Positions 1-64,000 of a DNA stretch of 64,000 bases are shown in pieces (the stretch's first letter is position 1; the number at the start of each line of letters is the position of its first letter). The DNA is taken from IMG/VR virus record IMGVR_UViG_2687453124_000003, one strand, 5' to 3'. Position numbers and translations under genes: made by a program. The stretch is from an uncultured virus (IMG/VR IMGVR_UViG_2687453124_000003) (taxonomy: Duplodnaviria > Heunggongvirae > Uroviricota > Caudoviricetes). Under the pieces are notes generated by a model. It worked only from the letters and a program-made list of their open reading frames with translations. It was not told the DNA's origin and searched no databases.

Positions 1-109
1 TCAACGCGGGATAGTTCCATCCCCACTGCTGGCTCTGACCTGGTTCCCGACAAACAGCGGAACCTCCTGGCGAATATGGTTTATCGCGACCTCGATAAGC
101 GCCTGCATG

Positions 110-682
110 TCATGTCCCTCTCCGCTGCATCGACGTCCAGTAGCTCGCCGGAACCATCTTGGCTGAGGCCACTGCCCTCAACAGAACAGTGCGGTGTTTG
201 GCGGGATCGAAGTCGGACTCGCCGATCACGACGTCGTTAGGCCCCAGAGCCTGAGTACCAGCGATGCGTACCCGGATCACGCGCAGGCCACGTCGCGCAT
301 AGAACCGGTTGCGCATGATGTCCTCTGCGACTTTCTCCGGCGCTCCGTGCCAGTGCGCCGGATCGACTTCCACCACCGCGAACGGCTTGCGCAGCAAGAT
401 GTCCGGCGTGAAAAAGCGGTTCTTGCCGGCGCTGTCACGTCCCATACACATCAGCGTCCCCTGCGGATAGGTGCGATACCCGGCATTTTCGAGCACCTTG
501 CGCACACGCATCTCGGTCTTGGATGTCGCCGTGGAGCCGCCAAGCGAAAGGTCACCCGGGCGCGCGTTGACGCGGTCCATCTTCGGCAGAACCGGCGGCG
601 TTTTGCGCTGGTGCCACCACATCATCGTCCACACCGCCAGCAGGGCCATCGGCACCACCGGGTGCAGCAGAAACTCCTTCAT
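110..682 (-). CDS. Membrane-anchored DUF559/Vsr-like (PD-D/ExK) endonuclease-domain protein
   Basis: N-terminal hydrophobic helix, then S-x-TE, FTPDI, VVEVDPAHWH, DIMRN, GLRVIRV motifs typical of very-short-patch-repair-like nucleases; start set at MKEFLL. Confidence 0.6.
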   Translation of the reverse strand: MKEFLLHPVVPMALLAVWTMMWWHQRKTPPVLPKMDRVNARPGDLSLGGSTATSKTEMRVRKVLENAGYRTYPQGTLMCMGRDSAGKNRFFTPDILLRKPFAVVEVDPAHWHGAPEKVAEDIMRNRFYARRGLRVIRVRIAGTQALGPNDVVIGESDFDPAKHRTVLLRAVASAKMVPASYWTSMQRRGT

Positions 683-787
683 GAACGAGACCGTAGGAAG
701 ACCCAGCACACACGGGCCGACCGCGGCGCGCACACGCCTTGTGGTCGCGCGGCCTAACTGAGCATCGAGCTGTCTCGACTACAGAGC

Positions 788-1015
788 GTGGCGAGCTTGT
801 TCGGCACATATCACCAGGGAGGAGCCGTCTCAATGCACCGGCGAGAAGTCCGAATTCACTCCACCAGTCAGTACGAACGCCACTGCCGCGCACTCGGATA
901 CAAACCAGCCGAGATCACCTTGCTCGTGATCGGATTCCACACCGGATGGGAACAGGGGTTTGCGACAAGTCAGAGTGAATTGCCGACATCGCAACTAGGC
1001 ACCGCAGACCACTAG
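788..1015 (+). CDS. Hypothetical protein
   Basis: 75-aa ORF in a gap between genes; no motif recognised. Confidence 0.3.
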   Translation: MASLFGTYHQGGAVSMHRREVRIHSTSQYERHCRALGYKPAEITLLVIGFHTGWEQGFATSQSELPTSQLGTADH

Positions 1016-1239
1016 CGCGCGGTTCACCAGTACTCCCCTCGTGCGTCCTCCCGATCCCCGCACATCCCCAAATCCGCATCGGGGTGCATAGCCGCACGGT
1101 CCATCTCGGACATCGAAGCTCGAGCTGCTCGCGCCTCTTCGCGTTCAGCGGTATACGGGTCGTCCACGTTGTTCTCCTGTTGTTCGGTCGAATTGCGGTC
1201 GTTGAGCCGCAGCGTCTCGGCGTTTGAGGCGATTTCGGG

Positions 1240-1476
1240 TTATCCCCCACCTCCGGCCTCATAGGCGAGGCCGAGAGCCTTAAGCGCGGTGAGCGCTTGA
1301 CCTTCGTCTTTCACTACGAAGTCCTCAAGATGTTCAGCGATACCGTGCGGCCGAACACGCCACCCTTCCGATCCGCCTACGACGGTTTCACCCTTGGCAT
1401 ACGCGAGGCAGTCGGTGCCGGAACCCGCAACATAGAGGCGATACTCGTTGTCCGCCTGGGTGATGAGGTGACTCAC
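1240..1476 (-). CDS. Hypothetical protein
   Basis: 78-aa ORF with 4-bp overlap to the upstream ORF. Confidence 0.55.
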   Translation of the reverse strand: MSHLITQADNEYRLYVAGSGTDCLAYAKGETVVGGSEGWRVRPHGIAEHLEDFVVKDEGQALTALKALGLAYEAGGGG

Positions 1477-1670
1477 GCCGCACCGGCCTGTTCAGTGCGG
1501 AGCTGACGCTGAAGGCGCATCAGCGACCTGGTCGTGTCATACACAGACTCTGGGTAGCCGCGCTCGTCCACCAACTTGCCCGCGATGGAAACGACTTCTC
1601 GCGGTGTCGAGGTCGCGGTGAAGCCAAGTTCGACAGCGTTCTCACAAAGTTCCATTACCCCGCCTTTCAA
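1473..1670 (-). CDS. Hypothetical protein
   Basis: 65-aa ORF directly downstream of the 19-bp palindrome; true start may be the internal Met (MELCEN). Confidence 0.55.
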   Translation of the reverse strand: MKGGVMELCENAVELGFTATSTPREVVSIAGKLVDERGYPESVYDTTRSLMRLQRQLRTEQAGAA

Positions 1671-1689
1671 TTTCTCTATTTTAGAGAAT
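1671..1689. promoter_or_regulatory. 19-bp palindromic operator, copy 1 (TTTCTCTATTTTAGAGAAT)
   Basis: TTCTCTA-TTT-TAGAGAA inverted repeat; same motif at seven other intergenic sites. Confidence 0.8.
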
Positions 1690-1967
1690 AGATGATTGGG
1701 GCGACAAGCCGTCCAGGGGCTCGCGACACGCCGAGAGTCGTCAGTTCATCCGATTAGGTCCGATCGCAATTTGGAAGTACCTTCCCAACGGGGCCAGAAC
1801 TGCTCCCGCGCCTGGACTCTCGACCAGCTCCGCTCCCCGGCGGCGGCTGACGAGAATCCGCAAAGGCCGAAGAACCTCGTGAAGGTCGCGTTCTGCGTTG
1901 CTCTCCCCTTTTCGTGGCGGGCGCGGGCCGGGGACGCACCGCTCGACGGAAAGGGAGGTCTCCTCTC

Positions 1968-3323
1968 ATGGCATCTGCCACCAATCGCACCGAAATGCTG
2001 GCCAAGGCGCTCATGCGTGCTCGGCTGGATTTCACGCTGCACAACGCCCGTGTTTTCGCTCGTGCCGTTATCGATGCTCCGGAAAGCGTGTTCGGTGCCA
2101 AGCCGTTGCGGTTCCTGCCGAACGACACCGACGGTGATGGCCCCGTCCGGCTCGTACTGGACGAGTTCGCGCAAGCCGCGATCCCGCATCGGGATGTCTT
2201 CGGTGCTGAAGTTCTGGGCACGGTACCTCAACCTGCGCCGCGGCCGCTGCCAGATCCTTTGGGAGATTGGGCCACCGGGCAACGCGAGTTCAATCGCCAC
2301 TGCATACCGGTCCCCGCCGGCGCAGCATTCTTTCGGAACGTTGAAGACGTGCCTGGGTCACTCGCCCCTGTTTCTCCAGCCGAGGCGAAGCCGGGCGACA
2401 TCGTCACGGTCCTGGGCGGTGGCCACGGACTCTATGTCGGCAACGGCCAGATGCAGGTGCCCTCCACTGCACCAACGAAGTCAACCGCGGCCGAATACGA
2501 CCCGTCGAAGCCCAACCATTTCTTCGTTGACGCGCTCGGCGACCCGGACACCTGCCGCGGGAATCACAACCACCCCGAGCAGACTAACGAAACCCACATC
2601 AGCATCGCGGTCCAGTTGGAACGCGAGATGAAACTTCTCTCGCCACCTTCACCGCATCCGTTACCCACCGCCACCCCTAGTGCGCGCGAGCGCGCGGCGT
2701 TTCCACTCGGGGTGGGTGCTACCGGTGAGCCAGTCACCTACAGCCCCGCCGCGGATGGCCACTTGCTGGTATTCGGCGGCGCAGGCCGCGGTAAATCGAT
2801 GTTGGTTCGAGGGTTGGTCCGGGACGCGCTAGCCACTAACTGGTGGGGTGCCAGACACCTTAATTCGCGGAAAGATCCGGACGCGGTTCTCGACCAAATC
2901 AGGGGAATTCACGCAGAGATAGAGATACGCCGTGCCAGTCCGAAGCTCCACAAGCCCGAGCTTTTGGCGCTTGACGACGCACTGTGGGCTTACTTCGATG
3001 CGGCACAACGCGAGGAGCTACACACCCTAGTCACAGAACTGCTGTCCACTGGCCGCGAACTGGGTCTCCACCTGGTGCTGATCACCCTGACACTGGACAA
3101 CGAGGAGAGATTCCCGTCTCGGTGGCTCGACTTGTGCTCGACGGTGCTGCTGACCTCCAAGCCAACCCACGACGACGCGGTAACGGTCATGGGCGATGAT
3201 GCGGCTCAGCTTCCGCCATCGGGATGGGACGGTTCTGGAAAGATGCTGCTGGTTCGCCGCTTGACCGGTGTATCGAGACCGCTACGCGCGTACACGCAAG
3301 CCGACAAGTACGAGGGGTACTGA
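1968..3323 (+). CDS. FtsK/SpoIIIE-like P-loop ATPase with an NlpC/P60-like fragment
   Basis: FPLGVG...GHLLVFGGAGRGKS Walker A, LLALDD Walker B, GRELGLHLVL; internal AKPGDIV...HGLYVGNGQM; GGGAGG RBS before ATG 1968. Confidence 0.65.
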   Translation: MASATNRTEMLAKALMRARLDFTLHNARVFARAVIDAPESVFGAKPLRFLPNDTDGDGPVRLVLDEFAQAAIPHRDVFGAEVLGTVPQPAPRPLPDPLGDWATGQREFNRHCIPVPAGAAFFRNVEDVPGSLAPVSPAEAKPGDIVTVLGGGHGLYVGNGQMQVPSTAPTKSTAAEYDPSKPNHFFVDALGDPDTCRGNHNHPEQTNETHISIAVQLEREMKLLSPPSPHPLPTATPSARERAAFPLGVGATGEPVTYSPAADGHLLVFGGAGRGKSMLVRGLVRDALATNWWGARHLNSRKDPDAVLDQIRGIHAEIEIRRASPKLHKPELLALDDALWAYFDAAQREELHTLVTELLSTGRELGLHLVLITLTLDNEERFPSRWLDLCSTVLLTSKPTHDDAVTVMGDDAAQLPPSGWDGSGKMLLVRRLTGVSRPLRAYTQADKYEGY

Positions 3324-3351
3324 CCCTGAGGGGCGACGTCATGTCCCCGGG

Positions 3352-4149
3352 CTAGAGCTCCTTGACGATCCTGATCTCGCCGGGAAGTGGTTCGGAGTCG
3401 ACCAGCCGTGTGTCCAGCATGATCGCGACAGTGGCGTTCTGTCGGCGCAGAGCTTCAGCCCTGTGCTGTCCGTTGCCAAAGCGTGGCGGCTCATCCGGCT
3501 CAACAATGAGTCGGATGGGCTTGCGCCAAAACGACTGTGCGGCTTTCGCGAGGTCGCGCGGAACATGTGCTGGAAGGTCGGGCGGGAACTTCGATCCGGA
3601 CGACAGACACTCCGCAGCCAGGGACACTGCGGCCGCCCAGTCAACGGCCATGAACTTGTTCATATCGCGGAACAGATCGCCCTCCGGGAGTTCACACACT
3701 GCGACCTTCCGAAGAACCTCCAAGTGCGTGACTGGCGGATCTTGCAACGGAACGAAGCCAATCCCTTCATCCCATTCGGCTCCGAGCTGATTCAGCACAA
3801 TGAGGTCGTGCTGGGAAATGTCGGTGAGACCCAGATACCTTCCGTCAGTGTCGAACTCAGTGATGATTACTTCCCGCTCCGCATCGAACGCCGCCTTCGA
3901 ACCCAACAGGTTGAAGATCACGACGGGTGGATGATGTGCATCTGAGAAGAACTCTCGCCATGCGGCCGAGCGATACTCCGCGGCGGCGACGTCGGGGCTC
4001 GCGTCGACGTCCCCATCGCGGAGCGTGATCAACGCGATGTCGCGCCCTTCCCGATCGCGGAAAGTCTGAATACGCGCAGTGCCGCTGCCGTATTGATGGC
4101 TAGTCACCCACATGTGTACGTCGGCGCGTCGACCCGGTGCGATGTCCAT
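3352..4149 (-). CDS. Hypothetical protein with C-terminal ParB/Srx-like motif
   Basis: 265-aa ORF; PIRL...GNGQHRAEAL resembles the ParB-N DGxHR motif. Confidence 0.5.
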   Translation of the reverse strand: MDIAPGRRADVHMWVTSHQYGSGTARIQTFRDREGRDIALITLRDGDVDASPDVAAAEYRSAAWREFFSDAHHPPVVIFNLLGSKAAFDAEREVIITEFDTDGRYLGLTDISQHDLIVLNQLGAEWDEGIGFVPLQDPPVTHLEVLRKVAVCELPEGDLFRDMNKFMAVDWAAAVSLAAECLSSGSKFPPDLPAHVPRDLAKAAQSFWRKPIRLIVEPDEPPRFGNGQHRAEALRRQNATVAIMLDTRLVDSEPLPGEIRIVKEL

Positions 4150-4226
4150 GAATCAAGCTCAACACGGAACCGTGCCGGATTGTGCGTCATCGACCGCCGG
4201 CGTGGCGGATCGACGCAGAAGTCCGA

Positions 4227-4796
4227 CTAGCCCGAGCCAGAACCAAACAACCGGCGCAATCGCTGCTGCCATGACCTGCGGCGCTCTTCTGTTCTCGCCG
4301 CATCCATCGTCAGGCCCTGCCGCGGAGGTAGGCGAAAGCGCGAAGCATGATCATCGCCCACAGCCAGGAGTTGATCCATGGGAGAGTCGTACCTACTGAT
4401 GATCACCATCGGATCCGCGCCGGCGCGGCTAGCCATCTCCTCGGCCATTCGGTGCACGTAATCAATGAATTGGCGCATAGCCGACTCAGGATCGTCCACG
4501 GGTGGGCCCGCCGCAAAGGTGCTCGGAATGACCTGCATCGGGCCGTGACTCGCGCGCAACTCGTAGTGCTCGTCGATGTAAATCTCTCCGGCGGGTTCCT
4601 CCGATGGTTCGCGTTCCCCTACCGCGTGGCTTCCAGGGCAGCCGCCGCGGGGCAGGCCATGCCAGGGCGCACCACACCGGCATGCCGGTACACGCCCCGG
4701 CCTAGTCTCGCCGGCGGCTAGCTGACTGTCGATCAAATCGTCAGCTTCCAGCGCGTTGATCTCGGCGATCACAGCGTCTTCAGGATTTCCTTTCAA
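4227..4796 (-). CDS. Hypothetical protein
   Basis: 189-aa ORF with 4-bp overlap to the upstream gene; CxC..WHG..C cluster. Confidence 0.5.
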   Translation of the reverse strand: MKGNPEDAVIAEINALEADDLIDSQLAAGETRPGRVPACRCGAPWHGLPRGGCPGSHAVGEREPSEEPAGEIYIDEHYELRASHGPMQVIPSTFAAGPPVDDPESAMRQFIDYVHRMAEEMASRAGADPMVIISRYDSPMDQLLAVGDDHASRFRLPPRQGLTMDAARTEERRRSWQQRLRRLFGSGSG

Positions 4797-5506
4797 CGGC
4801 TCGCATCTCCCGCGTCGGCGCGCTCAATCACCGTGATCTTCGGCCGCTGCAATACGGTCTGTAGCTGGCCTCGGTACATGCCGGTTCCGCACACTGTTCC
4901 GGTGATCTTCACACGATCGCCGCGACCTACGTCGTACAGGCAGCTGGCAGTTCCCTTGCACATGAGTACCTGACCGGTCTCCAGCGTGAACACAACGATC
5001 TTCACGTACTCGGTATGGCCGGTGTAACCGGTGCGTTCGAAGCCAGCCGAGACGGTCACCGAGGCCTCCAGATCGCGCAGACGCTCCCCTTCTGTTCCAG
5101 CCGGAGTGTTGTTCAGGACGGCGCGACGCTCCTGCTCGGCATGCGCTGCTTCCCACGCCCAGTCGAATTCGGCGGCGCGTCTCGCGGTTTCAGCCGCCTG
5201 TGCAGCCGCCGCTGCTTCGTCGGCCAGCTGCTGTCCGTGCTCACGGAACAGCGCCTCCAGGCGTGCATCGCGACGGAACATCGACACAGCACGACTGCGC
5301 GACACGCGTCCGGCTCCGTCGCAGCCGAAGCAGGTTCCACCCGCCTGGCCGGTGCTGGTCCACCAGGTGAAGATTCCGCTACCGCCGCACCGGCCACATG
5401 TCTCGGTCCAGCAGATGCGATCTGTCGCCGCCTTGCCCGGGTAGGGGTCGACATAGGTTTCCACCGTGAATCGGCGCCCCTGGTGAGTGACGACAGCAGT
5501 ACTCAT
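4793..5506 (-). CDS. Zn-finger (CxxCxGxG) plus OB-fold-like protein, actinophage-like
   Basis: CGRCGGSG and CFGCDGAG repeats; C-terminal GDRVKITGTV..QTVLQRPK; start MSTAVV just downstream of operator copy 2. Confidence 0.6.
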   Translation of the reverse strand: MSTAVVTHQGRRFTVETYVDPYPGKAATDRICWTETCGRCGGSGIFTWWTSTGQAGGTCFGCDGAGRVSRSRAVSMFRRDARLEALFREHGQQLADEAAAAAQAAETARRAAEFDWAWEAAHAEQERRAVLNNTPAGTEGERLRDLEASVTVSAGFERTGYTGHTEYVKIVVFTLETGQVLMCKGTASCLYDVGRGDRVKITGTVCGTGMYRGQLQTVLQRPKITVIERADAGDASR

Positions 5507-5518
5507 ACGCCTCACTCT

Positions 5519-5537
5519 ATTCTCTATTTTAGAGAAT
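5519..5537. promoter_or_regulatory. 19-bp palindromic operator, copy 2 (ATTCTCTATTTTAGAGAAT)
   Basis: Perfect consensus 12 bp upstream of a minus-strand start; reads TAAAAT (-10-like) on the minus strand. Confidence 0.85.
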
Positions 5538-5618
5538 TTCAACGGAGAAGGACGTGCCCCCGTGTCATCACCTATCGAGATGAGCACCACGCGCACCCGT
5601 TGGGCGTACACATCGGAG

Positions 5619-5861
5619 CTATCCGATGACCTGCTGCGTCGACTTGGCCGCCAAAAGCGACAGCTGCGCGATCTGAGCAAGAAGTGCGTCAGAGGCTCCT
5701 CGGCTGAGCTTGGTCGGATTGAGGTGCAGACTCAGTCCCACCGAACCGGCTTGTCCGAAATCGAATCGCAAGCGGCCTTCTGCCGGTCCAGAAGCGGCCA
5801 TCACCTCCAGCGCTGTCGCCAACGGCTGCGAATCCCACCGCGCGGGCAGCCGATCGGTCAC
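5619..5861 (-). CDS. Hypothetical protein
   Basis: 80-aa ORF in a chain of 4-bp overlaps. Confidence 0.5.
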   Translation of the reverse strand: MTDRLPARWDSQPLATALEVMAASGPAEGRLRFDFGQAGSVGLSLHLNPTKLSRGASDALLAQIAQLSLLAAKSTQQVIG

Positions 5862-6709
5862 TGCACTACTCCTTCAGCCCGCCAGTCCTTCTCGGCCTTC
5901 TGGGCTGCAGTGTCGGCTTCGATCGCGTCGAAGGCCGTAAGTAGCCCGAGATGTGACGGCTTATGAAAAGTCTCCGGATCGAGCATGAGCCACCAGCTCG
6001 CGTCGGGCCGGCGCTCCTCCAAAAGTGCGCTGATGGAGCGGTCCCACCGCTCTGCACCTGAAAGGGCGTCGAAGGCTTCTTCGGCGGCCCAACGCTCCTG
6101 GTCGGTTTGGCCGTCGGCGTAGAAGCCGGCCGCAGCGCCTTGCAACCAGGAAACGGACACGCCTTGACTGGTAGTGATGATCGCGGGGCTGCGACTGTCC
6201 GACCGGAGCAGTTCGGCGGCGCTCCCCCACCCGGGTTTGTCGCGCAGGATGTGTGCCTGCAGTCCGGCGTCAATGATTCCCGCGAGCCAGGATCGGTCCG
6301 GTCCCGTGACCAGCACCCCCTCCTCTGAGTAGGCGTGAATTCGGGTCAGAAGTGCGATCGGGTCGCTGCCTGCAACCACCGCGGTGTTGATGACGAACCC
6401 ATCGGGACGCTCGGTCTTATCTCCGATACGAATGTCTGCCGAACCGTCCTCGTACATCATCCCGGACATCGGCGCCCAGTAGGTGAAGGTATCGGTTAAT
6501 GAGGCTGCGCGACCGTGCATTTGGGCGTTGAACTCTGCTTGCCGAAAGAAGATGTCCGGCAAGATACGACGATTGCTCTCTTGCGTGTGCTGGCCGTCCA
6601 GTTCCAGAACCGCCGCCGTGAGTCGCGCAGCCAGCGCAGCGCCATATGGTCGTTCGGCGCCTCGGACGGACGCGCTGCCGTCCCGGGTTGTGAAGTCGAT
6701 ACCGCTCAT
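5858..6709 (-). CDS. Hypothetical protein
   Basis: 283-aa ORF with AGGAG RBS and overlaps on both sides. Confidence 0.65.
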   Translation of the reverse strand: MSGIDFTTRDGSASVRGAERPYGAALAARLTAAVLELDGQHTQESNRRILPDIFFRQAEFNAQMHGRAASLTDTFTYWAPMSGMMYEDGSADIRIGDKTERPDGFVINTAVVAGSDPIALLTRIHAYSEEGVLVTGPDRSWLAGIIDAGLQAHILRDKPGWGSAAELLRSDSRSPAIITTSQGVSVSWLQGAAAGFYADGQTDQERWAAEEAFDALSGAERWDRSISALLEERRPDASWWLMLDPETFHKPSHLGLLTAFDAIEADTAAQKAEKDWRAEGVVQ

Positions 6710-6999
6710 AATGAATCTCCTTGCGCTACTGGGTGATCGGTGTTAAGTGCCCAGGGCTCTGCTGGGTTATGGCAATCGGTCGGTTCCGGTGTGATGTCAA
6801 AGCGGCAGCACTGAGTGCATTCGGTTGTCCTGCACAGCTCTTCATGTGGGCACGCACACCCGACATCGGGATCACAGGCATGTTCTCGCGCAGCGGGCTC
6901 TGCTTCCGGTCTACCCCCGCTGCCCTTGGCGCCGCAGTCGCGGCAGTACCACCCCGCGACACCCACCCAGATGTCCGCGTTCCACCCGATGTCAGCCAT
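6706..6999 (-). CDS. Small Cys-rich hypothetical protein
   Basis: CRDC, CAC, CTQCC motifs; overlaps the next gene. Confidence 0.5.
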   Translation of the reverse strand: MADIGWNADIWVGVAGWYCRDCGAKGSGGRPEAEPAAREHACDPDVGCACPHEELCRTTECTQCCRFDITPEPTDCHNPAEPWALNTDHPVAQGDSL

Positions 7000-7023
7000 G
7001 TGTGCACCATTCGTTCGGACATC

Positions 7024-7443
7024 TCAGCGGCCGTCACCGGGGTATCGGCAGACACGGAATCCGTCGCTGTCGTAGCGCCAGTCCCCGTCAATGAGGATGG
7101 TCTTCCCATCAGCGACAGTCCGAAGCACTCGCGTACATGGGACCGAATCGTCGCCGAATCCGCGGACCGGCCGCGTAACTTCGACGGACCACCAATCAGT
7201 CCCCTGCCGCACGCGCGTTCCGGACTCACGCGACATGAAATCGTTTAGCTGCTCAGCTGATTTGAACTCGGACCACTCAATCGGTTGCGGTGGATCGCCT
7301 TCGATGAAGTGCCGCAGGCCCGGCGCAATTGCGAACCCAAAAAAGAGCGCCGCCGCTGTGATCAGCGCCCACGTTGTGATCCCCCGCGTCAGTTTGGCAG
7401 TCACAATGCGGACCAACATCGGACGCTTCTGTTCATCATTCAC
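7024..7443 (-). CDS. Single-pass membrane hypothetical protein
   Basis: Hydrophobic segment WALITAAALFFGFAIA; AAGGAG RBS. Confidence 0.55.
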   Translation of the reverse strand: MNDEQKRPMLVRIVTAKLTRGITTWALITAAALFFGFAIAPGLRHFIEGDPPQPIEWSEFKSAEQLNDFMSRESGTRVRQGTDWWSVEVTRPVRGFGDDSVPCTRVLRTVADGKTILIDGDWRYDSDGFRVCRYPGDGR

Positions 7444-8164
7444 GTTCGGTTCTCCTTTCTCGGAGTTCTACTTTGAGCGCCGCAGTAAGGCCGGCCCACG
7501 TAACCGGGTCAAGACCGGAGACCAGCTCGCTGAAGGCCTCGACCCATCCAGCGCCGTGAATCTTGTGGAGCTCATATGCCGCGTCTCTGAGCCGGTCCAG
7601 GTCCACCGGTTCAACGTGCTCAGCCTCCGGGAACATCTCGGCTGGATTGAACGTCCGGTCAGAGACGAAGCTCATGAACACGATGCCGTGTAGGCACATG
7701 TTTCGGCCGATCAGTTCGCGGCGTAACGCTACGGCGAGTTGGTCGCGCGCCGGAGACGACAGGGGGGCAATCGCACGTAGCGATTGATTGAACCAGTGGG
7801 CTCCGATGTATCCAGAGCCTCCCGGGTGCGGCCCGTCGTCCCGGCGGCCCGTCAACTCTGAAATGATCCGCGCCAGAAGCGGGGTCGTACGGCAGATTCG
7901 TCCGCCGATCCACCACCACGGGTGATCCAATCGCAGGCGCCACACATGGAAGGTGTCGTCGTTGGAGACCAGCAGAGCAAGATCGCCCATCTTCTCGCGC
8001 CCGCCTGCCAATGCAACGGTGACCGGATCAGTTGAGCGCATGTGGTGGTTGTGTTTGAACCCCGGATTGGTTTCAGCGAGTGCGCCATACAGATCCAGCA
8101 GCAGTACGGCCCGCCTGTGCGCCTCCGCGCTTGGAATTACGCCGGAAGCTGTCATACGTGTCAC
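7436..8164 (-). CDS. Hypothetical protein
   Basis: 242-aa ORF within the minus-strand operon. Confidence 0.55.
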   Translation of the reverse strand: MTRMTASGVIPSAEAHRRAVLLLDLYGALAETNPGFKHNHHMRSTDPVTVALAGGREKMGDLALLVSNDDTFHVWRLRLDHPWWWIGGRICRTTPLLARIISELTGRRDDGPHPGGSGYIGAHWFNQSLRAIAPLSSPARDQLAVALRRELIGRNMCLHGIVFMSFVSDRTFNPAEMFPEAEHVEPVDLDRLRDAAYELHKIHGAGWVEAFSELVSGLDPVTWAGLTAALKVELRERRTERE

Positions 8165-8493
8165 TGATCGCCCTCTGGCACCGATCCGAGGTTCGACATG
8201 AGTTGACCGAGTCGGACTAGATCGCGGTCTTTCTGAGTGGGTAGTGCCGCTATGGCGCGAATGTGCTCGGATTTCAGTTCTTCGCGACTTCTGCGAAGGT
8301 GCTGAACACTCAGCTTGATCGGATCTGTTTCCGGTGGAAGGCGCTGATCCTCAGGGATGTCTTTCTCAGATTTGTAGATCTGCGGACACATCGTCGCGGC
8401 TTTGAGGCACCCGCGCGCAGCCTCGATCTGCTCATCGGACCACTGATCAGTAGGGGCGGTTGTGTCGGCATTCACGACTACCGACCGCGTCAC
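8161..8493 (-). CDS. Hypothetical protein
   Basis: Distal part of ORF 8161..8583; GTG start overlaps the SPFH gene stop. Confidence 0.4.
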   Translation of the reverse strand: MTRSVVVNADTTAPTDQWSDEQIEAARGCLKAATMCPQIYKSEKDIPEDQRLPPETDPIKLSVQHLRRSREELKSEHIRAIAALPTQKDRDLVRLGQLMSNLGSVPEGDQ

Positions 8494-9425
8494 TTCTGCC
8501 CGGGAATCGCGACGACCGCGCCCGCGCTGCCTGGCCAGCAGCCGGCAGGGCTGCCGCCCTTCTCGCGCACCAGATCCAGGCACTTGCTCACCAAGACGTT
8601 CGGGTCGTGACTCACCGACTGGGACAGGATGCGGTTCGCTTCAGCCTCTGCCTCTGCGGTCTTCTGCCGCTGCAGCGCGATCTTGGTGTTGGCGATTTCG
8701 GTCTGTAGGTTGTTGATCGACTGCTGGGTGCGGTCATCGAAGTGAATGACTGGGATGTTGACGCCGATCACCTCGATGCGGTTGCCTACCTTGGCCTTGA
8801 GCTTGTCAAGCACCATGGTGGCCAGCTTGCCGTTGATAGCTCCGTCGCCCTCGCCGACTTGAGTCAGTGGGTTGTACCCGGCGAGTACATCGTTGATCGC
8901 GGCAGTGAACTCACGGGTCACGAGGTTGTCGCGAATCGCGTCGAAGCCCCGGTAATCCTGGAACAGGCTGGGCGCTGCCTCGGGCTTCAGACGCCACACC
9001 ACGGTCGAGTCGACGCGTGCGGTCGAGTTGTTGCCCAATCGCGCGTCAATGGCGGTCTTCTTATCGCCTTCGTCGATGTGGTTGTCCGTCTGGATCGCGC
9101 CATCCAGTTCAGTGACTTCCTGCCAGGGCGCGGTGAGATGCAGTCCGTTGTCGAGGAACTGACTCGGCCGGCCGAAGGTCGTGACCACACCGATGTTCTT
9201 GGTGCTTACCAGCGTGATGCTCGACAAGACCAGACTCAGGACCGCCACAAAACCGACGACGGCGCTCACGCACCACGCCCAGAAGCTCGTGTCCGCTTTC
9301 TTCTCGTACACGCTCTGGGCTCCCCTCCGTTCTGCGAGCCTGGCCTGCCGGCCCGACCTGACAGCTACAGCGAAAGCGCCGATTGCGATCAGAAACAGAA
9401 TGGCGATGATGATCGTGGTCCCCAC
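8490..9425 (-). CDS. SPFH/Band 7 (prohibitin-like) membrane protein
   Basis: Two N-terminal TM segments, IGVVTTFG..GLHLTAPWQ, coiled coil AEAEAEANRIL. Confidence 0.85.
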   Translation of the reverse strand: MGTTIIIAILFLIAIGAFAVAVRSGRQARLAERRGAQSVYEKKADTSFWAWCVSAVVGFVAVLSLVLSSITLVSTKNIGVVTTFGRPSQFLDNGLHLTAPWQEVTELDGAIQTDNHIDEGDKKTAIDARLGNNSTARVDSTVVWRLKPEAAPSLFQDYRGFDAIRDNLVTREFTAAINDVLAGYNPLTQVGEGDGAINGKLATMVLDKLKAKVGNRIEVIGVNIPVIHFDDRTQQSINNLQTEIANTKIALQRQKTAEAEAEANRILSQSVSHDPNVLVSKCLDLVREKGGSPAGCWPGSAGAVVAIPGQK

Positions 9426-9481
9426 GAGAGAACTCCTTTTCGGTTTTAGCCGCGCACATCGCGACGTATCGACCCGATCGT

Positions 9482-9500
9482 ATTCTCTGTTTTAGAGAAG
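9482..9500. promoter_or_regulatory. 19-bp palindromic operator, copy 3 (ATTCTCTGTTTTAGAGAAG)
   Basis: Near-consensus copy between the divergent SPFH and double-ATPase genes. Confidence 0.75.
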
Positions 9501-9763
9501 TCAATTGGGATACGAATCGCTTTCCTTCGGCGTGCCGCGCACTCGTGTCGCATTCGTCAGCCCCGGATGTGTGCCCGTAGCTTGCCCGTCAATCGCCGCG
9601 CCACGTGGCGGGAGCCGTGACGGCCGGGCCGCGACCCCGGTCATTCCGGCGGTCAGCCCCCCATAGGAGCCGTGGCACCGAATGAACCCTGTCCTCTGCG
9701 GATGTGGCAGGTGGTCGCGGCGCCGGTAGCCCACGTCCGCGTGAAGCAGGAGGTACATCTCTC

Positions 9764-11770
9764 ATGGTCGATTCAGCACGCCTCAAGAAGAGCGCCCGCG
9801 AGTACATGGCAGCGCACCCGGGAGTCAAATATCAGCAGGCTCTCGCGATCGTTCGAGATCAAGACCTAGTTCCGATCGCAGCAGCGTCAGATACGCCGGT
9901 AGGTCCGCCGCCACCGGTGGCGGCGACTTCCCGTGCTGATGGCGGTGATCCGGCCGGCCCGGAGGCTTGGCTGAACGCACTCGGCGGCATCCCAACCGCC
10001 GACGAACTCGCAGCCCGCTGGGCCAATTCCGACACCGAACAGAGCCTGCGAGTTCCTATCGCAATGAGCGTCGATGACAATTTCAAGTTCAGCGATTCCC
10101 CAGAACCGGTCTGGCTAGATCTCGCCGAGGCCAAACTGGGCGGCAACGGCCCCCACGTGTTGATCACTGGACGCACCGGCAGCGGCAGGTCGGTTGCAAG
10201 CGAAGTTTTGCTCACCGGCCTGGCAGCCCTATACAGCCCCGACCGCCTACAGTTCGTCCTCATCGGCGGCGGTGTGCACCACCCGTATTTCGATCGACTT
10301 GCACAGCTGCCCCATACCGCGGCCTGGCTCTCAGATTCATCAACAGATCGAGTAGGTCTGACGGCCCTGTTGGACCAGTTGGATGCCGAGATCGCCCGCC
10401 GCGATGATCGAATCACCAGACACGGAGTAAAAGACATAGGCGAGTATCGCCAACTGGTGGAAGCCGGCAGCGCCGATCCGTTGCCGGATCTTCTAGTTGC
10501 GATCGAAGAAGTACGTACCGTTGTGCGCAATACCGAGTCGCTCGAAAAGCGCATCTTGCGCGTGCTCAGGGTCGGCCGGTCACTGGGCATACACGTTCTG
10601 CTCATCGATCAAGGTAATTTTGATTCCGAACTAAGCCAGCACGTCACTGCGAGCCTGAGTCTGGTTACGGGCTCGCCAACGCGCAGCCGGACATTGTTCG
10701 GCGCCGATGCCTCGACTCTTCACGGCCAGCCGATCGGATCTGCCCTCCTCCACACGCTCCCCCCTGTCGGAGCTGACGCCCTTACGTCACTGCGGATCTT
10801 CTGGATCTCCTCGCCAGCTGAATATGTACAGGAACTACTCAGAGTCTTGGTATCCATGCCGCGCCCGAGCTATCAGATCGTTCAACTCCCGAAGCGCCGC
10901 TGGGGTTTCGACACGTTGATCGGCTTGGACGATTTCAAGGATCAGAGCCGCGCCCTGATCGCCTCAGCACGCATCGAGGCAGAGCTCGTGCGGCGCGGTA
11001 TGCCGCGCTCCCCTCGTGCCATGAACTTCGCATTCACCGGGCCGTCGGGAACAGGGAAAACACTGGCGGCAAAGGCACTTTCACACGAGCTGTTCCGGGG
11101 CGGTGTCACCACAAGGGATAGCTTCGTGCAGGCGAACCGGTCTTCATTGGTCGGCACCGTCGAGGGTGAATCGGCAGTAAAGACACGGAAAGTCCTGGAA
11201 GAAGCGCGGGGCGGAGTCATCCTCTTGGAGAACGCGCATGAACTCATACAGCAGCGAGGATTTGGAGGAGACCCCTTCGGCGCAGACGCCTTGAGCGCCT
11301 TGCTGGACTTCATGGACGGCAACAAAGGCGAACTTGTAGTGATATTCAGCGGCGATGAACCATCCCTCGAGCGGTTCTTCAACGACAATCCCGGTGTCCG
11401 CACTCGTCTGCAGCACCAGATTCGTTTCGCCCCCGCAGATTCCGAACAACTTTGGGAAATTCTCGTTCGGCATGCAGAACAGAGCGGCCGAGTGATCGAC
11501 GCCGGGGCACGTGAGAGGTTCCTTGAGACCGCTACGAAGCTCCGCGCCACGCTCAACGGTCGTGGATCATCGATGCTCGACGTACTCGGCAACGGGCGCT
11601 TCGCTTCCAGCATCTGTGAGCGCGCGCAACATCGTGCTGCGAGTCGACTCGCTGGCGCGGAATTGTTGACCCTGACTGATTTGGATCTACTGCTGCTCAC
11701 GACTGACGATGTCAACGGCGCCATCGACGAACTGATCCGCACATTCAAGATCGATCTCGCCGTTAGCTGA
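9764..11770 (+). CDS. Fusion of an EccC-like FtsK domain and an EccA/CbxX-like AAA+ domain
   Basis: GNGPHVLITGRTGSGRS, YSPDRLQFVLI, GRSLGIHVLL (EccC ATPase-1-like); then LIGL, FTGPSGTGKT, RSSLVG, ARGGVILLENA, NPGVRTR, GNGRF (EccA/SpoVK-like); AGGAGG RBS. Confidence 0.8.
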   Translation: MVDSARLKKSAREYMAAHPGVKYQQALAIVRDQDLVPIAAASDTPVGPPPPVAATSRADGGDPAGPEAWLNALGGIPTADELAARWANSDTEQSLRVPIAMSVDDNFKFSDSPEPVWLDLAEAKLGGNGPHVLITGRTGSGRSVASEVLLTGLAALYSPDRLQFVLIGGGVHHPYFDRLAQLPHTAAWLSDSSTDRVGLTALLDQLDAEIARRDDRITRHGVKDIGEYRQLVEAGSADPLPDLLVAIEEVRTVVRNTESLEKRILRVLRVGRSLGIHVLLIDQGNFDSELSQHVTASLSLVTGSPTRSRTLFGADASTLHGQPIGSALLHTLPPVGADALTSLRIFWISSPAEYVQELLRVLVSMPRPSYQIVQLPKRRWGFDTLIGLDDFKDQSRALIASARIEAELVRRGMPRSPRAMNFAFTGPSGTGKTLAAKALSHELFRGGVTTRDSFVQANRSSLVGTVEGESAVKTRKVLEEARGGVILLENAHELIQQRGFGGDPFGADALSALLDFMDGNKGELVVIFSGDEPSLERFFNDNPGVRTRLQHQIRFAPADSEQLWEILVRHAEQSGRVIDAGARERFLETATKLRATLNGRGSSMLDVLGNGRFASSICERAQHRAASRLAGAELLTLTDLDLLLLTTDDVNGAIDELIRTFKIDLAVS

Positions 11771-11778
11771 CGAAGGAC

Positions 11779-11818
11779 GCTCCCGGTGTCAGGTCCCCTC
11801 GGATTTGACACCGGGAGC
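11779..11818 (+). terminator. Hairpin terminator
   Basis: GCTCCCGGTGTCA / TGACACCGGGAGC 13-bp stem 8 bp after the stop codon. Confidence 0.7.
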
Positions 11819-11924
11819 ATTAACTCCCGCTCGGCTGCTATGCGTCAGCTAGCCCAGATGTTGCCCTGCATGCAATCTCGCGCCGGACAGCTGTTTTGGG
11901 CCCTGGAGATGCGACTGTGCGGCC

Positions 11925-12122
11925 ATGGCAACATATACCGTCGCTCATCCGGATCTGCCAGCGGATCTGAAAGAGACCACCATCAGCACGCTCAGCGGCC
12001 ACGACGTCGCGCGGTCACTGGCAGCTGTGCATGTCGCGGGAATTCTGTGGCGCCGCGGTGATGGCACCGCTGTCCACGCGGCTGACCTACTCCCTGGAAT
12101 CACCATCACGGAGGTGGCATAG
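11925..12122 (+). CDS. Hypothetical protein
   Basis: 65-aa ORF, followed closely by a ~50-aa ORF (12125..12277). Confidence 0.45.
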   Translation: MATYTVAHPDLPADLKETTISTLSGHDVARSLAAVHVAGILWRRGDGTAVHAADLLPGITITEVA

Positions 12123-12269
12123 CAATGCAGTTCAAGGCGATACACCCGGACTCGGCACACACTGTTCACGTCGAGGCCGAGGATGCGGTAACGGCACGCG
12201 CAATAGCCGCTACTGAATTCGGCGAAAGACTCGGCCGCACAGCCGACGCCGTGCTAGATCAGGTGTTTG

Positions 12270-13001
12270 TCAGCTGATAGGTGTTTCTTGCCCCGAAACT
12301 CTGGACAGGGAGCCGATTCCGTACCGCTGGGCGAAAGCCTGGATGATCCCGATGGAGCGTCGACAGTCCTCCACGGTGCGATGACCGGACTCCGGTGTCG
12401 CCGCGGCCAACGCCTCATACCCCTGTGGGTCTATAAACCGTGCGAGTTCAGTGAGTGCCGAGGCATCGATCGTGCGATGCGTGAAGCGAGAGAACAGCTT
12501 CGGCATATACCGCTCCAGGAACGGCCCATCAAGTGACCTCACGGAGCTGCCCACTAGCGGTACAGGTTCGAGGATCCCTTGCTCGTCGAGGAAGGCACAG
12601 AGCAGCGCCGTCGCCTGCTGATATCCCGCGACAACCGTTCGGGTTCCGTCTGCATGGCTTTGCGCGAAGCTCATCGGCCGGTGTAGGTCACGGATTAGCC
12701 AGTTGTTCAGGTGCATGGTCTGCGCCACCGATAGCTGCGCTGATCTATCCCATTGCGCATAGGTATGTTTCGCCCAGGCCACATTCAACGGCGATGCGAT
12801 CAAGACACAGAGGTGCGCAATCTCGTGCAACCTTGCATCGACGATCACGATGCCGACTTCGAGGATTAGATCGGAATCGGGGTCAAGCCCGGTTGTCTCG
12901 ATGTCGAGTACAGCTAGCCGATCGAAAGCGGGTGTGCCTTGTTCAGCGGTGCCATGTTTTCCACACATGGCAGACAGCCTGCACGAGAGCGTCACTGGCA
13001 C
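12270..13001 (-). CDS. orn: Oligoribonuclease-like DEDDh 3'-5' exonuclease
   Basis: LDIETTGLD..D.ILEV, GSSV..D..FL.RYMP, HRTIDAS, HRTVEDC motifs. Confidence 0.75.
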   Translation of the reverse strand: MPVTLSCRLSAMCGKHGTAEQGTPAFDRLAVLDIETTGLDPDSDLILEVGIVIVDARLHEIAHLCVLIASPLNVAWAKHTYAQWDRSAQLSVAQTMHLNNWLIRDLHRPMSFAQSHADGTRTVVAGYQQATALLCAFLDEQGILEPVPLVGSSVRSLDGPFLERYMPKLFSRFTHRTIDASALTELARFIDPQGYEALAAATPESGHRTVEDCRRSIGIIQAFAQRYGIGSLSRVSGQETPIS

Positions 13002-13030
13002 AAGGCGCCCGTAAGCGACACGCCGAGCCG

Positions 13031-13663
13031 CTACGGCAAAAGTGCGCGCCAGGCATCGCGATCGATTCCGCGGGTGCGGCGATAAATCTGGTCCCGGGGC
13101 ATGCCAAGGGTTCGGGCTACCCAGACCATGGGCACGGTCAACTCAACGGCAGCAGCGATGAGGCTCAACAGTGGTTGTGCATCATCACCGTTCAGCCCTC
13201 CTTCGCGGAGCTTGACCAGGGCATCGTCGAGGCCAGCGCCGGCCACCCACGCAAGTTCCAGCGTGGCGGCATCCGGGGAGTCGAAGCCTTCGACGAATTG
13301 GCGCACTGTGCGCGTCAGTTCAGTCGCCGTACTCGGATGTGGGTGCAACAACCACCTTTCCATCGAGAGGGCCAGTGCCGGCGCCGCGCCGGTGTCGTCG
13401 GAATTCGCCGCCAGAACGTCAGCCACCAGGGATGACAACGCCCCAGCACGCCGCCGTGAGCCAGCGCCGTCACCTGCGGAATGGATCAAGGGGTACACCC
13501 GGCGCGAGGTCTGGGACCGCACCGGATCTGCTGATGTGAGCGCAGCCACGACCAGCGCGGTTGTCGCCGCGCGCTCGACGGTGTCAAACAGCTGCATTCG
13601 GCGTTGCCCGCTGATCCGTCGCTGGTGACTCGTCACACCATCTGATTCGATCGTTGTCGTCAC
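13031..13663 (-). CDS. Hypothetical protein with C-terminal HTH
   Basis: C-terminal VARTLGMPRDQIYRR; GTG start overlaps the protease stop. Confidence 0.5.
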   Translation of the reverse strand: MTTTIESDGVTSHQRRISGQRRMQLFDTVERAATTALVVAALTSADPVRSQTSRRVYPLIHSAGDGAGSRRRAGALSSLVADVLAANSDDTGAAPALALSMERWLLHPHPSTATELTRTVRQFVEGFDSPDAATLELAWVAGAGLDDALVKLREGGLNGDDAQPLLSLIAAAVELTVPMVWVARTLGMPRDQIYRRTRGIDRDAWRALLP

Positions 13664-14493
13664 GAGATGCCCTTCTTGTCGTCGACAATCAGCCGCACCT
13701 TGAGCCGCTCCAAGACCGGCGCCAGGTAAGTCGCGAAATTGTCGGTATCGCTCGGCCCGCCGTGCAGCATGCCGATCGCCTGTGCGTCGCCGCTGCTGTT
13801 GACGACGAACACCGGCGCACCCGAGTCCCCCTGTACTGCGGCACCACCCCACTCGAGCTGATCGTCTCCAGCAGCGATCAGCGGCCCGCATGTCAGACCT
13901 GAACGAGAACCATTCATGCACACCGGAGTTCCCGCAGGAAGAGCCTTGGCCGACGGGACCGACATCACGCCACGCAGCCGTATCCCGTCGTTGATCACGG
14001 TTCCGTAGGCCACTTCTTGTTGTGCTGGAGACAAGAAGAACAGGGCCGCGTCATACCTGCGGCCAGCGTCATCGACTCCGCGTTCGGCGTTCTGCAGCGG
14101 TGAGAGGTTCAGGCGACCAGCGCCTTCAGCGTCGGTGTACATCCACAGGGGCGCACCTTCTTTGCGATCGCAGTGCCCGGCTGTCAGGTACCCGATGTCG
14201 CTGCGAGTGCTGACAATCGGCCATGAAATGGTGCATTCAGACACCTCGGTGGGATCGAACTGCTGGACCAAACTCACCCCGGGTCGTGGGTACGCGGCGG
14301 CAGTGAATGCCACCGGCGGCCGTGAGCCGCGGACACCGGCGATCGATATCCACGCATCACTGCCGGGCGTCGGTTCGGCATTGGCCGTCGGCTCTGCGAC
14401 CCAGCTGGTCGCCGTTGCAAGTACGAGCGCGACCGCCCAACCTGCGGCGCGCGCGGCACACCTTCTCCCGCGCCGGGAGCTGGCAGATCTCAT
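13660..14493 (-). CDS. Secreted trypsin-like (S1) serine protease
   Basis: Signal peptide, LTAGHC (His), YDAALF (Asp), GDSGAP (Ser). Confidence 0.85.
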   Translation of the reverse strand: MRSASSRRGRRCAARAAGWAVALVLATATSWVAEPTANAEPTPGSDAWISIAGVRGSRPPVAFTAAAYPRPGVSLVQQFDPTEVSECTISWPIVSTRSDIGYLTAGHCDRKEGAPLWMYTDAEGAGRLNLSPLQNAERGVDDAGRRYDAALFFLSPAQQEVAYGTVINDGIRLRGVMSVPSAKALPAGTPVCMNGSRSGLTCGPLIAAGDDQLEWGGAAVQGDSGAPVFVVNSSGDAQAIGMLHGGPSDTDNFATYLAPVLERLKVRLIVDDKKGIS

Positions 14494-14690
14494 GGCCTCT
14501 CCTCGCTCGCGAATCTCTGCGTTCCAACGCGCGCAGAATACACAGATGCCGCTTTGGATTCGCTGGCATCACACGCGGTAACAGAACTCCCCGGGGCGCA
14601 CGCGCCGCAGCCCGGGCGCCAGGTCTGCAGGCCCTATTCTCCGCCGCAATATCGCGTCATCTCGACCGAGATCTTTCAGGAGACCGACTT

Positions 14691-15518
14691 ATGTCCACAG
14701 GTAAGCGTCCAGTTCTGTCGGCGATAGCAGCCGCGGCGGCAATCGCTGCGATCGGAGGCGGCGTCGCGCATGCTGACCCCGCATCGGATCCGACTTCAGA
14801 TGTGGCGACAATCACCTGCGATATGCCGGATTGCGGAACCGAACCGGCAACCGAACCGATTGTCGAGCACCATCTCGTCGACGAAGAGTCTACGCCTGAG
14901 CCGGTCATCGAGGCGACAGACGAAGAGGCCGCCGCCGAACCTATCGACGAAGCACCGCCAGTCGACGATGCAGCACGCGACGAAGAACCGATCACGGTAG
15001 AGGAACCGATACCCGGCGCTGCTCCGTCACGTCCCCTGGTGCTCGTGCCGGTTGCTTCGACCAGGCCTGTCACCGAGGCAGCCGCGATCGATAAGTCCAA
15101 GATCATCTACACCGCACACCCTGTCCCCCATGTCACCGATGCGGACATCTCGGCTGGGTTGCAGGCCGCCGGCGTAAACCCACGGCTATTTGGGCAATTC
15201 GACACCGCCACACGCACGATCATGGGCGGGGAATCCGGTGGCGCAACCAACGCCGTGAACCGCGGAGATTCCAATGCCTGGGGCGCCCGGCAGCCTGACG
15301 GCGCACCAGCTGGAAGCTCGCGCGGCCTCATGCAGACTGTCCCAGGGACTTTCGCAGCCAATCATGCCCCGGGCACCTCCACGTTCATCTACGACCCGGT
15401 GGCCAATATCGCCGCGGCATGGCGCTACATCGCCGTGCGCTACCACGTTGATCTGCACACCGGCACCGGTTTGGTCACCTTCATGGCGCGCGGCGTCGGC
15501 CACGGCGTCGGTTACTGA
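14691..15518 (+). CDS. Secreted lytic transglycosylase (SLT domain)
   Basis: Signal peptide ending AHA, acidic linker, ESGG..NAVN, GLMQ, DPVANI.A..RY; AGGAG RBS. Confidence 0.85.
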   Translation: MSTGKRPVLSAIAAAAAIAAIGGGVAHADPASDPTSDVATITCDMPDCGTEPATEPIVEHHLVDEESTPEPVIEATDEEAAAEPIDEAPPVDDAARDEEPITVEEPIPGAAPSRPLVLVPVASTRPVTEAAAIDKSKIIYTAHPVPHVTDADISAGLQAAGVNPRLFGQFDTATRTIMGGESGGATNAVNRGDSNAWGARQPDGAPAGSSRGLMQTVPGTFAANHAPGTSTFIYDPVANIAAAWRYIAVRYHVDLHTGTGLVTFMARGVGHGVGY

Positions 15519-15554
15519 GTTTCTGGCCCAGTCCCTGCCACGAGTGGAGCGCAT

Positions 15555-17789
15555 ATGACCGACCCCATCGAGCAAGCGATCGACCGCTACAACGCAGTCC
15601 TGACCCAACCAACCGGCAGACTGTGGGCGCCGGTGTGCCTCAGGCAAATCGAAGACGCTGTCGATGCGAAGTACGGTGCGGGCGCCTGGAAGCGGGACCT
15701 CGCACCCGAACTCAGTTCCGAGCTCGTCGCTGGCAAGCGCCTGGATCCGGCCATACTGGTCGCGCGGCTCAAGGACGCGGGATCCCACACTGACCGCACG
15801 CCACCAGACTCGAGTTCGCCGGCGCCAGCTGGGACCACACCGGCAATCTCGACGCTGCTGTCGGGACCACCGGACGGTGAACGTAAATGGCTCCAGGGCA
15901 ACGCAGTTCTCCCCGCATTGGATCCGAGCGACAACACCGCGCTCAACGCGCTCGACGCAGGTATCGAGGCACTCAATCAGTCCTGGTTTGTCGTCGACCC
16001 GGCTCAAGCCTGGTTTCCGGACGGCGCGCGTTTCCCCGGCTCTGGCACGAGCATCTCCTCTCTGGGCGCAACGTACGATCTGGCCAAGAACCTGATCCCG
16101 CAATGGCGCATCGCAATCGATACTCTGCTGAAGGCCTTCGAGGGTTCGGGTGAGCAACTGATCGAACAGCAGCTGGTGAAGATCCGAGCCTCGCTCACCA
16201 CGTTGGCCACCGACGCCGAGTCGTCGAGCGATCTGCACAATCAGATTGCGCGCTACGGGATCGCGGCAAACGACAGTTTTCAGCAGCTGCGCGGCGAGGA
16301 GCTGGCGAAACGAAAAGACATCGCCGACACCGCCAGAGGGGTGGCACGCGCGAAGATGAACGTGAGCCTCCCTCAGGGCATCCATGTCACCGACGAAGCA
16401 GTGGACAAGGCAGACGTCACCGCCTACAGCTCACGCGGCGAGTTCGTGAAGATCGCCCCCGCCGCGACCACGCTTAGCAAGACCGACGAAGTGACACGCC
16501 ACGGCGCCGCAATCGCTGCCATCGCCAAACAGATCACCGTCCCGGCAGCCGTGGCACCGGAGCTGATTAGTGCTGGAGTGGCCGGCGCAGACAATGGCAC
16601 CGCGCATGGGACTACGCCGGCTGGTCGCCCCGGATCCTCTGCCGCTGCCCCTGGCGGTCGGCCCGGGGCTTCGACTTCGGCCGGAGCGGGCAAGGGCGCC
16701 ACTTCCGATCTGTCCAAACTGCTCTCTGCACTGGGCACCGGAGGACTCGGTCAACAGCTTCCGGGCGCTATCGCGCCCGCTCAACAAGCCGCTCAACAAG
16801 CCGCTCAACCCCTCAATCAGGCTGCCCAACAAGCCGCACAACAGGCAGGGAAGGTTCCCGAAGAGCTGCTCAAGTCATTGAAAAGCGCAGCTCCGGACAA
16901 TCAGCGCCACACCGGTCTGGACACCGCGGCGGCCAAGGCCGCGGGCAAGGATCGCTCAGCGGCGACCACAGCGACATTCAGCGCGCCCGGGCCGGCCACG
17001 CCGAAGTCTGTGGGCATGCCGGGCAGTGACGCGCGTCCGCACCAGCTCGATGCCACCGGGAAGCCAGTGGATAAGGAACACACCGGAAAAGTCGACAAAG
17101 ACGCGGTCCCCCTGTCCAAGAAGTCGATCAAGCCGTTCGATCTCGCCGTTCCGGCCAACGGACACAACGTGCAGGTGAAGAACATCCCGGACCCCCGCCT
17201 GGGCGAGATGATGCTGAACATGGCCGACGCCACCGCTGACAAGCCTTGTTCGGTGCTCGATGCTGCGAAGGCATCCGGGATGGATCTGACCTCCCTGGGC
17301 GATCCCATCGACCCCGAAGACGTTCAGGTGGGTGACGCGGTGATCGGTGCCTATCAGTCCGGAATGTACCTCGGTGAGGGGCTGGTGATGACTTCGACCG
17401 GATTGATCGAGAACCTCGCAGAGGTGCTCGGCGACAACGGTTTCATCTCCGAGATCCCGCTTCCGGATCTCCCCGACGATGCACCGCTGACAGACGCCAA
17501 CGGCGAAGCACCGCCGGCCAATCCGGCACCTGCTCCGTCTGACTCTGCGGCTAGGGACGTGACACCGCTTCCGCCGAATCCTGCTCCGGCCGTACCGAAC
17601 GCGGCGCCGGCGCCCGCTGCAACACCGGCCGAGCCCGCGGCAGCACCACCACAAGTCGCGCCCACTCCTCCCCCGCCTCCGCCGGTGCAACCCTCTGCAC
17701 CACCCGCACCGCCGGCAGCCGCACCAGAGGTAGCACCCACGGGCCCGATGCCCCAACAGGTGAACTACCAAGGGCACGCATTGGGATGA
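15555..17789 (+). CDS. Large ESX-associated putative secreted substrate (helical N-terminus, NlpC/P60-like fragment, Pro-rich tail)
   Basis: 744 aa, upstream of espG-like and WXG100-like genes; VQVGDAV..GMYLGEG segment; AQQA repeats. Confidence 0.55.
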   Translation: MTDPIEQAIDRYNAVLTQPTGRLWAPVCLRQIEDAVDAKYGAGAWKRDLAPELSSELVAGKRLDPAILVARLKDAGSHTDRTPPDSSSPAPAGTTPAISTLLSGPPDGERKWLQGNAVLPALDPSDNTALNALDAGIEALNQSWFVVDPAQAWFPDGARFPGSGTSISSLGATYDLAKNLIPQWRIAIDTLLKAFEGSGEQLIEQQLVKIRASLTTLATDAESSSDLHNQIARYGIAANDSFQQLRGEELAKRKDIADTARGVARAKMNVSLPQGIHVTDEAVDKADVTAYSSRGEFVKIAPAATTLSKTDEVTRHGAAIAAIAKQITVPAAVAPELISAGVAGADNGTAHGTTPAGRPGSSAAAPGGRPGASTSAGAGKGATSDLSKLLSALGTGGLGQQLPGAIAPAQQAAQQAAQPLNQAAQQAAQQAGKVPEELLKSLKSAAPDNQRHTGLDTAAAKAAGKDRSAATTATFSAPGPATPKSVGMPGSDARPHQLDATGKPVDKEHTGKVDKDAVPLSKKSIKPFDLAVPANGHNVQVKNIPDPRLGEMMLNMADATADKPCSVLDAAKASGMDLTSLGDPIDPEDVQVGDAVIGAYQSGMYLGEGLVMTSTGLIENLAEVLGDNGFISEIPLPDLPDDAPLTDANGEAPPANPAPAPSDSAARDVTPLPPNPAPAVPNAAPAPAATPAEPAAAPPQVAPTPPPPPPVQPSAPPAPPAAAPEVAPTGPMPQQVNYQGHALG

Positions 17790-17836
17790 CGCGCCTCTGG
17801 CCATGATTCGGCCCGTGTCCGGGCACCCTGCGCCCC

Positions 17837-19207
17837 GTGATCAATGAGCAACTTCAGGCGATCCTCGAATGTGGACTGAGCACCACAAACGACGAACAGC
17901 CACCCACGTCAGATGCGCTAGCACAGCAAGATCCACCGCTGTCGGAGTTCGGAGACAGTCGTGGTGAATCTGCCCAGGACACAAACGAAGACGGCCATGC
18001 TCGGCCCACCGAGGCGGATAGGCCCAAAGACACGGTTCAAGCGCGCATCCAGGCGGCCTTGACCGCCTATCCAGAGATGGCGCCGATCGCCGAGTCTGCC
18101 GGGGCCGATATTCGCATGAACCCTGACGGCACCATCAAAGTCTCCGACGCCATGCGCGCTGCGATGCGTGCGCTGGTTCCGGGACGTGACAAGGCCCCAG
18201 CTGACGGCCCCTATCGCAGCATCAACAGCTGGCTCACTGCTGACAACACCGTCACACCGGTGACCGAGACGTCACCGTACTTCACGGTCTCCCACTGGCA
18301 TTGGCTGGCTGCCAAGTCGATGGTGCGCCAGATCCCGATCGAGTTGGGGCCGACTTTTCCGCATCTATCCACCTCAGAGGCGCAGATTAGTCACGACCTC
18401 ACGGCGTGGCAGGCCCTCGACGAACACGGCCACTTGACCGACGAGGCCAAGCAGATGTTCGACGCAGTGACAGGTCACGCCGAACTGACTGTGTACTGCA
18501 CGGTGCTCCTCTACGCACAGCGACGGGCGCCTGTAGAGGTTCCTGCCGAATTGAAGCCGTACGGCGTTCAGGCCGCGGTACGTGATGTTCCCCGTGTGAC
18601 TTTCGTGATCGGCGTGGGCAAGCGCGAAGTGGTCTCAGCGCTGATCAACAACACCACCGTGGTGTTCAGCCGCCGACTGCGCCGCGATGGAGCCAGCGCC
18701 GACGCCGCGGCTGCTGTTCTTGACCTCTTGGACCCTGAAGGCCAATGGCCGGCCTACCCGCTCAAGACCCCGATCGTCCTGCCGGGGGCTGTGGTCGATC
18801 AACTCCACTCGGACTCGGATGCCTCGAAACTCTTCGACAGCGAACCCGAGCCGGACGCTGACGAGAAGATTCGTGCCGAAGCTGATGCGGTACGTGAGCG
18901 TGCGCGCAAGGCAGCCCGCAACGTACTGAAAGCAGCCAAGACGCCCGCAGGAGCTCAGGCAGCAATTGCGGAAATCGCGGGGTGCACAACCCACGCGCTG
19001 GCGACAGTGACGGTCAGCACGAGTGATGTCGATGTGTCACGAGGCGGGCCCGGCGCTCTGGCCTTGGCCTTCATGCGGGGGCGGGGAATTATCGCCTCAT
19101 ACCCAAGCGGCTCGGGCATGTTCAAACGCATCACGTTCAAATCCGGCAACATAGACGGCATCAAAAACGGCATCGATGCGCTCAGCAATGCCTTCAGAGG
19201 GGCTTAG
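17837..19207 (+). CDS. espG: EspG-like ESX chaperone
   Basis: W..L....P.ELGP, helix-turn DLTAWQALDEHGHL pattern, position before a ~100-aa gene pair; divergent, start uncertain. Confidence 0.5.
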   Translation: MINEQLQAILECGLSTTNDEQPPTSDALAQQDPPLSEFGDSRGESAQDTNEDGHARPTEADRPKDTVQARIQAALTAYPEMAPIAESAGADIRMNPDGTIKVSDAMRAAMRALVPGRDKAPADGPYRSINSWLTADNTVTPVTETSPYFTVSHWHWLAAKSMVRQIPIELGPTFPHLSTSEAQISHDLTAWQALDEHGHLTDEAKQMFDAVTGHAELTVYCTVLLYAQRRAPVEVPAELKPYGVQAAVRDVPRVTFVIGVGKREVVSALINNTTVVFSRRLRRDGASADAAAAVLDLLDPEGQWPAYPLKTPIVLPGAVVDQLHSDSDASKLFDSEPEPDADEKIRAEADAVRERARKAARNVLKAAKTPAGAQAAIAEIAGCTTHALATVTVSTSDVDVSRGGPGALALAFMRGRGIIASYPSGSGMFKRITFKSGNIDGIKNGIDALSNAFRGA

Positions 19208-19270
19208 CGCGGATTTTTGCGCTACCATCTGCCTTGGAATCACCCATCGGCTACGACCATCGGAGAAAAC

Positions 19271-19579
19271 ATGGGTACAAGCGGCAGCGTTGCGATCGCT
19301 CCCGAAGACGCACTCAAGATCTGCGACAACCTGCAGAACGAGACCGACACTATGCGCCAGGCACTGGGACGGATCGGCAACACCATTGGCGATCTGCAGG
19401 CCCACAGCTACATCTCGGACACCATGGACGCGTTCCAGGGCAAGTTTGAGAGTGAGTCCAGCCCCCAACTGCTGAAGGTCCTTAACCGGGCGGACGCCGC
19501 TGTAGCCGGCACGCGTGAAGTGATCCGGGTCCAGCTGGAGCGCCAGGCCAGCGGCGCCCAAGCGGTGCAGCGAGCGTAA
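19271..19579 (+). CDS. WXG100-like protein 1 (non-canonical)
   Basis: 102 aa, helical; central YISD.MDAFQ where WxG..AF is usual; GGAG RBS. Confidence 0.65.
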   Translation: MGTSGSVAIAPEDALKICDNLQNETDTMRQALGRIGNTIGDLQAHSYISDTMDAFQGKFESESSPQLLKVLNRADAAVAGTREVIRVQLERQASGAQAVQRA

Positions 19580-19617
19580 TCGGCCTCGGACAACCGACTC
19601 AGGAAAGGACCTAAACA

Positions 19618-19917
19618 ATGACCAAGCAACTTCACCTCGACATCCCCGGAGCCCAGGGCGACGTCCACAAGCTCGACACGGATCTGAAGATCCTCGACGA
19701 AGCCGCGGGTCGGCAGCTTCAGGCATACCAGCAGCTTGCGGGCTCCGTTAAGGGCGTCGGCATGGACACCGCCACCGACTTCTCGCGTGAGCAGAACTCG
19801 GCGATCACCAGCGTTCACAGTGTCGTCGAGCATTGCCGGACCTCGACACAGGGCGCCATCAACGAGACGATCGGTTACGACCACAGCGTCGCCGGCGGCA
19901 AGATGACCGGGCAGTAA
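19618..19917 (+). CDS. WXG100-like protein 2 (non-canonical)
   Basis: 99 aa, helical, central VKG; AAAGGA RBS; tandem pair followed by a terminator. Confidence 0.65.
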   Translation: MTKQLHLDIPGAQGDVHKLDTDLKILDEAAGRQLQAYQQLAGSVKGVGMDTATDFSREQNSAITSVHSVVEHCRTSTQGAINETIGYDHSVAGGKMTGQ

Positions 19918-19937
19918 GCCGGATTTCCGGCGCAACA

Positions 19938-19975
19938 AGAAGGCCCCGCTCACCGAAATGGTGGCGGGGCCTTCT
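19938..19975. terminator. Bidirectional hairpin terminator
   Basis: AGAAGGCCCCGC...GCGGGGCCTTCT between convergent genes. Confidence 0.8.
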
Positions 19976-19997
19976 GCTTTGACGAAACAAAATGACT

Positions 19998-20888
19998 TCA
20001 CGCGGCCGACAGCGGCACGCTCTGGGAGCCGTGTTCCCGAAGTGCTGCGTCCAGCCAGGCTGGCAGCTTCCGGCATGGGCCCAGGCGCATCACCGGCGCT
20101 CCGCCCATCCGCGTGGGCGGAATTGGGACCGTCACCTGGCCGGCGCTGACGATGCTGTCCCCGATCGCGAAGTTCAGTCCGGTAACCGGTGCGTATCCGA
20201 TGGCGGCGGGGCGCTGGTGATCAGCACCGGTGGCCGGTGTGGTGAACAGGTACACACCACCACCGGGCAGCCCGGGCACCAGTAGCGTTGGTGCGGTGTG
20301 AAGCTCGAAGCGGTCACCGCTTGTTTCGGCCGCCCACCTACGCCAATGCGCCAGCGCGGTCCCGTCGGGAACGGCGACGGCGACCATATGCGAAAACGGT
20401 ATGTAGATCCCGGCGCTTGGCGTAATCACTCCAGCATCAAGTAAGGCTGGCGCGCGCTGAGCTCCAACGATTTTGGTGATGTGCCGGTAGTAGGTGGTCA
20501 CACGTGCGTTGATCTGCTCGCAGGTTCTATCCACCTGGCCTTGGCCCGAGAGCTTGCCAGTGGACTCCTCCGGCATCGCAGCCTGCGAAGGGAACCGCTG
20601 AGTCAGTTCCGCCAGCACAGTGAGAGTTTTGTCATCAAGACCGTCGGGAACTACGACGTCCGGACCGAGCATGGTCACTGCACAACCCGCGGCTGCAAGC
20701 TTGCGCAGGTATCCCTTCCACACCACCTGCGGTGAACGCGCGTCGAGCCCGGCGCCGAGTAGCGCTGCGATCGGGTCAGATCCGAGCATCATTGCCTCCC
20801 TGCTGATTGGAGGGGACGTGTTCGATATAGCGCCGAAGTCCAGGCGTATCTTCGTCACCCCAGCTGATGACGAGTGCGTAGCTGCCAC
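19998..20888 (-). CDS. Degenerate bifunctional primase-polymerase (Prim-Pol) N-domain-like protein
   Basis: AGIY...MVAVAVPD, PTLLVPG.PGGGVYLF, VPIPPT match the Prim-Pol motif order, but catalytic DxD and His are missing. Confidence 0.5.
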   Translation of the reverse strand: MAATHSSSAGVTKIRLDFGAISNTSPPISREAMMLGSDPIAALLGAGLDARSPQVVWKGYLRKLAAAGCAVTMLGPDVVVPDGLDDKTLTVLAELTQRFPSQAAMPEESTGKLSGQGQVDRTCEQINARVTTYYRHITKIVGAQRAPALLDAGVITPSAGIYIPFSHMVAVAVPDGTALAHWRRWAAETSGDRFELHTAPTLLVPGLPGGGVYLFTTPATGADHQRPAAIGYAPVTGLNFAIGDSIVSAGQVTVPIPPTRMGGAPVMRLGPCRKLPAWLDAALREHGSQSVPLSAA

Positions 20889-21182
20889 TCATGACCTCTC
20901 CTCTATCCACTGCTCGTGATGCGTCGTGTCGCTGACAGTGCGCTCTCGGTTCCTGGCCGCGGCCCGTACCCCCATACGCACGTAGTCGGACTCGTTGAGC
21001 GCAATGGGGGCGGTGTTGATACCAAAGAAGTTTGTGCCTACCAAGGCACCATGCGCGACGTGGTTGGTGGCCAACTCCGCCAGCGTCGGCAGGGTGGCGG
21101 GGGAAGCATCATGGTGTCCTCCGCGTTCGAGTGCCCCGTGCAGCCGCGCGTACGAATTCTCTTTACTCACACGTACTCCCAT
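20889..21182 (-). pseudogene. PPE-domain fragment
   Basis: [40 protein letters not shown] is the PPE core signature; N-terminal PPE half absent. Confidence 0.7.
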
Positions 21183-23962
21183 CGGCTGCCCATCTCATTG
21201 ACGTCAACGGCCAAGAACGCCTCGATACCGTGGTACTGCGCCACCGCTTCAAGGAACGGGGGCGGCGTGGCCATGACTTCCGCCAACTCCTCGGCGATCT
21301 CCTTGTCCGCCACGATCTCGTCGTGCATCCATAGGTGGACGTGATCAGATAGCCCGCGGCGATCCAATTCGAGAATCGCGTAGTGCATGATGTCCAGCGC
21401 CGAGCCTTGGCAGAAGTGATTGGGCGCAATGCGTTGTGCCACATCGCTCACCAGACGTCCGCCCTCGTAGAAGCTGAACTTCTGATCGACCACCCTGCCA
21501 GTAAGCGTGGTCACGTGCCCGAATCGTTGCGACTGCGCCTTGAGTGCGTCGATCAGCTTGTACAGAATCGGCAGCGATCCGCGAATCGTGTTCTGAACGA
21601 ACCGAGCTTGATCCAGTGACCAACCATATTGCAGCGAAGCGGCTTTGAGCCCCTGCCCGTACATGTCCGCAAGCATCTTTCGCTTGGCAAGCTTGCGGTC
21701 AATACCGGCTGCTTGCCCCACCGGCTCGTACGGATCCATGCCGGCGCACATGTCGGCGATGAACTGCCTGTCTCCGGCCGCAGTCGCCAGCACCACGGGT
21801 TCGATCGATTTCCAGTCCGCCGAAATCCAGCCCTCGGCACCCGAATCAGCGACGATGACTCCACGTGCCCGTTTGGGAAACTGTTGAATTTCCGGCTTGC
21901 TCGCACTGTTGCCCGTCAGGTACGGGCCATGTTCGCCCCATGCGGTGAATGTGCCCGAATCAGTTGTCACACACCACACATCGCCTTCTCCGGCATCACT
22001 CACAACCATGTTGGCCAGGCTGGAGCGCCCTCGATGTAGCACGACGGCGGCCCCTGCGGGTGCGTCAAAGATCAGGGATCGCAGACCGAGACGATATCCC
22101 GCCAGCGCGAAAGCCTCCGCGTAGCGCCTATTGGGTGTGGGCAGCACGGTGACACCAGCGTGACTGGCGTTTGTGGCGTAGTGGCTCGCACCCTCGAGCA
22201 TGTTCCAAAGCTCATCGAGAGACTTGTCGCACACCGAGTGCAGCGCGGTGTCTCGTGGCGCATGCTCGGGTACCCAGCAGGTTTCACCTTCGGTCTGCCA
22301 GCGCTCACGCAGGCTAGTCACCGTCGCGCGCCGCGTCTCGGCTGGACCGCACAGAGCATCGGACAACTCGCCGGTGCGTTGTCGCGCAAGCTGAACAGTG
22401 ACACGCCCGATGGTGTACGCGGCGTGCTGCGGAGCGGTCATGGAGTTCCCGCCTCCGCAGACCCCGGGAGTAATAGGCGGCGTGAGCCGTAGGTGGTCGG
22501 ATTGCCGCGCACGGTCAAGAGGCTGAACCTTGCGCTTACCGGCCGTGTTCTCGGTAACCCAGCGGTGCTCGGATGTACAAATCAGTTCGATTCCATCATC
22601 GAGTGTGTAACGGCGAAGCGGCGCATCGCTGTATCGGTGCACCGCCCGCACCGTCGTCCAGCGCCCGTCTGCATCCAGGGTGCGATCGCCGGTCCGGATC
22701 TGGTTCACAGACACGATGCCCCGGCGGGTCAGCAGCCGCTGATTCTCGGGCAGGCACATGCGGCCGGTGGCGCTGGCGCCCAAGATCTTGATTTCTGGAT
22801 GTAGACGCCCTGTGGGGCCTGCATTTTCGACCACCTTCTCGACATAGCCGCGGTCCTTCTCGTTGTCGAAAACAGCACGGTGCGCCATCACCAGCGGGTT
22901 CTTCAGCGCGTCACTGATGTGCTCACCGGTGAAGACCTCCAAGGCCTTCTTATCGGCTTTCAGGCGGCCTGTGTCGGTACGCGGCCATTGCTGGTGCAGC
23001 AGACCGCGGGCATCGAGGGTGTTGACCAGGTCAGCGGCATTGCCCGGGCGGATTCCCGCCTCAGCGAGAGTCGTTGCGGCAGCCCGCGTCTGCTCAGCAG
23101 TCTCTTCAAGGAAACGCTGGGGGAACTCTTTGTCGACCGCGTATCCGCGTGCCGTCCGCTCCAGCACTATCGCGTTGACGCGCTGGATGTCCTCGACGAG
23201 TGCTTCAGCGTCAGTGGCTGTGAGAACACCATGGCCGCCGAAACCCGCTGACGGGGCCGTCAGGTAGCGAGCGGCCTTGGCCATGATGCCGTGTCCGTTA
23301 ACGCCGGGGACACCCCAAAGGCGCTTTGTCGCGACGGTGTCGGACAACGCACCCACTACATAGGTCGGAGTGTCGATATCAGTTCCCCGCCAACCGTCGT
23401 CCTTCTTAAGTCCTCGAGCGGAGAACACTTCGGTCATCGACGTGCGATCGTCGTCCATCACGCGGAACACGTTCGCGAGGTCTTCGAGTGTGCGGCCGGC
23501 CTTGGCATTGGTCCCCACCATCCGCGCGGCGACCAGCGTGTCGCCGAGCTTGCGAATATGCGCCTTCGTCATGAGCCTGTGGGCGTACAGCGGAGCGATG
23601 TCGAAGCTGGCGCCGTGGAAGACCAGGCGGTCCGCGTGGTCGAAGACCCGCGCCAGCATCCCGCGGTGTTCAGCACGGCGCAGAGGATCGAACAACAGCG
23701 CCACCATGTCTTGACCGAGTTCGAAGGCCACGGTGACACACGTGATGGTGAACTTGTTGACGTCAAGACCATGGGTCTCGATATCGACGGCCACCGCGGC
23801 TGGCGGCGCCGACCGAAGCTCGTCGATCCACCTCGCCATCTGTTTGTCAGCGGTAACTAGATGCGCCCCGACCGTGTGGTCATAGAACTGGAACTCGACC
23901 GCGTTGACACGCGGCAGATCGACCACTGGCACGTTGGGCTCATCGGACACGTGGCCAGTCAA
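21167..23962 (-). CDS. polA: Family A DNA polymerase (3'-5' exonuclease + polymerase, no 5'-3' exonuclease) containing an intein
   Basis: Exo DIETHG and HGASFD; TGRM|S, motif A ADWKSIE, motif B RKLAK..MYG, motif C MHDEI. Confidence 0.9.
21908..22756 (-). mobile_element. Intein (283 aa) in the polymerase TGR-x-S motif
   Basis: Begins [10 protein letters not shown], block B TSEHRW, block F DVWCVTT, ends LTGN followed by Ser; central region looks like a decayed LAGLIDADG. Confidence 0.85.
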
Positions 23963-24181
23963 GCATCCGATGCCGACATCATTGCCATCTAGTTGCCGAC
24001 ACGCCGATAGGTGGCATCGAAATAGGCATATTGCCCATTCGCCTGATCTCTACATCGAAATATCGCCACTGCTGATCTCGCCGACACCAGCTCCGCTCGC
24101 CACTGCTGCACATTTCCGTCTCTGCGATGTGCACACTTTTTCGTGGTGCGAATCGTTTCGGTGTGCACGGTTTCTCGCCGC

Positions 24182-24514
24182 GTTGACCTGCGTAAATGGT
24201 CAACAAGGCGTGCACTTGTCGGCCTACCAGCGGTTTTACGGAGGTGCCTTGTAGGTGGGGGGTGCCTCGGCGCGGCTCTGGCTTCGTAAAATTGCCCACA
24301 CGGTAGGTCTATAAAGAAACCCCAGGTAGATATATGTAATTAGTTTAGCTAATTATTTGTTTTACCCGTTACGTGAGGCAAAGCCGGTCAGAACGCGTGT
24401 GTATATGTGCACGCCGAGGGGGTCTCCGAGGCACCCCCCACTTACAAGGCATCAACGCAAACATGCAGGTAGTCCAAGAAGTGCACGCCATGTTGACAGA
24501 AACCGCAGGTCAAC
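24182..24514. repeat. 89-bp imperfect inverted repeat (24182-24270 / 24426-24514) around an AT-rich core; candidate replication origin
   Basis: Gapless manual alignment of the arms gives 70/89 matches; spacer contains the AT-rich tract at about 24310-24365. Confidence 0.75.
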
Positions 24515-24984
24515 AAGGAAAGTTACACACCACGACGAACAGATTCACGCCAACCGCGGAGAGCCGGGGCTGGCGGGTGGGCTGTGAGTCGATGCCGGGC
24601 AGCCAGACATAGCTGGAGGCCTGGTGCGAGTTTGACGGGAACCCGTCGACCAACCTGCCGAAACTTGCTTTCGCGCAATGCCCCGGGGACGTGACAGGCA
24701 ACAACCGGCAACTAGCCACGCGCCGCCCATTCACTCCCCACCGACTTCCCCGCACATTTCCCCAGGTTGAGAGCTGGATGGCGCCCACTTGTCAGACCCC
24801 AGGCGTACAACGACACGCAGAAACAGAACAGGTGTTGCGTAGGCATCATAACCGGCATTACGCTCACCGAGACGACGGCAATTGCCGGTGATGGAAACGT
24901 GGATGATTCGCAAATTCGATTCACCTCCTCCGGATGCCGGACATCCTCGTCACTCGGACCGACCACTTCGAGGAGACCGCACTC

Positions 24985-25434
24985 ATGACCGCTTCACCGC
25001 CGTTAGTACCCACGGCTCCGCCTTTACACGGGGTTGCCCCCGCGGGCCTACTCGCACCACAAGCGCCTGCCCCGACTGGTGCCACATCGGCTCTGTCGAC
25101 AGACGAAATCGTGGCGTTCATCGAGGCGTCGGCTGACCCCGCTGCCGAACTCGCACACCTGGTCCTGCAGGTGTCCATGCGGGCAGCCACGGCGACGCGA
25201 CAGGGCCAGATCCTGAGCTCCGTCAACAGCCGGTGCGCGAAGGCCTTGAAGGCGGTCCGCGTCGCGCTGCTCACCGCCGTGGCCAACACCCCTGGCGTCT
25301 ACGACGGATTCACGGTCACTCAGAAGGCAGGGGCGCGCTCGGTCAAGTACGACCTGTTCGAGGAGCGCTACCCCGATGTGTACGCCGAGCTGGTTTCCGT
25401 CGCCGCGCCAACGCTGAACCTCAGCTACACCTGA
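24985..25434 (+). CDS. Hypothetical protein, phage-like
   Basis: GAGGAG RBS before ATG 24985; first gene of a long plus-strand operon. Confidence 0.6.
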   Translation: MTASPPLVPTAPPLHGVAPAGLLAPQAPAPTGATSALSTDEIVAFIEASADPAAELAHLVLQVSMRAATATRQGQILSSVNSRCAKALKAVRVALLTAVANTPGVYDGFTVTQKAGARSVKYDLFEERYPDVYAELVSVAAPTLNLSYT

Positions 25435-25475
25435 GGCCCGTTTCCCCTCACCCACCACCCAAGGAGATATCCACC

Positions 25476-26615
25476 ATGTCTGCACCAGCAGCCGTTCCCG
25501 CACTCAGTGACATCACACACCCGCCCGCCGCCGCTGTCGCACCGCCTGTTGTCGCTCCGGTGGCCGCTCCCGTTGCGCCCGTTGCACCGCCGGCAGCTCC
25601 GGCCACACCAACGGTCAGCCCGGTTGCACCCGTTGCGCCGGTCGTACCCTTGAACACCGCGGCGCCGATTGTTCCGGCTCCCACAGCCGTTCTAGATGCC
25701 CCGGTTACTTCGTCTGAGCCGGTCCCCGTACCTGCGCCAGCCGCTCCCGCCGTCACTCCAGTGACCGTGGCTGCCGTCGAGCCGGCACCCTCGACTTCCC
25801 CGATCGCCGGAATCGCTCCGGTCACACCGCCTCCGGTCGCGCCATCTGTCACCCCTCCGGTGGCCCCGATCTCTGCACCAGCTGCGGCTGCTCAACCGGC
25901 ACAGACCGCAGAACCCGCCCCGGCGCCTGAACCGGTCTATGCCCAGGGCACGGTCGTTGGCGCCGTTGATGTAGCACCAGTGGTTGCACCGGTTGTCGCA
26001 GCACCGAGTGTCGAATCGGTAGCTGCGCAAGCTGTCTCGGTGCCGGTGTCGGACAGCGTGCGGGCATTCGCAGCCCGGCACAACATCGACCTATCGACCG
26101 TGACAGGAACCGGCAGTCGCGGGCGTATCACCCGCAAGGATCTCGAAGCGATCGTCGCAGCAGCTGCGGCACTTAGCTCCGAGGCCCCTGCCGCAGAGCC
26201 CGAAGTCGCCGCAGCGCCGGTAGCCGAGCCTGTTGCGCCTCCGGTGGTTCCTGCGCCCTCCCCCGCCTCGGTGGCGCCGGTTATCGTTGAGCCCACCACC
26301 ACACCGGTGGAACCGGTTCCCGCACCTGCTTTCTCGGCGCCGATCGTCGCCGCCCCGAGCGCCACAGAGGAGCCCGCACCGGCAGCACCCGTTGACTCAT
26401 CCCCGTCCCAGGTGGTCAGTGGCGGACTCAATCTGCGCGTGCCGATCGACCTGAGTGCCGGGAACAAATTCGCGTTCGATGCCGGAACCGACTTGGTAGC
26501 GCTTGCTCGCGATGTCCTGCCCGCTCTGAACGTGCTGTCGGCGTTCGTCGAGCTCACCGTCGAAGGTCCTGCACTTGTGGTCACCGTGGCCGCGACGACG
26601 GCGGTCAGCTTGTGA
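25476..26615 (+). CDS. Pro/Ala-rich protein with an E3-binding (PSBD) domain
   Basis: AAGGAG RBS; SDSVRAFAARHNIDLSTVTGTGSRGRITRKDL is the PSBD consensus. Confidence 0.75.
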   Translation: MSAPAAVPALSDITHPPAAAVAPPVVAPVAAPVAPVAPPAAPATPTVSPVAPVAPVVPLNTAAPIVPAPTAVLDAPVTSSEPVPVPAPAAPAVTPVTVAAVEPAPSTSPIAGIAPVTPPPVAPSVTPPVAPISAPAAAAQPAQTAEPAPAPEPVYAQGTVVGAVDVAPVVAPVVAAPSVESVAAQAVSVPVSDSVRAFAARHNIDLSTVTGTGSRGRITRKDLEAIVAAAAALSSEAPAAEPEVAAAPVAEPVAPPVVPAPSPASVAPVIVEPTTTPVEPVPAPAFSAPIVAAPSATEEPAPAAPVDSSPSQVVSGGLNLRVPIDLSAGNKFAFDAGTDLVALARDVLPALNVLSAFVELTVEGPALVVTVAATTAVSL

Positions 26616-27409
26616 CCGCTGTACCTTCAGACATCCTCGACAGCCGGGCACTGGGTGCGCAAGCACCCGGTGCGCAGCCGATCCTGTTGCCTCGCCCGGT
26701 ATCTGGCCGCAGCGATGGCCTGATCCCTGTACGTGTTGCTCCCCTGGTCTCGCACGATTCCGAAGAGTCGGGCGCTGCTGCTGAGAAAGTCACCGAGACT
26801 GTCATGGACATGCAGCTGATCGTGGATTACACGAACGCGTTGGCCAAGCGAACAGCCGCCAATATCCAGGCCGACAACATCACTGAACTCGCGCAAGCAC
26901 ACGAACACCCGCAGCAGGGTGCCGCGTGCCTGCGGTGCTCGATTCTTGGTTCCTCGCGCAACCTGACACTGGGAACCACGCTGCTGGAAATTCTCGCGCG
27001 CACCAATGCCGACGAAGAGTGGAACCACAGCCAGGAGTGCACGGACACCAAAATCATCTCGCGGCTGAAGCGATTGGTAGTCAGTGCTACATCCCTGAAA
27101 GACATCTACGGCCCCCACTGGGGTCCAGTGATGCTCACATGCCTGCGTATCGAGGCTGCTGATTTCGCACTGCTGCACCATCTCACGCAGAAATACCAAC
27201 ACAGCAAGGTGCTGACCGTGCACACGCGCGAAGCACTGGCGGCGTACCACCTCGCCATGGTGACTTGCCCATTCACGAGCACTGTGCGCGGTACGGCCAA
27301 TCCGATGCTTCGCAGCGCGGTAGCCGTGCGTCTGGCCACCGCAACCGCAATGGTCGCCGTCGGCAAGCCACCGGTCTGGCTTGATCACCTGCCTGCCCCG
27401 GTTCTGTGA
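26612..27409 (+). CDS. Hypothetical protein
   Basis: 265 aa, 4-bp overlaps on both sides. Confidence 0.6.
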   Translation: MTAVPSDILDSRALGAQAPGAQPILLPRPVSGRSDGLIPVRVAPLVSHDSEESGAAAEKVTETVMDMQLIVDYTNALAKRTAANIQADNITELAQAHEHPQQGAACLRCSILGSSRNLTLGTTLLEILARTNADEEWNHSQECTDTKIISRLKRLVVSATSLKDIYGPHWGPVMLTCLRIEAADFALLHHLTQKYQHSKVLTVHTREALAAYHLAMVTCPFTSTVRGTANPMLRSAVAVRLATATAMVAVGKPPVWLDHLPAPVL

Positions 27410-28176
27410 ACACTCACGCACAGCCGCTCGACACGGCGATACCGACCCCTGACGGATTCCGCCGGCTGGACGATCTCGTCCACGGCGACACGGTGTTTGG
27501 TTCCGATGGAACCCCGATACCGGTTCTTGCCGTCAACGACATCGGATCCGTTTCGATGGCGCGTCTGCATTTCGATGACGGCGCCAAGACCGACGTAGCC
27601 GCGGAAACTCTGTGGCAGGCTCGTGACGGCGCCACCGGCGCGATCGGCATCTATCGCACCGCTGATATCTGCGCCAATCTGGTGCTGCCGGGAGGTGCAC
27701 CGCGTTGGACGATCCCGACTGCGGCAGCCGTTGCGTTCCCGGAGGCCGCTGGTCTCCCGGTCGACCCCCTAACCTTCGGGTCCGAACTGCGCAGCGGCGA
27801 GGCTACTGACGCAGGCCTTCTTTGGCGGTACCTCACCGCGGACGTCTCACAGCGGCGCGAAACGCTCGCCGGTGTACTGGGCACGCGGTCCAGCATCGGA
27901 GCGTCGGCTCCCTCCATGGCGCTGGCCGCCGCCGGCTCTCTGATCCGTTCACTGGGCGGACTGCCCACATGGGTTCGGCACGGAGCCGGATACAGCCTCG
28001 TGCCGTTGTGGGGGCGCGACGATGAACTGCGCCGCGAAATCGTTTCGTTCGAGCAGGTTCCCGATCAGCCTTGCCGCGCAATCACGGTGGCCGCAGCTGA
28101 CGGGCTGTACGTCACTGGCGGTGACTTCGTTCTCACGCTCGGTGCCGCGATCGCCGAACAGCGAGGCGCTGCATGA
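27406..28176 (+). CDS. Stand-alone intein-like (Hint-domain) protein
   Basis: AQPLDTAIPTPDGFRRLDDL..GD.V.G.DG.P (block A) and CRAITVAAADGLYVTG.DFVLT (blocks F/G); no terminal HN. Confidence 0.75.
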   Translation: MNTHAQPLDTAIPTPDGFRRLDDLVHGDTVFGSDGTPIPVLAVNDIGSVSMARLHFDDGAKTDVAAETLWQARDGATGAIGIYRTADICANLVLPGGAPRWTIPTAAAVAFPEAAGLPVDPLTFGSELRSGEATDAGLLWRYLTADVSQRRETLAGVLGTRSSIGASAPSMALAAAGSLIRSLGGLPTWVRHGAGYSLVPLWGRDDELRREIVSFEQVPDQPCRAITVAAADGLYVTGGDFVLTLGAAIAEQRGAA

Positions 28177-30146
28177 CAGTCACCGACTTGGCTCCCGCCG
28201 CAGATCAAGAGCAGATGGCTTTCCCTGTCGCAGCCCCTGCAACCAACGAGCCACGTGCACTGCGCGAGTTTCAGATCGAAGCCGCCGATGCGGTATGCGC
28301 TGCCTACAACCGTGGCGTCGTGGGACCGGCGGTCGTGCTGCCGACCGGGACGGGAAAAACGACCGTCATCGCAGAGCTGGCGCGCCGTGAGGTGACCAAC
28401 AGCGGCCGGGTGCTGCTGATGGCACACCGCGACGAATTGATCAAGCAGATGGCCATTGCCGTCTCAGCGGTGAACCCGGCCGGCCCCGTCCCCTCGCTGA
28501 TCGGAGGAGACAATCGCGATGACCCGACTGCTCAGATTGTCTCGGCCACAGTGCAATCACTACAGACTGAGACAGCCCTAGCCAGAATCGGGCACCGCGA
28601 CCTCGTCATCGTCGACGAGGCCCACCACGCGCCCGCCCGGACCTACCGCAAGGTGCTCGACCACTTCACTGCTCTGGGCGCGCGCCGCGCCGGATTCACC
28701 GCGACGATGATCCGTCACGCCCCGAGCAGGGACGAGCCCGCCTTGAGGACCATCTGGGAAGAAGTGGTTTTCGAGCGGGACATCAACTGGGCCATCGAAA
28801 ACGGCTTCTTGATCGCGCCAGAAGGCGTGACCGTTGAACTCCCGGAACTTGATGTCTCGAAGCTGTCCTCCGGTAGTGGCGGAGACATCTCCGACGAGGT
28901 CGCCGAAGAGGCGATGATGCGAGAGACCACGCTAAACGCCACTGTCGAGGCGGTGTTGACACGCACCGAGGGCCGCTCGTCCATCGTCTTTGGCGCTTCG
29001 TTGTTGCACTGCGAGCAACTAGCCAAGTCCCTTGTCGAACAGGGTGTTTCCGCCGAAGTGGTTGTCGGAGAGACCAAAACCCGCGTCCGTAACGGCATTT
29101 ACAACCGATTCCGACACGGGAGCACCCAGGTGCTGGTGACGGTCGACGTGCTCACCGAGGGAGCAGACTTCCCTCGCTGCGAAGCGGTCGTGCTGGCCAG
29201 ACCGACGCGCAGCCAGTCCAGGCTTGTCCAATGTGTAGGGCGCGCTCTGCGGCCACACACCTTCGAAGACGGAACCGTCAAAGACACCGCTCTCGTCGTG
29301 GACCTCGTGGGCGCCGGATCCCTCGGGCTGATCGTCAAGACCCGCCTGGACCCCGAACACCGCGAGAAGCCGGAGAGCGACGAAGACGGGTTCGGTTGCT
29401 TCTGCCAGCAGCCCTGCACAAGTGACGAGTGCGACTTCTCCTGCACCGGAATAGGTTGTGAATGCAACTGCACGTGTGCGAACGAGTCGTCTGAGTCAGG
29501 CCCAGCCAGCGACCCCGTGTCCAGTGTCCCCTGCACATGCACATGCACGCTGACCTTCGGACTGTGCCGTTGCGGTTGTGAATGCGACCTGCACCGGGTA
29601 GATCCGCTGCGGACTTTCGATCCGGTTACCGGCGACGTCCTAGCCGCCGGAAAACAGCGGCGAGGCGACTCCAGCTGGTCGCAGCGCACCTCCACGATCC
29701 GCTGGGTACACCACCCCCGCGGCCTCGTGCGCTCGGTGTACCGCGCCAACGGCCACAAAGGCGTACTGATGCTCGCCGATATGCGTGGTGTCGCGGGGAC
29801 CGTCGCGGGCCGTGATTGGGCCTTCGGATTCTTCGACAGCACGGTGCACCGCATGTTCTGGGTCGGCCTCGATGGGCAGTGGACCGAACCGGGTCCCCGG
29901 TGCTACCTGCAAGGGCTGAGCCTGGCAGAGGCAGACGCGCTGGCGCAGAATATCTTTCCCGATCACATGCGTGATCTCCCCCGCGCAAAGTCCTCCGATG
30001 CGCAGATCGACTTCGCGTCACAATTGGGAGTCCCCGACGCCGGCCAGCTCGACCGCCGTGACCTCAGCGACCTGATCGCACTCGCCCAAGCCGAGAAGTG
30101 GCTCCCGGCCTTCCAGCGCCCCGGCGCCGTTGAAACCGCAGCTTGA
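28173..30146 (+). CDS. SF2 DEAH-box helicase (Res/UvsW/Irc3-like) with Cys-rich insert
   Basis: LREFQ, LPTGTGKT, DEAHH, GFTAT, LTEGADFP, QCVGRALR. Confidence 0.9.
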   Translation: MTVTDLAPAADQEQMAFPVAAPATNEPRALREFQIEAADAVCAAYNRGVVGPAVVLPTGTGKTTVIAELARREVTNSGRVLLMAHRDELIKQMAIAVSAVNPAGPVPSLIGGDNRDDPTAQIVSATVQSLQTETALARIGHRDLVIVDEAHHAPARTYRKVLDHFTALGARRAGFTATMIRHAPSRDEPALRTIWEEVVFERDINWAIENGFLIAPEGVTVELPELDVSKLSSGSGGDISDEVAEEAMMRETTLNATVEAVLTRTEGRSSIVFGASLLHCEQLAKSLVEQGVSAEVVVGETKTRVRNGIYNRFRHGSTQVLVTVDVLTEGADFPRCEAVVLARPTRSQSRLVQCVGRALRPHTFEDGTVKDTALVVDLVGAGSLGLIVKTRLDPEHREKPESDEDGFGCFCQQPCTSDECDFSCTGIGCECNCTCANESSESGPASDPVSSVPCTCTCTLTFGLCRCGCECDLHRVDPLRTFDPVTGDVLAAGKQRRGDSSWSQRTSTIRWVHHPRGLVRSVYRANGHKGVLMLADMRGVAGTVAGRDWAFGFFDSTVHRMFWVGLDGQWTEPGPRCYLQGLSLAEADALAQNIFPDHMRDLPRAKSSDAQIDFASQLGVPDAGQLDRRDLSDLIALAQAEKWLPAFQRPGAVETAA

Positions 30147-30178
30147 CAGACCGAGCACGAAACGCAGGAGGAGGACCG

Positions 30179-31174
30179 ATGTCGATGACGCAGGAAGTGC
30201 GTGACGAGTTGAGTCGCGCCACATCAATACACCAGGGGTGCAGGCGTGTTCAGGTCGCAGCTATCGTCCGACTCGCTGGTGAGCTTCGTGTCTCCCGTAC
30301 CGGGCTGACGGTGCACATCGAGGTCGGCACCGGTGCCGTCGCGCGGTACCTGCGCCGGGAAATCGCAGCGCTGTATGGCCACAAAGCAGTAGTGATCGTG
30401 AACAGCGAAACCGGATTGCGCCGTGGTGCCCGTTACACGGTGCGCGTGAGCGAAGGTGGGCGTGATCTCGCCCTACAGACTGGTCTCATCGACCTGCGCG
30501 GCCGGCCCGTCACCGGGCTACCCGCGATGGTGGTCGGCGGATCACCGGGCGAGGTCGCCGCAGCCTGGCGCGGCGCCTTCATGGTCGCTGGATCATTGAT
30601 CGGACCGAGCCGATCCAGCGCGCTGGAGATCAGCTGCCCCAACCCCGAAGTGGCATTCGCGCTGACCAGCTGCGCGCGCCGGCTGGGTGTTCAGTCGATG
30701 GTGCGCACGGCTCGTGGCATCGACCGTGTCGTGATTCACGACCATGACAGCATCGGAACGCTCTTGACCCGAATCGGTGCAGACGAGTCGCGCATCTCCT
30801 GGGAGCGGCGAATCGCTCAGCGCGCAATGCAGTCGACCGCAATCCGGCTGGTCAACCTCGATGACGCCAACGCGCGTAGATCAGCACGAGCAGCGGCAGC
30901 CACGGCGGCCAAGGTGAAGCAGGCACTAGCGATTTTGGGGGCAGAAGCACCCGAGCACCTGGTGCACACCGGACAGCTTCGCCTGGATCACCGCGAGGCA
31001 TCTCTGGAAGAGCTTGGGCAGCTCGCCCAGCCGCCCATCACCAAAGACGCTGTCGCAGGCCGGTTGCGGCGGTTGCTCATCATGGCCGACCGCCGCGCCG
31101 CCGGAGAAGAGCAGGACGAGTTCGATTCAGAGCGCCCCGACGGTGGGGCCGTCCGACTCCTGGCAGGTGCGTAA
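30179..31174 (+). CDS. whiA: WhiA-family DNA-binding protein, copy 1
   Basis: MT.EVRDEL, AAWRGAF..GS, LEI.CP, NLDDAN.RRS, SLEELG....P.TKDAVAGRLRRL; GGAGGAGG RBS. Confidence 0.9.
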   Translation: MSMTQEVRDELSRATSIHQGCRRVQVAAIVRLAGELRVSRTGLTVHIEVGTGAVARYLRREIAALYGHKAVVIVNSETGLRRGARYTVRVSEGGRDLALQTGLIDLRGRPVTGLPAMVVGGSPGEVAAAWRGAFMVAGSLIGPSRSSALEISCPNPEVAFALTSCARRLGVQSMVRTARGIDRVVIHDHDSIGTLLTRIGADESRISWERRIAQRAMQSTAIRLVNLDDANARRSARAAAATAAKVKQALAILGAEAPEHLVHTGQLRLDHREASLEELGQLAQPPITKDAVAGRLRRLLIMADRRAAGEEQDEFDSERPDGGAVRLLAGA

Positions 31175-31177
31175 TCC

Positions 31178-31420
31178 ATGGATACCACCGATGTGTGCAC
31201 CTGCCCTGATGGCCGCAATCACGTGGACTGCCAAGAACATCGGTGTAGCGACATTCGCCAAGCCCTGGACACTTCCATCTGGATTGAGCTCGCCTGGGAG
31301 ATGGACCTCAACTGGGCGGGCAATGCCGGTGAGTTGTTCTGGCAGCACGGCCGGATCGAGCTGTGGACGTTCGACCAGCCCCCAACCGAGAAAGCACAGG
31401 AGACTAAGCATGTTGAGTGA
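31178..31420 (+). CDS. Hypothetical protein
   Basis: 80-aa ORF in operon. Confidence 0.45.
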   Translation: MDTTDVCTCPDGRNHVDCQEHRCSDIRQALDTSIWIELAWEMDLNWAGNAGELFWQHGRIELWTFDQPPTEKAQETKHVE

Positions 31421-31679
31421 CTGGGAATCCCACAACATTCCACCTTTCAAGTTGCCTGATATGAGCCCGCGGCATGCGCCAGAGACCTTGTTTCGGCCGC
31501 ACACGGTGAACGTTCAGCGCGATCAGGACGCAGAAGTCGTGATCGTCAGCATTTCCGGCAATCGACTGTTCAACGGAACACCGTATTTCGGCTGGCTCGA
31601 TACGTGGGAATGGGATCGCGATCGTGACCCTCGGGAGCCATGGATCGACGACCTTATCGCCGAGGTGGTGAATCGATGA
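31410..31679 (+). CDS. Hypothetical protein
   Basis: AGGAG RBS before MLSDW; distal part of ORF 31014..31679. Confidence 0.5.
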   Translation: MLSDWESHNIPPFKLPDMSPRHAPETLFRPHTVNVQRDQDAEVVIVSISGNRLFNGTPYFGWLDTWEWDRDRDPREPWIDDLIAEVVNR

Positions 31680-32014
31680 GTCCACGAAGATGGCCCATTG
31701 CGGCCGCACTGGCACTCGTGCTCACCGCCTGCGGGAATGGACCAGTTGAAGGAAAGGTCGTAGACACCGAGTACAGCCCCGCGTGGACCCAGTACGTGCC
31801 GGGCACCCCGGGATCAACGACATGCAGTGGGAGCCCGCCACGCTGCAACACATATCCCGGCACGCCGCCACAATGGATCCCCCACTCGGAATCTTGGCGC
31901 CTGAGATTGGACAACGGGAAAGAGATCGGCTGGCGCGAGGTCAGTCGGGGGGAATACGAGGCGTGCACGCGCGATCAGCACTACCCCGAATGCGCGAAGG
32001 GCGAGACTCGATGA
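31676..32014 (+). CDS. Small lipoprotein
   Basis: Lipobox LVLTAC after a basic/hydrophobic signal. Confidence 0.65.
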   Translation: MSPRRWPIAAALALVLTACGNGPVEGKVVDTEYSPAWTQYVPGTPGSTTCSGSPPRCNTYPGTPPQWIPHSESWRLRLDNGKEIGWREVSRGEYEACTRDQHYPECAKGETR

Positions 32015-32325
32015 GCTGCCGATACGCGACGAAGCGCCTGTTTCCGACAAGCGAACTCGCCCAGGCAGGCGCACAGGATATCCGCGCGACAGTGGAATCC
32101 GCGGGCCGCACTTTCCAGACGCTCCACCCATACAAGTGCCCCGACGACGCGGGGCACTGGCACCTTTCGCACTACCCGCAGGGCTTTGCCACCTGCTCAT
32201 GGTGCCGACGTCGCGCGGAGGCCTGGTACGGCGGGAAGTTCTGGGTGATGGCCGCACACACCACCGACGGCGGGCCTTGCCTGGGCGTTGGCGGCATGGG
32301 CAGCGACGGAGGTGACTCCCTGTGA
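32011..32325 (+). CDS. Small Cys/His-rich (Zn-finger-like) protein
   Basis: PYKCP..GHWHL, CSWC, H....PC; 4-bp overlap upstream; paralogous to the N-terminus of 37073..38032. Confidence 0.6.
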   Translation: MSCRYATKRLFPTSELAQAGAQDIRATVESAGRTFQTLHPYKCPDDAGHWHLSHYPQGFATCSWCRRRAEAWYGGKFWVMAAHTTDGGPCLGVGGMGSDGGDSL

Positions 32326-32409
32326 GCGATGCGCCGATGCCCCACCAGACCCTGTGCACGGGTCGCTTTCCTGCCTCGGGTCGTCAGCAGCCTGAGAGGA
32401 GCAAATGAA

Positions 32410-32667
32410 ATGGGGCGAACCCCGTACCTGGCCACGCTGACCGAGAATGGCACCCAGATCGAGCATTCCGACGCCTATGCACACAACTCGGCTGTCCGTA
32501 AGTCTGAAGCTCTGGTACGCAAACACGCCCGCACCCGTGGGATCACATTGACCGGTGACAAGCCGACTCGTGACGGCACCGTGTACACCCGCCGCTGGCA
32601 CGCATCAACCTGCGAAGTGATAGTCACAGTACGGCCGAAGTCGCCTGTACCCGAGGAAACCCCATGA
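32410..32667 (+). CDS. Hypothetical protein
   Basis: GAGGAG RBS; distal part of ORF 32329..32667. Confidence 0.45.
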   Translation: MGRTPYLATLTENGTQIEHSDAYAHNSAVRKSEALVRKHARTRGITLTGDKPTRDGTVYTRRWHASTCEVIVTVRPKSPVPEETP

Positions 32668-32980
32668 GCGCCGCCGAGGTGCCCACGAGCATCGCCCAGC
32701 AGTACCCAGCGCGCACCGACACCAACGGAAACACCTGGTACCGGCAGTGCGCCCCAAGGGATTTGACTTCGATCAGTGGGGCTGGACGTCCGACCCCGCG
32801 CAGGCTGATCCGAGCTACGCAGCCGATGCGGCGTCCTGCACCTTGACGGCGCCGGGCACTTCGTTGACGCCGGAGGACCGCGCTGCTGTCTTGGAGTTCC
32901 GGCAGTACCTCACCGGCGTGTCCCTCCCATACTTGCCGGTTCTCGTCGACGTTCCCAGCCACACCACTGATCAGGGATAG
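32664..32980 (+). pseudogene. Probable frameshifted small gene
   Basis: Two overlapping ORFs (32664..32846, 32747..32980) join into ..TWYRPVRPKGFDFDQWGW.. if one base is added near 32744. Confidence 0.4.
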
Positions 32981-32989
32981 GAGCATCCG

Positions 32990-33958
32990 GTGAATCCACT
33001 GACGCAACAGGTCAAATACGAACTGAATCGTGTACTTCCGTCCGTCAACGACAAGCCTTCGACCAGACGTGCGCAGGTCTCAGCGATGCTGCGCTTCGGC
33101 GGCGGGTTTTTCAGCGAGTGCCGCCGCTGCTGGATCGACGTCGAGCTCGATACGCGCGAAGCCGCGGTGTTCTTGCGCGACGAGATCACCAAGCTCTTCG
33201 ACGCGGCGCCGCGCGCGTTCGAGCTCTCGGCGGGAACCTTCAAGGTGCGCCAGATACATCGCGCCCACAACCTAGCGGTGCAGGTGGGCCTGCTCACCCC
33301 GTCGGGTCGACCGGTGGTAGGGATGGCGCCGACGGTGGTCGCCGGCACACGCGCTGACGCGGCAGCCGCACTTCGCGGTGCGTTCTTGGCACGCGGACAG
33401 ATCATCACCCACGAGCTCCGCCGACCTCGCCTCGAGGTTGTGTGCCCGACTGCCCCGGCGGCGATGGCACTTGGTGGGTTCGCCCGCCGCCACGGAGTAC
33501 AGAGTCAGATGCGCGAATACACCCGCGACGGAGCATCTGTCGACGTATTCGAGATTCGCAAGACCCTGGAGATAGGCATGTTCCTCATAGCCGTGGGAGC
33601 ACCCGACGCTGCGCACACCCTCATGAGCACGCACCGCGAATCGATACGTGTCGAGAACCTCGAGGCTGCCAACAGATCCAGGTTCATCCAGGCAGCACAC
33701 GACCAAGCCGAATCAGTGGGGCGTGCGCTCCGAATTCTCGGCGATGACGTGCCACCGCAGCTGGCCGAGGCGGCGCGACTACGCCTGGAGAACCCGGAAG
33801 CCAGAATGAGCGAGCTTGCAGCCAAGGCCGATCCCCCGATCACCAAGGACGCCTACGCCGGCCGAATCTGGCGCCTGCTGCAGCGCGCCGAGGAGCGCGC
33901 GAGGTCACAAGACGTAAGCGAACCGGCAGCAGTTTCCGACAATGCTGCCGTTCGATAG
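32990..33958 (+). CDS. whiA: WhiA-family DNA-binding protein, copy 2 (more divergent)
   Basis: LT.QVK.EL, LRGAFLA.G, LEVVCP, NLEAAN, LRL.NPEA...EL....DPPITKDAYAGRIWRL. Confidence 0.8.
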   Translation: MNPLTQQVKYELNRVLPSVNDKPSTRRAQVSAMLRFGGGFFSECRRCWIDVELDTREAAVFLRDEITKLFDAAPRAFELSAGTFKVRQIHRAHNLAVQVGLLTPSGRPVVGMAPTVVAGTRADAAAALRGAFLARGQIITHELRRPRLEVVCPTAPAAMALGGFARRHGVQSQMREYTRDGASVDVFEIRKTLEIGMFLIAVGAPDAAHTLMSTHRESIRVENLEAANRSRFIQAAHDQAESVGRALRILGDDVPPQLAEAARLRLENPEARMSELAAKADPPITKDAYAGRIWRLLQRAEERARSQDVSEPAAVSDNAAVR

Positions 33959-33981
33959 ACCAGCACCGCCAAAATAGTGAT

Positions 33982-34000
33982 ATTCTCTATTTTAGAGAAT
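33982..34000. promoter_or_regulatory. 19-bp palindromic operator, copy 4 (ATTCTCTATTTTAGAGAAT)
   Basis: Perfect consensus abutting the AGGAG RBS of the gene at 34012. Confidence 0.85.
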
Positions 34001-34011
34001 AGGAGCGGGCC

Positions 34012-34278
34012 ATGAAACGGTACAACACCCAGGAGAGGCTTCGTCAAACGCCAGCGGCGAAATTGGAACACGGCGACCATGTCGTGGTCCCGGGATTTCT
34101 CGCCACCTACGCCGAAGACGCAGAAGGCTGGGCAAGTTATCGCGCAGACAGCGGCACTCGATACGAGATCCAATCGAATGCGAACGGGATCCTTTCGGCG
34201 AAACGTTTAGACAATGGGGCCATCATTACGCAGGCCATTCCTGGCGGCGCAACGCTGCTCAAAGTTTTCGAGACATAA
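34012..34278 (+). CDS. Hypothetical protein
   Basis: 88 aa, AGGAG RBS. Confidence 0.6.
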   Translation: MKRYNTQERLRQTPAAKLEHGDHVVVPGFLATYAEDAEGWASYRADSGTRYEIQSNANGILSAKRLDNGAIITQAIPGGATLLKVFET

Positions 34279-34294
34279 GGTTGGAACTACTGGC

Positions 34295-34930
34295 ATGAGC
34301 TACTATCCCGATCGAATGAAACTGCGCCCCTTGGAGAATTGGCCCGGAACGTTTCCAAGCCTGCACATCCGCTCCCCTTTCTCGGCGCCACTGCGGACGA
34401 CACTCGAAGAGCTCGACCGTGAGTTATCGTTCCTCGGCTCGGACGGCTCGAACGCCCCGTCCGTACTCGAGGTCGCCCTCCGAGAGCGCGATTTCCGGGT
34501 CGACGGCCTGCCACGAGCCGATGCACGGACACAGCACCCAGGCGTGATTCTGCGTATCGAGTCACGCTTCGGCCCTCTGTCGTACCCCGCGGCGAAGTTC
34601 CAGACCTGGCAGGACAATCTGCGTGCCATCACGCTCGGACTCAACGGACTGCGTCGTCTTGACCGCTACGGAATAACCCCCGGAAGCGAGCAGTACACCG
34701 GTTGGAAGCAGCTTCCGTCGGCAGGACAATCGAATATTGCGGTACCCAGCGCGGATGAGGCGGAACGGATCATCCGCCTGGCAGCCGGTGATCAGAATTC
34801 AGCGCTCGACAAGGCTTATCGCGCCGCACGGGGCAAGTCGCATCCCGACCGCAACAACGGGGACCGAGGTGGATGGGATCTCGTCGAAGTTGCGGGCGAT
34901 GTTCTTCGCCGCGCTGGCCGTCTGACGTAA
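34295..34930 (+). CDS. Phage/plasmid-type protein with C-terminal J-domain-like motif
   Basis: DG.PRA..PGV, WQDNLRAI..L..LR..DRYG, AYR....HPD. Confidence 0.7.
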   Translation: MSYYPDRMKLRPLENWPGTFPSLHIRSPFSAPLRTTLEELDRELSFLGSDGSNAPSVLEVALRERDFRVDGLPRADARTQHPGVILRIESRFGPLSYPAAKFQTWQDNLRAITLGLNGLRRLDRYGITPGSEQYTGWKQLPSAGQSNIAVPSADEAERIIRLAAGDQNSALDKAYRAARGKSHPDRNNGDRGGWDLVEVAGDVLRRAGRLT

Positions 34931-35041
34931 ACGACTGCGACGACCTGTACCTATGTCCCACTACCCGCCCGATACCTGCTGATACTTACCCGCCGTCGAC
35001 CCCTCGTTATCGCCAATCACATCGAAAGGACTCGAGCAGCC

Positions 35042-35383
35042 TTGAGCGACAAAGAGGCACTACCCGCTGGTACTGAAGTCGTCATCTACGGACAACCACT
35101 TTGGCTTGGCGTGATCGTGAGTGGTCCGGACGAGAACCTACTAGGCAACGTGTCTTATCGGATCCGTTGTGAGAACGGAGAAATCGTCAAACGGGCACCG
35201 TCGATTGTCGTGCGACGCACCGACTTCGCCACCAGCTGGCATGTCTGGAAAGACGACCAGGTCATCGCCGGCGGCCCAGAAATCTCACGCGAACGAATGG
35301 ACCAGTATGCCGCTGAGCACGGTGGAGAGGTCCTCTACGGCTGGCCAGAAGGTCATCCGGAAGCGCAGGCACCGGCGCAGTGA
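35042..35383 (+). CDS. Hypothetical protein
   Basis: 113-aa ORF in plus-strand cluster. Confidence 0.5.
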   Translation: MSDKEALPAGTEVVIYGQPLWLGVIVSGPDENLLGNVSYRIRCENGEIVKRAPSIVVRRTDFATSWHVWKDDQVIAGGPEISRERMDQYAAEHGGEVLYGWPEGHPEAQAPAQ

Positions 35384-35405
35384 ACTGAAAGGACTATGAA
35401 CCACC

Positions 35406-36236
35406 GTGAGTGACAAGACCATTGCGCGCATCGCCGCGCTGCTGAACAAAGCGGACAACACCGACAACGAGCACGAGGCCGACGCGTTCCTCAAGGCCGC
35501 ACAGCGCATCGCCACGCTCGAATCGATCGACCTGGCCAAAGCACGGGCACACACTCGGTCCAAGGAATCGACGACGCCAGAGCAGCGGGAGATTGTCATA
35601 GGAGAGCGCCGCCAACGAGGCTTGACCACACTCATCGAGCTGTTCTTGGAGATCGCCGCGGCCAACGATGTGCGCGTAGCTGTGGCACACAACAACACGC
35701 GGGTCTACGCCCACGGGTACCGCGATGACATCGACGTGGTGCAGGCACTGTACGTTCGCCTGCTCCCGCAAATGGCCGCGGCTAGCCGCGCGTTCCTGGC
35801 GCGCGGGGACTACCAGCGTGAGGAAGTGCCGTATTCGGTCCTGGTTCGCGACCGTGGCACCGGCGCCCAGGTCTGGGAAACGCGCTACAAGCCCATGGCC
35901 ACGATCACCGCGCGACTGGAGTTCCAGGTGGGGTTTGCACGGCGCATCGGCCAGCGGCTCTGGGAAGCCCGACGCGACGCCGAGGCCGAGTCTCGCGCGA
36001 CCGATCCCATCGACCCTGGACAAGGTGCATCCACAGAGCTGGTTCTGGCAGACAAGCGCAAGGCAGTGGCGGACTACTACAAGAAGTACTCGAACACCGG
36101 TCGGCGAACACACCGTGGATACCGCCCCAACACCGTGAGCTTCGTCAGTCGCGACGCCGGCGACCGTGCTGGACAGCGCGCGAAGCTGGGTGCTGATACC
36201 GAGATCGCCCACGCCAAGGCCGCGTTGAGCGCCTGA
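35406..36236 (+). CDS. DUF2786 domain protein
   Basis: IARIAALL.KA..T.NEHEADAF...AQ..AT...ID N-terminus. Confidence 0.8.
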   Translation: MSDKTIARIAALLNKADNTDNEHEADAFLKAAQRIATLESIDLAKARAHTRSKESTTPEQREIVIGERRQRGLTTLIELFLEIAAANDVRVAVAHNNTRVYAHGYRDDIDVVQALYVRLLPQMAAASRAFLARGDYQREEVPYSVLVRDRGTGAQVWETRYKPMATITARLEFQVGFARRIGQRLWEARRDAEAESRATDPIDPGQGASTELVLADKRKAVADYYKKYSNTGRRTHRGYRPNTVSFVSRDAGDRAGQRAKLGADTEIAHAKAALSA

Positions 36237-36237
36237 C

Positions 36238-36768
36238 ATGTCGACACGCGACTTTCAACGCCAGGCCGTGTACGACGCCGAAATCATCGTGCGCCGACTG
36301 TTCGATAATGCCCGCACAGGGCAGAACCCCGTTGTCACGCTCGGGGGCGTCACCCTCACATTGCCGCCCGAAGCGTTGTTCGGTGACCTACAGAGCGCCG
36401 AGACGCATGCCAACCGAGTCCTGGCCCTGCCGCAGGTCCAAGAACGGTTCGGAGCCGCCAGAGCGGTTCGGGTGCGCCGCCGGAAAGGTCTGCATTTCGC
36501 GCACTACGAGCCACGAAGAGCCGCGATCGCGATACCCGATGAACATCATTGGGCGCTGCGTGAGCTCGTGCTGCTTCATGAGCTGGCGCATCATCTCGAC
36601 CCGTCCCGGAAAGATGTAAGTCACTGCGTTCACGGGCCAGTGTTCATCGATACCTACTTCACCCTCTTGGAATTGGTGATGGCACCCGAAGCCGCGCTAG
36701 CGGCACGGATCATCTTCCGCGACAACGACATTGTCCACTCAACCCCTCGGAATTCGGAGGCGTCGTGA
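36238..36768 (+). CDS. HExxH metallohydrolase (TIGR04338/Rv0185-like)
   Basis: RD.QR..VY.AE, WALRELVLLHELAHHL, HGP.F; adjacent to DUF2786 as on actinobacterial chromosomes. Confidence 0.8.
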   Translation: MSTRDFQRQAVYDAEIIVRRLFDNARTGQNPVVTLGGVTLTLPPEALFGDLQSAETHANRVLALPQVQERFGAARAVRVRRRKGLHFAHYEPRRAAIAIPDEHHWALRELVLLHELAHHLDPSRKDVSHCVHGPVFIDTYFTLLELVMAPEAALAARIIFRDNDIVHSTPRNSEAS

Positions 36769-37076
36769 AGTATCCCGCAGATTTCGTGAGCGCCGATCTC
36801 GGCTGGTGCCGTATCCATCGTGGTCACGGTCTGGAAGTGAATGAACTACTGGCGGACCTGACAGAGTGCGGTGGGAGCGCGCGGCGCGACGGTGAGGAGA
36901 CCATCGTCGAGCAAGTCCACCTGTACTACCAACCGCGCATCAAATGGTGCGGTCGCCACGGCGATCCGTGTGACAACGAAGGCGAATGGCACGGTCACTG
37001 GTTCGCGGCTCGTCCGAGCACCGACACAGCGTTCACCCTGGTCTACTGGGGCAGACCAAAGGAGGCAGCCGCGTGA
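36765..37076 (+). CDS. Hypothetical protein
   Basis: 103 aa, GGAGG RBS, overlaps on both sides. Confidence 0.55.
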   Translation: MKYPADFVSADLGWCRIHRGHGLEVNELLADLTECGGSARRDGEETIVEQVHLYYQPRIKWCGRHGDPCDNEGEWHGHWFAARPSTDTAFTLVYWGRPKEAAA

Positions 37077-38032
37077 CATGCCGTTACAGCGCCGAGCCCG
37101 AATTCCCAACACGGAAGGCCGCAGACGCCGGCGCAGAGGCCCGCAAGCGCGAGCTGGAAGCGGAGTTTCAGGGTCGCATTCGGCAGCCGTGGTATCCCTT
37201 TCCCTGCCCAGACGGTAACCACTGGCACTTGGCCCTCTCTCCGCAAGGCCCTGCGATCTGCCCATGGTGCCGGCTTGTGAGGACTGCGTGGTACGGCGGC
37301 CTGGACCACGAGGCGTGGGTCATGGCGGATCACCGCGGAGTTGACGGGCGGCCCTGCCCAGCTGTAACGCTCCCAGCGCTGCGCATGGTCCCTTTCACGG
37401 CCGCCCGTCCTGTCTGGATTCTCGGTTTTGAGGACGTGTTGAGCCGGCATCGCTCAGGCGCTCCGGGGGCCTCCTGTGAGATCGACTTGGCGACGCAGGG
37501 TGTAACTCGGTATCTGGAGCCTTGGAGTCAGCGTTGGTCACCGGAGCTCTGCAGCTTAATCTCCAAAGCGGTGAGCGTTGGAATCGATGTGCGCTGGCTG
37601 GTTCTGTCGCACCCCGGTGTCGCGGTCCTTCGAGCCTTTACCGACGCCTTGGCAGGTGACCTGCCAGACATCCCGATCCTCACTGAGCTCGATATGCCAC
37701 GCGAGTATCGACTTCCCCGTCACGGGTTCACCGGTACGGGCATTGAGCCGGGCTGGGAATCTGACGCTGTGATGGCGTTGGTTCCGCAAGCCTCTCCCCT
37801 GCTCTGGACTCCAAGCTTTCAATGCGCCTGCGATTCGGAATTTGTGTGCGGCAGTGACCGCGTGGACCGCACCACGAAAAGCGTAGTGCGCCGGCGCGAA
37901 GGATCAACCACGGTGATCACTCCGAAATCCATCCGCGGCCGGATAACGTTCATGACCGATCACGACATGAAGACGATCGCTAAATGGGTGCGCTGGAACG
38001 ACCAGGAAGAAGGGGCAAGTGGGAGCTGTTGA
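37073..38032 (+). CDS. Zn-finger-like domain fused to a degenerate HAD-like domain
   Basis: N-terminus paralogous to 32011..32325; RPVWILGFEDVL..WSPEL..VRWL resembles RNA-repair-type HAD with DxD lost. Confidence 0.5.
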   Translation: MTCRYSAEPEFPTRKAADAGAEARKRELEAEFQGRIRQPWYPFPCPDGNHWHLALSPQGPAICPWCRLVRTAWYGGLDHEAWVMADHRGVDGRPCPAVTLPALRMVPFTAARPVWILGFEDVLSRHRSGAPGASCEIDLATQGVTRYLEPWSQRWSPELCSLISKAVSVGIDVRWLVLSHPGVAVLRAFTDALAGDLPDIPILTELDMPREYRLPRHGFTGTGIEPGWESDAVMALVPQASPLLWTPSFQCACDSEFVCGSDRVDRTTKSVVRRREGSTTVITPKSIRGRITFMTDHDMKTIAKWVRWNDQEEGASGSC

Positions 38033-38306
38033 TCGTGCTGACGAAGGTCCTCCCAGTGAACTCGATGTCGTCAAACTACGACGCGAGCTCCGCGCCAAAG
38101 ATGAACGTGATGAAGCCCTGGCATACGCCGATTGTCGCGATGTGACTCTGCCCGCCGGGAGCATCGGAACGGTGCTCGTGATTACCGAGTTGCCCGGTAA
38201 ACCTACCGGATACCTAGTCGAGTTCTCTGACGATGAAGGCGCAGCCATCGCGATGCCTTGGCTGACTGCCGATGACTTCGAGGTCGTCAAGCCACACCGT
38301 AAGTAG
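38019..38306 (+). CDS. DUF4926-like protein
   Basis: ELDVVKL, LPAGSIGTV, YLVEFSD..G. Confidence 0.65.
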   Translation: MGAVDRADEGPPSELDVVKLRRELRAKDERDEALAYADCRDVTLPAGSIGTVLVITELPGKPTGYLVEFSDDEGAAIAMPWLTADDFEVVKPHRK

Positions 38307-38311
38307 CGGAC

Positions 38312-39229
38312 CTACATGCTGGGTAGCCCGGGCCAGCCAGGAATCGCTTTCTCAGCCTTCGGCTTGGTAACTGTCCACTGCGCTTTAGCTTTTCGAGCAT
38401 CGGGACCATCGGGCATCGAGTCGCTGCACTGCTGGCGGCGGCGGCCAAACTCCGAAAAACTCTCCGAGTGATCGCTGCCGGCCAGATCCGGGTGAGATTC
38501 CCAGCCGCTGTCTGGATCGGCACCGCGGATCCGCCATGGCGTGAACACGTTTTGTGCCGGCTGCGAAGCATCACCTTCCTGATCGCGGGCCGTTACTGCC
38601 CCTTCGGCGTCGCTGATCTCGACGTGCCAGAGCCGAATGTCTTTGAGAGGCTCACTGGGTTGTCCTTCCCAGCCGGGCAGGGTCGTCACCGGGCTGTATC
38701 TATCGCCGTCATCACGAAACATCTTGTACAACCCATCGCACACGTAGGCCTGCCATCCTCCGGGAACTTTCTTCAACGACTGGATGTGAAGTAACTCATT
38801 GCCGTAGAAGCGTTTTGAGGTGTATCGCTGTTGATCACTTCGATAGATATCGCCGTAGGATTCGTCCAATGTCGGCCGTGTGCTGGTCAGCATGTACGGC
38901 GGGACCTCGCGGGGCTGTATGAAATTTTCGTAGGTGAGCTCTTGGTTCTCCGGAACTGCCGCCTCAAATCCCGGGTATGCCGCGCCCATGTTCGACTCCA
39001 TCAGCACAACGCGCCAGGACTCCACATACGCACGTAACGGCACCGCGGGCCCGGACGCAAGGTCTATCCCCGGCTCGGCTGTCCACCGGAATTGGAAATC
39101 GGCCAGATTCGCCCGCCAGTCCAACGGTGTATCGGGTAGCTGTCCGGGGGTTCGCCACAGCGGCACGCTCCCCACCAGAGCGGCGGCCAGCAGCGCAGCT
39201 GCCGCACCTCCAAACACCGTCCTGATCAT
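38312..39229 (-). CDS. Secreted/membrane-anchored mycobacterial-type hypothetical protein
   Basis: Signal-like N-terminus; W.AEPGIDL..GPAVPLRAY.ES; C-terminal PGWP. Confidence 0.65.
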   Translation of the reverse strand: MIRTVFGGAAAALLAAALVGSVPLWRTPGQLPDTPLDWRANLADFQFRWTAEPGIDLASGPAVPLRAYVESWRVVLMESNMGAAYPGFEAAVPENQELTYENFIQPREVPPYMLTSTRPTLDESYGDIYRSDQQRYTSKRFYGNELLHIQSLKKVPGGWQAYVCDGLYKMFRDDGDRYSPVTTLPGWEGQPSEPLKDIRLWHVEISDAEGAVTARDQEGDASQPAQNVFTPWRIRGADPDSGWESHPDLAGSDHSESFSEFGRRRQQCSDSMPDGPDARKAKAQWTVTKPKAEKAIPGWPGLPSM

Positions 39230-39522
39230 GCACTCCCCCCTCTACGCATTGGGAATGGCTCCTAATACCTTCCCCCTGCCCGCTCGCGCTGATCCTATCC
39301 TCGCCTGCACGACGCAGACCAGCGCCACTCAGCGCCCGGTCTTCCTCTAGTCGGTGACCAGTCGGAGGTGCCGGCCGTCACGCCCCTCACAACGCGCAAG
39401 CAGCGCGATCGCGTCGTCGCGGAGGCTGCGGCCAACCGGCGACAGCAGGCGTGGATCGCGCGCGGCAAGGCGCCGCGCTGACGCGAGCATTTGCGCCTCC
39501 AGCCAATGTGCGTCCTTGGCAC

Positions 39523-40089
39523 TCACGTCAGCTCCTGCGCTCCGGGATGCCCTTCCCCGGCTTCAGCCTCCTGGTGTAGATCCTTGGCGATCCGGGCAGC
39601 TGCACGTAGACCCATCACGGAGTAGGCGATCACCGACAACCCCCACAGGACCAGCATCGCGTACCGGATTGGGTCGAGGTACTCAGGACCTGGCGTCGGG
39701 ATTATCAGTGCTAGCGCGCCGATGGCGGCATATAGCGCAAACGCCAACCCGCGGGAGGTGCGCAGCCATTGCCGACTTGCGAGGAATGGTCCGGCCAGCA
39801 GCCCGATGCCGAATGCGAAGACGAAGGCGGCCCAGCCGAGCACAGCCGAGAAATCATGAATCATGTCGTAGCTCGACATACCGAAGCGATCACAACCCAC
39901 ACGCCGCGGATCGTCGTACTCAAGTGCGCATAAGAACTCGCTTGTTCGTGTGCGCACTAACCAGCGCAGAGCCATGAACAGCCCGGTCACCGCGCTGAAC
40001 ACCAGCGATGCGATGGCCAGGTCCGACGCGGCGGGATCTCGTCCTTCGCCGCTGGATCCGCTTGGAACAACAATGGGAATCGGAATCAT
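39523..40089 (-). CDS. Multi-pass membrane protein
   Basis: About four hydrophobic segments. Confidence 0.6.
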   Translation of the reverse strand: MIPIPIVVPSGSSGEGRDPAASDLAIASLVFSAVTGLFMALRWLVRTRTSEFLCALEYDDPRRVGCDRFGMSSYDMIHDFSAVLGWAAFVFAFGIGLLAGPFLASRQWLRTSRGLAFALYAAIGALALIIPTPGPEYLDPIRYAMLVLWGLSVIAYSVMGLRAAARIAKDLHQEAEAGEGHPGAQELT

Positions 40090-40493
40090 TGGGTCTGCCT
40101 GCTTTCGTGTTTGGTGTAGATGTATGGGCCAGCGCCAGAATCGACGATCACAGGTATTCCCGCGGCGTCCGCCCGCCTGACGCAGTCCCAGGTACCGCGA
40201 GAATCCGCGTCAGGAAAAGCAAGGCAGACGTCGGCACCAAGGTCGACCATCTCTTGGTTTCGCAAAGGGCCAGCGGCTTTACCGTGTACTTGCCACGCCG
40301 CTGGATGAGGTTCGACCACGAACCCAAGCCTGTCGCCAATCGCGGCTGCGATGATGTCCGCCCCGCCATAGGGGCATGCACCATGCACCACCGTCACCGT
40401 TCTCGGGTGGAGATCGGCTGCAGTTTCGCGGAGGGCGGTTTCGATTGTGGCCTGATCTTTCCAGCGGCGACTGCCGGTAATCAGAATGCGCAT
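40086..40493 (-). CDS. DUF2493 / YspA-like SLOG-family protein
   Basis: ILITGSR, VVHGA..GAD, HPA.W..HGKAAGP.RN..M, SRGT..C. Confidence 0.85.
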   Translation of the reverse strand: MRILITGSRRWKDQATIETALRETAADLHPRTVTVVHGACPYGGADIIAAAIGDRLGFVVEPHPAAWQVHGKAAGPLRNQEMVDLGADVCLAFPDADSRGTWDCVRRADAAGIPVIVDSGAGPYIYTKHESRQTQ

Positions 40494-40790
40494 CAGCTCT
40501 TTCCTGCAATCGCTTTGGCCCGGATAGGCTCACCGTCGTCCGGCTCGGTCACGGCGCGACACAGCAGCTCTTTGAGCACCGAGTCTGCGACGCCATCGAG
40601 AACCATTCGCACCACGAAATCAACGTCACCATGGTCGGCGCCGCAGTTCTTCTTGTGACACTCAGGAAACCGCCATTGCACATCCGCGCGGCTTAGCGCG
40701 GTCGCATAGATGGCCTGCCGAACGCGTGGCCACAACGCCATATCGCCCACGAGTGGTGGAGTTTTGACCGCCCCGCTGTCGACGCCGCCG
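40493..40790 (-). CDS. Hypothetical protein
   Basis: Distal part of ORF 40493..40999; start approximate. Confidence 0.35.
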
Positions 40791-40791
40791 G

Positions 40792-41142
40792 TCATGCTGT
40801 GTCCGCTGTGGATTCGCACACTCTGGCCACGCGACGAAGGCCACTGCGGGTCCGGTGTTGTATCACAACTTCGAACGTGAGAAAGAGGGTGCCGATAAAA
40901 CTTGCCGCTAGTGGCGGAAGTGCCGTACAGGTAAAGGCCAGAAGGCCTATTTCGAGTACAAAGATGCCCGCCTGATTGGCCGCACCGATGCGGCGCCACC
41001 GTCGATAGTCCTGAGCTCCGGCGTCATTAGCTATCTGCGAAAGCGCGAGCGTCGCGCGCTCTCGTGGAGTGAGTCGGAATAGAGAAACCGCCACCGCGCC
41101 GTCCATGAAAGGCACGAGGCGTGACCGGACGCGGACGCTCAC
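40792..41142 (-). CDS. Small membrane protein
   Basis: Two hydrophobic segments; 4-bp overlap upstream. Confidence 0.45.
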   Translation of the reverse strand: MSVRVRSRLVPFMDGAVAVSLFRLTPRERATLALSQIANDAGAQDYRRWRRIGAANQAGIFVLEIGLLAFTCTALPPLAASFIGTLFLTFEVVIQHRTRSGLRRVARVCESTADTA

Positions 41143-41483
41143 CTGTCATCACCAGCGACCGGCTGCTTATCGTTCCAATCACAGTCGGCAGCAACGCCGT
41201 TCACATGGTTGTAGCGGGGGTCGCCGTCATAGGCGTGCTCGTAACACAGCACCTTCTCCTTGCCACCAGGAAGAAGCATCCAGTAGGTGCTGAACCCGCC
41301 ATCGACATTGGGGGTTTTCGTCTGTGGCGCCGGGGCCGGAATCGGCCTCGTCGTTGGTGTGGCAGGGCTCTCGAACCCGGGAAGCAGGGTGTCCGTACTG
41401 CACCCCACCACTGACCCAGCCACGCCACCGAAGATCAGCGATGCCGCCACGATGCGGGGGACCAGGCGGCGGGTCACTGGCAT
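41139..41483 (-). CDS. Putative lipoprotein
   Basis: Signal peptide ending VVGC. Confidence 0.55.
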   Translation of the reverse strand: MPVTRRLVPRIVAASLIFGGVAGSVVGCSTDTLLPGFESPATPTTRPIPAPAPQTKTPNVDGGFSTYWMLLPGGKEKVLCYEHAYDGDPRYNHVNGVAADCDWNDKQPVAGDDR

Positions 41484-41589
41484 ATCCCGGCAATCAAAAC
41501 AGCAGCGATCGCCACGACGATGGCGATGAGCACCGCTGCCGCAGGCCAGCCATGCAAGCTCTGCAACGGTGTGTTGAAGTCCATGTTCC

Positions 41590-41907
41590 TCAGCCCTTCT
41601 CGCTGCGTGGTTCGGACCCCAGACTCAGCAGCGAGGTGAGGTTGAGATCGCGCTGAATGTTCCCGCCCGTCACGGTGTCGACGACGAGCAAGGTCCCGGT
41701 CACGATGATGGCGATCAGGGCGACGTGCAGGAGCTTTCTCACGATGCCGCTGACAGCAGTGACCACGGCGACAACAACGGCCACCGACGCGGTCGGCCAG
41801 TGATTCATGCCAGGCACAAGGGTTGTAGCGGTACCGCCGACACCCGTCGTCAACGCTCCCGCCAACGCCATGCGGCGAAAAGCTGCCGTTCTGAACATGA
41901 CTACCAC
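41590..41907 (-). CDS. Small membrane protein
   Basis: Hydrophobic helices; directly downstream of operator copy 5. Confidence 0.55.
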   Translation of the reverse strand: MVVMFRTAAFRRMALAGALTTGVGGTATTLVPGMNHWPTASVAVVVAVVTAVSGIVRKLLHVALIAIIVTGTLLVVDTVTGGNIQRDLNLTSLLSLGSEPRSEKG

Positions 41908-41916
41908 CTATTCCAA

Positions 41917-41935
41917 GTTCTCTAAAATGGAGAAT
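41917..41935. promoter_or_regulatory. 19-bp palindromic operator, copy 5 (minus strand ATTCTCCATTTTAGAGAAC)
   Basis: GTTCTCTAAAATGGAGAAT on the plus strand, intergenic. Confidence 0.75.
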
Positions 41936-41938
41936 AGA

Positions 41939-42238
41939 TCAGTTGCGTTGCGTAGACAACACTCGGCGCGCGACACGCGCAAACATGGCAGGACACGTTG
42001 CCCCCTCCCCTCTCATCGACTCCCGAGAGCCGCCGGTCACGTCCCCGACAAGTTGCCTGGCTCGCGTTCGAAGCTCATGGGCCTCAGCATGTTTACCCAT
42101 CCCCTCCAACTTCTTGGCACGGGTCAAGAAGACATCCGCAGCGATTCGATCGGGGGTTCTCGCAGCAGGGTCGACAGAGCGCTTCACAGCGGCAACACCT
42201 TTCTGCCCGCGCGATTTGAGGCCGGGCAATGGGGACAC
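41939..42238 (-). CDS. Hypothetical protein
   Basis: 99-aa ORF. Confidence 0.4.
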   Translation of the reverse strand: MSPLPGLKSRGQKGVAAVKRSVDPAARTPDRIAADVFLTRAKKLEGMGKHAEAHELRTRARQLVGDVTGGSRESMRGEGATCPAMFARVARRVLSTQRN

Positions 42239-42306
42239 AGACCTATGACATGAACAAGGCCGGAGACGGGGGCGCTTCCTGCACCCGCCTCCGGCCTTCC
42301 GGTAGC

Positions 42307-42873
42307 TCAGTCGAACAGGTTTCTCATGTCCCCGATCACTTCGGAGTCGAAGGGATTGGCACCCGCCTTGGCATATTTCTCAGCAGCTGCAGCCCTTTCA
42401 GAGTCTGCCTTCGCGGTGTACCGGCGCGCCGCTTCTGCGTTGGTGCGCTCTTCCTCCTGCAGCGCGGCTTCGCTGGCGGTCGTGGGGATTTCGAACTCGA
42501 CATGGGCATCGACTCGTTCTCCGAAAAATCCCTCGGCCAACGCGGACAGTCGCGGGTCGTCCGGTTCAGCGTCGGTGAGATAGGCGATCACCGTGGAGAA
42601 CACCATCGGTGTCTGATTCACGCCGCTCTCGTCGGGCTCAATCTCCTGCATGATGCGGATGCGGCCATGCGTGATCGTTGGGCGAATACCGATTCCCAGA
42701 CGGTCCAGCTCATCGCGTACGTCAGCTGCGAGCTCATCAGTTTGTTTGGCGAGGTCGTACTCGTGAGCGCGCAGGATGTCGAACAGCGCAGCTGTGAAGT
42801 ACACCGCCAACGTCGGGGCTCCCGTATCGGCATTGATCGGCCGGAGGTAGGTAGTGCTATCGAGGGCAGTCAT
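42307..42873 (-). CDS. Hypothetical protein
   Basis: 188-aa acidic ORF with AAAGG RBS. Confidence 0.6.
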   Translation of the reverse strand: MTALDSTTYLRPINADTGAPTLAVYFTAALFDILRAHEYDLAKQTDELAADVRDELDRLGIGIRPTITHGRIRIMQEIEPDESGVNQTPMVFSTVIAYLTDAEPDDPRLSALAEGFFGERVDAHVEFEIPTTASEAALQEEERTNAEAARRYTAKADSERAAAAEKYAKAGANPFDSEVIGDMRNLFD

Positions 42874-42963
42874 GATTCAAAGTGCCTTTCATTGGCAGTG
42901 ATATTCATGCGAGATGCTAGGTCTAATGCGTGGTGCATGCGGAGCGCAACACCTATGACGACA

Positions 42964-42997
42964 GAAGACCCGCACCCAGTTGCGAGTGCGGGTCTTC
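42964..42997 (-). terminator. Hairpin terminator
   Basis: GAAGACCCGCAC / GTGCGGGTCTTC 12-bp stem downstream of the gene ending at 43025. Confidence 0.7.
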
Positions 42998-43024
42998 ATA
43001 TGCCGTCACACAGCGGTTCGCCGA

Positions 43025-43675
43025 TTAGGCGGCGGACGTCGTCCACCACTGGAATTGGCTGATGGCGGCTTCACGAAGGAAGCCGATCACCTGCTCGACG
43101 CTGTATCCAACGGCGGCGTATCCCGAGTTCTGATCGTCCAGCGCTCGCAGAACCTTCGCGTCGTTGTCATTGTTGGTAGGGACCTTGATCGCGACACCGG
43201 TAACCGCCTGTTCGCCGCGCTGGAAGCAGGTCACCAGTTCATTGCGGATGTTCTTCTGCATGATCGTGATGTTCTTGGCCTCCGTGAACTGACCGGTGGC
43301 CGGATCAAGCACGATGTAGTCGACGGTCGGAGCCATGACCTGCTCCTTCTCGTACTTGCTGGTGCGCTGAGCGATGCCCAGAAGCCGGAAAAGGATCGGC
43401 TTGTTGAAGTGCTCTTCCGGAATTCCGCCTCCGCCACTATTCGGGATAACGCCGATATTGGGTGCGACAGAACTGACGCCCGCGTAACCCGCCGGCAGAC
43501 CGACAGGAGCGGCGGTCGGCACGGCTGCAGCTGCCACAGGCGCCGCAGCGACGGGGGCAGCGGCAGGAACAGCGGCCGGTGCTGGAGCTGCGGCCACCGG
43601 GGCGGCTGCCACTGGAGCGGGGGCTGCTGGAGCGGCTGCCACAGGAACAGCGGCAGGAGCGATAGGAGCGGTCAT
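43025..43675 (-). CDS. Ala/Pro-rich N-terminus plus beta-rich domain (possible phage-type ssDNA-binding protein)
   Basis: PVAAAPA repeats then a globular domain; AGAGG RBS; function is a guess. Confidence 0.55.
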   Translation of the reverse strand: MTAPIAPAAVPVAAAPAAPAPVAAAPVAAAPAPAAVPAAAPVAAAPVAAAAVPTAAPVGLPAGYAGVSSVAPNIGVIPNSGGGGIPEEHFNKPILFRLLGIAQRTSKYEKEQVMAPTVDYIVLDPATGQFTEAKNITIMQKNIRNELVTCFQRGEQAVTGVAIKVPTNNDNDAKVLRALDDQNSGYAAVGYSVEQVIGFLREAAISQFQWWTTSAA

Positions 43676-44078
43676 GGTAGTGCCTCTTTTCTGGTGCTGT
43701 TGAGTTGCTGTTGCTGATCTATGCCGGTGTGGATGCATCGTCGACGGGCTTCCCTACCTGTCGAAGATGCATGCATCCGTGCCGACTGCCTAACTATTTA
43801 CACCCCATGACAGACAAGCAACTGAGACGGCAAATGCCGGTTTTCTCGGCGTGTCGCGGCTTCAGTAATGCCCCTTACACCGCGCGAAGACCGCTGTGAT
43901 GTAGGGGTCGTTGACGTAACGCACGCGGTTGTCATCGGCCTGGCTGTGCGCCGTTTCAGGATCAGACAATGTCAGCTCGTACAACTGGTGAAGCCTCTGC
44001 AGCCGTTGCGGTTTGGTCGCAGGTGACACGTGCGCCGTCTATGCGCATCGGCGACCGTAGCCTTGCTCAGCGCGGCAC

Positions 44079-44732
44079 CTACACCAGGAATCGGTATACG
44101 TGCCCTGGCCGGCCGGTTGGCGCTGGCTTACGCAGCTCCTCGGTTCGGCGGTATAGCGGTGAGCGGTCCAGCCGCTTACGGGCTGCGCCCGCGGTTGTCG
44201 GGCCGCAGACACCGAGCAGCGCGCGAACTTGGGCGAGGGTGGTCTCGTCGCCGAGCATGGCGCGTGTGGTGTCCGGGTCGACCAACAGGCGCTCCCCCAG
44301 GCGCAAGATGGCCGACCGTGCGATCGCCGTGTGGCCGAATGGCATTGCCTCCGGCATCTGGGTCACTGGCACAGCGCCCCTGACCTCGGCGGGGACACGG
44401 GCCACCACGACGATAGATACGGTGTGTCCGCGTTCGTCGCGGTCCGGGTCGCTGACGACGTCGACGACAGCGATGCCGCCGGTCACCTCAGTGCCGGCTT
44501 TGTCTCGCACGATGCGCTGCGCGCACTGCTCGACGGTCTCCCCCTCCCAGGCGGCCAGCAGCCCACCAGGCAAGGTGATTTCACCTTTGTGCGGTGCACC
44601 GGCACGTTCGATCAACACGATCTTCGGCTCAGGGTCATCGGTGAGTGCAACGACGTCCACGCTGAGCCAGGTGCCGTGCACCGGATGATCTCCTGCGCGT
44701 ACGGCCAGGTTCGATTCGGTCATCGATCTCAT
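44079..44732 (-). CDS. nrtR: NrtR-family Nudix/wHTH transcriptional regulator
   Basis: SVDVV, LPGG, degenerate Nudix box, DPDRD.RG..VS, MPFGH, C-terminal TGRPGHVYRF. Confidence 0.75.
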   Translation of the reverse strand: MRSMTESNLAVRAGDHPVHGTWLSVDVVALTDDPEPKIVLIERAGAPHKGEITLPGGLLAAWEGETVEQCAQRIVRDKAGTEVTGGIAVVDVVSDPDRDERGHTVSIVVVARVPAEVRGAVPVTQMPEAMPFGHTAIARSAILRLGERLLVDPDTTRAMLGDETTLAQVRALLGVCGPTTAGAARKRLDRSPLYRRTEELRKPAPTGRPGHVYRFLV

Positions 44733-46303
44733 GGCTGCTGCCTCCTCGAGTGGCTGTAACGCTGATAGACACCGGTCTCACGGGTCAACGTTTCGCGCAC
44801 TTCGGTGAAGCTGTATTGCCGCAACAGCTTTCCATCCTCGAACACCAGCTTCAGTTCGTTGTCGGCTTCCTGATCGGCATCGGCGTGTTCGATCAGGTAC
44901 GGCTCGCCGCTCATCGCGCGTCGCACCGCCAATCGTCCGGTAGCCGACTTCTTGGATCCGTCATCGGTGACCGGGTCTTTGAGGATGTCGTGGCCGACAC
45001 CGTCGATCTGAACCCATGTCGCCTTGACGGCCAGCTTGAAAACGTCGCGTGTTTGGTATTGGTAGGTGTAGGAACCGAAGCCGAAAACCACAGTGGTGGA
45101 GGCATAGCCCTGCACCATCAGGTTCCGCGTGATCGCGTCAGCGCGCTCAAAGGTGATCGAATCCCCATAGATCGCGCCGATGTGAGGCTCCAGCTCGCGG
45201 TACCCCTTTGCGTTGGTCACGGTGCCGAACGTCTCGGCTAGCAGGTTCACCACGCCCTTGCGAGCCGGACTACCTTCGGGCGCAGCTGGATCTCCGCACA
45301 GGATCAGCTCAGGGTCACCGCTGTCGGGCCGGATCACGAGCTTGCCGTCGCGGGCCATGATCTGTTCCTTGCGCGCGGGCAGGTACTCGGTGAGCACCCG
45401 CCACAGATCCCAGGTGTCGGAGACGACCGACAGGATTCCTTCGGGATACAGGCTCAGCAGCCGATCGAAGGTCGCCAGCTCGCCGTCCTGTCCGCCGGCA
45501 CACATCACCGAGTGCTCGGTCGCCGGAACCGATGCGCCGATCAACGCTTCGCCGTTGCCGGGATAGAACCGTTCGATGAACCGGATCGCGGGCAATCCGT
45601 CGGTGCCCGTGAAGCTGATCAGGTGGCCCGCACCTGACGCGGCCGCCGCTGCGTCTCCAGCCATGCCCCGGTAGGAGAAGTCATGGCCCTGGAACTGCAC
45701 CGCGGTTTCATCGCCAGACTCAGCAGCGCGCTCGTCGAGCAGCTTGCGGTTGTTCCAGGCGATGGTGGCACTGGTGATCGGCTGCCACAGCTCAGCCGAC
45801 AACTGCGTCTCGAAGTAGTTGGTCAGCCAGAAGAACCGGGAATCGGTGTTCTCCACGGTTAGATACGGAACCCGCAAAGGTACTAGCGATCCTTCCCGCA
45901 CCGCCCGCACACGCAGTGGCAGGTAGCCCAACGTGTGTAGGTCGCGGAAGTGCTGAACGCCAACCGTGTTCGGTCCCAACAGCGCGGTCACAAACCGCTC
46001 ATATCCGGCCAGCACCGGTTCGAGTTCGTCGGCCGTCAGGTCGAAGAACACCTGCCAGTCTTGTGTCAGCCGTTGCAGATACGCCTGCAGCCCGAAGAAG
46101 ACCGTCGCATTGATACCTGGCACCCGTGTACCCCGCGCGGTGAGGTTGGAGTACACGAACTCGGTTCCGTCCGGGTACTGGCGCCGGTGGTCGAGCTTAT
46201 AGGCATCGGTGGCCAGCAGCGTGTCCAGCGCACGGTTCTGCTTGTCGTTCATCGGTTCCCCCTGTGTGTTGGTGTTGTCGGCGGTCCTGGCCTGCGTGTT
46301 CAT
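44729..46303 (-). CDS. nadV: Nicotinamide phosphoribosyltransferase family (NadV/NAMPT or Namat)
   Basis: [59 protein letters not shown]; 4-bp overlaps on both sides. Confidence 0.9.
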
Positions 46304-46710
46304 CGTTCGTCCTCTGCTATCCATTGACGGGCGATCTCGCAGAGCGCGATCCACACGGCGTCTTTCACACGCTCTTCCCAGCCCAGTTCGTTGAACGGGA
46401 CCATGTCCGGATGTGTCTTCGCAGCTACATCACGCACAGGGCCGTATGTCCACCCCAGCTGCTCGTACGCATGCCACCAACTGTCGTGCGCCTGTTCAGG
46501 CGTCGTATACCGGTCGGGGCCCATCATCTTCTCGGTGATTTCCAGGAACTGCGCCCGGAAATGCTCCTCGCGCGCCGACCAGGGCTCCGGTACGACGGGC
46601 GCATTCACCGCGGCGGCCTGTAGCCGTGCGGCCTCGTAGACGAAGATGGCTTGTCGCTCAAGCAGAGTGCCGTTGGTCGGCCATTCGATGGCAGCAAAAT
46701 TCTGAGTCAT
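46300..46710 (-). CDS. RyR-domain protein
   Basis: H..W......GW.YG...D...KTHP.MVPF.EL...E..KD is the RyR repeat signature. Confidence 0.8.
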
Positions 46711-47594
46711 TTCGGTTCCTCGCTGATGTTGTGCAGGACGTCGAGCACGTAGCGGCCAAGTGGGTGGATCTGTACCGCCGCGCCCTCAGGTGATGTCACG
46801 GCGGCCGCTACTGCCGAGCGCAGCGAGTCGGTGGTGTGGATGCTCCGGTAGTTGTCAGTCAAGACGTCGGTGCCCTTGGTGAACCCGCCGTGGGTGATCC
46901 ACAGATCAAGCTCGAAGCCGGCACCCAGCCCCTGAGCCAGCAGCGCGAACGTTCCACCGCCGTCGCAGATGTCATCGACCACCAAGTACCGGCCCGGTCG
47001 ATCCTTCACCTCAGCGGGGGCGTTGTAGCCCAGAAGTTGTCCGGTGGCGGGATCGCGCTTCTTGTCGGCCACCGACACCGGCAGCTCTAGCTGCGCGGCG
47101 ATTGTGCTCGCGCGCCGCAGCGAGCCAGCATCCGGACCGATCACCCCGAGGTAGTCGCCAGCGTCAACCGCCGCAGCCACGACGTCCGACATGTCGATGA
47201 CATGTACTGCGACCGTGGGGTTGACCGCGCGCAGCGTGTCCAGCCACACCGGTGAGTGCGGGTCGATGGTGATGATGCCGGTGATTCCTGATAGCGCGGC
47301 CAAGCGCGCGTTGGTGTGCGCCGGGCAGGGCGTGTCTTTGTCGCCGCGGGCGCTGGGCAGGAACGGCATCACCAAGATCCGGTGCGGGTGCGCCGCTGTC
47401 AGAGCTGCCCAGTTGAACACGACGGTCCAGTCCGGCGCCGCGGTGTGCACCCAGAGAACCTGCACACCCGGGACGAGATCTGCCCCAACGATGGAGCGCA
47501 CCGTCAGATCACCCATGGGATAGGCGAATACCTCAATCGCTGCTGCGCTGAGCCGTCCCTTGTCATAGGCGAAGAACTCGTAGTCGTTCGTCAT
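46707..47594 (-). CDS. Ribose-phosphate pyrophosphokinase-like protein (Prs/Adps)
   Basis: MPFLP.AR.D, IDPHS, PDAG...[24 protein letters not shown]. Confidence 0.85.
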
Positions 47595-47602
47595 AGCAGA
47601 GA

Positions 47603-47645
47603 CCCTACACCACTTTCGTACATTTTGTACGTAAGTGGTGTAGGG
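47603..47645. promoter_or_regulatory. 43-bp palindrome upstream of the Prs-like gene; candidate NrtR operator or hairpin
   Basis: CCCTACACCACTT-T-CGTACA-TTT-TGTACG-T-AAGTGGTGTAGGG. Confidence 0.6.
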
Positions 47646-47654
47646 CTCGGATGA

Positions 47655-48110
47655 TCAGCCGAACAGAACCAGCGTCACAGCGACCGGCGAAGCCTCTGCG
47701 ACCTCACGAATGATCTGCTCGGCCACGACGGGATCCAGACCGCCGATACCGCCGCCGATAAGTGGTAGCGCGACAGAACCGATCCCCTGCTTGTGCGCCA
47801 GGCCTAGCCCCTGAGTCAGAGATGCGCGCAGCCACTGCTCGGTCGCATCGGGACCTGGCTGATTCTGACTCGCACAGTGGATGATGGGGCGACCCAGCCC
47901 GGCGTCACGACCCGTGTTACGGGTGAACACAGCCGAGCCGGGCGTGATCCGCCCCTGCTGCGCAAGGATGACGTACTGAGTCATCGCGTCGGGATAGCGG
48001 TCCGCCATCACCGAGGCCAGGCCCCCGGTGACGCCCTGGCAATTCACTCCGTGCGCCAATGCCTCAGCTGGATGGGCGAACAAGTCGCCGGTCTCGACGG
48101 TGAAGCTCAT
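47655..48110 (-). CDS. Macrodomain protein (ADP-ribose binding/hydrolase, DarG/Poa1-like)
   Basis: GDLF, AHGVNC.G..GG.A, SVALPLIGGGIGGL. Confidence 0.85.
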   Translation of the reverse strand: MSFTVETGDLFAHPAEALAHGVNCQGVTGGLASVMADRYPDAMTQYVILAQQGRITPGSAVFTRNTGRDAGLGRPIIHCASQNQPGPDATEQWLRASLTQGLGLAHKQGIGSVALPLIGGGIGGLDPVVAEQIIREVAEASPVAVTLVLFG

Positions 48111-48155
48111 CGATGCCTCCTCAGACTGGGGGACGTGACGTTACATTCGACCTGA

Positions 48156-48947
48156 TCATGCGGCATCGGGGTTCTCATCGTCTTCTTCATCCATTCCGAG
48201 GGAGACGGCTACGGGGACTTCCGGGTCGTCAACGTCCAGATCCGGGTGATACGTGTGCGCAGACAGCACCGCTCGAAACACCCCGGCACACGTGAGAGTG
48301 ACAATCGATGCTGGGTGCTCTCGCGTGTACAGCTCGACGGGTTCCTTGAATACCGCGGCGATAGCGCTCATCTTCTTGATCACGTCCGAGCCGAACGCCT
48401 GGACCTTGCCGACCTTCAGCGGTGCCGTCGTCTGGTCGTCACCAAGACCGCGCGTGCTCAGAATTTCCTTGGCGCCGCGGGCCGACAGTCGAGAGATCGT
48501 CGATGCGATCGGGAAGTCGTCGACGTCTTGCAACGGGATGTAGTGCCGCGAGTCCGCTTCTCCCGGGGCTCCGTCGGTGAGTGTGCGCATGAGCAGCGTG
48601 GAGCCGTTATCGACGACCGACAACTCGACATCACACTGAGATTCCTTGTCGATCTTCTTGACGGCCGACGCCGCGTTCTTGGCTGCCGACAGCAACTGGG
48701 AAGCCTGATCGGTCGAGAACTTCACCAGAGGCAGCGTTCCGTCACAGCCGAAGATCGCTTGCCCCGGACTGTTTCCGTCCGAGGCGATGAACGCCAAGCT
48801 GTTCTGCGTCCCAACTTCGCCGGTCTCGACGCGCGTGGAGCCCAGTACGACAGCGGCATGTGTGGGGTCATCGTTGCCTGCATACGCCATGACCTTGGCT
48901 GCTGAGAGTCCTTGCACGAATAGTTGGTTGTCGATAACAACGGTCAT
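48156..48947 (-). CDS. Divergent DNA polymerase III beta-clamp-like protein (about two domains)
   Basis: A..DDP....V.L, L.FIASDG, DFP segments echo beta-clamp domains II-III; start MTVVID with GGAAAAGGA RBS. Confidence 0.45.
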   Translation of the reverse strand: MTVVIDNQLFVQGLSAAKVMAYAGNDDPTHAAVVLGSTRVETGEVGTQNSLAFIASDGNSPGQAIFGCDGTLPLVKFSTDQASQLLSAAKNAASAVKKIDKESQCDVELSVVDNGSTLLMRTLTDGAPGEADSRHYIPLQDVDDFPIASTISRLSARGAKEILSTRGLGDDQTTAPLKVGKVQAFGSDVIKKMSAIAAVFKEPVELYTREHPASIVTLTCAGVFRAVLSAHTYHPDLDVDDPEVPVAVSLGMDEEDDENPDAA

Positions 48948-49095
48948 GTCCCGTCGTCCTTTCCCTTGATCGAACAGCGCCTGGTTGTTCACGCGTTGTG
49001 TCCGCGCTAGATGAAGCGAGCCGCAATCTAGGGCTGATCGACCGACGATCCAGACAGCGGCGCGTTGCCGGAAATGCCCGAGAGCACACCCACGA

Positions 49096-49383
49096 TCACG
49101 CATCGCTCAAATCGCCCCTATCAATTGCCCCGCTGACCGGTGTCATCAGCAGATCCGATCCAATGCGGATCCGGGTCGTGGAGTTGTCTCCAACGCGCGT
49201 GCGTACGCGCAAGACTGCCGTTGCCCCGGATTCGCTCAATGTCACGCTCAGAGGTGCGCTCAGTGCGTCGATCAGCACCTCGCTCACACGACCAGTCAGA
49301 AGCCCGCTCAAATCTGCAGTCAATGCTGCGATACGGACTAAACCGCCACGGCGGAACAGCTTTTCGCGCTCCTGCACGATCAC
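49096..49383 (-). CDS. Hypothetical protein
   Basis: 95-aa ORF. Confidence 0.35.
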   Translation of the reverse strand: MIVQEREKLFRRGGLVRIAALTADLSGLLTGRVSEVLIDALSAPLSVTLSESGATAVLRVRTRVGDNSTTRIRIGSDLLMTPVSGAIDRGDLSDA

Positions 49384-49564
49384 CGCTCAGATGTCCGCCC
49401 AGGCTTTACATCGCTCAGCTGCATGCTCAATTCGACGATACGAAACCTCCAGCCGCGGCCCGGCGCACGAAGACCGTGAATCGGGGACGTGACATGCATA
49501 GCGACGCGGCCACTGTCGTGTCGCGTGCGATCCGTTTCCGGGTTCCGCCGCACACTGCGCCACC

Positions 49565-50341
49565 ATGAGCTCGCTGAAATCTCCACCCGAAAACGACAAG
49601 CTGCTGAGTCAGCTCCTACAGACGCTGTTCGCGCTGGCCGCCGTGGCGGTCATTGTGGTGCTGATCGTGAACGGCACCTTGTTCGGCAAGGACAACCCGA
49701 TATCGTCGGAGCTCAGCAAAATCACCGGCCAGGAACAACGCGATGACGGAGCGCCACCGAGCGCATCGACGATAAGCGGTACCGGAACTCCCAGTCCTGA
49801 TCCATCGACACTGACCGTCGCTGCGCCCGGATCCAAAGATGGATACGCCCGAGCACGATTCGGACAACCGTGGACAGATGACGTCGACATCGAAGGTGGG
49901 CACAACGGCTGCAGCACCCGGGACGATATTTTGCAGCGCGACCTCACCGGCATAACCCTTTCCGGCTCATGCAAAGTCATGTCCGGAACACTTGCCGACC
50001 CGTACACCGGGCAGGTCATTTCATTCGTCTACGGCAAGAAGACATCCGCTCTCGTACAGATCGATCATCTGGTGAGTTTGGCGAACGTCTGGATCTCCGG
50101 CGCAGCGACCTGGGACTTGCCCGAACTCAAGAAGATCGCGAATGATCCACTGAATCTGCTTGCCGTCAACGGATCTTCAAACGAGAGCAAGGGCGAGAAA
50201 TCAGCCGATCAGTGGCTGCCGGAAAACACAGCTTTCGACTGCACGTACGTCAAGCGGCAGGTGATGGTGAAGAACAAGTACCGGCTGACAGTGACGGCTG
50301 CCGAGAAAGCCACCATGCAACAGTTCTACGGCGCCTGCTGA
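49565..50341 (+). CDS. Membrane-anchored DUF1524/HNH-like nuclease
   Basis: TM helix; DPYTG, QIDHLV, SGA..W, ANDP.NLLAV..S.N.SKG, WLP. Confidence 0.85.
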   Translation: MSSLKSPPENDKLLSQLLQTLFALAAVAVIVVLIVNGTLFGKDNPISSELSKITGQEQRDDGAPPSASTISGTGTPSPDPSTLTVAAPGSKDGYARARFGQPWTDDVDIEGGHNGCSTRDDILQRDLTGITLSGSCKVMSGTLADPYTGQVISFVYGKKTSALVQIDHLVSLANVWISGAATWDLPELKKIANDPLNLLAVNGSSNESKGEKSADQWLPENTAFDCTYVKRQVMVKNKYRLTVTAAEKATMQQFYGAC

Positions 50342-50397
50342 ACGGCTCGACGTGCCGTACCCTTCGGCCTCATTGACCGGGATCTACGGTGCCCGCC

Positions 50398-51132
50398 ATG
50401 ACAAACACACTTACGCGTTTAGCCGCTGTCGGGTTCAGCGCCGCCGTCGCGCTCCCGGCTGTCGGATGCCAACAACAGCGGCCCAGCGAGAACACGGCGG
50501 CCAGCGCTTATGTTTCCGCGACGGCAGGAGCCGAAACCCACCTTGATGTGAACCAATTGATGAATGCTGCGATAGCAACAGCCCGGGCGATGCGGTCCGC
50601 ACACCTGAGGTTCTCCAGTACTGGAGTTACAGATCTGCTGGCGAAGGCCTACGCCGCTGACGTGACCCTCACCCCGACCGTTGCAGCGCGGGGAAACGCC
50701 ACGCTGAAGATCAACGGAGACTACAGCCAGACGCAGTTCCAGACCGTAGAGGCGGATTTGTGGATCCAGGACGCCAACGGCACATTCGTCGATACCGGGC
50801 CGGCGCAAGGCACTCTGAACCCTGCGGCCCTCTTGGACCCACAACACGGAGTCGCCAGTGTGCTCGCCGCCGTGGCATCTCCTGTAATTGTCGATCCCAA
50901 GGCACACGCCGGTCCGGACGAGGCTGTGAAAGTCGCTGGGACTTTGTCCGCAGCGGCAGCCAGCGTGCTGGTGCCGCGGTCCTCGCTGGGAGCGGCTACA
51001 GAGTTTCCGGTGGCCGTATGGTTGGCTCCAGTCGACCCGCATCCCCTTCTCCAGATAATCGTCACCGTCGGTGAAGGATCACTGACCCTCAGAGCCGATA
51101 GGGCCGAGCCTTTCGCCGTTGCGGTTCCATAG
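50398..51132 (+). CDS. LppX/LprAFG-family lipoprotein
   Basis: Lipobox AVGC; SAHL, ADVT..P..AARG, P.ALLDP..GVA..L. Confidence 0.7.
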   Translation: MTNTLTRLAAVGFSAAVALPAVGCQQQRPSENTAASAYVSATAGAETHLDVNQLMNAAIATARAMRSAHLRFSSTGVTDLLAKAYAADVTLTPTVAARGNATLKINGDYSQTQFQTVEADLWIQDANGTFVDTGPAQGTLNPAALLDPQHGVASVLAAVASPVIVDPKAHAGPDEAVKVAGTLSAAAASVLVPRSSLGAATEFPVAVWLAPVDPHPLLQIIVTVGEGSLTLRADRAEPFAVAVP

Positions 51133-51148
51133 ACGGATCCGAACGACA

Positions 51149-51185
51149 CAGCGCCCCGGGGCCTTTCACAGGTACCGGGGCGCTG
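51149..51185. terminator. Bidirectional hairpin terminator
   Basis: CAGCGCCCCGG / CCGGGGCGCTG stem between convergent genes. Confidence 0.7.
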
Positions 51186-51203
51186 CGCTGAGCAACATCG
51201 ATG

Positions 51204-54200
51204 CTATGCAGACTGCCGAAGCGCCTGCTGCTCTTGCTGCAATCGCCGGGCCACCGCGTCGACGTCGATTCGTGCGGTCTGCACCATCACGTAGTCGTCG
51301 GCGTCGACGATGATCCGCCCCTGTCCGGCACGCCAGCGCATCGGCTTGAGGTGATACGCCTGACCGATGGGATCGCCGGACGACGGCGGGCTGGCCAGCT
51401 GCAGGATTGGCGCCATCATGTTCTCGCGCAACGCCACCAGGAACTCAGATGACTTCACCCTGCCCGCGAACCCGCTGCTGCTATCCGAGACGATGAAGTG
51501 CACGCCGAGGTCCGTTCCGGTAGCGAGCAGTTCACTGACGCTCACGCCGCCGTATCGCACCTCATCGAACACCGACTTGGCCGAGTGCCCCTTGGACATG
51601 TTGGCGAAGTTGTCGACAAACACGTATACCTCGGGTCCGGTGAAGAACGTCCGCGAGCTCAGTTGCTCGGCGGTCGCATCATCGGTGGGACGGCGCGACC
51701 CCATCAGCTTGACCAACATCTCCGCCGTGTCAGCGATGTCCTCGGCGCTGGTGACATATCCCGGTGGACGTATCCGCTCGCGAACCATCGCTCCGTCGCG
51801 CTCCACTTCCCGGAACTTGGCGGGCTTGACGAATCCTCGCTCGTACAGACGATCTCGTTCTCCAAGGTGCTGTCGCAGCGGATCGATCACAATGATGATC
51901 GCGTCCTTCGGGGTGAATTGACGCATCACCGACTCCATGACGCTACGCAGCAAGTTGGTCTTGCCGGCGCCCTTCTCGCTGTAGACCAACAGGTTCTGCG
52001 AGAAGTTCGGGACGGGAGCCAAGGACAACGTGTCCATCCGCACGCCCAGCGGGATGATCGTGTTCACGGGGTGGCGGTCCTTGTCGCTGAGCGGAGCGAA
52101 GGCAGACCACACCTGCTCGTAGTCGATCACCGGGTCTGCCGGCAGCACCCTGACCACGCGCTGCTCGGCCAGTTCAGCTGACAGATGCAGGCACAGGTTC
52201 CGAATCTCTTCACCATGATCGTGGATCTTGAAATCCTTCATACCCTTGACATAACCGTCCTCTTCGATCTCCCGGAAGATCGGAACAGCGGTGCGGCACT
52301 GCAGCAGTGTCAGCGGGTCCAAAGACCGACCAGGCTGATCCACCGGAATACGCTCGCTCAGGGTGAAGCGCACTTCGGAAGAAACCTTGGCCCCGGCGTA
52401 GTCCGTCGATGGCAGCTGAACACCGCCGTTGACCTCCGCGGTGTAGTGAGTCACGTTGCCCGCGTTACCCGACCCTCCCGAGTCCGCGGTGTACACCAGG
52501 TGCACACCCACAGCGGCACCCTTATCGAGGATCGGGCGCAGCAGCTGCGCACGCACAGCGCGGTCATCCTTCTCACCGAGGAATCCACCAATGCCGTCAA
52601 TGGCCACAATCACGTACCCATACGGGTCATCTGCCACAGGGGCATTGGCCTTGGACGCCAAATATGCGTCAACCGAGGATGCTTGGCGGTCAACCATCTC
52701 GCGGCGTCGCACTTCGATCAAGCGTGAAGCCTCACCGAGAATGCGCGCGGTGGTTTCGTCGTCTTCCGGTCGCGCGTACGCCGCGACATTGGGGCTGTCT
52801 TTGACCTCTCCGAGCTTGCCGGTGCCGTAGTCGGCGAGCATGAATGCCAAACGCTCCGGTCCGTGTTGAATGCAGCCGCACACGACCAGTGTCTGAAGCA
52901 GCGTGGTACGCCCCGACTTGCCTGCACCGGCGATCACCTGGTGCGGGATGTTCCCGCCGAAGTCCATGAACCACGGCAGTCGCGTGTGCTTCTCGGGGGC
53001 ATCGAGGTCGCCCACCCTGATCTTCAGCCCCTTGACTTCTCGGGTCAGATTGAGCGTCGGCAGCGACAAAGGCTCGCGCAGCGATGGCTTCCACAGGTCC
53101 AAGGTGCGCATATCGGACAGTCGCGAGGCCTTCTCCAGGAGCACGTCGGCCATCTTCTCGCCGAATTGTTCCTCGGTGACCTCCACCGTGTCTTCTTCGA
53201 CCTCCGGAGTGAATCCCCGGGTAGTGAACAGCGTGAACGGAACTACAGGCTCTGCAACTGCACCTGAGCCGTCCGCCCGGGAGCGGGCACGCTCTGTCAC
53301 GGTTCGTCGGATGTAGGGGGCCTCGTGGTGGAATGCAGCCACTTCGACGGGAGCTGCGTCAGTGGTGAACTTGCGCAGGATCTTTCCCTTGAGTCCACCC
53401 TTCTTGCCCACCATCGTCGCTGCGTCGTCGGTACCGAGCATCGCGATGGAATAGCTCGCACTGTTGACCGACAGCGAGTAGCGGAAACTCAAGTGCTCAA
53501 AGAGGTCACCGATCACGTCCTTGTTGATGAACTGGCTGCACATCACCAGGTGCATACCCAGCGAGCGACCAACGCGACCGACACGGATCAACAGATCCAA
53601 GTAGCCGGGACGTTCCTTGAGGAACTCACCGAACTCGTCGATGATGACGATCAAGTCCGGAAGCGGAGGCCAGCTTGGATCGTTCGGGTGCTTCTTCTGC
53701 TGCTCCCGGTAGTCGAAGATGTCCTTGCAACCCTTTTCGGTGGTGATGAACTCCTCGCGGCGATTCACTTCGCCGTTGATCACCGCACCGAGTCGGTCGA
53801 CCAGCTCCATCGTGTTCTCAAGGTTGGAGATGGATGCCACGACATGTGGCAGCCCGTCCATTCCCAGGAACGTTGCGCCGCCCTTGAAGTCGGCCAGGAT
53901 CAGTGCGACTTTGTCCGGGCCGTACATGGCGATGAGCGCCAGCACTATCGCGCGCAGGAAGTACGACTTACCCGATCCGGTACGTCCGGCCACCGCGCCG
54001 TGCGGGCCGTTGCCGTCGCGGTTCTCCTCGTAGAAGTTCAGGTAGGTCAGCTCTGAGGTAAGTTCGTCGCCCTTGCGGTAGTAGCCGAACGGAACCTTGA
54101 TTTCATCGGTATAGGCGTTGCGCTTCCACACTTCGATCAAGTCGTGGGTCTCGATATCGCCGATCTCGAGTACTTCGAAGAAGTCCGGAATGTGGTCGGG

Positions 54201-55481
54201 GCGATCGTCAACCACAGCTCCGTTGACGCCATAGTTGCGTGGGCGCCATTTGTACATGGCCCGTGCGAATACCTCGGCTTGCGCGATCGTCACCGAGTCC
54301 GCGGCGGCCGCGTCGTAGTCGTCGACTGTTGAGACGCGACCGTCCTTGAGCAGAATGCGGCTCTTCATCTTTACGGGGTCGGTGACCAGGTCTTGGCCGT
54401 AGCGCACCACGAACCACGTCATGCCGTTGACTCCGCCGGAGATGTTCGCCGGCCAGGACACCATCGCGTCGGGCAGATCGATGATTAGCAGCAGGTGTGG
54501 TGGGCGCTCGTCGCTGGCCTCATTGCGCATCCGCTCGATCTGCGCCGCGTGCATCGCTGCGAATTCGTCGAGGCTGCGCCATGTGAGCAGCCGCGCGCCC
54601 AGCCCCTTTTCAACCCGCGTCACATCTTCGGTATGTGGCAGCCACTTCACCCATTCCCACGTCTTGGGGTCGTTGGTCACCACGCCGATGTTCAGATCAC
54701 TGGGCCGATGGTTGAACGCCAGCGACATAAGCATGGCCCGTACAAGCCCTAGCCTGCCTTCCTCGTCACCGCGCATCGCATAGGCGGGAAACTCGTTGAG
54801 CCGCACATCGATCGGAAGGTTGGCCACTACAGACAACGTGTTGATGGCGCGGTCGTAGCGCACCATTGTCGCCGGTTCCTGCATCTCGGGGACGACGTCG
54901 TCCGCCTGGATCAGCTTGGGATACAAGGGCGCCACACCGATCCCGACACGGGCACGCAGGTATGGGTTGGACGTCAGATTCTTGACGTCCGGGTCCGATT
55001 CAACGGCTGGCGCAACTACCCGGCCGATGTCGAGATTACGGTCGGCCTGCCACATCTCGTGAGTGCCGACCAGCGACAGAAGGTCAGCCGGATGCGGGAA
55101 GCACATGGTACGTAGGTCGTGCATAGCGCGGCCCTGGTCGTAGATCTCGAAACGCCTCTCGCGCAGCTCGAGATCGTATTCCTCTATCTCTTGGTCGATG
55201 TCGCCCCCGCTGCTGCCCTGGTTGCGCATCTGCATGGCGTACATCAGCGGCATCATGAGCATGAGCGGCATGCTGGAGAGCATGGTGACGATGGCGCGCT
55301 GACCGGTGACCAGTGACATCACCACCATGCCGATCATCACGGCGACCATGATCAAAGGCATTGCGCGAAGCCAAATGGGCCGCTTGTCCGGAGCGGGCAA
55401 GCCGAGCGGTTCCTTGATCTGCACACCGGTGGGCAACAGCTGAACTGACTCTCGCGGCGGTGCCCGGAAAACGGTAAACAT
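51204..55481 (-). CDS. eccC: Type VII secretion ATPase EccC (2 TM, three FtsK domains)
   Basis: WVKWLPH, GPHG..AGRTGSGKS, ADFKGG, IIDEF, GRSLGMHL; second GAGKSGRTT; third EKGAGKTN. Confidence 0.92.
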   Translation of the reverse strand: MFTVFRAPPRESVQLLPTGVQIKEPLGLPAPDKRPIWLRAMPLIMVAVMIGMVVMSLVTGQRAIVTMLSSMPLMLMMPLMYAMQMRNQGSSGGDIDQEIEEYDLELRERRFEIYDQGRAMHDLRTMCFPHPADLLSLVGTHEMWQADRNLDIGRVVAPAVESDPDVKNLTSNPYLRARVGIGVAPLYPKLIQADDVVPEMQEPATMVRYDRAINTLSVVANLPIDVRLNEFPAYAMRGDEEGRLGLVRAMLMSLAFNHRPSDLNIGVVTNDPKTWEWVKWLPHTEDVTRVEKGLGARLLTWRSLDEFAAMHAAQIERMRNEASDERPPHLLLIIDLPDAMVSWPANISGGVNGMTWFVVRYGQDLVTDPVKMKSRILLKDGRVSTVDDYDAAAADSVTIAQAEVFARAMYKWRPRNYGVNGAVVDDRPDHIPDFFEVLEIGDIETHDLIEVWKRNAYTDEIKVPFGYYRKGDELTSELTYLNFYEENRDGNGPHGAVAGRTGSGKSYFLRAIVLALIAMYGPDKVALILADFKGGATFLGMDGLPHVVASISNLENTMELVDRLGAVINGEVNRREEFITTEKGCKDIFDYREQQKKHPNDPSWPPLPDLIVIIDEFGEFLKERPGYLDLLIRVGRVGRSLGMHLVMCSQFINKDVIGDLFEHLSFRYSLSVNSASYSIAMLGTDDAATMVGKKGGLKGKILRKFTTDAAPVEVAAFHHEAPYIRRTVTERARSRADGSGAVAEPVVPFTLFTTRGFTPEVEEDTVEVTEEQFGEKMADVLLEKASRLSDMRTLDLWKPSLREPLSLPTLNLTREVKGLKIRVGDLDAPEKHTRLPWFMDFGGNIPHQVIAGAGKSGRTTLLQTLVVCGCIQHGPERLAFMLADYGTGKLGEVKDSPNVAAYARPEDDETTARILGEASRLIEVRRREMVDRQASSVDAYLASKANAPVADDPYGYVIVAIDGIGGFLGEKDDRAVRAQLLRPILDKGAAVGVHLVYTADSGGSGNAGNVTHYTAEVNGGVQLPSTDYAGAKVSSEVRFTLSERIPVDQPGRSLDPLTLLQCRTAVPIFREIEEDGYVKGMKDFKIHDHGEEIRNLCLHLSAELAEQRVVRVLPADPVIDYEQVWSAFAPLSDKDRHPVNTIIPLGVRMDTLSLAPVPNFSQNLLVYSEKGAGKTNLLRSVMESVMRQFTPKDAIIIVIDPLRQHLGERDRLYERGFVKPAKFREVERDGAMVRERIRPPGYVTSAEDIADTAEMLVKLMGSRRPTDDATAEQLSSRTFFTGPEVYVFVDNFANMSKGHSAKSVFDEVRYGGVSVSELLATGTDLGVHFIVSDSSSGFAGRVKSSEFLVALRENMMAPILQLASPPSSGDPIGQAYHLKPMRWRAGQGRIIVDADDYVMVQTARIDVDAVARRLQQEQQALRQSA

Positions 55482-55501
55482 GAGTGTTCCTTCCTTGGCG
55501 G

Positions 55502-57301
55502 TCAGCGACCGGCAGTTGAGGGATCGTTGACGGCGGGCACAGGCGTGGCGGTCTCACCGCTTGCATTGGCCGCGGGATCAGCGGTGGGCGGGCCCGGTTG
55601 TTGTGGGGACGAGGGTTCTTGCTCTTCTTCTTCTTCGGAAGGCGGGGGCGGCGGCGGTTGCCCTTGCGTAGAAGGCGGATTCGGAACCTGGGATGAGGGG
55701 TTGATGGTTCCTTGCATGACTTGGGCGTTCTTGATCGACAAGGTCGCGCCAGGGGCATAGAGCTTGGCAACAGCCGCCGGAATCGGTGTCGGCGAAATCG
55801 AATCGAATCCCAGCGCTTTGACGGTTGGGTCATACGAGACTCCGCCGTTGCGCGCGATTACCACGTCGATGGGGAATCGAGTTCCGTTGGGGTCGATCCA
55901 CAGCAGTTGCTCCGCTGCAACTGAATCGGTGCTGTCGCCGGTGATGCGCGCGTACCAGCCGTAACCGGGACGGGTGATTGAATCGGTCGCCTGATCAGTG
56001 GTTCCGTTGTTCGGCAGTAGGTGTACTGCCGACACCCGGCCCGACTCGGTAACTGGCATACGCGAATTGGTGAAAATCCGGGTATGAGCTGTGAGTTCAC
56101 CGACGGTCTTGGTCCAGCTCCAGCACAGGGCAGGCTCACTGACCAGCGTCGGCACCTGAGCGGGGAAACGTGAATCGTCCACGATTGCGATCCGCGGCAT
56201 CGCCTGCACCGAGGCCGGGTCGTCGACGAGCTTCTGCGCGGCTCCCGTGTTGATCATCATCTGCGCGAGAACAGGACTGACTTGCTGTACTCCCCCAGAC
56301 CCGACCAGGTAAAAGGCCCGCGCCCCTGAGGCGGTTGTCACTGTCAGCACATCGCCGATGGCTGAACCGTTCACTGTCGGGCTGGGCTGGCCCTGGTTGA
56401 CGAGCCTTGGCGCGGTGAGCACCGGCGAGGGAGCGATCGTGGCGAGCAGCGAGGGAGAGACGGTCACTGCGGATTCGATCAGCGATGGTGTCAGGCCCAG
56501 CGCGGCCTGGGCGGCATAGTCGCCGCGACCGACTTCTGCCCGAGTGTCCCGATACAGCAGCCACAACCGCGTCGGGTCACCAGCGGGTTTAACCAACACC
56601 GCGCGGGTGTTTCCCAGATCAGTTCCACCATCGAGCATGTCGTCTCCGGCGATCACAGCTGTGGTGATGTCGCCGGTCTTGAGCAGCGAGAGCGGTACCG
56701 CGGTGTCACGCCAGTCGCACACGGTCCACACCGCTGTTTCATCAGTTCGGGGCGACAACAGATTCGGCGCGCTGGGGATGCCCATGAGCGGGCCGGTGGG
56801 CAGCGAACGCAGCGCTGCGTCGGTGGCCACTTTGGCTTCCTCCGGCTTGCCGACGATCAGGCGTGCCGAAGCCAGGTTGGTTACTGGGTGCAGCCGGCCG
56901 TTGAACTGAACGAAGATGCCGCCGGAACGAGTTGTCATGATCGCGGCGACGCCTGAATCGGGCTTGGGGTTGATCAGCGAGACGATGAAGGCCGCCACGA
57001 GAACAAGCACGCCGCCCACGAGGCTCACTGACAGCGACCCCCGCAGACGAGTCAGGGGCGAGCCGACACCGCGCACATCCTGACGCGACAGTGCTTCGTC
57101 GATGCGATTGAGTTCACGCTTGTACCCTTTGATCTGGCGACCGGTGGTCACGTACCAAGGCACTGCTGTATCGGTGCGATTGCGTGCACGCTTGGGCCCC
57201 TCGGCCTGTCGGCCATCGGCAGAATTCCCGGCCACCGCAACTCCTTCTTCGCCAAGCCAGCCGGCCAGGCGGCCGGTCTCGATGCGTGGGGAGGGTGGCA
57301 A
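55502..57301 (-). CDS. eccB: Type VII secretion membrane component EccB
   Basis: TT..QI.GY, single TM, LHPVTNLASARLI.G, GP..GIP.AP, W.VCD; start uncertain. Confidence 0.9.
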   Translation of the reverse strand: MPPSPRIETGRLAGWLGEEGVAVAGNSADGRQAEGPKRARNRTDTAVPWYVTTGRQIKGYKRELNRIDEALSRQDVRGVGSPLTRLRGSLSVSLVGGVLVLVAAFIVSLINPKPDSGVAAIMTTRSGGIFVQFNGRLHPVTNLASARLIVGKPEEAKVATDAALRSLPTGPLMGIPSAPNLLSPRTDETAVWTVCDWRDTAVPLSLLKTGDITTAVIAGDDMLDGGTDLGNTRAVLVKPAGDPTRLWLLYRDTRAEVGRGDYAAQAALGLTPSLIESAVTVSPSLLATIAPSPVLTAPRLVNQGQPSPTVNGSAIGDVLTVTTASGARAFYLVGSGGVQQVSPVLAQMMINTGAAQKLVDDPASVQAMPRIAIVDDSRFPAQVPTLVSEPALCWSWTKTVGELTAHTRIFTNSRMPVTESGRVSAVHLLPNNGTTDQATDSITRPGYGWYARITGDSTDSVAAEQLLWIDPNGTRFPIDVVIARNGGVSYDPTVKALGFDSISPTPIPAAVAKLYAPGATLSIKNAQVMQGTINPSSQVPNPPSTQGQPPPPPPSEEEEEQEPSSPQQPGPPTADPAANASGETATPVPAVNDPSTAGR

Positions 57302-57387
57302 AAACCAGCGACTACAGCAGCCCGCGGCGCGAGGTGCGACAAAAGGGCAGCCGCGTCTGGCACCGCTGTTCAGACAAGCCGTGGTGT

Positions 57388-57406
57388 ATTCTCCGTTTTA
57401 GAGAAC
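57388..57406. promoter_or_regulatory. 19-bp palindromic operator, copy 6 (ATTCTCCGTTTTAGAGAAC)
   Basis: Lies between the divergent eccB and XRE regulator 1. Confidence 0.75.
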
Positions 57407-57434
57407 TTGCGTTGTATACCAGGAGGCATGCCTT

Positions 57435-57737
57435 ATGCGCACCGACTCCGCCACACCCAAGAGGGCAGGCGGCCCACTATTGCTGACGGATTCAGCCATC
57501 GGCGCAGCAATCCGCAGCCGCCGAGGCGAGGTTCAACAAGGTGAAGTGGCTAGACGCGCAGGGCTCAATCTCAGCGTGTACTCCCGCATCGAGCGTGGTG
57601 AACGGCCCTGCCGCGTATCAGAAATGGTGAGCATCGCCAAGGCGCTCAACACCCCTGAAGACGAGATGCTCAAACTGATCAGGGAGCACGTCGCCGAGCA
57701 AGAGGCAGCGAAAAGCCTCAGGAAAAGCAATGGTTGA
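57435..57737 (+). CDS. XRE-family HTH regulator 1
   Basis: IRSRR...QQGEVARRAGL..SVYSRIERGERP; AGGAGG RBS. Confidence 0.85.
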   Translation: MRTDSATPKRAGGPLLLTDSAIGAAIRSRRGEVQQGEVARRAGLNLSVYSRIERGERPCRVSEMVSIAKALNTPEDEMLKLIREHVAEQEAAKSLRKSNG

Positions 57738-58356
57738 CAGCGCACTACACATCGGAATCGACATCGACGGAGTGCTGGCCGACTATATGGCCGGAGTCGC
57801 CGCCGTTGGCCAGAGCATGGGGCTGACGATGGACGGATCGGCGAGCGGACCCACCAAATACGGCCTAGTGGAGCTCGGTTGGTTTCCTGACGATGAATCC
57901 GCGTCGAAGGCAATGGCCCAGTTGCGCGACAGCGGAGGCCTGCGCAAACTAGCGCTGCTTGACGCCGGAGCCGCCGCGGCTATCAGGCGCTTGCGCATTG
58001 CCGGCCATCGCGTATCGATCGTGACCGCCCGGCATTCCGGCGGACGCTACTCACAGTCGCGCGACGAGCAGCGCATCGCGCGCGAAACCATCGACTGGCT
58101 GACAGAACACGAAATCTTGCCCGACGACCTGAGATTTGAGCGGCGCAAGAGCGTGGTCGGCTGCCAGATCTACATCGATGACGCACCACACATCATCGAG
58201 GAACTGCGCCAGAACGGTCGCCGCGCCGTTGTCTACGACCAGCCGTACAACCGACACCTGCCAGGTGAGCGCGTATCCAATATGACTGAATTCGCCGAAT
58301 TGGTCCTGGCCGCAGCCGATGAACCCAAAACCGTAGGTGCGAAAGCATCGTTCTAG
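57730..58356 (+). CDS. HAD-family 5'(3')-deoxyribonucleotidase-like phosphatase
   Basis: GIDIDGVLAD, IVTAR, K....IYIDD.P, PYN. Confidence 0.8.
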   Translation: MVDSALHIGIDIDGVLADYMAGVAAVGQSMGLTMDGSASGPTKYGLVELGWFPDDESASKAMAQLRDSGGLRKLALLDAGAAAAIRRLRIAGHRVSIVTARHSGGRYSQSRDEQRIARETIDWLTEHEILPDDLRFERRKSVVGCQIYIDDAPHIIEELRQNGRRAVVYDQPYNRHLPGERVSNMTEFAELVLAAADEPKTVGAKASF

Positions 58357-58426
58357 GCCCACGAACGAGTCTGCTGCCCCTAATCGCTGGCGAGCCCATC
58401 GGCCGGAGATGTCAGAGTGTCCTGAT

Positions 58427-58445
58427 ATTCTCTAAAATAGAGAAA
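58427..58445. promoter_or_regulatory. 19-bp palindromic operator, copy 7 (ATTCTCTAAAATAGAGAAA)
   Basis: Contains TAAAAT; just upstream of the GAGG RBS of the next gene. Confidence 0.8.
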
Positions 58446-58453
58446 TAGATGAG

Positions 58454-58816
58454 GTGGTCATGAAGCAACTAGCTCGCCAAGAGAGCAGCACTGAGAACAC
58501 GACAACTCAGCCCTCCTTCATATGTGGGTTCGACGACGGAGCGAGGTCCACTGCGTGCACCAATCCGGCTCCCGACGATGCCAGTTATTGCAGCCAGCAC
58601 GACCCTGAGGTAGTCACTATCGAACGCAGCTACCTGGTCCGAGTGGTACAGACCTACACCGGCAGACTCCCCGAAAGCCGGGAGGAACGTACTGACGATG
58701 TCGACCAGTTCATTTGCGACAACTTTCTTTTGGTCAGCGACGAAACCGAGACCGTCGACGAGGACGAACTTCAGGTGATCCTGCGACACCCCGATGGATC
58801 AGCCGAAGCGCTCTGA
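58454..58816 (+). CDS. Hypothetical protein with Cys/His motif
   Basis: C...C.N......YC.QH. Confidence 0.55.
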   Translation: MVMKQLARQESSTENTTTQPSFICGFDDGARSTACTNPAPDDASYCSQHDPEVVTIERSYLVRVVQTYTGRLPESREERTDDVDQFICDNFLLVSDETETVDEDELQVILRHPDGSAEAL

Positions 58817-58861
58817 AATCTCCATTGACGCCACATCCACAACCCGAGAGGAACTCGGCTC

Positions 58862-59119
58862 ATGGCCAACGCAACGCACACGGTTCGGACAATCACTGAG
58901 CACCGGTTCACCGTGCCATGCGAATCGCCTCACGGCGGGAACTGGCAGGACTTCGACGTCGCACGCGCGATGGCCGAGAACGTCGCACGTGAGCAGGGCA
59001 TCAACACCGGGACCGACGGTTGGTCTCGGCTGCGCTGCGAAGATGATCAGTTGGTGATCGTCTTGACCATTGAAGGGCCGGACGAACTACCACCAGCTCA
59101 TAGGCCTGGCAATGTCTGA
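58862..59119 (+). CDS. Hypothetical protein
   Basis: 85 aa, GAGGA RBS. Confidence 0.5.
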   Translation: MANATHTVRTITEHRFTVPCESPHGGNWQDFDVARAMAENVAREQGINTGTDGWSRLRCEDDQLVIVLTIEGPDELPPAHRPGNV

Positions 59120-59588
59120 GCCCCCAACACTGCCCCCGTTCAGCGGTTATCCGCTGGATATGTTTGCGCCCATTGACATGGAGCGCCCCGGCCTCCAGCC
59201 ACCGGACACTCCCCTGGTTCGCATCCTGCGCCGCGGCCGCTCCGCCTACGAAGGTGGAGCTGTCAACTGGTTACATGAGGCCCGCGACGAGGTGAGCCGC
59301 CACAGTGAGACGGACTTCTTCGAACGATCGACTCAGCAGTGGGCGCATCCACCCGACGCCGATGGTTGGTTCTACAGCTACTGGAGCTATCCGGTACACA
59401 GTTGCGATCACGGCTGCGACGAGGAGCCCTTCGTCGATGTACGTGCCGTGCGCTGGGTGAACGCCGACCAGATCCCCGAGGGCGAACGCCACGTCGCGGG
59501 TCGACCGCTGAACCCAGATGGAACGCCGCATCAGCGCCGGCCCCAATCGACTCGTCGCCGCGGCTTCGCCCAAATCGCAGTCAACTAG
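59112..59588 (+). CDS. Hypothetical protein
   Basis: Start MSEPP overlaps the upstream stop. Confidence 0.45.
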   Translation: MSEPPTLPPFSGYPLDMFAPIDMERPGLQPPDTPLVRILRRGRSAYEGGAVNWLHEARDEVSRHSETDFFERSTQQWAHPPDADGWFYSYWSYPVHSCDHGCDEEPFVDVRAVRWVNADQIPEGERHVAGRPLNPDGTPHQRRPQSTRRRGFAQIAVN

Positions 59589-59634
59589 ACCCGCACTTTC
59601 TGCGTATCCGCAATTTCTGCGGTATTGTATCGCC

Positions 59635-60027
59635 ATGGATGACAGATACGACCAGATTCGCGAGGAGCTGCGCCAGGCCGAAAGCGCCACCGCTGCCGGC
59701 TCTCTGCCGCATCTTCGCGTTGCGGTCGATTTGGCGAGCCAGCTGATCGACGAGCACATGGCCGAAGCTGTTATCGACGGGAAACTCAGCATTCGCGCTG
59801 CCGGCGCCCAGGTCGGGCTGACCGAGAACTCGGTGGGACCGCGGCTGGCGCGAACCCCACAACTGAATCCCTACGCACGCGGTGACGGGCGGGTCACCGC
59901 GTCGGAGATCAATCGGGCCCGCTACGACCGCGAGGCCGGAATCCCCGCGCCGACACCAGCGGAGCAGCCCGAACCACTGCGATTCAAACCGCGCCGCAAC
60001 AACACTCAACCCAAGGAGACGAAATGA
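59635..60027 (+). CDS. Hypothetical protein, possible HTH
   Basis: LSIRAAGAQVGLTENSV segment; overlaps the vWA gene. Confidence 0.5.
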   Translation: MDDRYDQIREELRQAESATAAGSLPHLRVAVDLASQLIDEHMAEAVIDGKLSIRAAGAQVGLTENSVGPRLARTPQLNPYARGDGRVTASEINRARYDREAGIPAPTPAEQPEPLRFKPRRNNTQPKETK

Positions 60028-60662
60028 CCAACCCTGACCTCACCTGGATTCTGTTCCTACTCGACCGCTCCGGATCGATGAGGCGGATCAAAAAGGCCAC
60101 CGAAGAGGGTTTCGATGCCTTTATCGCCGAGCAGCGCAAGGCGCCCGGCCAGTGCGCGGTAACACTGGCCCAGTTCGATACCGAATACGAAGTTGTCTAC
60201 TCCCAGAGGCCACTCGATGAGGTTCCGCCGCTGACTCTGGTACCGCGCAACAGCACGGCTCTGCTCGACTCGATGGCCAACCTGATTGTGGAATCTGGGC
60301 TTCAGCTCGCAGAGCTGCCCGAAGCAGAGCGTCCAGGCACAGTGATCGTGGCGATCATGACCGACGGGCTGGAGAACGCAAGTCGCGAGTGGACGCACCC
60401 CATGCTCAAGGAGCTGGTTCAGCAGCAGACCGAGCAGTACGGCTGGCAGTTCCTGTACATGGGAGCCAACCAAGACGCGATCGAGGAAGGCGCCAAGCTT
60501 GGAGTGTCTGGTGACTACTCACTCGATTTCGCCGGGGCCAACGTGGGGCAGGCGATGACTGTCACCTCGCAGAATGTCGTGTCATATCGATCGGCGCGGT
60601 CTACCGATCTGACCGCGTCGATGCCGACATACACCGCCGAACAGCGGCGCTCATCAAAGTAG
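60024..60662 (+). CDS. von Willebrand factor A domain protein
   Basis: LLDRSGSM (MIDAS), TALLD, MTDGLENAS, FLYMGANQDA. Confidence 0.85.
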   Translation: MTNPDLTWILFLLDRSGSMRRIKKATEEGFDAFIAEQRKAPGQCAVTLAQFDTEYEVVYSQRPLDEVPPLTLVPRNSTALLDSMANLIVESGLQLAELPEAERPGTVIVAIMTDGLENASREWTHPMLKELVQQQTEQYGWQFLYMGANQDAIEEGAKLGVSGDYSLDFAGANVGQAMTVTSQNVVSYRSARSTDLTASMPTYTAEQRRSSK

Positions 60663-60863
60663 GCACACACCGCGACCGGCGTCTGGGGGTAGACCCCAGG
60701 CCCGGTCGCTTCTGCATGGTCAGACATGGCTCCTGGGCACAGCATCTGCTGCGAATTGATCCAGCTGCGGCCTCGCTGCTCCAGGTGCAAATAACAGCAA
60801 GAGACATCACGATGTTGTCACGTCCCTGGCGTGGTTCCCTTGGCTAGCGCGCTACCAGGGGAT

Positions 60864-60882
60864 ATTCTCCGCATTAGAGAAT
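60864..60882. promoter_or_regulatory. 19-bp palindromic operator, copy 8 (ATTCTCCGCATTAGAGAAT)
   Basis: 21 bp upstream of XRE regulator 2. Confidence 0.75.
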
Positions 60883-60903
60883 TTCTGGCCCCGAAAGGAC
60901 CCT

Positions 60904-61179
60904 ATGCCTGTCTCTCCGCAGCGGAAGTTCGAGCTACAGGATTCAGCTGTCGGTGACGCCCTCAACGCGGCGCGCCGGAAGGCTCAGCTCGAGTTGCAGG
61001 ACGCGGGACCGCTCGCCGGCCTTGATTGGCGAGTCCTTTCACGCATCGAGCGCGGCGAGCGACCCTGCCGTGTGACCGAGCTCGTGGCTCTCGCCGCCGC
61101 CTATTCACGCCCGCCGGAAACGATCCTGCTCGCAGCGACCGGGGACCCAGAAGCATGGAAAGAGCTTCTCAACCCGTAG
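60904..61179 (+). CDS. XRE-family HTH regulator 2
   Basis: DSAVG, AGL..RVLSRIERGERPCRVTE; paralogue of regulator 1. Confidence 0.8.
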   Translation: MPVSPQRKFELQDSAVGDALNAARRKAQLELQDAGPLAGLDWRVLSRIERGERPCRVTELVALAAAYSRPPETILLAATGDPEAWKELLNP

Positions 61180-62115
61180 CAGTCCGATTCCCCGGAGCAC
61201 GGCACCAACCCAATCTCGCCGATCACATCGTCGAAGGTTCCAAGCAAATCGCCTGCAATCTCGTTCGATATCTCTATAACCGAGAACGCATCGATTGCAC
61301 CAACATCTTTAGCGGTGGCCAGACGCTACACCGCCTGATCAGCTGAAACCACACTCTGCGGCCAAACGCAGCGCCTCACCTCCCCGAATTTAGCTGGGCA
61401 ATGTCGCTGACCAGTGATACCGTCAGCTCGTGACTTTGATACGCCTCGACCAGCGAGTTGCCGGGATGCAGACAGCATCACCGGCGGCTTTGTCGTGGCT
61501 GGAATCGGTCATCAAGACCCAAGAGCTCTCCACGGCCACGAGCCACGATTTCGGCCAGCCCAGACGCTTCCGGTCACCCCGATATGACCTATCCGCCCTC
61601 CCCGTGGGCGAGCGCCCCGATCGGAAGCAAGGGCCAGGGAACAAATCTCATAAAAATCTCAATATTTGCGTTTCTGCTGATAGGGATGTCCGCTGACACT
61701 CCCTTAGTTCATCACGCTTTGAATTACCTTGCCGCACAGCCGATTTAGATAAATTGTGCTTTACAAGACTCGTATTCCGTAGCACCATCATGTTCAGCAC
61801 GAACGAGAAGATCGCTCGATTCGCTGCCGCACGCGGGACGCTAAGGCGTTCTCCTGCCAGGACTTTGAAAACTCCAGAGTGTGTGATGCACCGCCCCTCA
61901 CGAGGGTCGATGAACAAGCCGTCTCGGCGCCCGGGGCTCCCAAGAGAGTCAATGACCGGTCAGCCAGTCGAGCATGCTCATCCTCAATCCTCCTGTCGGG
62001 GCGGTCCGCCGGGCGCCGCCATGCGCCCGGCCCTCATGCCAGCTTTCCGTTAGGAAGCAGGTATGAGTTCCGTTTGGTTGGATTGGTGTCAAATCCATTG
62101 CAACCAAACGGATAT

Positions 62116-62189
62116 GCGCCTCTAGCTCATCTGGCCAGAGCACCTGACTCTTAATCAGGGGGTACGGGGTTCGAGACCCCGGGGGCGTA
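62116..62189 (+). tRNA. tRNA-Lys(CTT)
   Basis: Cloverleaf; CCTGA-CTCTTAA-TCAGG; TTCGAGA T-loop. Confidence 0.9.
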
Positions 62190-62194
62190 CGTAG

Positions 62195-62675
62195 CGTGAC
62201 GTGCGGTGGAGTAGACCGCACACGTACCAGCGGGTGGTGCCGGGTACTGGGTACGCGGCCAAGGTGCCGCAACCGACCACCAATCGGCTCCTACCCACTC
62301 GCAGATTCTTCCGGTGTCAGAACCGGTTGGGGTGTGGGGACGGCACCCATAGGCGCGAGGTATACCGCCAACCGTCCACGGCTCGATTGCTCCGATCCCA
62401 CTCCTCCTTCGCAAGGCGGAGCGGCGCGGCATCTCACCGCGAAACGACAACCCGTTCACCCAGTAGGGGCACCTAACGGTGAGCGGCACGGTGCAGGGTA
62501 AGACACCTTCGAGTGGGTCGAATCAGAGAGGGACACCGGCACACCGGTGTGGCGCCGTGGACAGACACGGGGGCGATAATGCAGCCCTTGACGGAGCAGG
62601 AGCCGCCTCGTTCTGGCGGCAGGCTAGAAATCCGAACACCGAGTGGTCCCGTCGGGCGCAACAATCCGGGACACT
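62195..62675 (+). ncRNA. Large structured RNA, GOLLD-like candidate
   Basis: About 480 nt between tRNAs, many short stems, no credible ORF; GOLLD RNAs are known from mycobacterial tRNA arrays; boundaries approximate. Confidence 0.5.
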
Positions 62676-62747
62676 GCGAGCGTGGTCCAATGGCTACGAC
62701 CTCAGACTTCCAATCTGATGATGCGGGTTCGATTCCCGTCGCTCGCT
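62676..62747 (+). tRNA. tRNA-Gly(TCC)
   Basis: GCGAGCG/CGCTCGC acceptor; TCAGA-CTTCCAA-TCTGA. Confidence 0.9.
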
Positions 62748-62900
62748 CTTGGTGCCCACGACGGTGGGTAGGGACAGAGGACGGTCCCTTCGCCACGGGG
62801 TTCGATTCCCCGCGTTGGCTTCGGCCCGCGGTGCGGAACTGGTGATGCCAGCTGGTCGGTGCCAGGTACCGGATCACTGCCGACCTTCTCCAAACATCTC

Positions 62901-62985
62901 GGCCCTGTGGCGAAACATGGCAGCCGCGCCGGATTCAAACTCCGGTGTCCGACAGGACGTGTGGGTTCGATTCCCTCCAGGGCTA
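62901..62985 (+). tRNA. tRNA-Leu(CAA)
   Basis: CCGGA-TTCAAAC-TCCGG; long variable arm GTCC-GACA-GGAC. Confidence 0.88.
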
Positions 62986-63003
62986 CCGCGTCCGAATGAA
63001 CAA

Positions 63004-63075
63004 TGCCTTGTGGGGTAATCGGCAGCCCACTGGATTTTGGCTCCGGGAGTTCAGGTTCGAGCCCTGGCGAGGCAG
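63004..63075 (+). tRNA. tRNA-Gln(TTG)
   Basis: TGCCTTG/CGAGGCA acceptor; CTGGA-TTTTGGC-TCCGG. Confidence 0.85.
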
Positions 63076-63101
63076 CAGGTCGGCGGACCCGAAACGCACA
63101 T

Positions 63102-63173
63102 TGCCCGGTGGTCTAACGGCAGGACTCCTGATTCTGGATCAGGTCGGTGGAGGTTCGAATCCTCCCTGGGCAG
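63102..63173 (+). tRNA. tRNA-Gln(CTG)
   Basis: CCTGA-TTCTGGA-TCAGG; GGAGG-TTCGAAT-CCTCC. Confidence 0.9.
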
Positions 63174-63286
63174 CATCGCGAATTCCACTGTGCGGAGTTA
63201 ATCGCCCGCGTGGCAGTGGTCTTCGCAGGTGGCGTTCCAGGAGCATGTTCGACGCTATGGCCCCATTCCAGGATCGCCGCCACAAC

Positions 63287-63363
63287 GCCCTGATAGCTCA
63301 GTCCGGCCAGAGCGGCTGCCTTGTAAGCAGTGTCCGTCGCCGGTTCGAATCCGGCTTGGGGCT
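63287..63363 (+). tRNA. tRNA-Thr(TGT)
   Basis: GCTGC-CTTGTAA-GCAGT; GCCGG-TTCGAAT-CCGGC. Confidence 0.85.
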
Positions 63364-63383
63364 CTCCTGCGCCTTCGGGTGTT

Positions 63384-63458
63384 GCCGCCATAGCTCAGTG
63401 GCAGAGCGCTTTCTTGGTGAGAAAGAGGTCTCGGGTTCAACCCCCGATGGTGGCTCCA
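63384..63458 (+). tRNA. tRNA-Thr(GGT)
   Basis: CTTTC-TTGGTGA-GAAAG; encoded CCA. Confidence 0.85.
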
Positions 63459-63598
63459 CGGTTGTCGGTGACCAGCCCGCTGCGCGAGCGGCACGCGGAA
63501 CCGTCAGACTCGGCACTCCTCTGCCCACGCAGGGGTCATTGGCTGGCTAAGCCGCACCGAGCAAGTCAGCTGCAGCTGGCCGAAAGGCGTGGGTGTCT

Positions 63599-63674
63599 GT
63601 GGATGTAGCGCAGCTGGTAGCGCGTCTCGTTGCCAACGAGAAGGCCGCGGGTTCGAATCCCGTCTTCCACTCCA
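63599..63674 (+). tRNA. tRNA-Gly(GCC)
   Basis: TCTCG-TTGCCAA-CGAGA; encoded CCA; one T-T mismatch in the acceptor stem. Confidence 0.88.
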
Positions 63675-63808
63675 GCACTTCTCCCCTTCGCGGGAGGTGT
63701 GGGGGCTGGTTCCGGCCCCGGCGTCAACGGAGGGTTCGCGTGGACCCTGTACCGCCCGATTGAGGTTGGCGGACGCAGAGCGCAGGTAACCCCTGTGGCA
63801 GGACACAT

Positions 63809-63882
63809 GCCCCTCTGGCCCAACTGGCAGAGGCGTCGGCTTCAGGTGCCGAAGGTTCCCGGTTCGAATCCGGGGAGGGGTA
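63809..63882 (+). tRNA. tRNA-Leu(CAG), short variable loop
   Basis: TCGGC-TTCAGGT-GCCGA; 5-nt variable region AGGTT. Confidence 0.8.
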
Positions 63883-64000
63883 CAACGAGGCATGGCTCGA
63901 TAACCGGAGGTGACTCCGGGAAAGGTGGGTGTGACACCCCGCCGCCACATCTCTACGGGGATGTGGCACACCATGCACGGCTCCCGCAAGGAGTACCTGG

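What the first reader, a model, noticed from the sequence alone, without database searches (positions are those of the whole stretch)
9764..11770. EccC-like FtsK domain fused to an EccA-like AAA+ domain, both with altered catalytic motifs
Seen: one ORF joins an EccC ATPase-1-like domain (Walker A GSGRS with K to R; Walker B IEEV) to a CbxX/EccA-like AAA+ domain (intact GTGKT; Walker B LLENA in place of FIDEA). It has no TM or TPR region. Known: EccA and EccC are normally separate T7SS components. Inference: a soluble adaptor, regulator or dominant-negative inhibitor of the element's or the host's ESX machines.
Basis: partly seen in the sequence, partly recalled or inferred. Interest (0 to 1): 0.7.

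Follow-up and report, generated by a model that had tools for sequence, protein, structure and literature searches.

The report
Soluble EccC–EccA chimeric secretion ATPase
This gene encodes a soluble protein that joins the motor domain of one type VII secretion ATPase (EccC) to the ATPase domain of another (EccA), and it is a conserved part of a stripped-down secretion gene set carried by a large mobile element of mycobacteria and their relatives.

Summary
ORF 9764-11770 (+) encodes a 668-aa soluble protein. It has a 33-aa two-helix N-terminal mini-domain, a disordered linker, an EccC ATPase-1 (D1) FtsK/SpoIIIE domain, and an EccA-type AAA+ domain with lid. The motif changes are as reported: D1 Walker A GSGRS, D1 Walker B IEE, AAA+ Walker B LLEN.

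It is not an artefact. Nine further clusters (75-96% identical, 665-668 aa) keep the fusion. Forms of about 1,000 aa occur in Tsukamurella and Mycolicibacterium.

The long form is colinear with residues 423-1113 of this element's own EccC (53% identity). The EccA-type AAA+ domain sits exactly where EccC's third ATPase domain would be.

Both domains fall within T7SS lineages in trees. In all five related genomes or records searched, the gene lies 36-67 kb from a cognate EccC. It also lies near a protein with a predicted EspG-chaperone fold. The one complete related record has no other EccA-like gene.

Best reading: it is the cytosolic accessory ATPase of a reduced, element-borne T7SS. In this allele it probably binds ATP but hydrolyses it poorly, so it acts as an adaptor or regulator. 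The dominant-negative idea has no specific support. The K-to-R change is confined to a sublineage. I rate it a new variant of a known kind, of moderate to high interest.

The parts
9748..9753 (+). Shine-Dalgarno-like AGGAGG, 10 nt upstream of the ATG
   Evidence: Read from the sequence.
9764..11770 (+). Whole ORF, 668 aa plus stop: the soluble EccC-D1/EccA-AAA+ chimera
   Evidence: The exact sequence is on record on 178 contigs, the longest 5.26 Mb.
9764..9862 (+). N-terminal mini-domain, aa 1-33, two predicted helices (2-17 and 23-33). It is the most conserved part of the protein.
   Evidence: AF2 model. Identity is 97% among the 10 Mycobacteroides-type short forms and 63% between short and long forms, against 34% for D1 and AAA+. 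Within the loci and genomes searched it occurs only in this gene.
9863..9958 (+). Pro/Ala-rich linker, aa 34-65, predicted disordered
   Evidence: pLDDT is below 50 for aa 34-58.
9959..10768 (+). Pre-D1 helices and the EccC ATPase-1 (FtsK/SpoIIIE) domain, aa 66-335
   Evidence: Pfam and NCBIfam. 31% identity to D1 of the window's own EccC. T. curvata EccC 4nh0 is the best FtsK-type match by sequence and the top match by fold. Trees.
10169..10192 (+). D1 Walker A, GRTGSGRS (Arg where Lys is canonical)
10490..10510 (+). D1 Walker B, LLVAIEE (Glu-Glu where Asp-Glu is canonical)
10769..10903 (+). Interdomain segment, aa 336-380. It sits where long forms carry a second FtsK domain (D2).
   Evidence: Alignment. 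It shows no significant residual similarity to D2.
10904..11443 (+). EccA-type AAA+ alpha/beta domain, aa 381-560
   Evidence: EccA1 C-terminal domain 9lur at 3.2e-39. CbbX fold with TM 0.67-0.75. Tree.
11039..11062 (+). AAA+ Walker A, GPSGTGKT (intact)
11213..11236 (+). AAA+ Walker B, GVILLENA (Glu-Asn where Asp-Glu is canonical)
11444..11767 (+). AAA+ lid domain and C-terminal helices, aa 561-668
   Evidence: AAA_lid_6. Model.
13660..14493 (-). Secreted S1-type serine protease (Rv1815 family match). It belongs to the conserved neighbourhood.
   Evidence: Conserved in L001-L004.
14307..15518 (+). Lytic transglycosylase (SLT domain). The real start is probably inside this ORF, ahead of a signal-like segment.
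   Evidence: Conserved in L001-L004.
15555..17789 (+). 744-aa protein with no signal peptide or TM segment. Candidate secreted cell-wall hydrolase.
   Evidence: Atlas lead to DUF4226 and NlpC/P60; this is a lead only.
17837..19207 (+). 456-aa protein with a predicted EspG-chaperone fold
   Evidence: No Pfam hit. AF2 pLDDT 80.3. All 15 listed Foldseek matches with E below 0.001 (ranks 1-17) are EspG5, EspG3 or EspG1, E 3.7e-12 to 4.6e-07. One match region per related genome or record, in two adjoining pieces in G002.
19217..19917 (+). Two ORFs of about 100 aa (19217-19579 and 19618-19917). Possible Esx/WXG100-like pair; this is an inference.
   Evidence: Position and size are conserved in L002-L004 and L009. 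No family or PDB match.
51204..55481 (-). The element's own EccC (1,425 aa). Long-form relatives of the chimera are colinear with its residues 423-1113.
55502..57301 (-). EccB

Best explanation
What it is. The gene encodes a soluble chimera of two type VII secretion ATPases. It is a core gene of a large tRNA-array-bearing mobile element of Mycobacteriales.

How it arose (inferred from shown colinearity and trees). A copy of the element's own eccC lost its membrane and DUF region to a 33-aa two-helix mini-domain. Its third ATPase domain (D3, the substrate-receptor tier) was replaced by an EccA-type AAA+ module. That gave the form of about 1,000 aa seen in other genera. The Mycobacteroides form studied here additionally lacks D2, and its D1 has diverged fast.

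Proposed mechanism (inferred).
- It is the cytosolic accessory ATPase of the element's reduced T7SS. That set comprises EccB, EccC, an EspG-fold chaperone, two proteins of about 100 aa, and signal-less or secreted cell-wall hydrolases. No separate EccA is present.
- It assembles into rings through its FtsK-like and AAA+ modules.
- Its EccC-derived part and the invariant mini-domain dock it to the EccC motor or to cargo.
- Its EccA-type part acts on chaperone-substrate complexes. This is the role proposed for EccA in canonical systems.
- In this allele the catalytic motifs of both sites are changed: Walker A Lys to Arg and Walker B Asp-Glu to Glu-Glu in D1, and Walker B Asp-Glu to Glu-Asn in AAA+. 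It therefore most likely binds nucleotide but turns it over poorly. It would then work as a nucleotide-dependent adaptor or regulator, not as a motor.

Shown: architecture, homology, origin, conservation, co-occurrence and motif states.
Inferred: oligomer state, partners, loss of hydrolysis, and role in secretion.
For: Architecture:
- Pfam and NCBIfam and PDB sequence search (EccA1 C-terminal domain 3.2e-39; T. curvata EccC D1) agree.
- The AF2 model has pLDDT 81.6.
- Foldseek top hits are the EccC cytoplasmic domain (8.4e-22) and CbbX (3.3e-20).

The fusion is real and conserved:
- 9 clusters at 75-96% identity, all 665-668 aa.
- 4 long forms and 4 further short-type representatives found among 1.84 billion proteins.

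Origin:
- Long form P0013 is 53% identical over 692 aa to window EccC residues 423-1113 and ends where D3 begins.
- Long-form D1 and D2 group with the window EccC's D1 and D2 (SH-aLRT 98 each; 69% and 53% identity).
- All 14 fusion D1s lie within a plasmid-type EccC clade (support 84).
- All 14 fusion AAA+ domains form one group (92). That group is sister to a plasmid-type EccA (96) and lies inside a clade holding all 6 EccAs (96). 25 CbbX/SpoVK-like domains fall outside.

Context:
- A cognate EccC lies 36-67 kb away in G001, G002, G003, W01 and G239, at 61-70% identity.
- The neighbourhood with S1 protease, SLT, the large protein and the 456-aa protein is syntenic in L001-L004.
- The 456-aa protein has an EspG fold. 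It gives one match region in each related genome or record, split into two adjoining pieces in G002.
- In the whole 264-kb record W01 the chimera is the only EccA-like match.
- The window holds no other EccA-like sequence. A related plasmid type has eccA-eccB-eccC contiguous.

Constraint:
- The N-terminal domain is 97% conserved among short forms.
- The AAA+ Walker A and the GRSLG motif of D1 are near-invariant.

Background: EccA has been hypothesised to release EspG from PPE substrates (PMC10597459, introduction passage read).
Against: - There is no experimental or expression evidence. RNA runs gave one read pair.
- No binding test could be run.
- Motif drift and a very long D1 stem branch (1.26-1.64 changes per site) are also what a gene losing its function would show.
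- The gene is not in one operon with the EspG-fold module. It lies 2 kb from it here and about 10 kb from it in Tsukamurella, with convergent genes between.
- The element's T7SS set looks incomplete. No EccD or mycosin was found in W01, so whether it secretes anything is unknown.
- Tree supports for some key nodes are below 95, and both later trees are quick searches. The careful search did not finish.
- That Lys-to-Arg and loss of the Walker B Glu abolish hydrolysis is general knowledge of P-loop ATPases. It was not tested here.
Confidence: 0.6

Rival explanations
1. Decaying remnant. In the Mycobacteroides lineage the chimera has lost its job and is drifting. The open frame persists only because the change is recent.
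For: - It lacks D2.
- D1 Walker A and B vary among close relatives: K or R, and DE, EE or DD.
- None of the 10 short forms keeps the AAA+ Walker B Asp-Glu.
- The D1 stem branch is 1.26-1.64 changes per site.
Against: - All 10 sequences spanning 75-96% identity keep a full-length frame of 665-668 aa.
- The N-terminal domain is 97% conserved.
- GRSLG (9 of 10), the AAA+ Walker A G-GTGKT frame (the second and third positions vary), VRTR and GNGRF are invariant or nearly so among them.
- The exact sequence is on 178 contigs.
- Loss of the AAA+ Walker B Glu is shared by 17 of 18 family members, so it is old and tolerated.
Confidence: 0.13
2. Dominant-negative or exclusion factor. The soluble D1 co-assembles with EccC rings of the host's ESX systems or of rival elements and blocks them.
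For: - The family's D1 is up to 69% identical to a membrane EccC D1, so mixed rings are conceivable.
- This allele carries changes expected to cripple hydrolysis.
Against: - 13 of 18 family members keep the D1 Walker A Lys and 9 of 18 keep the Asp-Glu Walker B.
- The closest EccC is always the element's own, not a chromosomal one.
- Bin G003 shows one EccB and no EccD. The bin may be incomplete.
- The EccA-type half and the invariant mini-domain are unexplained by a pure poison.
Confidence: 0.12
3. DNA translocase or coupling ATPase. The chimera pumps or recruits the element's DNA for transfer or partition, as TraB or FtsK do.
For: - FtsK/SpoIIIE fold. The FtsK motor is among the fold matches (E 1.5e-13).
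- The basic two-helix N-terminal domain could bind DNA (inference).
- Related giant plasmids are reported to lack relaxase and VirD4 (PMC12803027, passages read).
Against: - NCBIfam scores for TraB (18.6 bits) and FtsK (13.5 bits) are far below EccCa (126 bits).
- Both trees place D1 inside EccC.
- There is no membrane anchor and no wHTH or gamma domain.
- The partner domain is an EccA-type protein remodeller.
Confidence: 0.1
4. Anti-phage defence ATPase unrelated to secretion.
For: - Weak PADLOC matches of the FtsK domain to mad8 (56 bits) and SspH (47 bits).
- The element carries defence-like and counter-defence-like genes: GmrSD, and an NAD-salvage, NUDIX and Macro cluster.
Against: - The PADLOC matches cover only the generic P-loop domain and are weaker than the T7SS matches.
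- No defence partner genes are adjacent.
- The gene travels with EccB, EccC and an EspG-fold protein.
Confidence: 0.05

Closest known systems
EccC (T7SS FtsK/SpoIIIE-type translocase; TIGR03924/TIGR03925), in particular the plasmid-type EccC encoded at 51204-55481 of this window
   Same: The D1 domain is homologous: 31% identity to the window EccC's D1, and up to 69% for long-form relatives. GRSLG and the Walker B Glu are kept. Long forms are colinear with EccC from before D1 to the D2-D3 linker.
   Different: It has no transmembrane helices, no DUF domain and no D3. Here there is also no D2. It has one FtsK domain instead of three. Walker A has Arg for Lys and Walker B has Glu for Asp. It scores 126 bits against a 509-bit cut-off.
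EccA (T7SS cytosolic AAA+ ATPase of the CbxX/SpoVK group; TIGR03922)
   Same: The C-terminal AAA+ and lid module matches profile positions 276-557 of 557. The best PDB match is the EccA1 C-terminal domain. It sits inside the EccA clade, nearest a plasmid-type EccA.
   Different: It has no N-terminal TPR domain. Walker B is Glu-Asn, not Asp-Glu. The residue aligned to the Tyr of EccA1 and CbbX in the loop after Walker A is Val. That this Tyr is the pore-loop residue is recalled, not tested. It scores 175.6 bits against a 466.65-bit cut-off.
Split EccCa1/EccCb1 of ESX-1, which has a soluble EccC piece
   Same: A precedent for a cytosolic, membrane-free piece of EccC acting with a membrane-bound partner. 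The ESX-1 split itself is recalled. An EccCb1 D2 structure is among the matches.
   Different: EccCb1 is D2-D3 and carries the substrate receptor. This protein is D1 (plus D2 in long forms) with an EccA module in place of D3, and it coexists with a full-length EccC.
Two-tier AAA+ unfoldases (p97/Cdc48 type)
   Same: Two nucleotide-binding modules in series in one soluble chain. They appear as whole-chain fold matches.
   Different: The first tier here is an FtsK/RecA-like domain, not AAA+. The whole-chain matches have poor superposition (rmsd above 20 Å). There is no evidence of a threading pore.

Membership tests
FtsK/SpoIIIE superfamily (PF01580) | Domain match above Pfam's gathering score | tested here: met
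   66 bits against a cut-off of 24, E 4.4e-18, aa 113-263.
FtsK/SpoIIIE superfamily (PF01580) | Canonical Walker A GxxGxGK[ST] and Walker B hhhhDE | tested here: not met
   GRTGSGRS and LLVAIEE. 13 of 18 family members keep Lys.
EccC (TIGR03924 EccCa, TIGR03925 EccCb) | Score above the curated equivalog cut-off | tested here: not met
   126 bits against 509.15, and 87.7 bits against 346.55.
EccC | N-terminal transmembrane helices and DUF domain | tested here: not met
   No hydrophobic segment. The match to the EccCa profile starts at position 393 of 673.
EccC | Three consecutive FtsK-like ATPase domains | tested here: not met
   One domain here and two in long forms. An AAA+ domain replaces D3.
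EccC | The ATPase domain falls within the EccC D1 lineage | tested here: met
   It lies inside the D1 side of the tree and inside a plasmid-type EccC clade with support 84. The branch is long, so the exact place is unsure.
EccA (TIGR03922) | Score above the curated equivalog cut-off | tested here: not met
   175.6 bits against 466.65.
EccA | N-terminal TPR domain | tested here: not met
   Only profile positions 276-557 are matched. No TPR family among the 25 of 26 Pfam matches listed at E up to 1.
EccA | C-terminal CbxX-type AAA+ and lid within the EccA lineage | tested here: met
   EccA1 C-terminal domain at 3.2e-39. The tree clade with all 6 EccAs has support 96, and the sister is a plasmid-type EccA.
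EccA | Catalytic Walker B Asp-Glu | tested here: not met
   LLEN. Only 1 of 18 family members has Asp-Glu.
Conjugative dsDNA translocase TraB / FtsK | Family-level match and a DNA-recognition (wHTH or gamma) domain | tested here: not met
   TraB 18.6 bits against 800; FtsK 13.5 bits against 1566. No such domain in Pfam.
Functional ATPase (either site) | ATP hydrolysis | not testable with these tools
   Only motif states can be read. This needs an enzyme assay.

The most novel reading that the evidence does not exclude
The chimera is a natural 'Rosetta stone' for how EccA works. In the long form, an EccA-type AAA+ ring takes the exact place of EccC's substrate-receptor tier D3, below D1-D2. This implies that in type VII secretion generally the EccA hexamer acts in series with the EccC ATPase stack, docking coaxially at its cytosolic end. 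There it would strip EspG from cargo and hand the cargo to the motor. In this element the two steps have been welded into one soluble protein. That protein is tethered by a new 33-aa docking domain and serves a minimal EccB-EccC machine that may lack EccD and mycosin.
Probability: 0.25. Interest if true: 0.8.

Novelty: new variant of a known kind. Interest (0 to 1): 0.58.

Why it matters
The role of EccA in type VII secretion is unsettled. The paper read calls its importance controversial. A conserved natural fusion that puts an EccA-type module where EccC's D3 sits is an evolutionary statement that the two ATPases act on the same pathway step. It also offers a compact soluble protein in which that coupling can be studied.

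The family marks a little-described class of large mobile elements in Mycobacteriales. These elements combine tRNA arrays, replication genes and a reduced ESX-like gene set. They occur in many isolates of a clinically important non-tuberculous mycobacterium: the exact protein is on 178 contigs.

Public annotations call the protein variously 'EccA1', 'FtsK/SpoIIIE domain-containing', 'AAA family ATPase' or 'RNA polymerase subunit sigma-54'. Some start it at Met101, which removes the most conserved domain.

Tried and rejected
- Own-genome search: no genome is held for this window.
- DNA searches of the gene and of 49 kb of the window against plasmids: no close relative, only short patches.
- Phage collection: only single-domain matches; 0 of 220 records cover 80% of the protein.
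- Earlier findings of this scan: nothing on record.
- D2 relics. MAFFT aligned the interdomain segment (aa 336-380) to pieces of the long forms' D2. Local alignment against 300 shuffles gave z 0.0-1.8, so no relic is shown.
- N-terminal mini-domain elsewhere. A regular-expression scan of all loci and a 40-aa search of four genomes or records found it only in this gene. Its function stays unknown.
- Sequence-level link of the 456-aa neighbour to EspG: none in PDB (best E 0.76). Only the fold comparison showed it.
- The two small ORFs: no Pfam or PDB match. 'Esx-like' remains an inference.
- Defence reading: PADLOC gave only generic FtsK-domain matches.
- Expression. No RNA run holds the stretch well. 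Four runs were laid. One gave a single read pair, two gave nothing, and one of unknown kind gave low-depth contigs. This is no evidence either way.
- The careful tree did not finish, so the quick tree is reported. The trees are also quick searches. In one search, five rows labelled 'oth_' inside the fusion group are members of the fusion family's own clusters fetched, not outsiders.
- Two alignment or scan calls failed on my wrong coordinates and were dropped.
- Literature. Three full-text searches and passages of four papers gave no description of this fusion. Supplements of PMC12803027 (its table of core gene families) were not opened and might list relatives.
Full report
**1. The observation**

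The ORF begins at ATG 9764 and ends with the stop at 11768-11770. AGGAGG lies at 9748-9753, 10 nt upstream. It gives 668 aa.

Pfam finds three domains:
- FtsK_SpoIIIE at aa 113-263 (E 4.4e-18)
- AAA at aa 424-533 (1.2e-15)
- AAA_lid_6 at aa 589-650 (4.5e-07)

NCBIfam ranks the T7SS models first for each half:
- EccA over aa 383-659, matching only the C-terminal half of the profile (positions 276-557 of 557; 1.5e-51)
- EccCa over aa 65-331, matching the ATPase-1 end of its profile (positions 393-656 of 673; 2e-36)
- SpoVK and CbbX score lower for the second half.
- Plasmid TraB (18.6 bits) and FtsK (13.5 bits) score far lower for the first half.

A hydropathy scan finds no membrane segment. Pfam lists no TPR among the families shown.

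**2. The fusion is real and conserved**

A search of 5.8 billion proteins returned 61 hits.
- Nine clusters at 75-96% identity are all 665-668 aa and carry both domains. Those with a source name are named for Mycobacteroides abscessus.
- Four proteins of 972-1,010 aa from Mycolicibacterium, Tsukamurella and unnamed sources match over the whole length.

The exact window sequence is on record on 178 contigs. The longest is 5.26 Mb, so in at least some isolates the element sits in the chromosome. Its database names range from 'EccA1' to 'FtsK/SpoIIIE domain-containing' to 'RNA polymerase subunit sigma-54'. The 568-aa versions are the same gene called from Met101.

A profile search of 1.84 billion representatives added four more one-FtsK-plus-one-AAA+ proteins of 614-721 aa. 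The rest of its top 150 are multi-AAA+ or multi-FtsK proteins.

Among plasmid records only 1 of 631 matching records covers 80% or more of the protein. Among phage records, 0 of 220 do. With a 130-aa N-terminal probe, 2 of 401 sampled species genomes of the family matched, one being the reference of that search. The gene is therefore sporadic, as expected of mobile-element cargo.

**3. Anatomy of the family**

All members begin with a conserved segment of about 33 aa (consensus MVxSxRLKxxARxYMxxHPxxxYQxAL). AF2 models it as two helices. It is the most conserved part of the protein:

| Region | Identity among the 10 short forms | Identity between short and long forms |
|---|---|---|
| N-terminal mini-domain | 97% | 63% |
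| D1 | 81% | 34% |
| AAA+ | 85% | 34% |

A disordered Pro-rich linker follows, then D1. Long forms then have a second FtsK domain with a degenerate P-loop (GGPKSGRST). Short forms have a segment of about 45 aa instead. That segment shows no significant likeness to D2. The AAA+ and lid domains close the protein.

Motif states across 18 family sequences (10 Mycobacteroides-type, 4 long, 4 other short):

| Motif | States |
|---|---|
| D1 Walker A | Lys in 13, Arg in 5 (the window and its four nearest clusters) |
| D1 Walker B | Asp-Glu in 9, Glu-Glu in 7, Asp-Asp in 2 |
| AAA+ Walker A Lys | kept in all 18 |
| AAA+ Walker B | canonical Asp-Glu in only 1 (P0012) |

The residue aligned with the Tyr of EccA1 and CbbX after Walker A is Val here. 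That this Tyr is the pore-loop residue is my recollection. The RxR aligned to the RSR of EccA1 and CbbX is kept in the Mycobacteroides forms but lost in most others. Its identity as the arginine finger is also recalled.

So the AAA+ half is catalytically atypical throughout the family. The D1 half is atypical only in the window's sublineage.

**4. Origin**

Long form P0013 aligns without rearrangement to residues 423-1113 of the window's own EccC (53% identity over 692 aa). The alignment runs from just before D1 through D2 and the D2-D3 linker. It stops where D3 begins, and there the AAA+ module starts.

Tree of 81 FtsK domains (quick search; the careful one did not finish):
- Long-form D1 groups with the window EccC's D1 (SH-aLRT 98; 69% identity).
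- Long-form D2 groups with its D2 (98; 53% identity).

Second tree, 31 rows:
- All 14 fusion D1s lie in a clade with plasmid-type EccCs (support 84).
- Chromosomal-type EccC D1s form a separate clade (97).
- The Mycobacteroides forms hang on a stem of 1.64 changes per site.

AAA+ tree, 51 rows:
- The fusion domains form one group (92).
- That group is sister to a plasmid-type EccA (96).
- Both lie inside a clade that holds all six EccAs sampled (96).
- 25 CbbX/SpoVK-like domains are separate.

The family's AAA+ profile scores plasmid-type EccAs at 262-272 bits, chromosomal EccAs at 195-217 bits, and the other AAA+ proteins printed from that search at 107-174 bits.

Both halves therefore come from T7SS genes.

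**5. Structure**

The AF2 model has pLDDT 81.6 and pTM 0.52, so the domains are confident but their mutual orientation is not. Foldseek's best matches are:
- T. curvata EccC cytoplasmic domain (E 8.4e-22)
- CbbX (3.3e-20; TM 0.67-0.75 on the target)
- EssC
- FtsK motor
- EccCb1 D2 (TM 0.77)

**6. Context**

The window looks like part of a large mobile element. It carries:
- family-A DNA polymerase, helicases and two WhiA paralogues
- a TIGR04338 metallohydrolase
- an NAD-salvage, NUDIX and Macro cluster
- GmrSD and LppX
- EccB and EccC
- at its end, nine tRNA genes in 1.8 kb

Giant linear plasmids of M. avium with a tRNA array and an 'ESX-P5' locus have been described (PMC12803027, passages read). 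A related M. chimaera plasmid has eccA-eccB-eccC contiguous. The window's EccB and EccC are only 37% and 31% identical to those, with no eccA beside eccB. The window holds no EccA-like sequence other than the chimera.

The closest relative of the whole region is Tsukamurella tyrosinosolvens 'plasmid 13'. It is syntenic from the SPFH gene through the chimera, protease, SLT, large protein, polymerase, helicase, WhiA, HNH and LppX to EccC.

In G001, G002, G003, W01 and G239 a cognate EccC (61-70% identity) lies 36-67 kb from the chimera. W01 and G239 give identical scores and are probably the same element.

The complete 264-kb record W01 contains:
- one EccB
- no EccD
- no mycosin
- no EccA-like match other than the chimera

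**7. The neighbours**

Downstream lies a conserved set:
- a secreted S1 protease
- an SLT lytic transglycosylase
- a 744-aa protein without signal peptide
- a 456-aa protein
- two ORFs of about 100 aa

The 456-aa protein has no Pfam, NCBIfam or PDB sequence match. An Atlas lead prompted a fold test. With a 46-sequence alignment AF2 gives pLDDT 80.3. All 15 listed Foldseek matches with E below 0.001 (ranks 1-17) are EspG5, EspG3 or EspG1 (E 3.7e-12 to 4.6e-07; TM 0.39-0.67 on the target). A gap then follows to E 3e-03. It gives one match region in each related genome or record, in two adjoining pieces in G002.

EspG is the PE/PPE chaperone of T7SS. EccA has been hypothesised to release it from cargo (PMC10597459, passage read).

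The two small ORFs resemble Esx/WXG100 pairs in size and position only. The 744-aa protein has an Atlas lead to DUF4226 and NlpC/P60. That is a lead and nothing more.

**8. Interpretation**

What is shown: this is a soluble chimera derived from EccC and EccA. It is conserved, and it always travels with a cognate EccC, EccB and an EspG-fold protein. It is the only EccA-like gene in the one complete related record (W01) and in this window.

What I infer:
- It is the cytosolic accessory ATPase of that reduced T7SS.
- It is ring-forming.
- It is docked by its EccC-derived part and mini-domain.
- It acts on chaperone-cargo complexes through its EccA-type part.
- In this allele it acts as a nucleotide-binding adaptor or regulator, because the catalytic motifs of both sites are changed.

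The rivals are decay, dominant-negative inhibition, DNA translocation and defence. They are weighed in their own sections. None is excluded by experiment.

**9. Limits**
- No expression data.
- No binding prediction.
- Quick trees with some supports below 95.
- One host bin is probably incomplete.
- The window covers only part of the element.
- No paper found in three searches describes the fusion. Supplements were not read.

Noticed in passing
window 62116-63883: An array of nine tRNA genes (Lys, Gly x2, Leu x2, Gln x2, Thr x2) in 1.8 kb, running to the window's end. A patch here is 81.5% identical to plasmid pCBMA213_1 of Mycolicibacterium sp. CBMA 213. tRNA array units on giant mycobacterial plasmids are described in PMC12803027.
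   Followed up: partly
window 17837-19207 (+): A 456-aa protein with no family match whose predicted structure is an EspG-chaperone fold with an N-terminal extension of about 120 aa. Its family has 48 clusters, none with a Pfam domain.
   Followed up: yes
window 15555-17789 (+): A 744-aa protein without signal peptide or TM segment. It has Ala/Gln/Pro-rich low-complexity stretches. Its C-terminal segment gives an Atlas lead to NlpC/P60 and DUF4226. It may be a T7SS-exported cell-wall hydrolase.
   Followed up: partly
window 1914-3323 (+): A second soluble ORF (469 aa) with a borderline FtsK/SpoIIIE P-loop match (23.7 bits against a cut-off of 24) and a GGAGRGKS Walker A. No homologue in the flanks of L001-L005.
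   Followed up: partly
window 51204-57301 (-): eccB-eccC stand without eccA, eccD, eccE or mycP nearby. The complete related record W01 has no EccD or mycosin match at all. The set may be a reduced or strongly divergent T7SS.
   Followed up: partly
G001:C1:3848158-3852390, G002:C4:37893-42125, G003:C19:167715-171947: The cognate EccC matches in three genomes each contain one in-frame TAG. In Tsukamurella the EccC match is in two overlapping pieces. This could be a split gene, a frameshift or read-through; I did not examine it.
   Followed up: no
window 30143-31174 and 32990-33958 (+): Two WhiA paralogues, each with all three WhiA domains, on one mobile element. Tsukamurella's element has one.
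   Followed up: no
window 44079-48110 (-): A cluster of NUDIX hydrolase, NAMPT-type phosphoribosyltransferase, RyR-domain protein, a second phosphoribosyltransferase and a Macro-domain protein. It looks like an NAD-salvage and ADP-ribose-handling module, possibly counter-defence.
   Followed up: no
window 20889-21182 (-): A 97-aa ORF matching only positions 100-149 of the PPE domain (E 3.2e-13). It is directly followed by a 296-aa ORF with no match. This may be a divergent or fragmented PPE-like gene beside the EspG-fold gene.
   Followed up: no
window 9764-10063: Public records often start this gene at Met101 (568-aa versions, one on 156 contigs). That removes the N-terminal mini-domain, which is the most conserved part of the protein.
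   Followed up: yes
window 4793-5680, 31783-32325, 34214-34930, 60024-60662: Several ORFs match phage protein families of unknown function strongly (phrog_4095 at 3e-97, phrog_10414, phrog_9210, phrog_7371 at 3.5e-63). No virion structural gene was seen among the 55 ORFs scanned.
   Followed up: no

Follow-up and report, generated by a model that had tools for sequence, protein, structure and literature searches.

Background

The closest relative of the locus reported here that has been described in a phage is the NARP1 locus of Mycobacterium phage DyoEdafos, which is made up of gp77 (Adps), gp78 (RyDEP) and gp79 (Namat). According to a 2026 preprint (bioRxiv 10.64898/2026.05.28.727677), RyDEP, the RyR/R12-domain defence evasion protein, is a phage glycosidase that turns 2'cADPR as well as 3'cADPR, which are Thoeris signals, into ADP-ribose (ADPR); H75 and D117 form its catalytic dyad, W78 and H100 are ligand residues, and the other homologues for which the available text gives tests bind without cleaving. 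The same preprint reports that Adps, RyDEP and Namat, encoded in that order, convert 2'cADPR to NAD+ in vitro. For a non-phage genome, Lan et al. (2026, PMC12774641) showed that the pair pfAdps/pfNamat of Paenibacillus foliorum works in vitro and also acts against an NADase system. Operons of a similar make-up had been described by Rodionov et al. in 2008 (PMC2330246) as NrtR-controlled prs-nadV operons, namely nrtR-prs-nadV in Shewanella and prs-nadV-nrtR in Acinetobacter, and their enzymes were taken there for PRPP/NMN salvage. A typical NrtR site in that work is 21 bp long, has a GT-N7-AC core, and is placed upstream of the regulated NAD genes.

We analysed a 64-kb stretch of DNA, hereafter the window. 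We consider it fairly probable that four of its genes form a self-repressed operon, adps-rydep-namat-nrtR, carried by a plasmid-like mycobacterial element with a T7SS, and that this operon quenches the Thoeris signal and restores NAD+. What we infer in this picture is every enzymatic activity, the effector, the act of repression and any gain for the element.

Organization of the locus

Five genes were confirmed, all on the minus strand (Table 1). The Prs-like, RyR-domain, NAMPT-like and Nudix genes are chained by three ATGA start/stop overlaps that can be read directly in the sequence, so that the coordinates bear out the layout given in the original prediction, including the macrodomain gene placed 60 bp upstream. 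The gap between the macrodomain and Prs-like genes is nearly filled by a 43-bp palindrome, about which that prediction was silent.

Table 1. Positions of the genes and promoter-region features, numbered from the first letter of the window
Feature	Position	Strand	Size or details
Macrodomain gene	47655..48110	-	151 aa
Intergenic gap, macrodomain to Prs-like	47595..47654		60 bp
Near-perfect palindrome	47603..47645		43 bp; 20-nt arms 47603-47622 and 47626-47645, 3-nt centre; 95% complementary
TAGGGT, -10-like TANNNT hexamer	47602..47607	-	7 nt before adps ATG
Prs-like gene (adps)	46707..47594	-	295 aa
RyR-domain gene (rydep)	46300..46710	-	136 aa
NAMPT-like gene (namat)	44729..46303	-	524 aa from ATGA-overlap start; alternative ATG 46252
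Nudix gene (nrtR)	44079..44732	-	217 aa

The window contains ESX-type genes, EccB (E 8.8e-94) and an EccC-like triple FtsK ATPase, together with other FtsK/SpoIIIE proteins and an SLT domain. Among 41 of its ORFs, no capsid, portal or true terminase family was found, and no relaxase or replication gene was identified in the window. The element therefore looks like a T7SS-bearing, plasmid-like mycobacterial one and not like a phage; that it was a non-phage element had been supposed from the sequence. An identical protein cluster was found also on a 5.24-Mb contig, so an integrated state is possible. The Pfam scan covered 95 window ORFs (5 + 41 + 49), including every listed ORF of at least 150 aa, and none of them belonged to a cytidylyltransferase-type family; at the Pfam level, the absence of an NMN adenylyltransferase announced earlier thus holds.

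Part of this arrangement is widespread. All 22 mycobacterial loci have namat directly upstream of nudix, and 21 of the 22 also yielded adps. The adps-namat-nudix trio is present in many mycobacterial chromosomes, with conserved flanks on chromosome-size contigs from several Mycolicibacterium species, where it is apparently inherited vertically.

Enzymes of the operon

The Prs-like protein has a Pribosyltran domain (PF00156, E 1.8e-6) and matches phrog_619 (E 1.8e-42), while with the housekeeping Prs model TIGR01251 it reaches only 61 bits, the cut-off being 113. It shares its PP loop, letter for letter, with the DyoEdafos Adps that was used biochemically. The loop fits the D212-D213-I214-C215-D216 of the Adps structure paper, in which the remodelled loop includes F221 and comes with a hairpin lysine; the motif ADKKRD is present. 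Overall identity to gp77 is 41%. The predicted reaction of such an Adps-type, PRPS-like enzyme is ADPR + ATP -> ADPR-PP + AMP.

The NAMPT-like protein contains NAPRTase and NAMPT_N domains and scores 596 bits with phrog_448. Compared with the Namat structures 9W5W/9W5X it reaches 483 bits, versus at most 246 bits for canonical NAMPTs; it matches the Namat clamp-helix consensus GS-X-Phi-X-Phi-X-Phi-TRD (X being aromatic), and is 56% identical to gp79. As a Namat-type protein, it is predicted to convert ADPR-PP and nicotinamide into NAD+. Only the RyDEP gene separates adps from namat within the operon, as in DyoEdafos. A phylogeny of both enzymes, which the original prediction had proposed as a check, sides with Adps/Namat over housekeeping Prs/NadV; motifs, scores and trees all agree on the pair that it had named.

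Between these two genes lies that of the RyR-domain protein (PF02026, E 1.1e-8), which aligns without gaps to DyoEdafos gp78, with 75% identity. H75, W78, H100 and D117 are invariant in four of four aligned sequences. The protein is therefore predicted to be a putative glycosidase that would open 2'/3'cADPR into linear ADPR, a function taken from the preprint on RyDEP (bioRxiv 10.64898/2026.05.28.727677); such cleavage appears likely because of the level of identity and the conservation of the catalytic dyad. The presence of a RyR-domain gene in the operon had been recognized earlier and its role left blank; this blank can now be filled, since the protein is a close homologue of RyDEP, which is located inside NARP1 in DyoEdafos.

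Regulator and promoter region

The last gene encodes a protein with an N-terminal Nudix-like domain (PF00293, E 1.3e-9) and a C-terminal winged helix, the domain architecture of the NrtR family. Its AF2 model (pLDDT 87.9) was matched by Foldseek over the full length (210-222 columns) to Bacteroides thetaiotaomicron AraR, to Shewanella oneidensis NrtR, both DNA-bound and DNA-free, and to 2FML; a phmmer match to 3gz5 spans residues 16-213. The Nudix box is degenerate (R73-I-V-R-D-K78), two of its three glutamates being replaced, and K78 is invariant in 37 of 37 sequences. The protein fails the NCBIfam NtrR equivalog cut-off, with 27 bits, from the Nudix domain only, versus 400, whereas an Acinetobacter protein scores 470 bits. 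For this reason, it is filed as a divergent branch, belonging to the NrtR family by modelled fold and not as the equivalog. No homologue of the regulator was found in any mycobacteriophage among 50,697 phage records. The NrtR-like gene of the original prediction is thus upheld by a true NrtR-family fold and a plausible candidate operator, described below. Its last place in the operon implies autoregulation.

In mycobacteria, leaderless transcripts follow a TANNNT -10 rule. Such a hexamer stands 6-7 nt before the adps ATG in all 21 loci, compared with 3 of 191 mechanical ORFs of the window taken as controls. The place of TAGGGT relative to the ATG implies a leaderless adps transcript starting at or near 47594. 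The palindrome overlaps this -10 box, and binding of a repressor there would therefore hold transcription down. Of 20 related loci, 14 carry equivalent, lineage-specific palindromes between roughly -50 and -14 relative to the adps ATG, and five others have a shared box at this position that is only half-symmetric. One locus (L014) carries an imperfect version. Relative to another (L003), the outer arm positions of the window palindrome differ by mirrored changes. Within the window, the half-site is unique, apart from chance-level matches with three mismatches. The palindrome is consequently a candidate operator of the NrtR-like repressor, at a conserved position, but with a 43-bp length and a GT-N9-AC core.

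Contigs from RNA libraries of two studies cover 44534-47575 at a depth of 45-168, and those of three runs from the two studies end at 47572-47575, 19-22 nt into adps counted from its ATG. The high-depth contig of X1 and X2 halts 198 nt into nrtR. Such contigs are no proof of where a transcript starts, and DNA carry-over is formally possible. The operon is well represented in these libraries, which come from cultures without known NADase stress, and repression under such conditions would therefore be at most partial. The idea of a regulated operon stands, with the NrtR fold and the candidate operator on its side; that this regulation is special to the element does not, as the trio is also chromosomal and prs-nadV-nrtR operons were known in 2008.

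The macrodomain gene

The macrodomain protein (Macro PF01661, E 2.8e-11; PADLOC DarG, E 1.3e-17) gave an AF2 model with a pLDDT of 92.3. Foldseek ranks 1-7 are all DarG and TARG1 (TM 0.77-0.86), headed by the Mycobacterium tuberculosis DarG macrodomain 5m3i (TM 0.85), Thermus aquaticus DarG and TARG1, which corresponds to an ALC1-like fold. Gln82, which all 21 family members have, aligns with the first Lys of the PTKK stretch of DarG, an equivalence drawn from one HMMER alignment and similar numbering. The model suggests a candidate stand-alone ADP-ribosylhydrolase of the ALC1-like (DarG/TARG1/SCO6735) class. The possibility of a DarG antitoxin was considered and rejected: Gln82 occupies the Lys position, the 151 residues comprise a macrodomain only, and the score on the DarG equivalog is 55.7 against 250 bits. 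No DarT partner (DUF4433) was found among the window ORFs scanned.

The gene was placed inside the NAD+ circuit by the original prediction. That link is weak: the gene lies outside the palindrome-controlled unit, RNA-library depth over it is 0-8, and it accompanies NARP1 in only one of 22 related loci. It is probably transcribed apart from the operon, in a weakly expressed unit together with its upstream neighbour. The anti-DarT role also put forward is made plausible by the DarG/SCO6735-type modelled fold, and the macrodomain may add anti-DarT protection and yield ADPR.

Proposed circuit and alternative explanations

In the circuit that we favour, a dimer of the NrtR-family protein would bind the palindrome over the -10 box of the leaderless promoter and keep transcription low. 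When TIR/SIR2-type NADases break down NAD+, or when Thoeris makes 2'/3'cADPR, ADPR or a close derivative would build up, bind the degenerate Nudix domain and free the repressor. RyDEP would hydrolyse the cADPR isomers to ADPR, Adps would use ATP to pyrophosphorylate ADPR into ADPR-PP, and Namat would join ADPR-PP to nicotinamide, giving NAD+. If this is correct, the net effect is that the Thoeris signal is quenched and NAD+ restored.

A housekeeping function has to be weighed against this counter-defence role: an NrtR-controlled adps-namat pair could recycle the ADPR that the cell's own NAD+ consumers release, in which case the plasmid copy would be passenger metabolism. The chromosomal copies of the trio speak in its favour, as do trees in which the trio forms a bacterial clade apart from phage sequences, the classical NAD-homeostasis regulons to which NrtR regulons correspond in the available text of PMC2330246, and the abundance of the operon in libraries from unstressed cultures, so far as stress is known. 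Moreover, published analyses report that NARP1 is enriched in chromosomal regions that are not mobile, and propose housekeeping roles for it. These apparently vertical copies and this literature view weaken a purely counter-defence reading. We nevertheless hold a housekeeping role to be unlikely, as the operon has gained RyDEP, whose only known substrates in the available preprint text are Thoeris signals (bioRxiv 10.64898/2026.05.28.727677); RyDEP also resembles phage proteins much more closely (75-77% identity) than its operon neighbours do (36-56%), the element is mobile-looking, and few family genomes have Adps-like genes (5 of 401 at E <= 1e-25, with five candidates scored per genome). 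Much less credit can be given to classical salvage by Prs and NadV, in which PRPP and then NMN would be made and a host adenylyltransferase would finish the synthesis. It is the label of the current annotation, NCBIfam calling the large protein a nicotinate phosphoribosyltransferase (NF006629, 513 bits), and this protein is 45% identical to the proven NadV of Haemophilus ducreyi plasmid pNAD1. The Namat paper also has a section whose title announces that NAM-PRPP catalysis is kept by Namat in vitro. However, the Prs-like protein is under the housekeeping cut-off and bears the Adps PP loop, the clamp motif of the window protein is found neither in the H. ducreyi NadV (GAQTYQRNTRD) nor in the Ralstonia one, the ORFs scanned include no NMNAT, and a RyDEP gene sits between the two genes, all of which makes this explanation highly improbable.

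The palindrome could also act as RNA, either as a U-tract-less terminator of macro or as a hairpin masking the adps start, with the Nudix protein being an enzyme or a ligand sponge and not the operon repressor. Folded as RNA it is very stable (-41 kcal/mol, z -7.8), and it lies directly 3' of the macro stop codon, so that any macro transcript would carry a strong hairpin at its 3' end, which could be a terminator. The arms of 20 nt are unusually long for a transcription-factor site, and contig depth falls sharply across the palindrome. On the other hand, the upstream context varies among related loci, some having a divergent gene, and yet a palindrome keeps the same distance to the adps ATG beside the -10 box; there is no Rfam match, no T-tract terminator was called at the palindrome, and the Nudix protein combines a complete DNA-binding NrtR fold with a degenerate catalytic box. 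An RNA element in place of an operator is therefore clearly improbable. The operator and RNA-element roles are compatible, however, and not mutually exclusive.

Comparison with known systems

The gene order Adps-RyDEP-Namat of the window is identical to that of DyoEdafos in the available preprint text (bioRxiv 10.64898/2026.05.28.727677), and both loci have one type of Namat clamp motif. Unlike those of DyoEdafos, the Adps and Namat of the window fall, in the trees, in a separate mycobacterial clade of bacterial and plasmid sequences. The window has, in addition, a regulator of NrtR type and a leaderless promoter with a palindrome, and the regulator was seen in none of four phage loci inspected. 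The P. foliorum NARP1 likewise has Adps upstream of Namat in a non-phage genome; it comes from a different phylum, and the regulator, RyR gene and macrodomain present in the window are not described in the available text of PMC12774641.

With the NrtR operons described by Rodionov et al. (PMC2330246, as available), the window shares a Nudix-wHTH regulator, Prs-like and NadV-like genes, and a palindrome at the promoter, in the window a candidate operator. The Acinetobacter prs-nadV-nrtR operon even has the gene order of the window trio, its A. baumannii proteins carry an Adps-type PP loop and a Namat-type motif, and it has a similar palindrome, ATAT..GGC-N4-GCC..ATAT. In contrast to these gamma-proteobacterial operons, the window has a leaderless promoter, an inserted RyDEP gene and a plasmid-like carrier; its regulator shows only 26% identity over the Nudix domain, and operator sequence and length differ, the palindrome being twice the usual 21 bp with GT-N9-AC instead of GT-N7-AC. 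Among mycobacterial plasmids, Mycobacterium avium pS2b (NZ_CP076860, 344 kb) combines eccB with adps-namat-nudix (51%, 75% and 52% identity to the window). Unlike the window, its locus is without RyDEP and macrodomain, and its upstream box is TGATTTGCGAGAAA in place of the long palindrome.

The macrodomain, for its part, shares the fold of SCO6735, DarG and TARG1 (PMC9411070, as available), and, like SCO6735, is a stand-alone actinobacterial protein with Gln, by numbering in the case of SCO6735, in place of the catalytic Lys of DarG and TARG1; DarG differs in having a DarT partner, of which the scanned window ORFs contained none. Each part of the system is already known, and it is the regulated, non-phage combination of NARP1, RyDEP and their own candidate repressor that is new.

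Organization of the operon

The original prediction had placed five genes in a row, with a 60-bp gap followed by three 4-bp overlaps, and ORF reading bore out this layout, on the minus strand: the Prs-like, RyR-domain, NAMPT-like and Nudix genes are chained through three ATGA overlaps. Domain searches with Pfam, NCBIfam and PHROG models recovered what was expected for the five ORFs of 44079-48110. The lack of a recognizable NMN adenylyltransferase also held, as no family of this type was matched among the 95 window ORFs scanned, which included all those of at least 150 aa.

Coordinates of the NAD operon and of other features of the window
Feature	Coordinates	Strand	Remarks
Macrodomain gene	48110..47655	minus	60-bp gap then separates it from the Prs-like gene
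Prs-like gene (adps)	47594..46707	minus	ORF and domain scans
RyR-domain gene (rydep)	46710..46300	minus	ORF and domain scans
NAMPT-like gene (namat)	46303..44729	minus	ORF and domain scans
Nudix gene (nrtR)	44732..44079	minus	ORF and domain scans
Palindrome	47603..47645		macro-adps gap
TAGGGT hexamer	47602..47607	minus	-10-like
Inverted repeat	43730-43775		19-nt arms, 84% complementary
SLOG-domain gene	40086-40493	minus	within a minus-strand run, 39523-40999
ORF upstream of macro	48156-49103	minus	315 aa
GmrSD_C/DUF1524-type nuclease domain protein	49565-50341	plus
LppX/LprAFG-family lipoprotein	50389-51132	plus
WhiA-like paralogue	30143-31174	plus
WhiA-like paralogue	32990-33958	plus
Nine tRNA genes	62116-63883	plus	Lys, Gly x2, Leu x2, Gln x2, Thr x2

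Enzymes of the operon

The housekeeping model TIGR01251, with a cut-off of 113, gave the Prs-like protein 61 bits, and the phage family phrog_619 matched it with an E value of 1.8e-42. Its PP loop is identical to that of gp77, the Adps of Mycobacterium phage DyoEdafos, and fits the Adps donor site D212-D213-I214-C215-D216...F221 (PMC13586617). The NAMPT-like protein carries an exact instance of the Namat clamp-helix consensus described in PMC12774641; the same stretch reads GAQTYQRNTRD in Haemophilus ducreyi NadV, and Ralstonia NadV has no match to it. Against the Namat crystal structures 9W5W/9W5X this protein scored 483 bits, compared to at most 246 bits against canonical NAMPTs. The RyR-domain protein is 75% identical, without gaps, to DyoEdafos gp78, which a 2026 preprint names RyDEP and locates inside the NARP1 operon of the phage; the three DyoEdafos proteins are described there as jointly turning 2'cADPR into NAD+ in vitro (10.64898/2026.05.28.727677). 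Residues H75, W78, H100 and D117 are invariant in all four proteins compared, namely the window RyDEP, its orthologue in the mycobacterial locus L003, and two phage proteins. Judged from their sequences, the enzymes of the operon are those of NARP1 plus RyDEP.

The Nudix protein

In the AlphaFold model of the Nudix protein (37 homologues, pLDDT 87.9), a winged helix comes after the Nudix domain. Foldseek aligned 210-222 columns to Bacteroides thetaiotaomicron AraR, which is an NrtR-family factor, to Shewanella oneidensis NrtR with and without DNA, and to 2FML, with E values of 2.6e-13 to 2.9e-11. Nudix boxes have three catalytic glutamates in their consensus; in the box found here, R73-I-V-R-D-K78, two of these are replaced, and K78 is invariant in 37/37 sequences. 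An active ADPR pyrophosphatase and one half of a NadM-Nudix enzyme were both considered for this protein and rejected, since its catalytic box is degenerate and its NrtR fold complete. On the NCBIfam NtrR equivalog the protein reached 27 bits where 400 are required, which places it on a divergent branch; as modeled, the gene encodes an NrtR-family regulator of such a branch. Homologues of the regulator among phages were limited to three weak records, none of them mycobacterial, and the sole PLSDB homologue was on the M. avium plasmid pS2b.

Promoter architecture and expression

The gap between the macrodomain gene and adps contains a 43-bp palindrome with 20-nt arms (95% complementary), whose half-site is unique in the window save for two chance-level matches with three mismatches. 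On the coding strand, the right arm of the palindrome runs into TAGGGT, a TANNNT hexamer 7 nt 5' of the adps ATG, and there is no room for a Shine-Dalgarno sequence between the two. The -10 box of mycobacterial promoters is a TANNNT hexamer located some 7 nt ahead of the start, and leaderless mRNAs are frequent. For comparison, 20 loci with an intact adps start were used, plus pS2b. TANNNT was found 6-7 nt before the adps ATG in 21/21, the window counted, compared to 3 of the 191 mechanical ORFs (at least 100 aa) in the window.

With a threshold of at least eight matched arm positions and at most one mismatch, a palindrome was found at about -50 to -14 from the adps ATG in 14 of the 20 loci; L014 has an imperfect form of it. 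The palindromes are of lineage-specific types, namely ...CACCACTTACGTACA-AAA-TGTACG..., ATTTCTCACA-WTT-TGTGAGAAAT, ATATGGACA-TTTA-TGTCCATAT and ATAYGGGCA-AWTA-TGCCCRTAT, which track the clades of the protein trees, and a box, TGATTTGCGAGAAA, is common to pS2b, L007, L009, L010 and L012. Between the window and L003, changes in the outer arms are mirrored and symmetry is kept. No Rfam family was found in 43000-49500. A sigma-70 consensus scan, whose reach does not extend to mycobacterial -10-only promoters, called no promoter, and no terminator at the palindrome. Another inverted repeat lies downstream of nrtR, at the start of a 237-aa Ala/Pro-rich ORF.

Contigs from three RNA-library runs of two studies covered the operon: 44535-47574 in three pieces in X1 (depth 45-68), 44534-46903 and 47145-47575 in X2 (depth 85-168), and 43511-47572 in X4 (depth 94). 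All of them stop 19-22 nt inside the adps ATG. Depth over the macrodomain gene was 0 in X1 and X2, and 4-8 in X4. Contig ends need not be true 5' ends, and the data fit an adps transcript that begins at or near the ATG, with the macrodomain gene expressed separately and weakly. DNA carry-over is a possible source of such contigs, disfavored by the contrast in depth, at least 10-fold, between the operon and the macrodomain gene. From a further run, X8, 39 raw RNA reads could be aligned, half of them partially, too few to map start or strand with confidence. At the other extremity, the deep contigs of X1 and X2 end at 44535 and 44534, respectively, 198 nt into nrtR, depth falling from 45-85 to 0-9 downstream; one X4 contig passes through 44534. 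The X1/X2 end could be due to attenuation, processing or an assembly break.

The macrodomain gene and its upstream neighbor

The macrodomain model (pLDDT 92.3) is closest to the DarG macrodomains of M. tuberculosis and T. aquaticus and to TARG1 (TM 0.77-0.86). Its family members, about 148 aa long, are stand-alone proteins found in Mycobacteroides and Mycolicibacterium. Gln82, invariant in 21/21 members, lines up with the leading Lys of the 'PTKK' stretch in DarG. In Streptomyces coelicolor SCO6735, Gln85 occupies the position of the DarG/TARG1 catalytic lysine and is required; this protein removes DarT-made ADP-ribose from thymidine in single-stranded DNA and protects against DarT (PMC9411070). 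Going by the DarG alignment and the closeness of the residue numbers, we infer that Gln82 would correspond to Gln85. Given this SCO6735-type position and the DarG/TARG1-like fold, it is plausible by analogy that the macrodomain is an anti-DarT or related hydrolase, with ADPR as product.

The original prediction overstated the case in making the macrodomain a member of the circuit. The link to NARP1 is one of adjacency only, in the window and in L003, one of 22 related loci; the family occurs in 1 of 401 genomes, and the gene is outside the palindrome-controlled unit. It is preceded by its own Shine-Dalgarno sequence and, further upstream, by an ORF that resembles a beta clamp. The protein-atlas clusters nearest to this 315-aa ORF are viral and bacterial, one having DNA_pol3_beta_2 on 28% of its members, and the protein may be beta-clamp-like from residue 38. 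An ADP-ribosyltransferase partner, forming a toxin-antitoxin pair with the macrodomain, was also considered for this ORF; it was dropped because no Pfam, PHROG or PADLOC family was matched and the atlas lead points to beta-clamp-like clusters.

Synteny and phylogeny

Kinship to the Nudix protein yielded 38 loci from species-representative genomes. Sixteen non-mycobacterial loci (L025-L040), with a Nudix domain match alone and no adps or namat nearby, were excluded from the synteny counts. In the mycobacterial-type loci (L003-L024), the namat gene is directly upstream of the nudix gene in 22/22, and adps was found in 21/22; L006 starts inside namat. A decayed copy of the trio occurs in L011 (Mycobacterium sp. 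050134, 6257-7651), where only fragments of adps (67 aa) and namat (160 aa) precede an intact nudix gene. L012 (M. kyorinense) and pS2b have identical Adps and Namat segments, and their upstream DNA is identical as shown, and this is therefore the same plasmid-borne locus in two species.

Maximum likelihood trees were built from tblastn segments (30 Namat and 27 Adps rows), a phylogeny that had been proposed with the original prediction. In both, the window pairs with L003, followed by L004 and L005, within a mycobacterial clade of 22 rows (supported at 80/96 in the Namat tree and at 97/100 in the Adps tree), which is set apart from the four actinophage rows (100/100 in the Namat tree). RyDEP is 74-77% identical to the phage proteins, compared to 36-43% for Adps and 55-56% for Namat; from these sequence identities, the RyDEP gene seems to have moved by itself, taking up the same position in two diverged NARP1 operons. 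RyDEP is rare: of the 50,697 phage records, 4 had a full-length homologue (DyoEdafos twice, Aegeus and Baudelaire), and of 72,556 plasmid records none did, two matches there being partial. Among 401 family genomes, a close orthologue was present in one, that of L003, and distant RyR proteins in six more.

The carrier element

The window encodes EccB (E 8.8e-94), a 1425-aa EccC-like ATPase, more FtsK/SpoIIIE proteins, an SLT-domain protein, a family A DNA polymerase, a helicase and two WhiA paralogues. Capsid, portal and genuine terminase families gave no match among 41 window ORFs, and neither a relaxase nor a replication gene was identified in the window. A phage or phage-plasmid was rejected for want of structural genes among these 41 ORFs. 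A synteny search across plasmids had also been proposed earlier: in PLSDB, the NAD genes have their nearest relative in the 344-kb pS2b, likewise with eccB, and megablast of the locus against PLSDB gave no match. Considering the EccB/EccC-like genes, the absence of phage structural families and the kinship with pS2b, it is reasonable, from sequence comparison, to call the window a non-phage mobile element. Close protein homologues are labeled Mycobacteroides abscessus and M. franklinii, and an identical Nudix protein is also present on a 5.24-Mb contig; the element may be a free plasmid or an integrated one.

Several other genes were recorded. The WhiA-like paralogues, 1.8 kb apart, have all three WhiA domains each. 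The nine tRNA genes, within 1.8 kb, are an odd cargo for a plasmid-like element. A nuclease domain protein and a lipoprotein are encoded in the interval that separates the macro-side genes from the EccC/EccB genes. Within a run of genes otherwise for proteins without known function, one encodes a YAcAr/YspA-related SLOG-domain protein (PF10686, E 1.1e-11; phrog_289, E 1.3e-30). Since SLOG domains bind nucleotide ligands, a second nucleotide-centered module may lie about 4 kb from the NAD operon.

Probable regulation of NARP1 in bacteria

Sequence, structure prediction, comparative genomics and RNA-library data together give good support to the core of the original prediction, a NARP1-type pathway from ADPR to NAD+ that is paired with an NrtR-type sensor and carried by a non-phage element. 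The prediction was right about the presence of the RyR gene and of an NrtR-type regulator; it missed the known role of RyDEP and overlooked the 2008 precedent of NrtR-controlled prs-nadV operons. What is new here is that RyDEP, NARP1 and NrtR are combined on one plasmid-like element of mycobacteria, together with a leaderless promoter-operator architecture that is conserved, and an explicit bridge from the NrtR to the NARP1 literature. Published accounts present NARP1 and RyDEP as weapons that phages use against NAD-depleting and Thoeris immunity; here the same toolkit sits on a plasmid-like element, under an apparent ADP-ribose-type switch.

The locus also joins two separate literatures, on NrtR regulons (2008) and on NARP1 (2024-2026). 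NrtR was defined by Rodionov et al. in 2008; Shewanella NrtR binds the prs-nadV promoter, binding is relieved by ADPR, and the order 'prs-nadV-nrtR' is listed for Acinetobacter (PMC2330246). A 2024 preprint counted NARP1 469 times in Acinetobacter, enriched outside mobile elements, and the original NARP1 preprint noted bacterial copies and ADPR-dependent transcription in general terms. In the literature searched, NrtR and NARP terms appear jointly in a single paper, where the two are not connected. If the connection holds, bacterial NARP1 would have a ready regulatory logic with ADPR as inducer; plasmids, besides phages, would have to overcome NADase, Thoeris and DarT barriers; and mycobacterial genetics would gain a compact, testable promoter-operator-repressor set.

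Taken together, these elements allow a tentative reading, which we regard as possible but somewhat doubtful as a whole: an ADPR-triggered anti-defense island with an ADPR-feeding macrodomain. The NrtR-type repressor would sense as its trigger ADP-ribose, the debris of NADase/Thoeris immunity, and RyDEP and NARP1 would be switched on only under NAD-directed attack on the plasmid or host. The SCO6735-like macrodomain would strip DarT-type ADP-ribose off the DNA of the element and feed the same ADPR pool. By extension, every long-known NrtR-controlled 'prs-nadV' operon, whether in Acinetobacter, Shewanella or mycobacteria, would be a NARP1 system induced by ADPR, and NARP1 would be an ancient bacterial circuit for NAD repair, borrowed by phages and stripped by them of its regulator.

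The same prs-nadV-nrtR order is found in A. baumannii NZ_CP104448 (1900-5325). The Prs-like protein there carries DDICDGGATF and CDKKRDP, NadV carries GSFTYNYLTRD, and the NtrR model gives the regulator 470 bits. Comparison at the sequence level suggests that the published NrtR 'prs-nadV' regulons are NARP1. Upstream of the A. baumannii operon is a 25-bp palindrome, ATATAGTGGCTTTGTGCCACTATAT, which is like the Mycolicibacterium type in its architecture.
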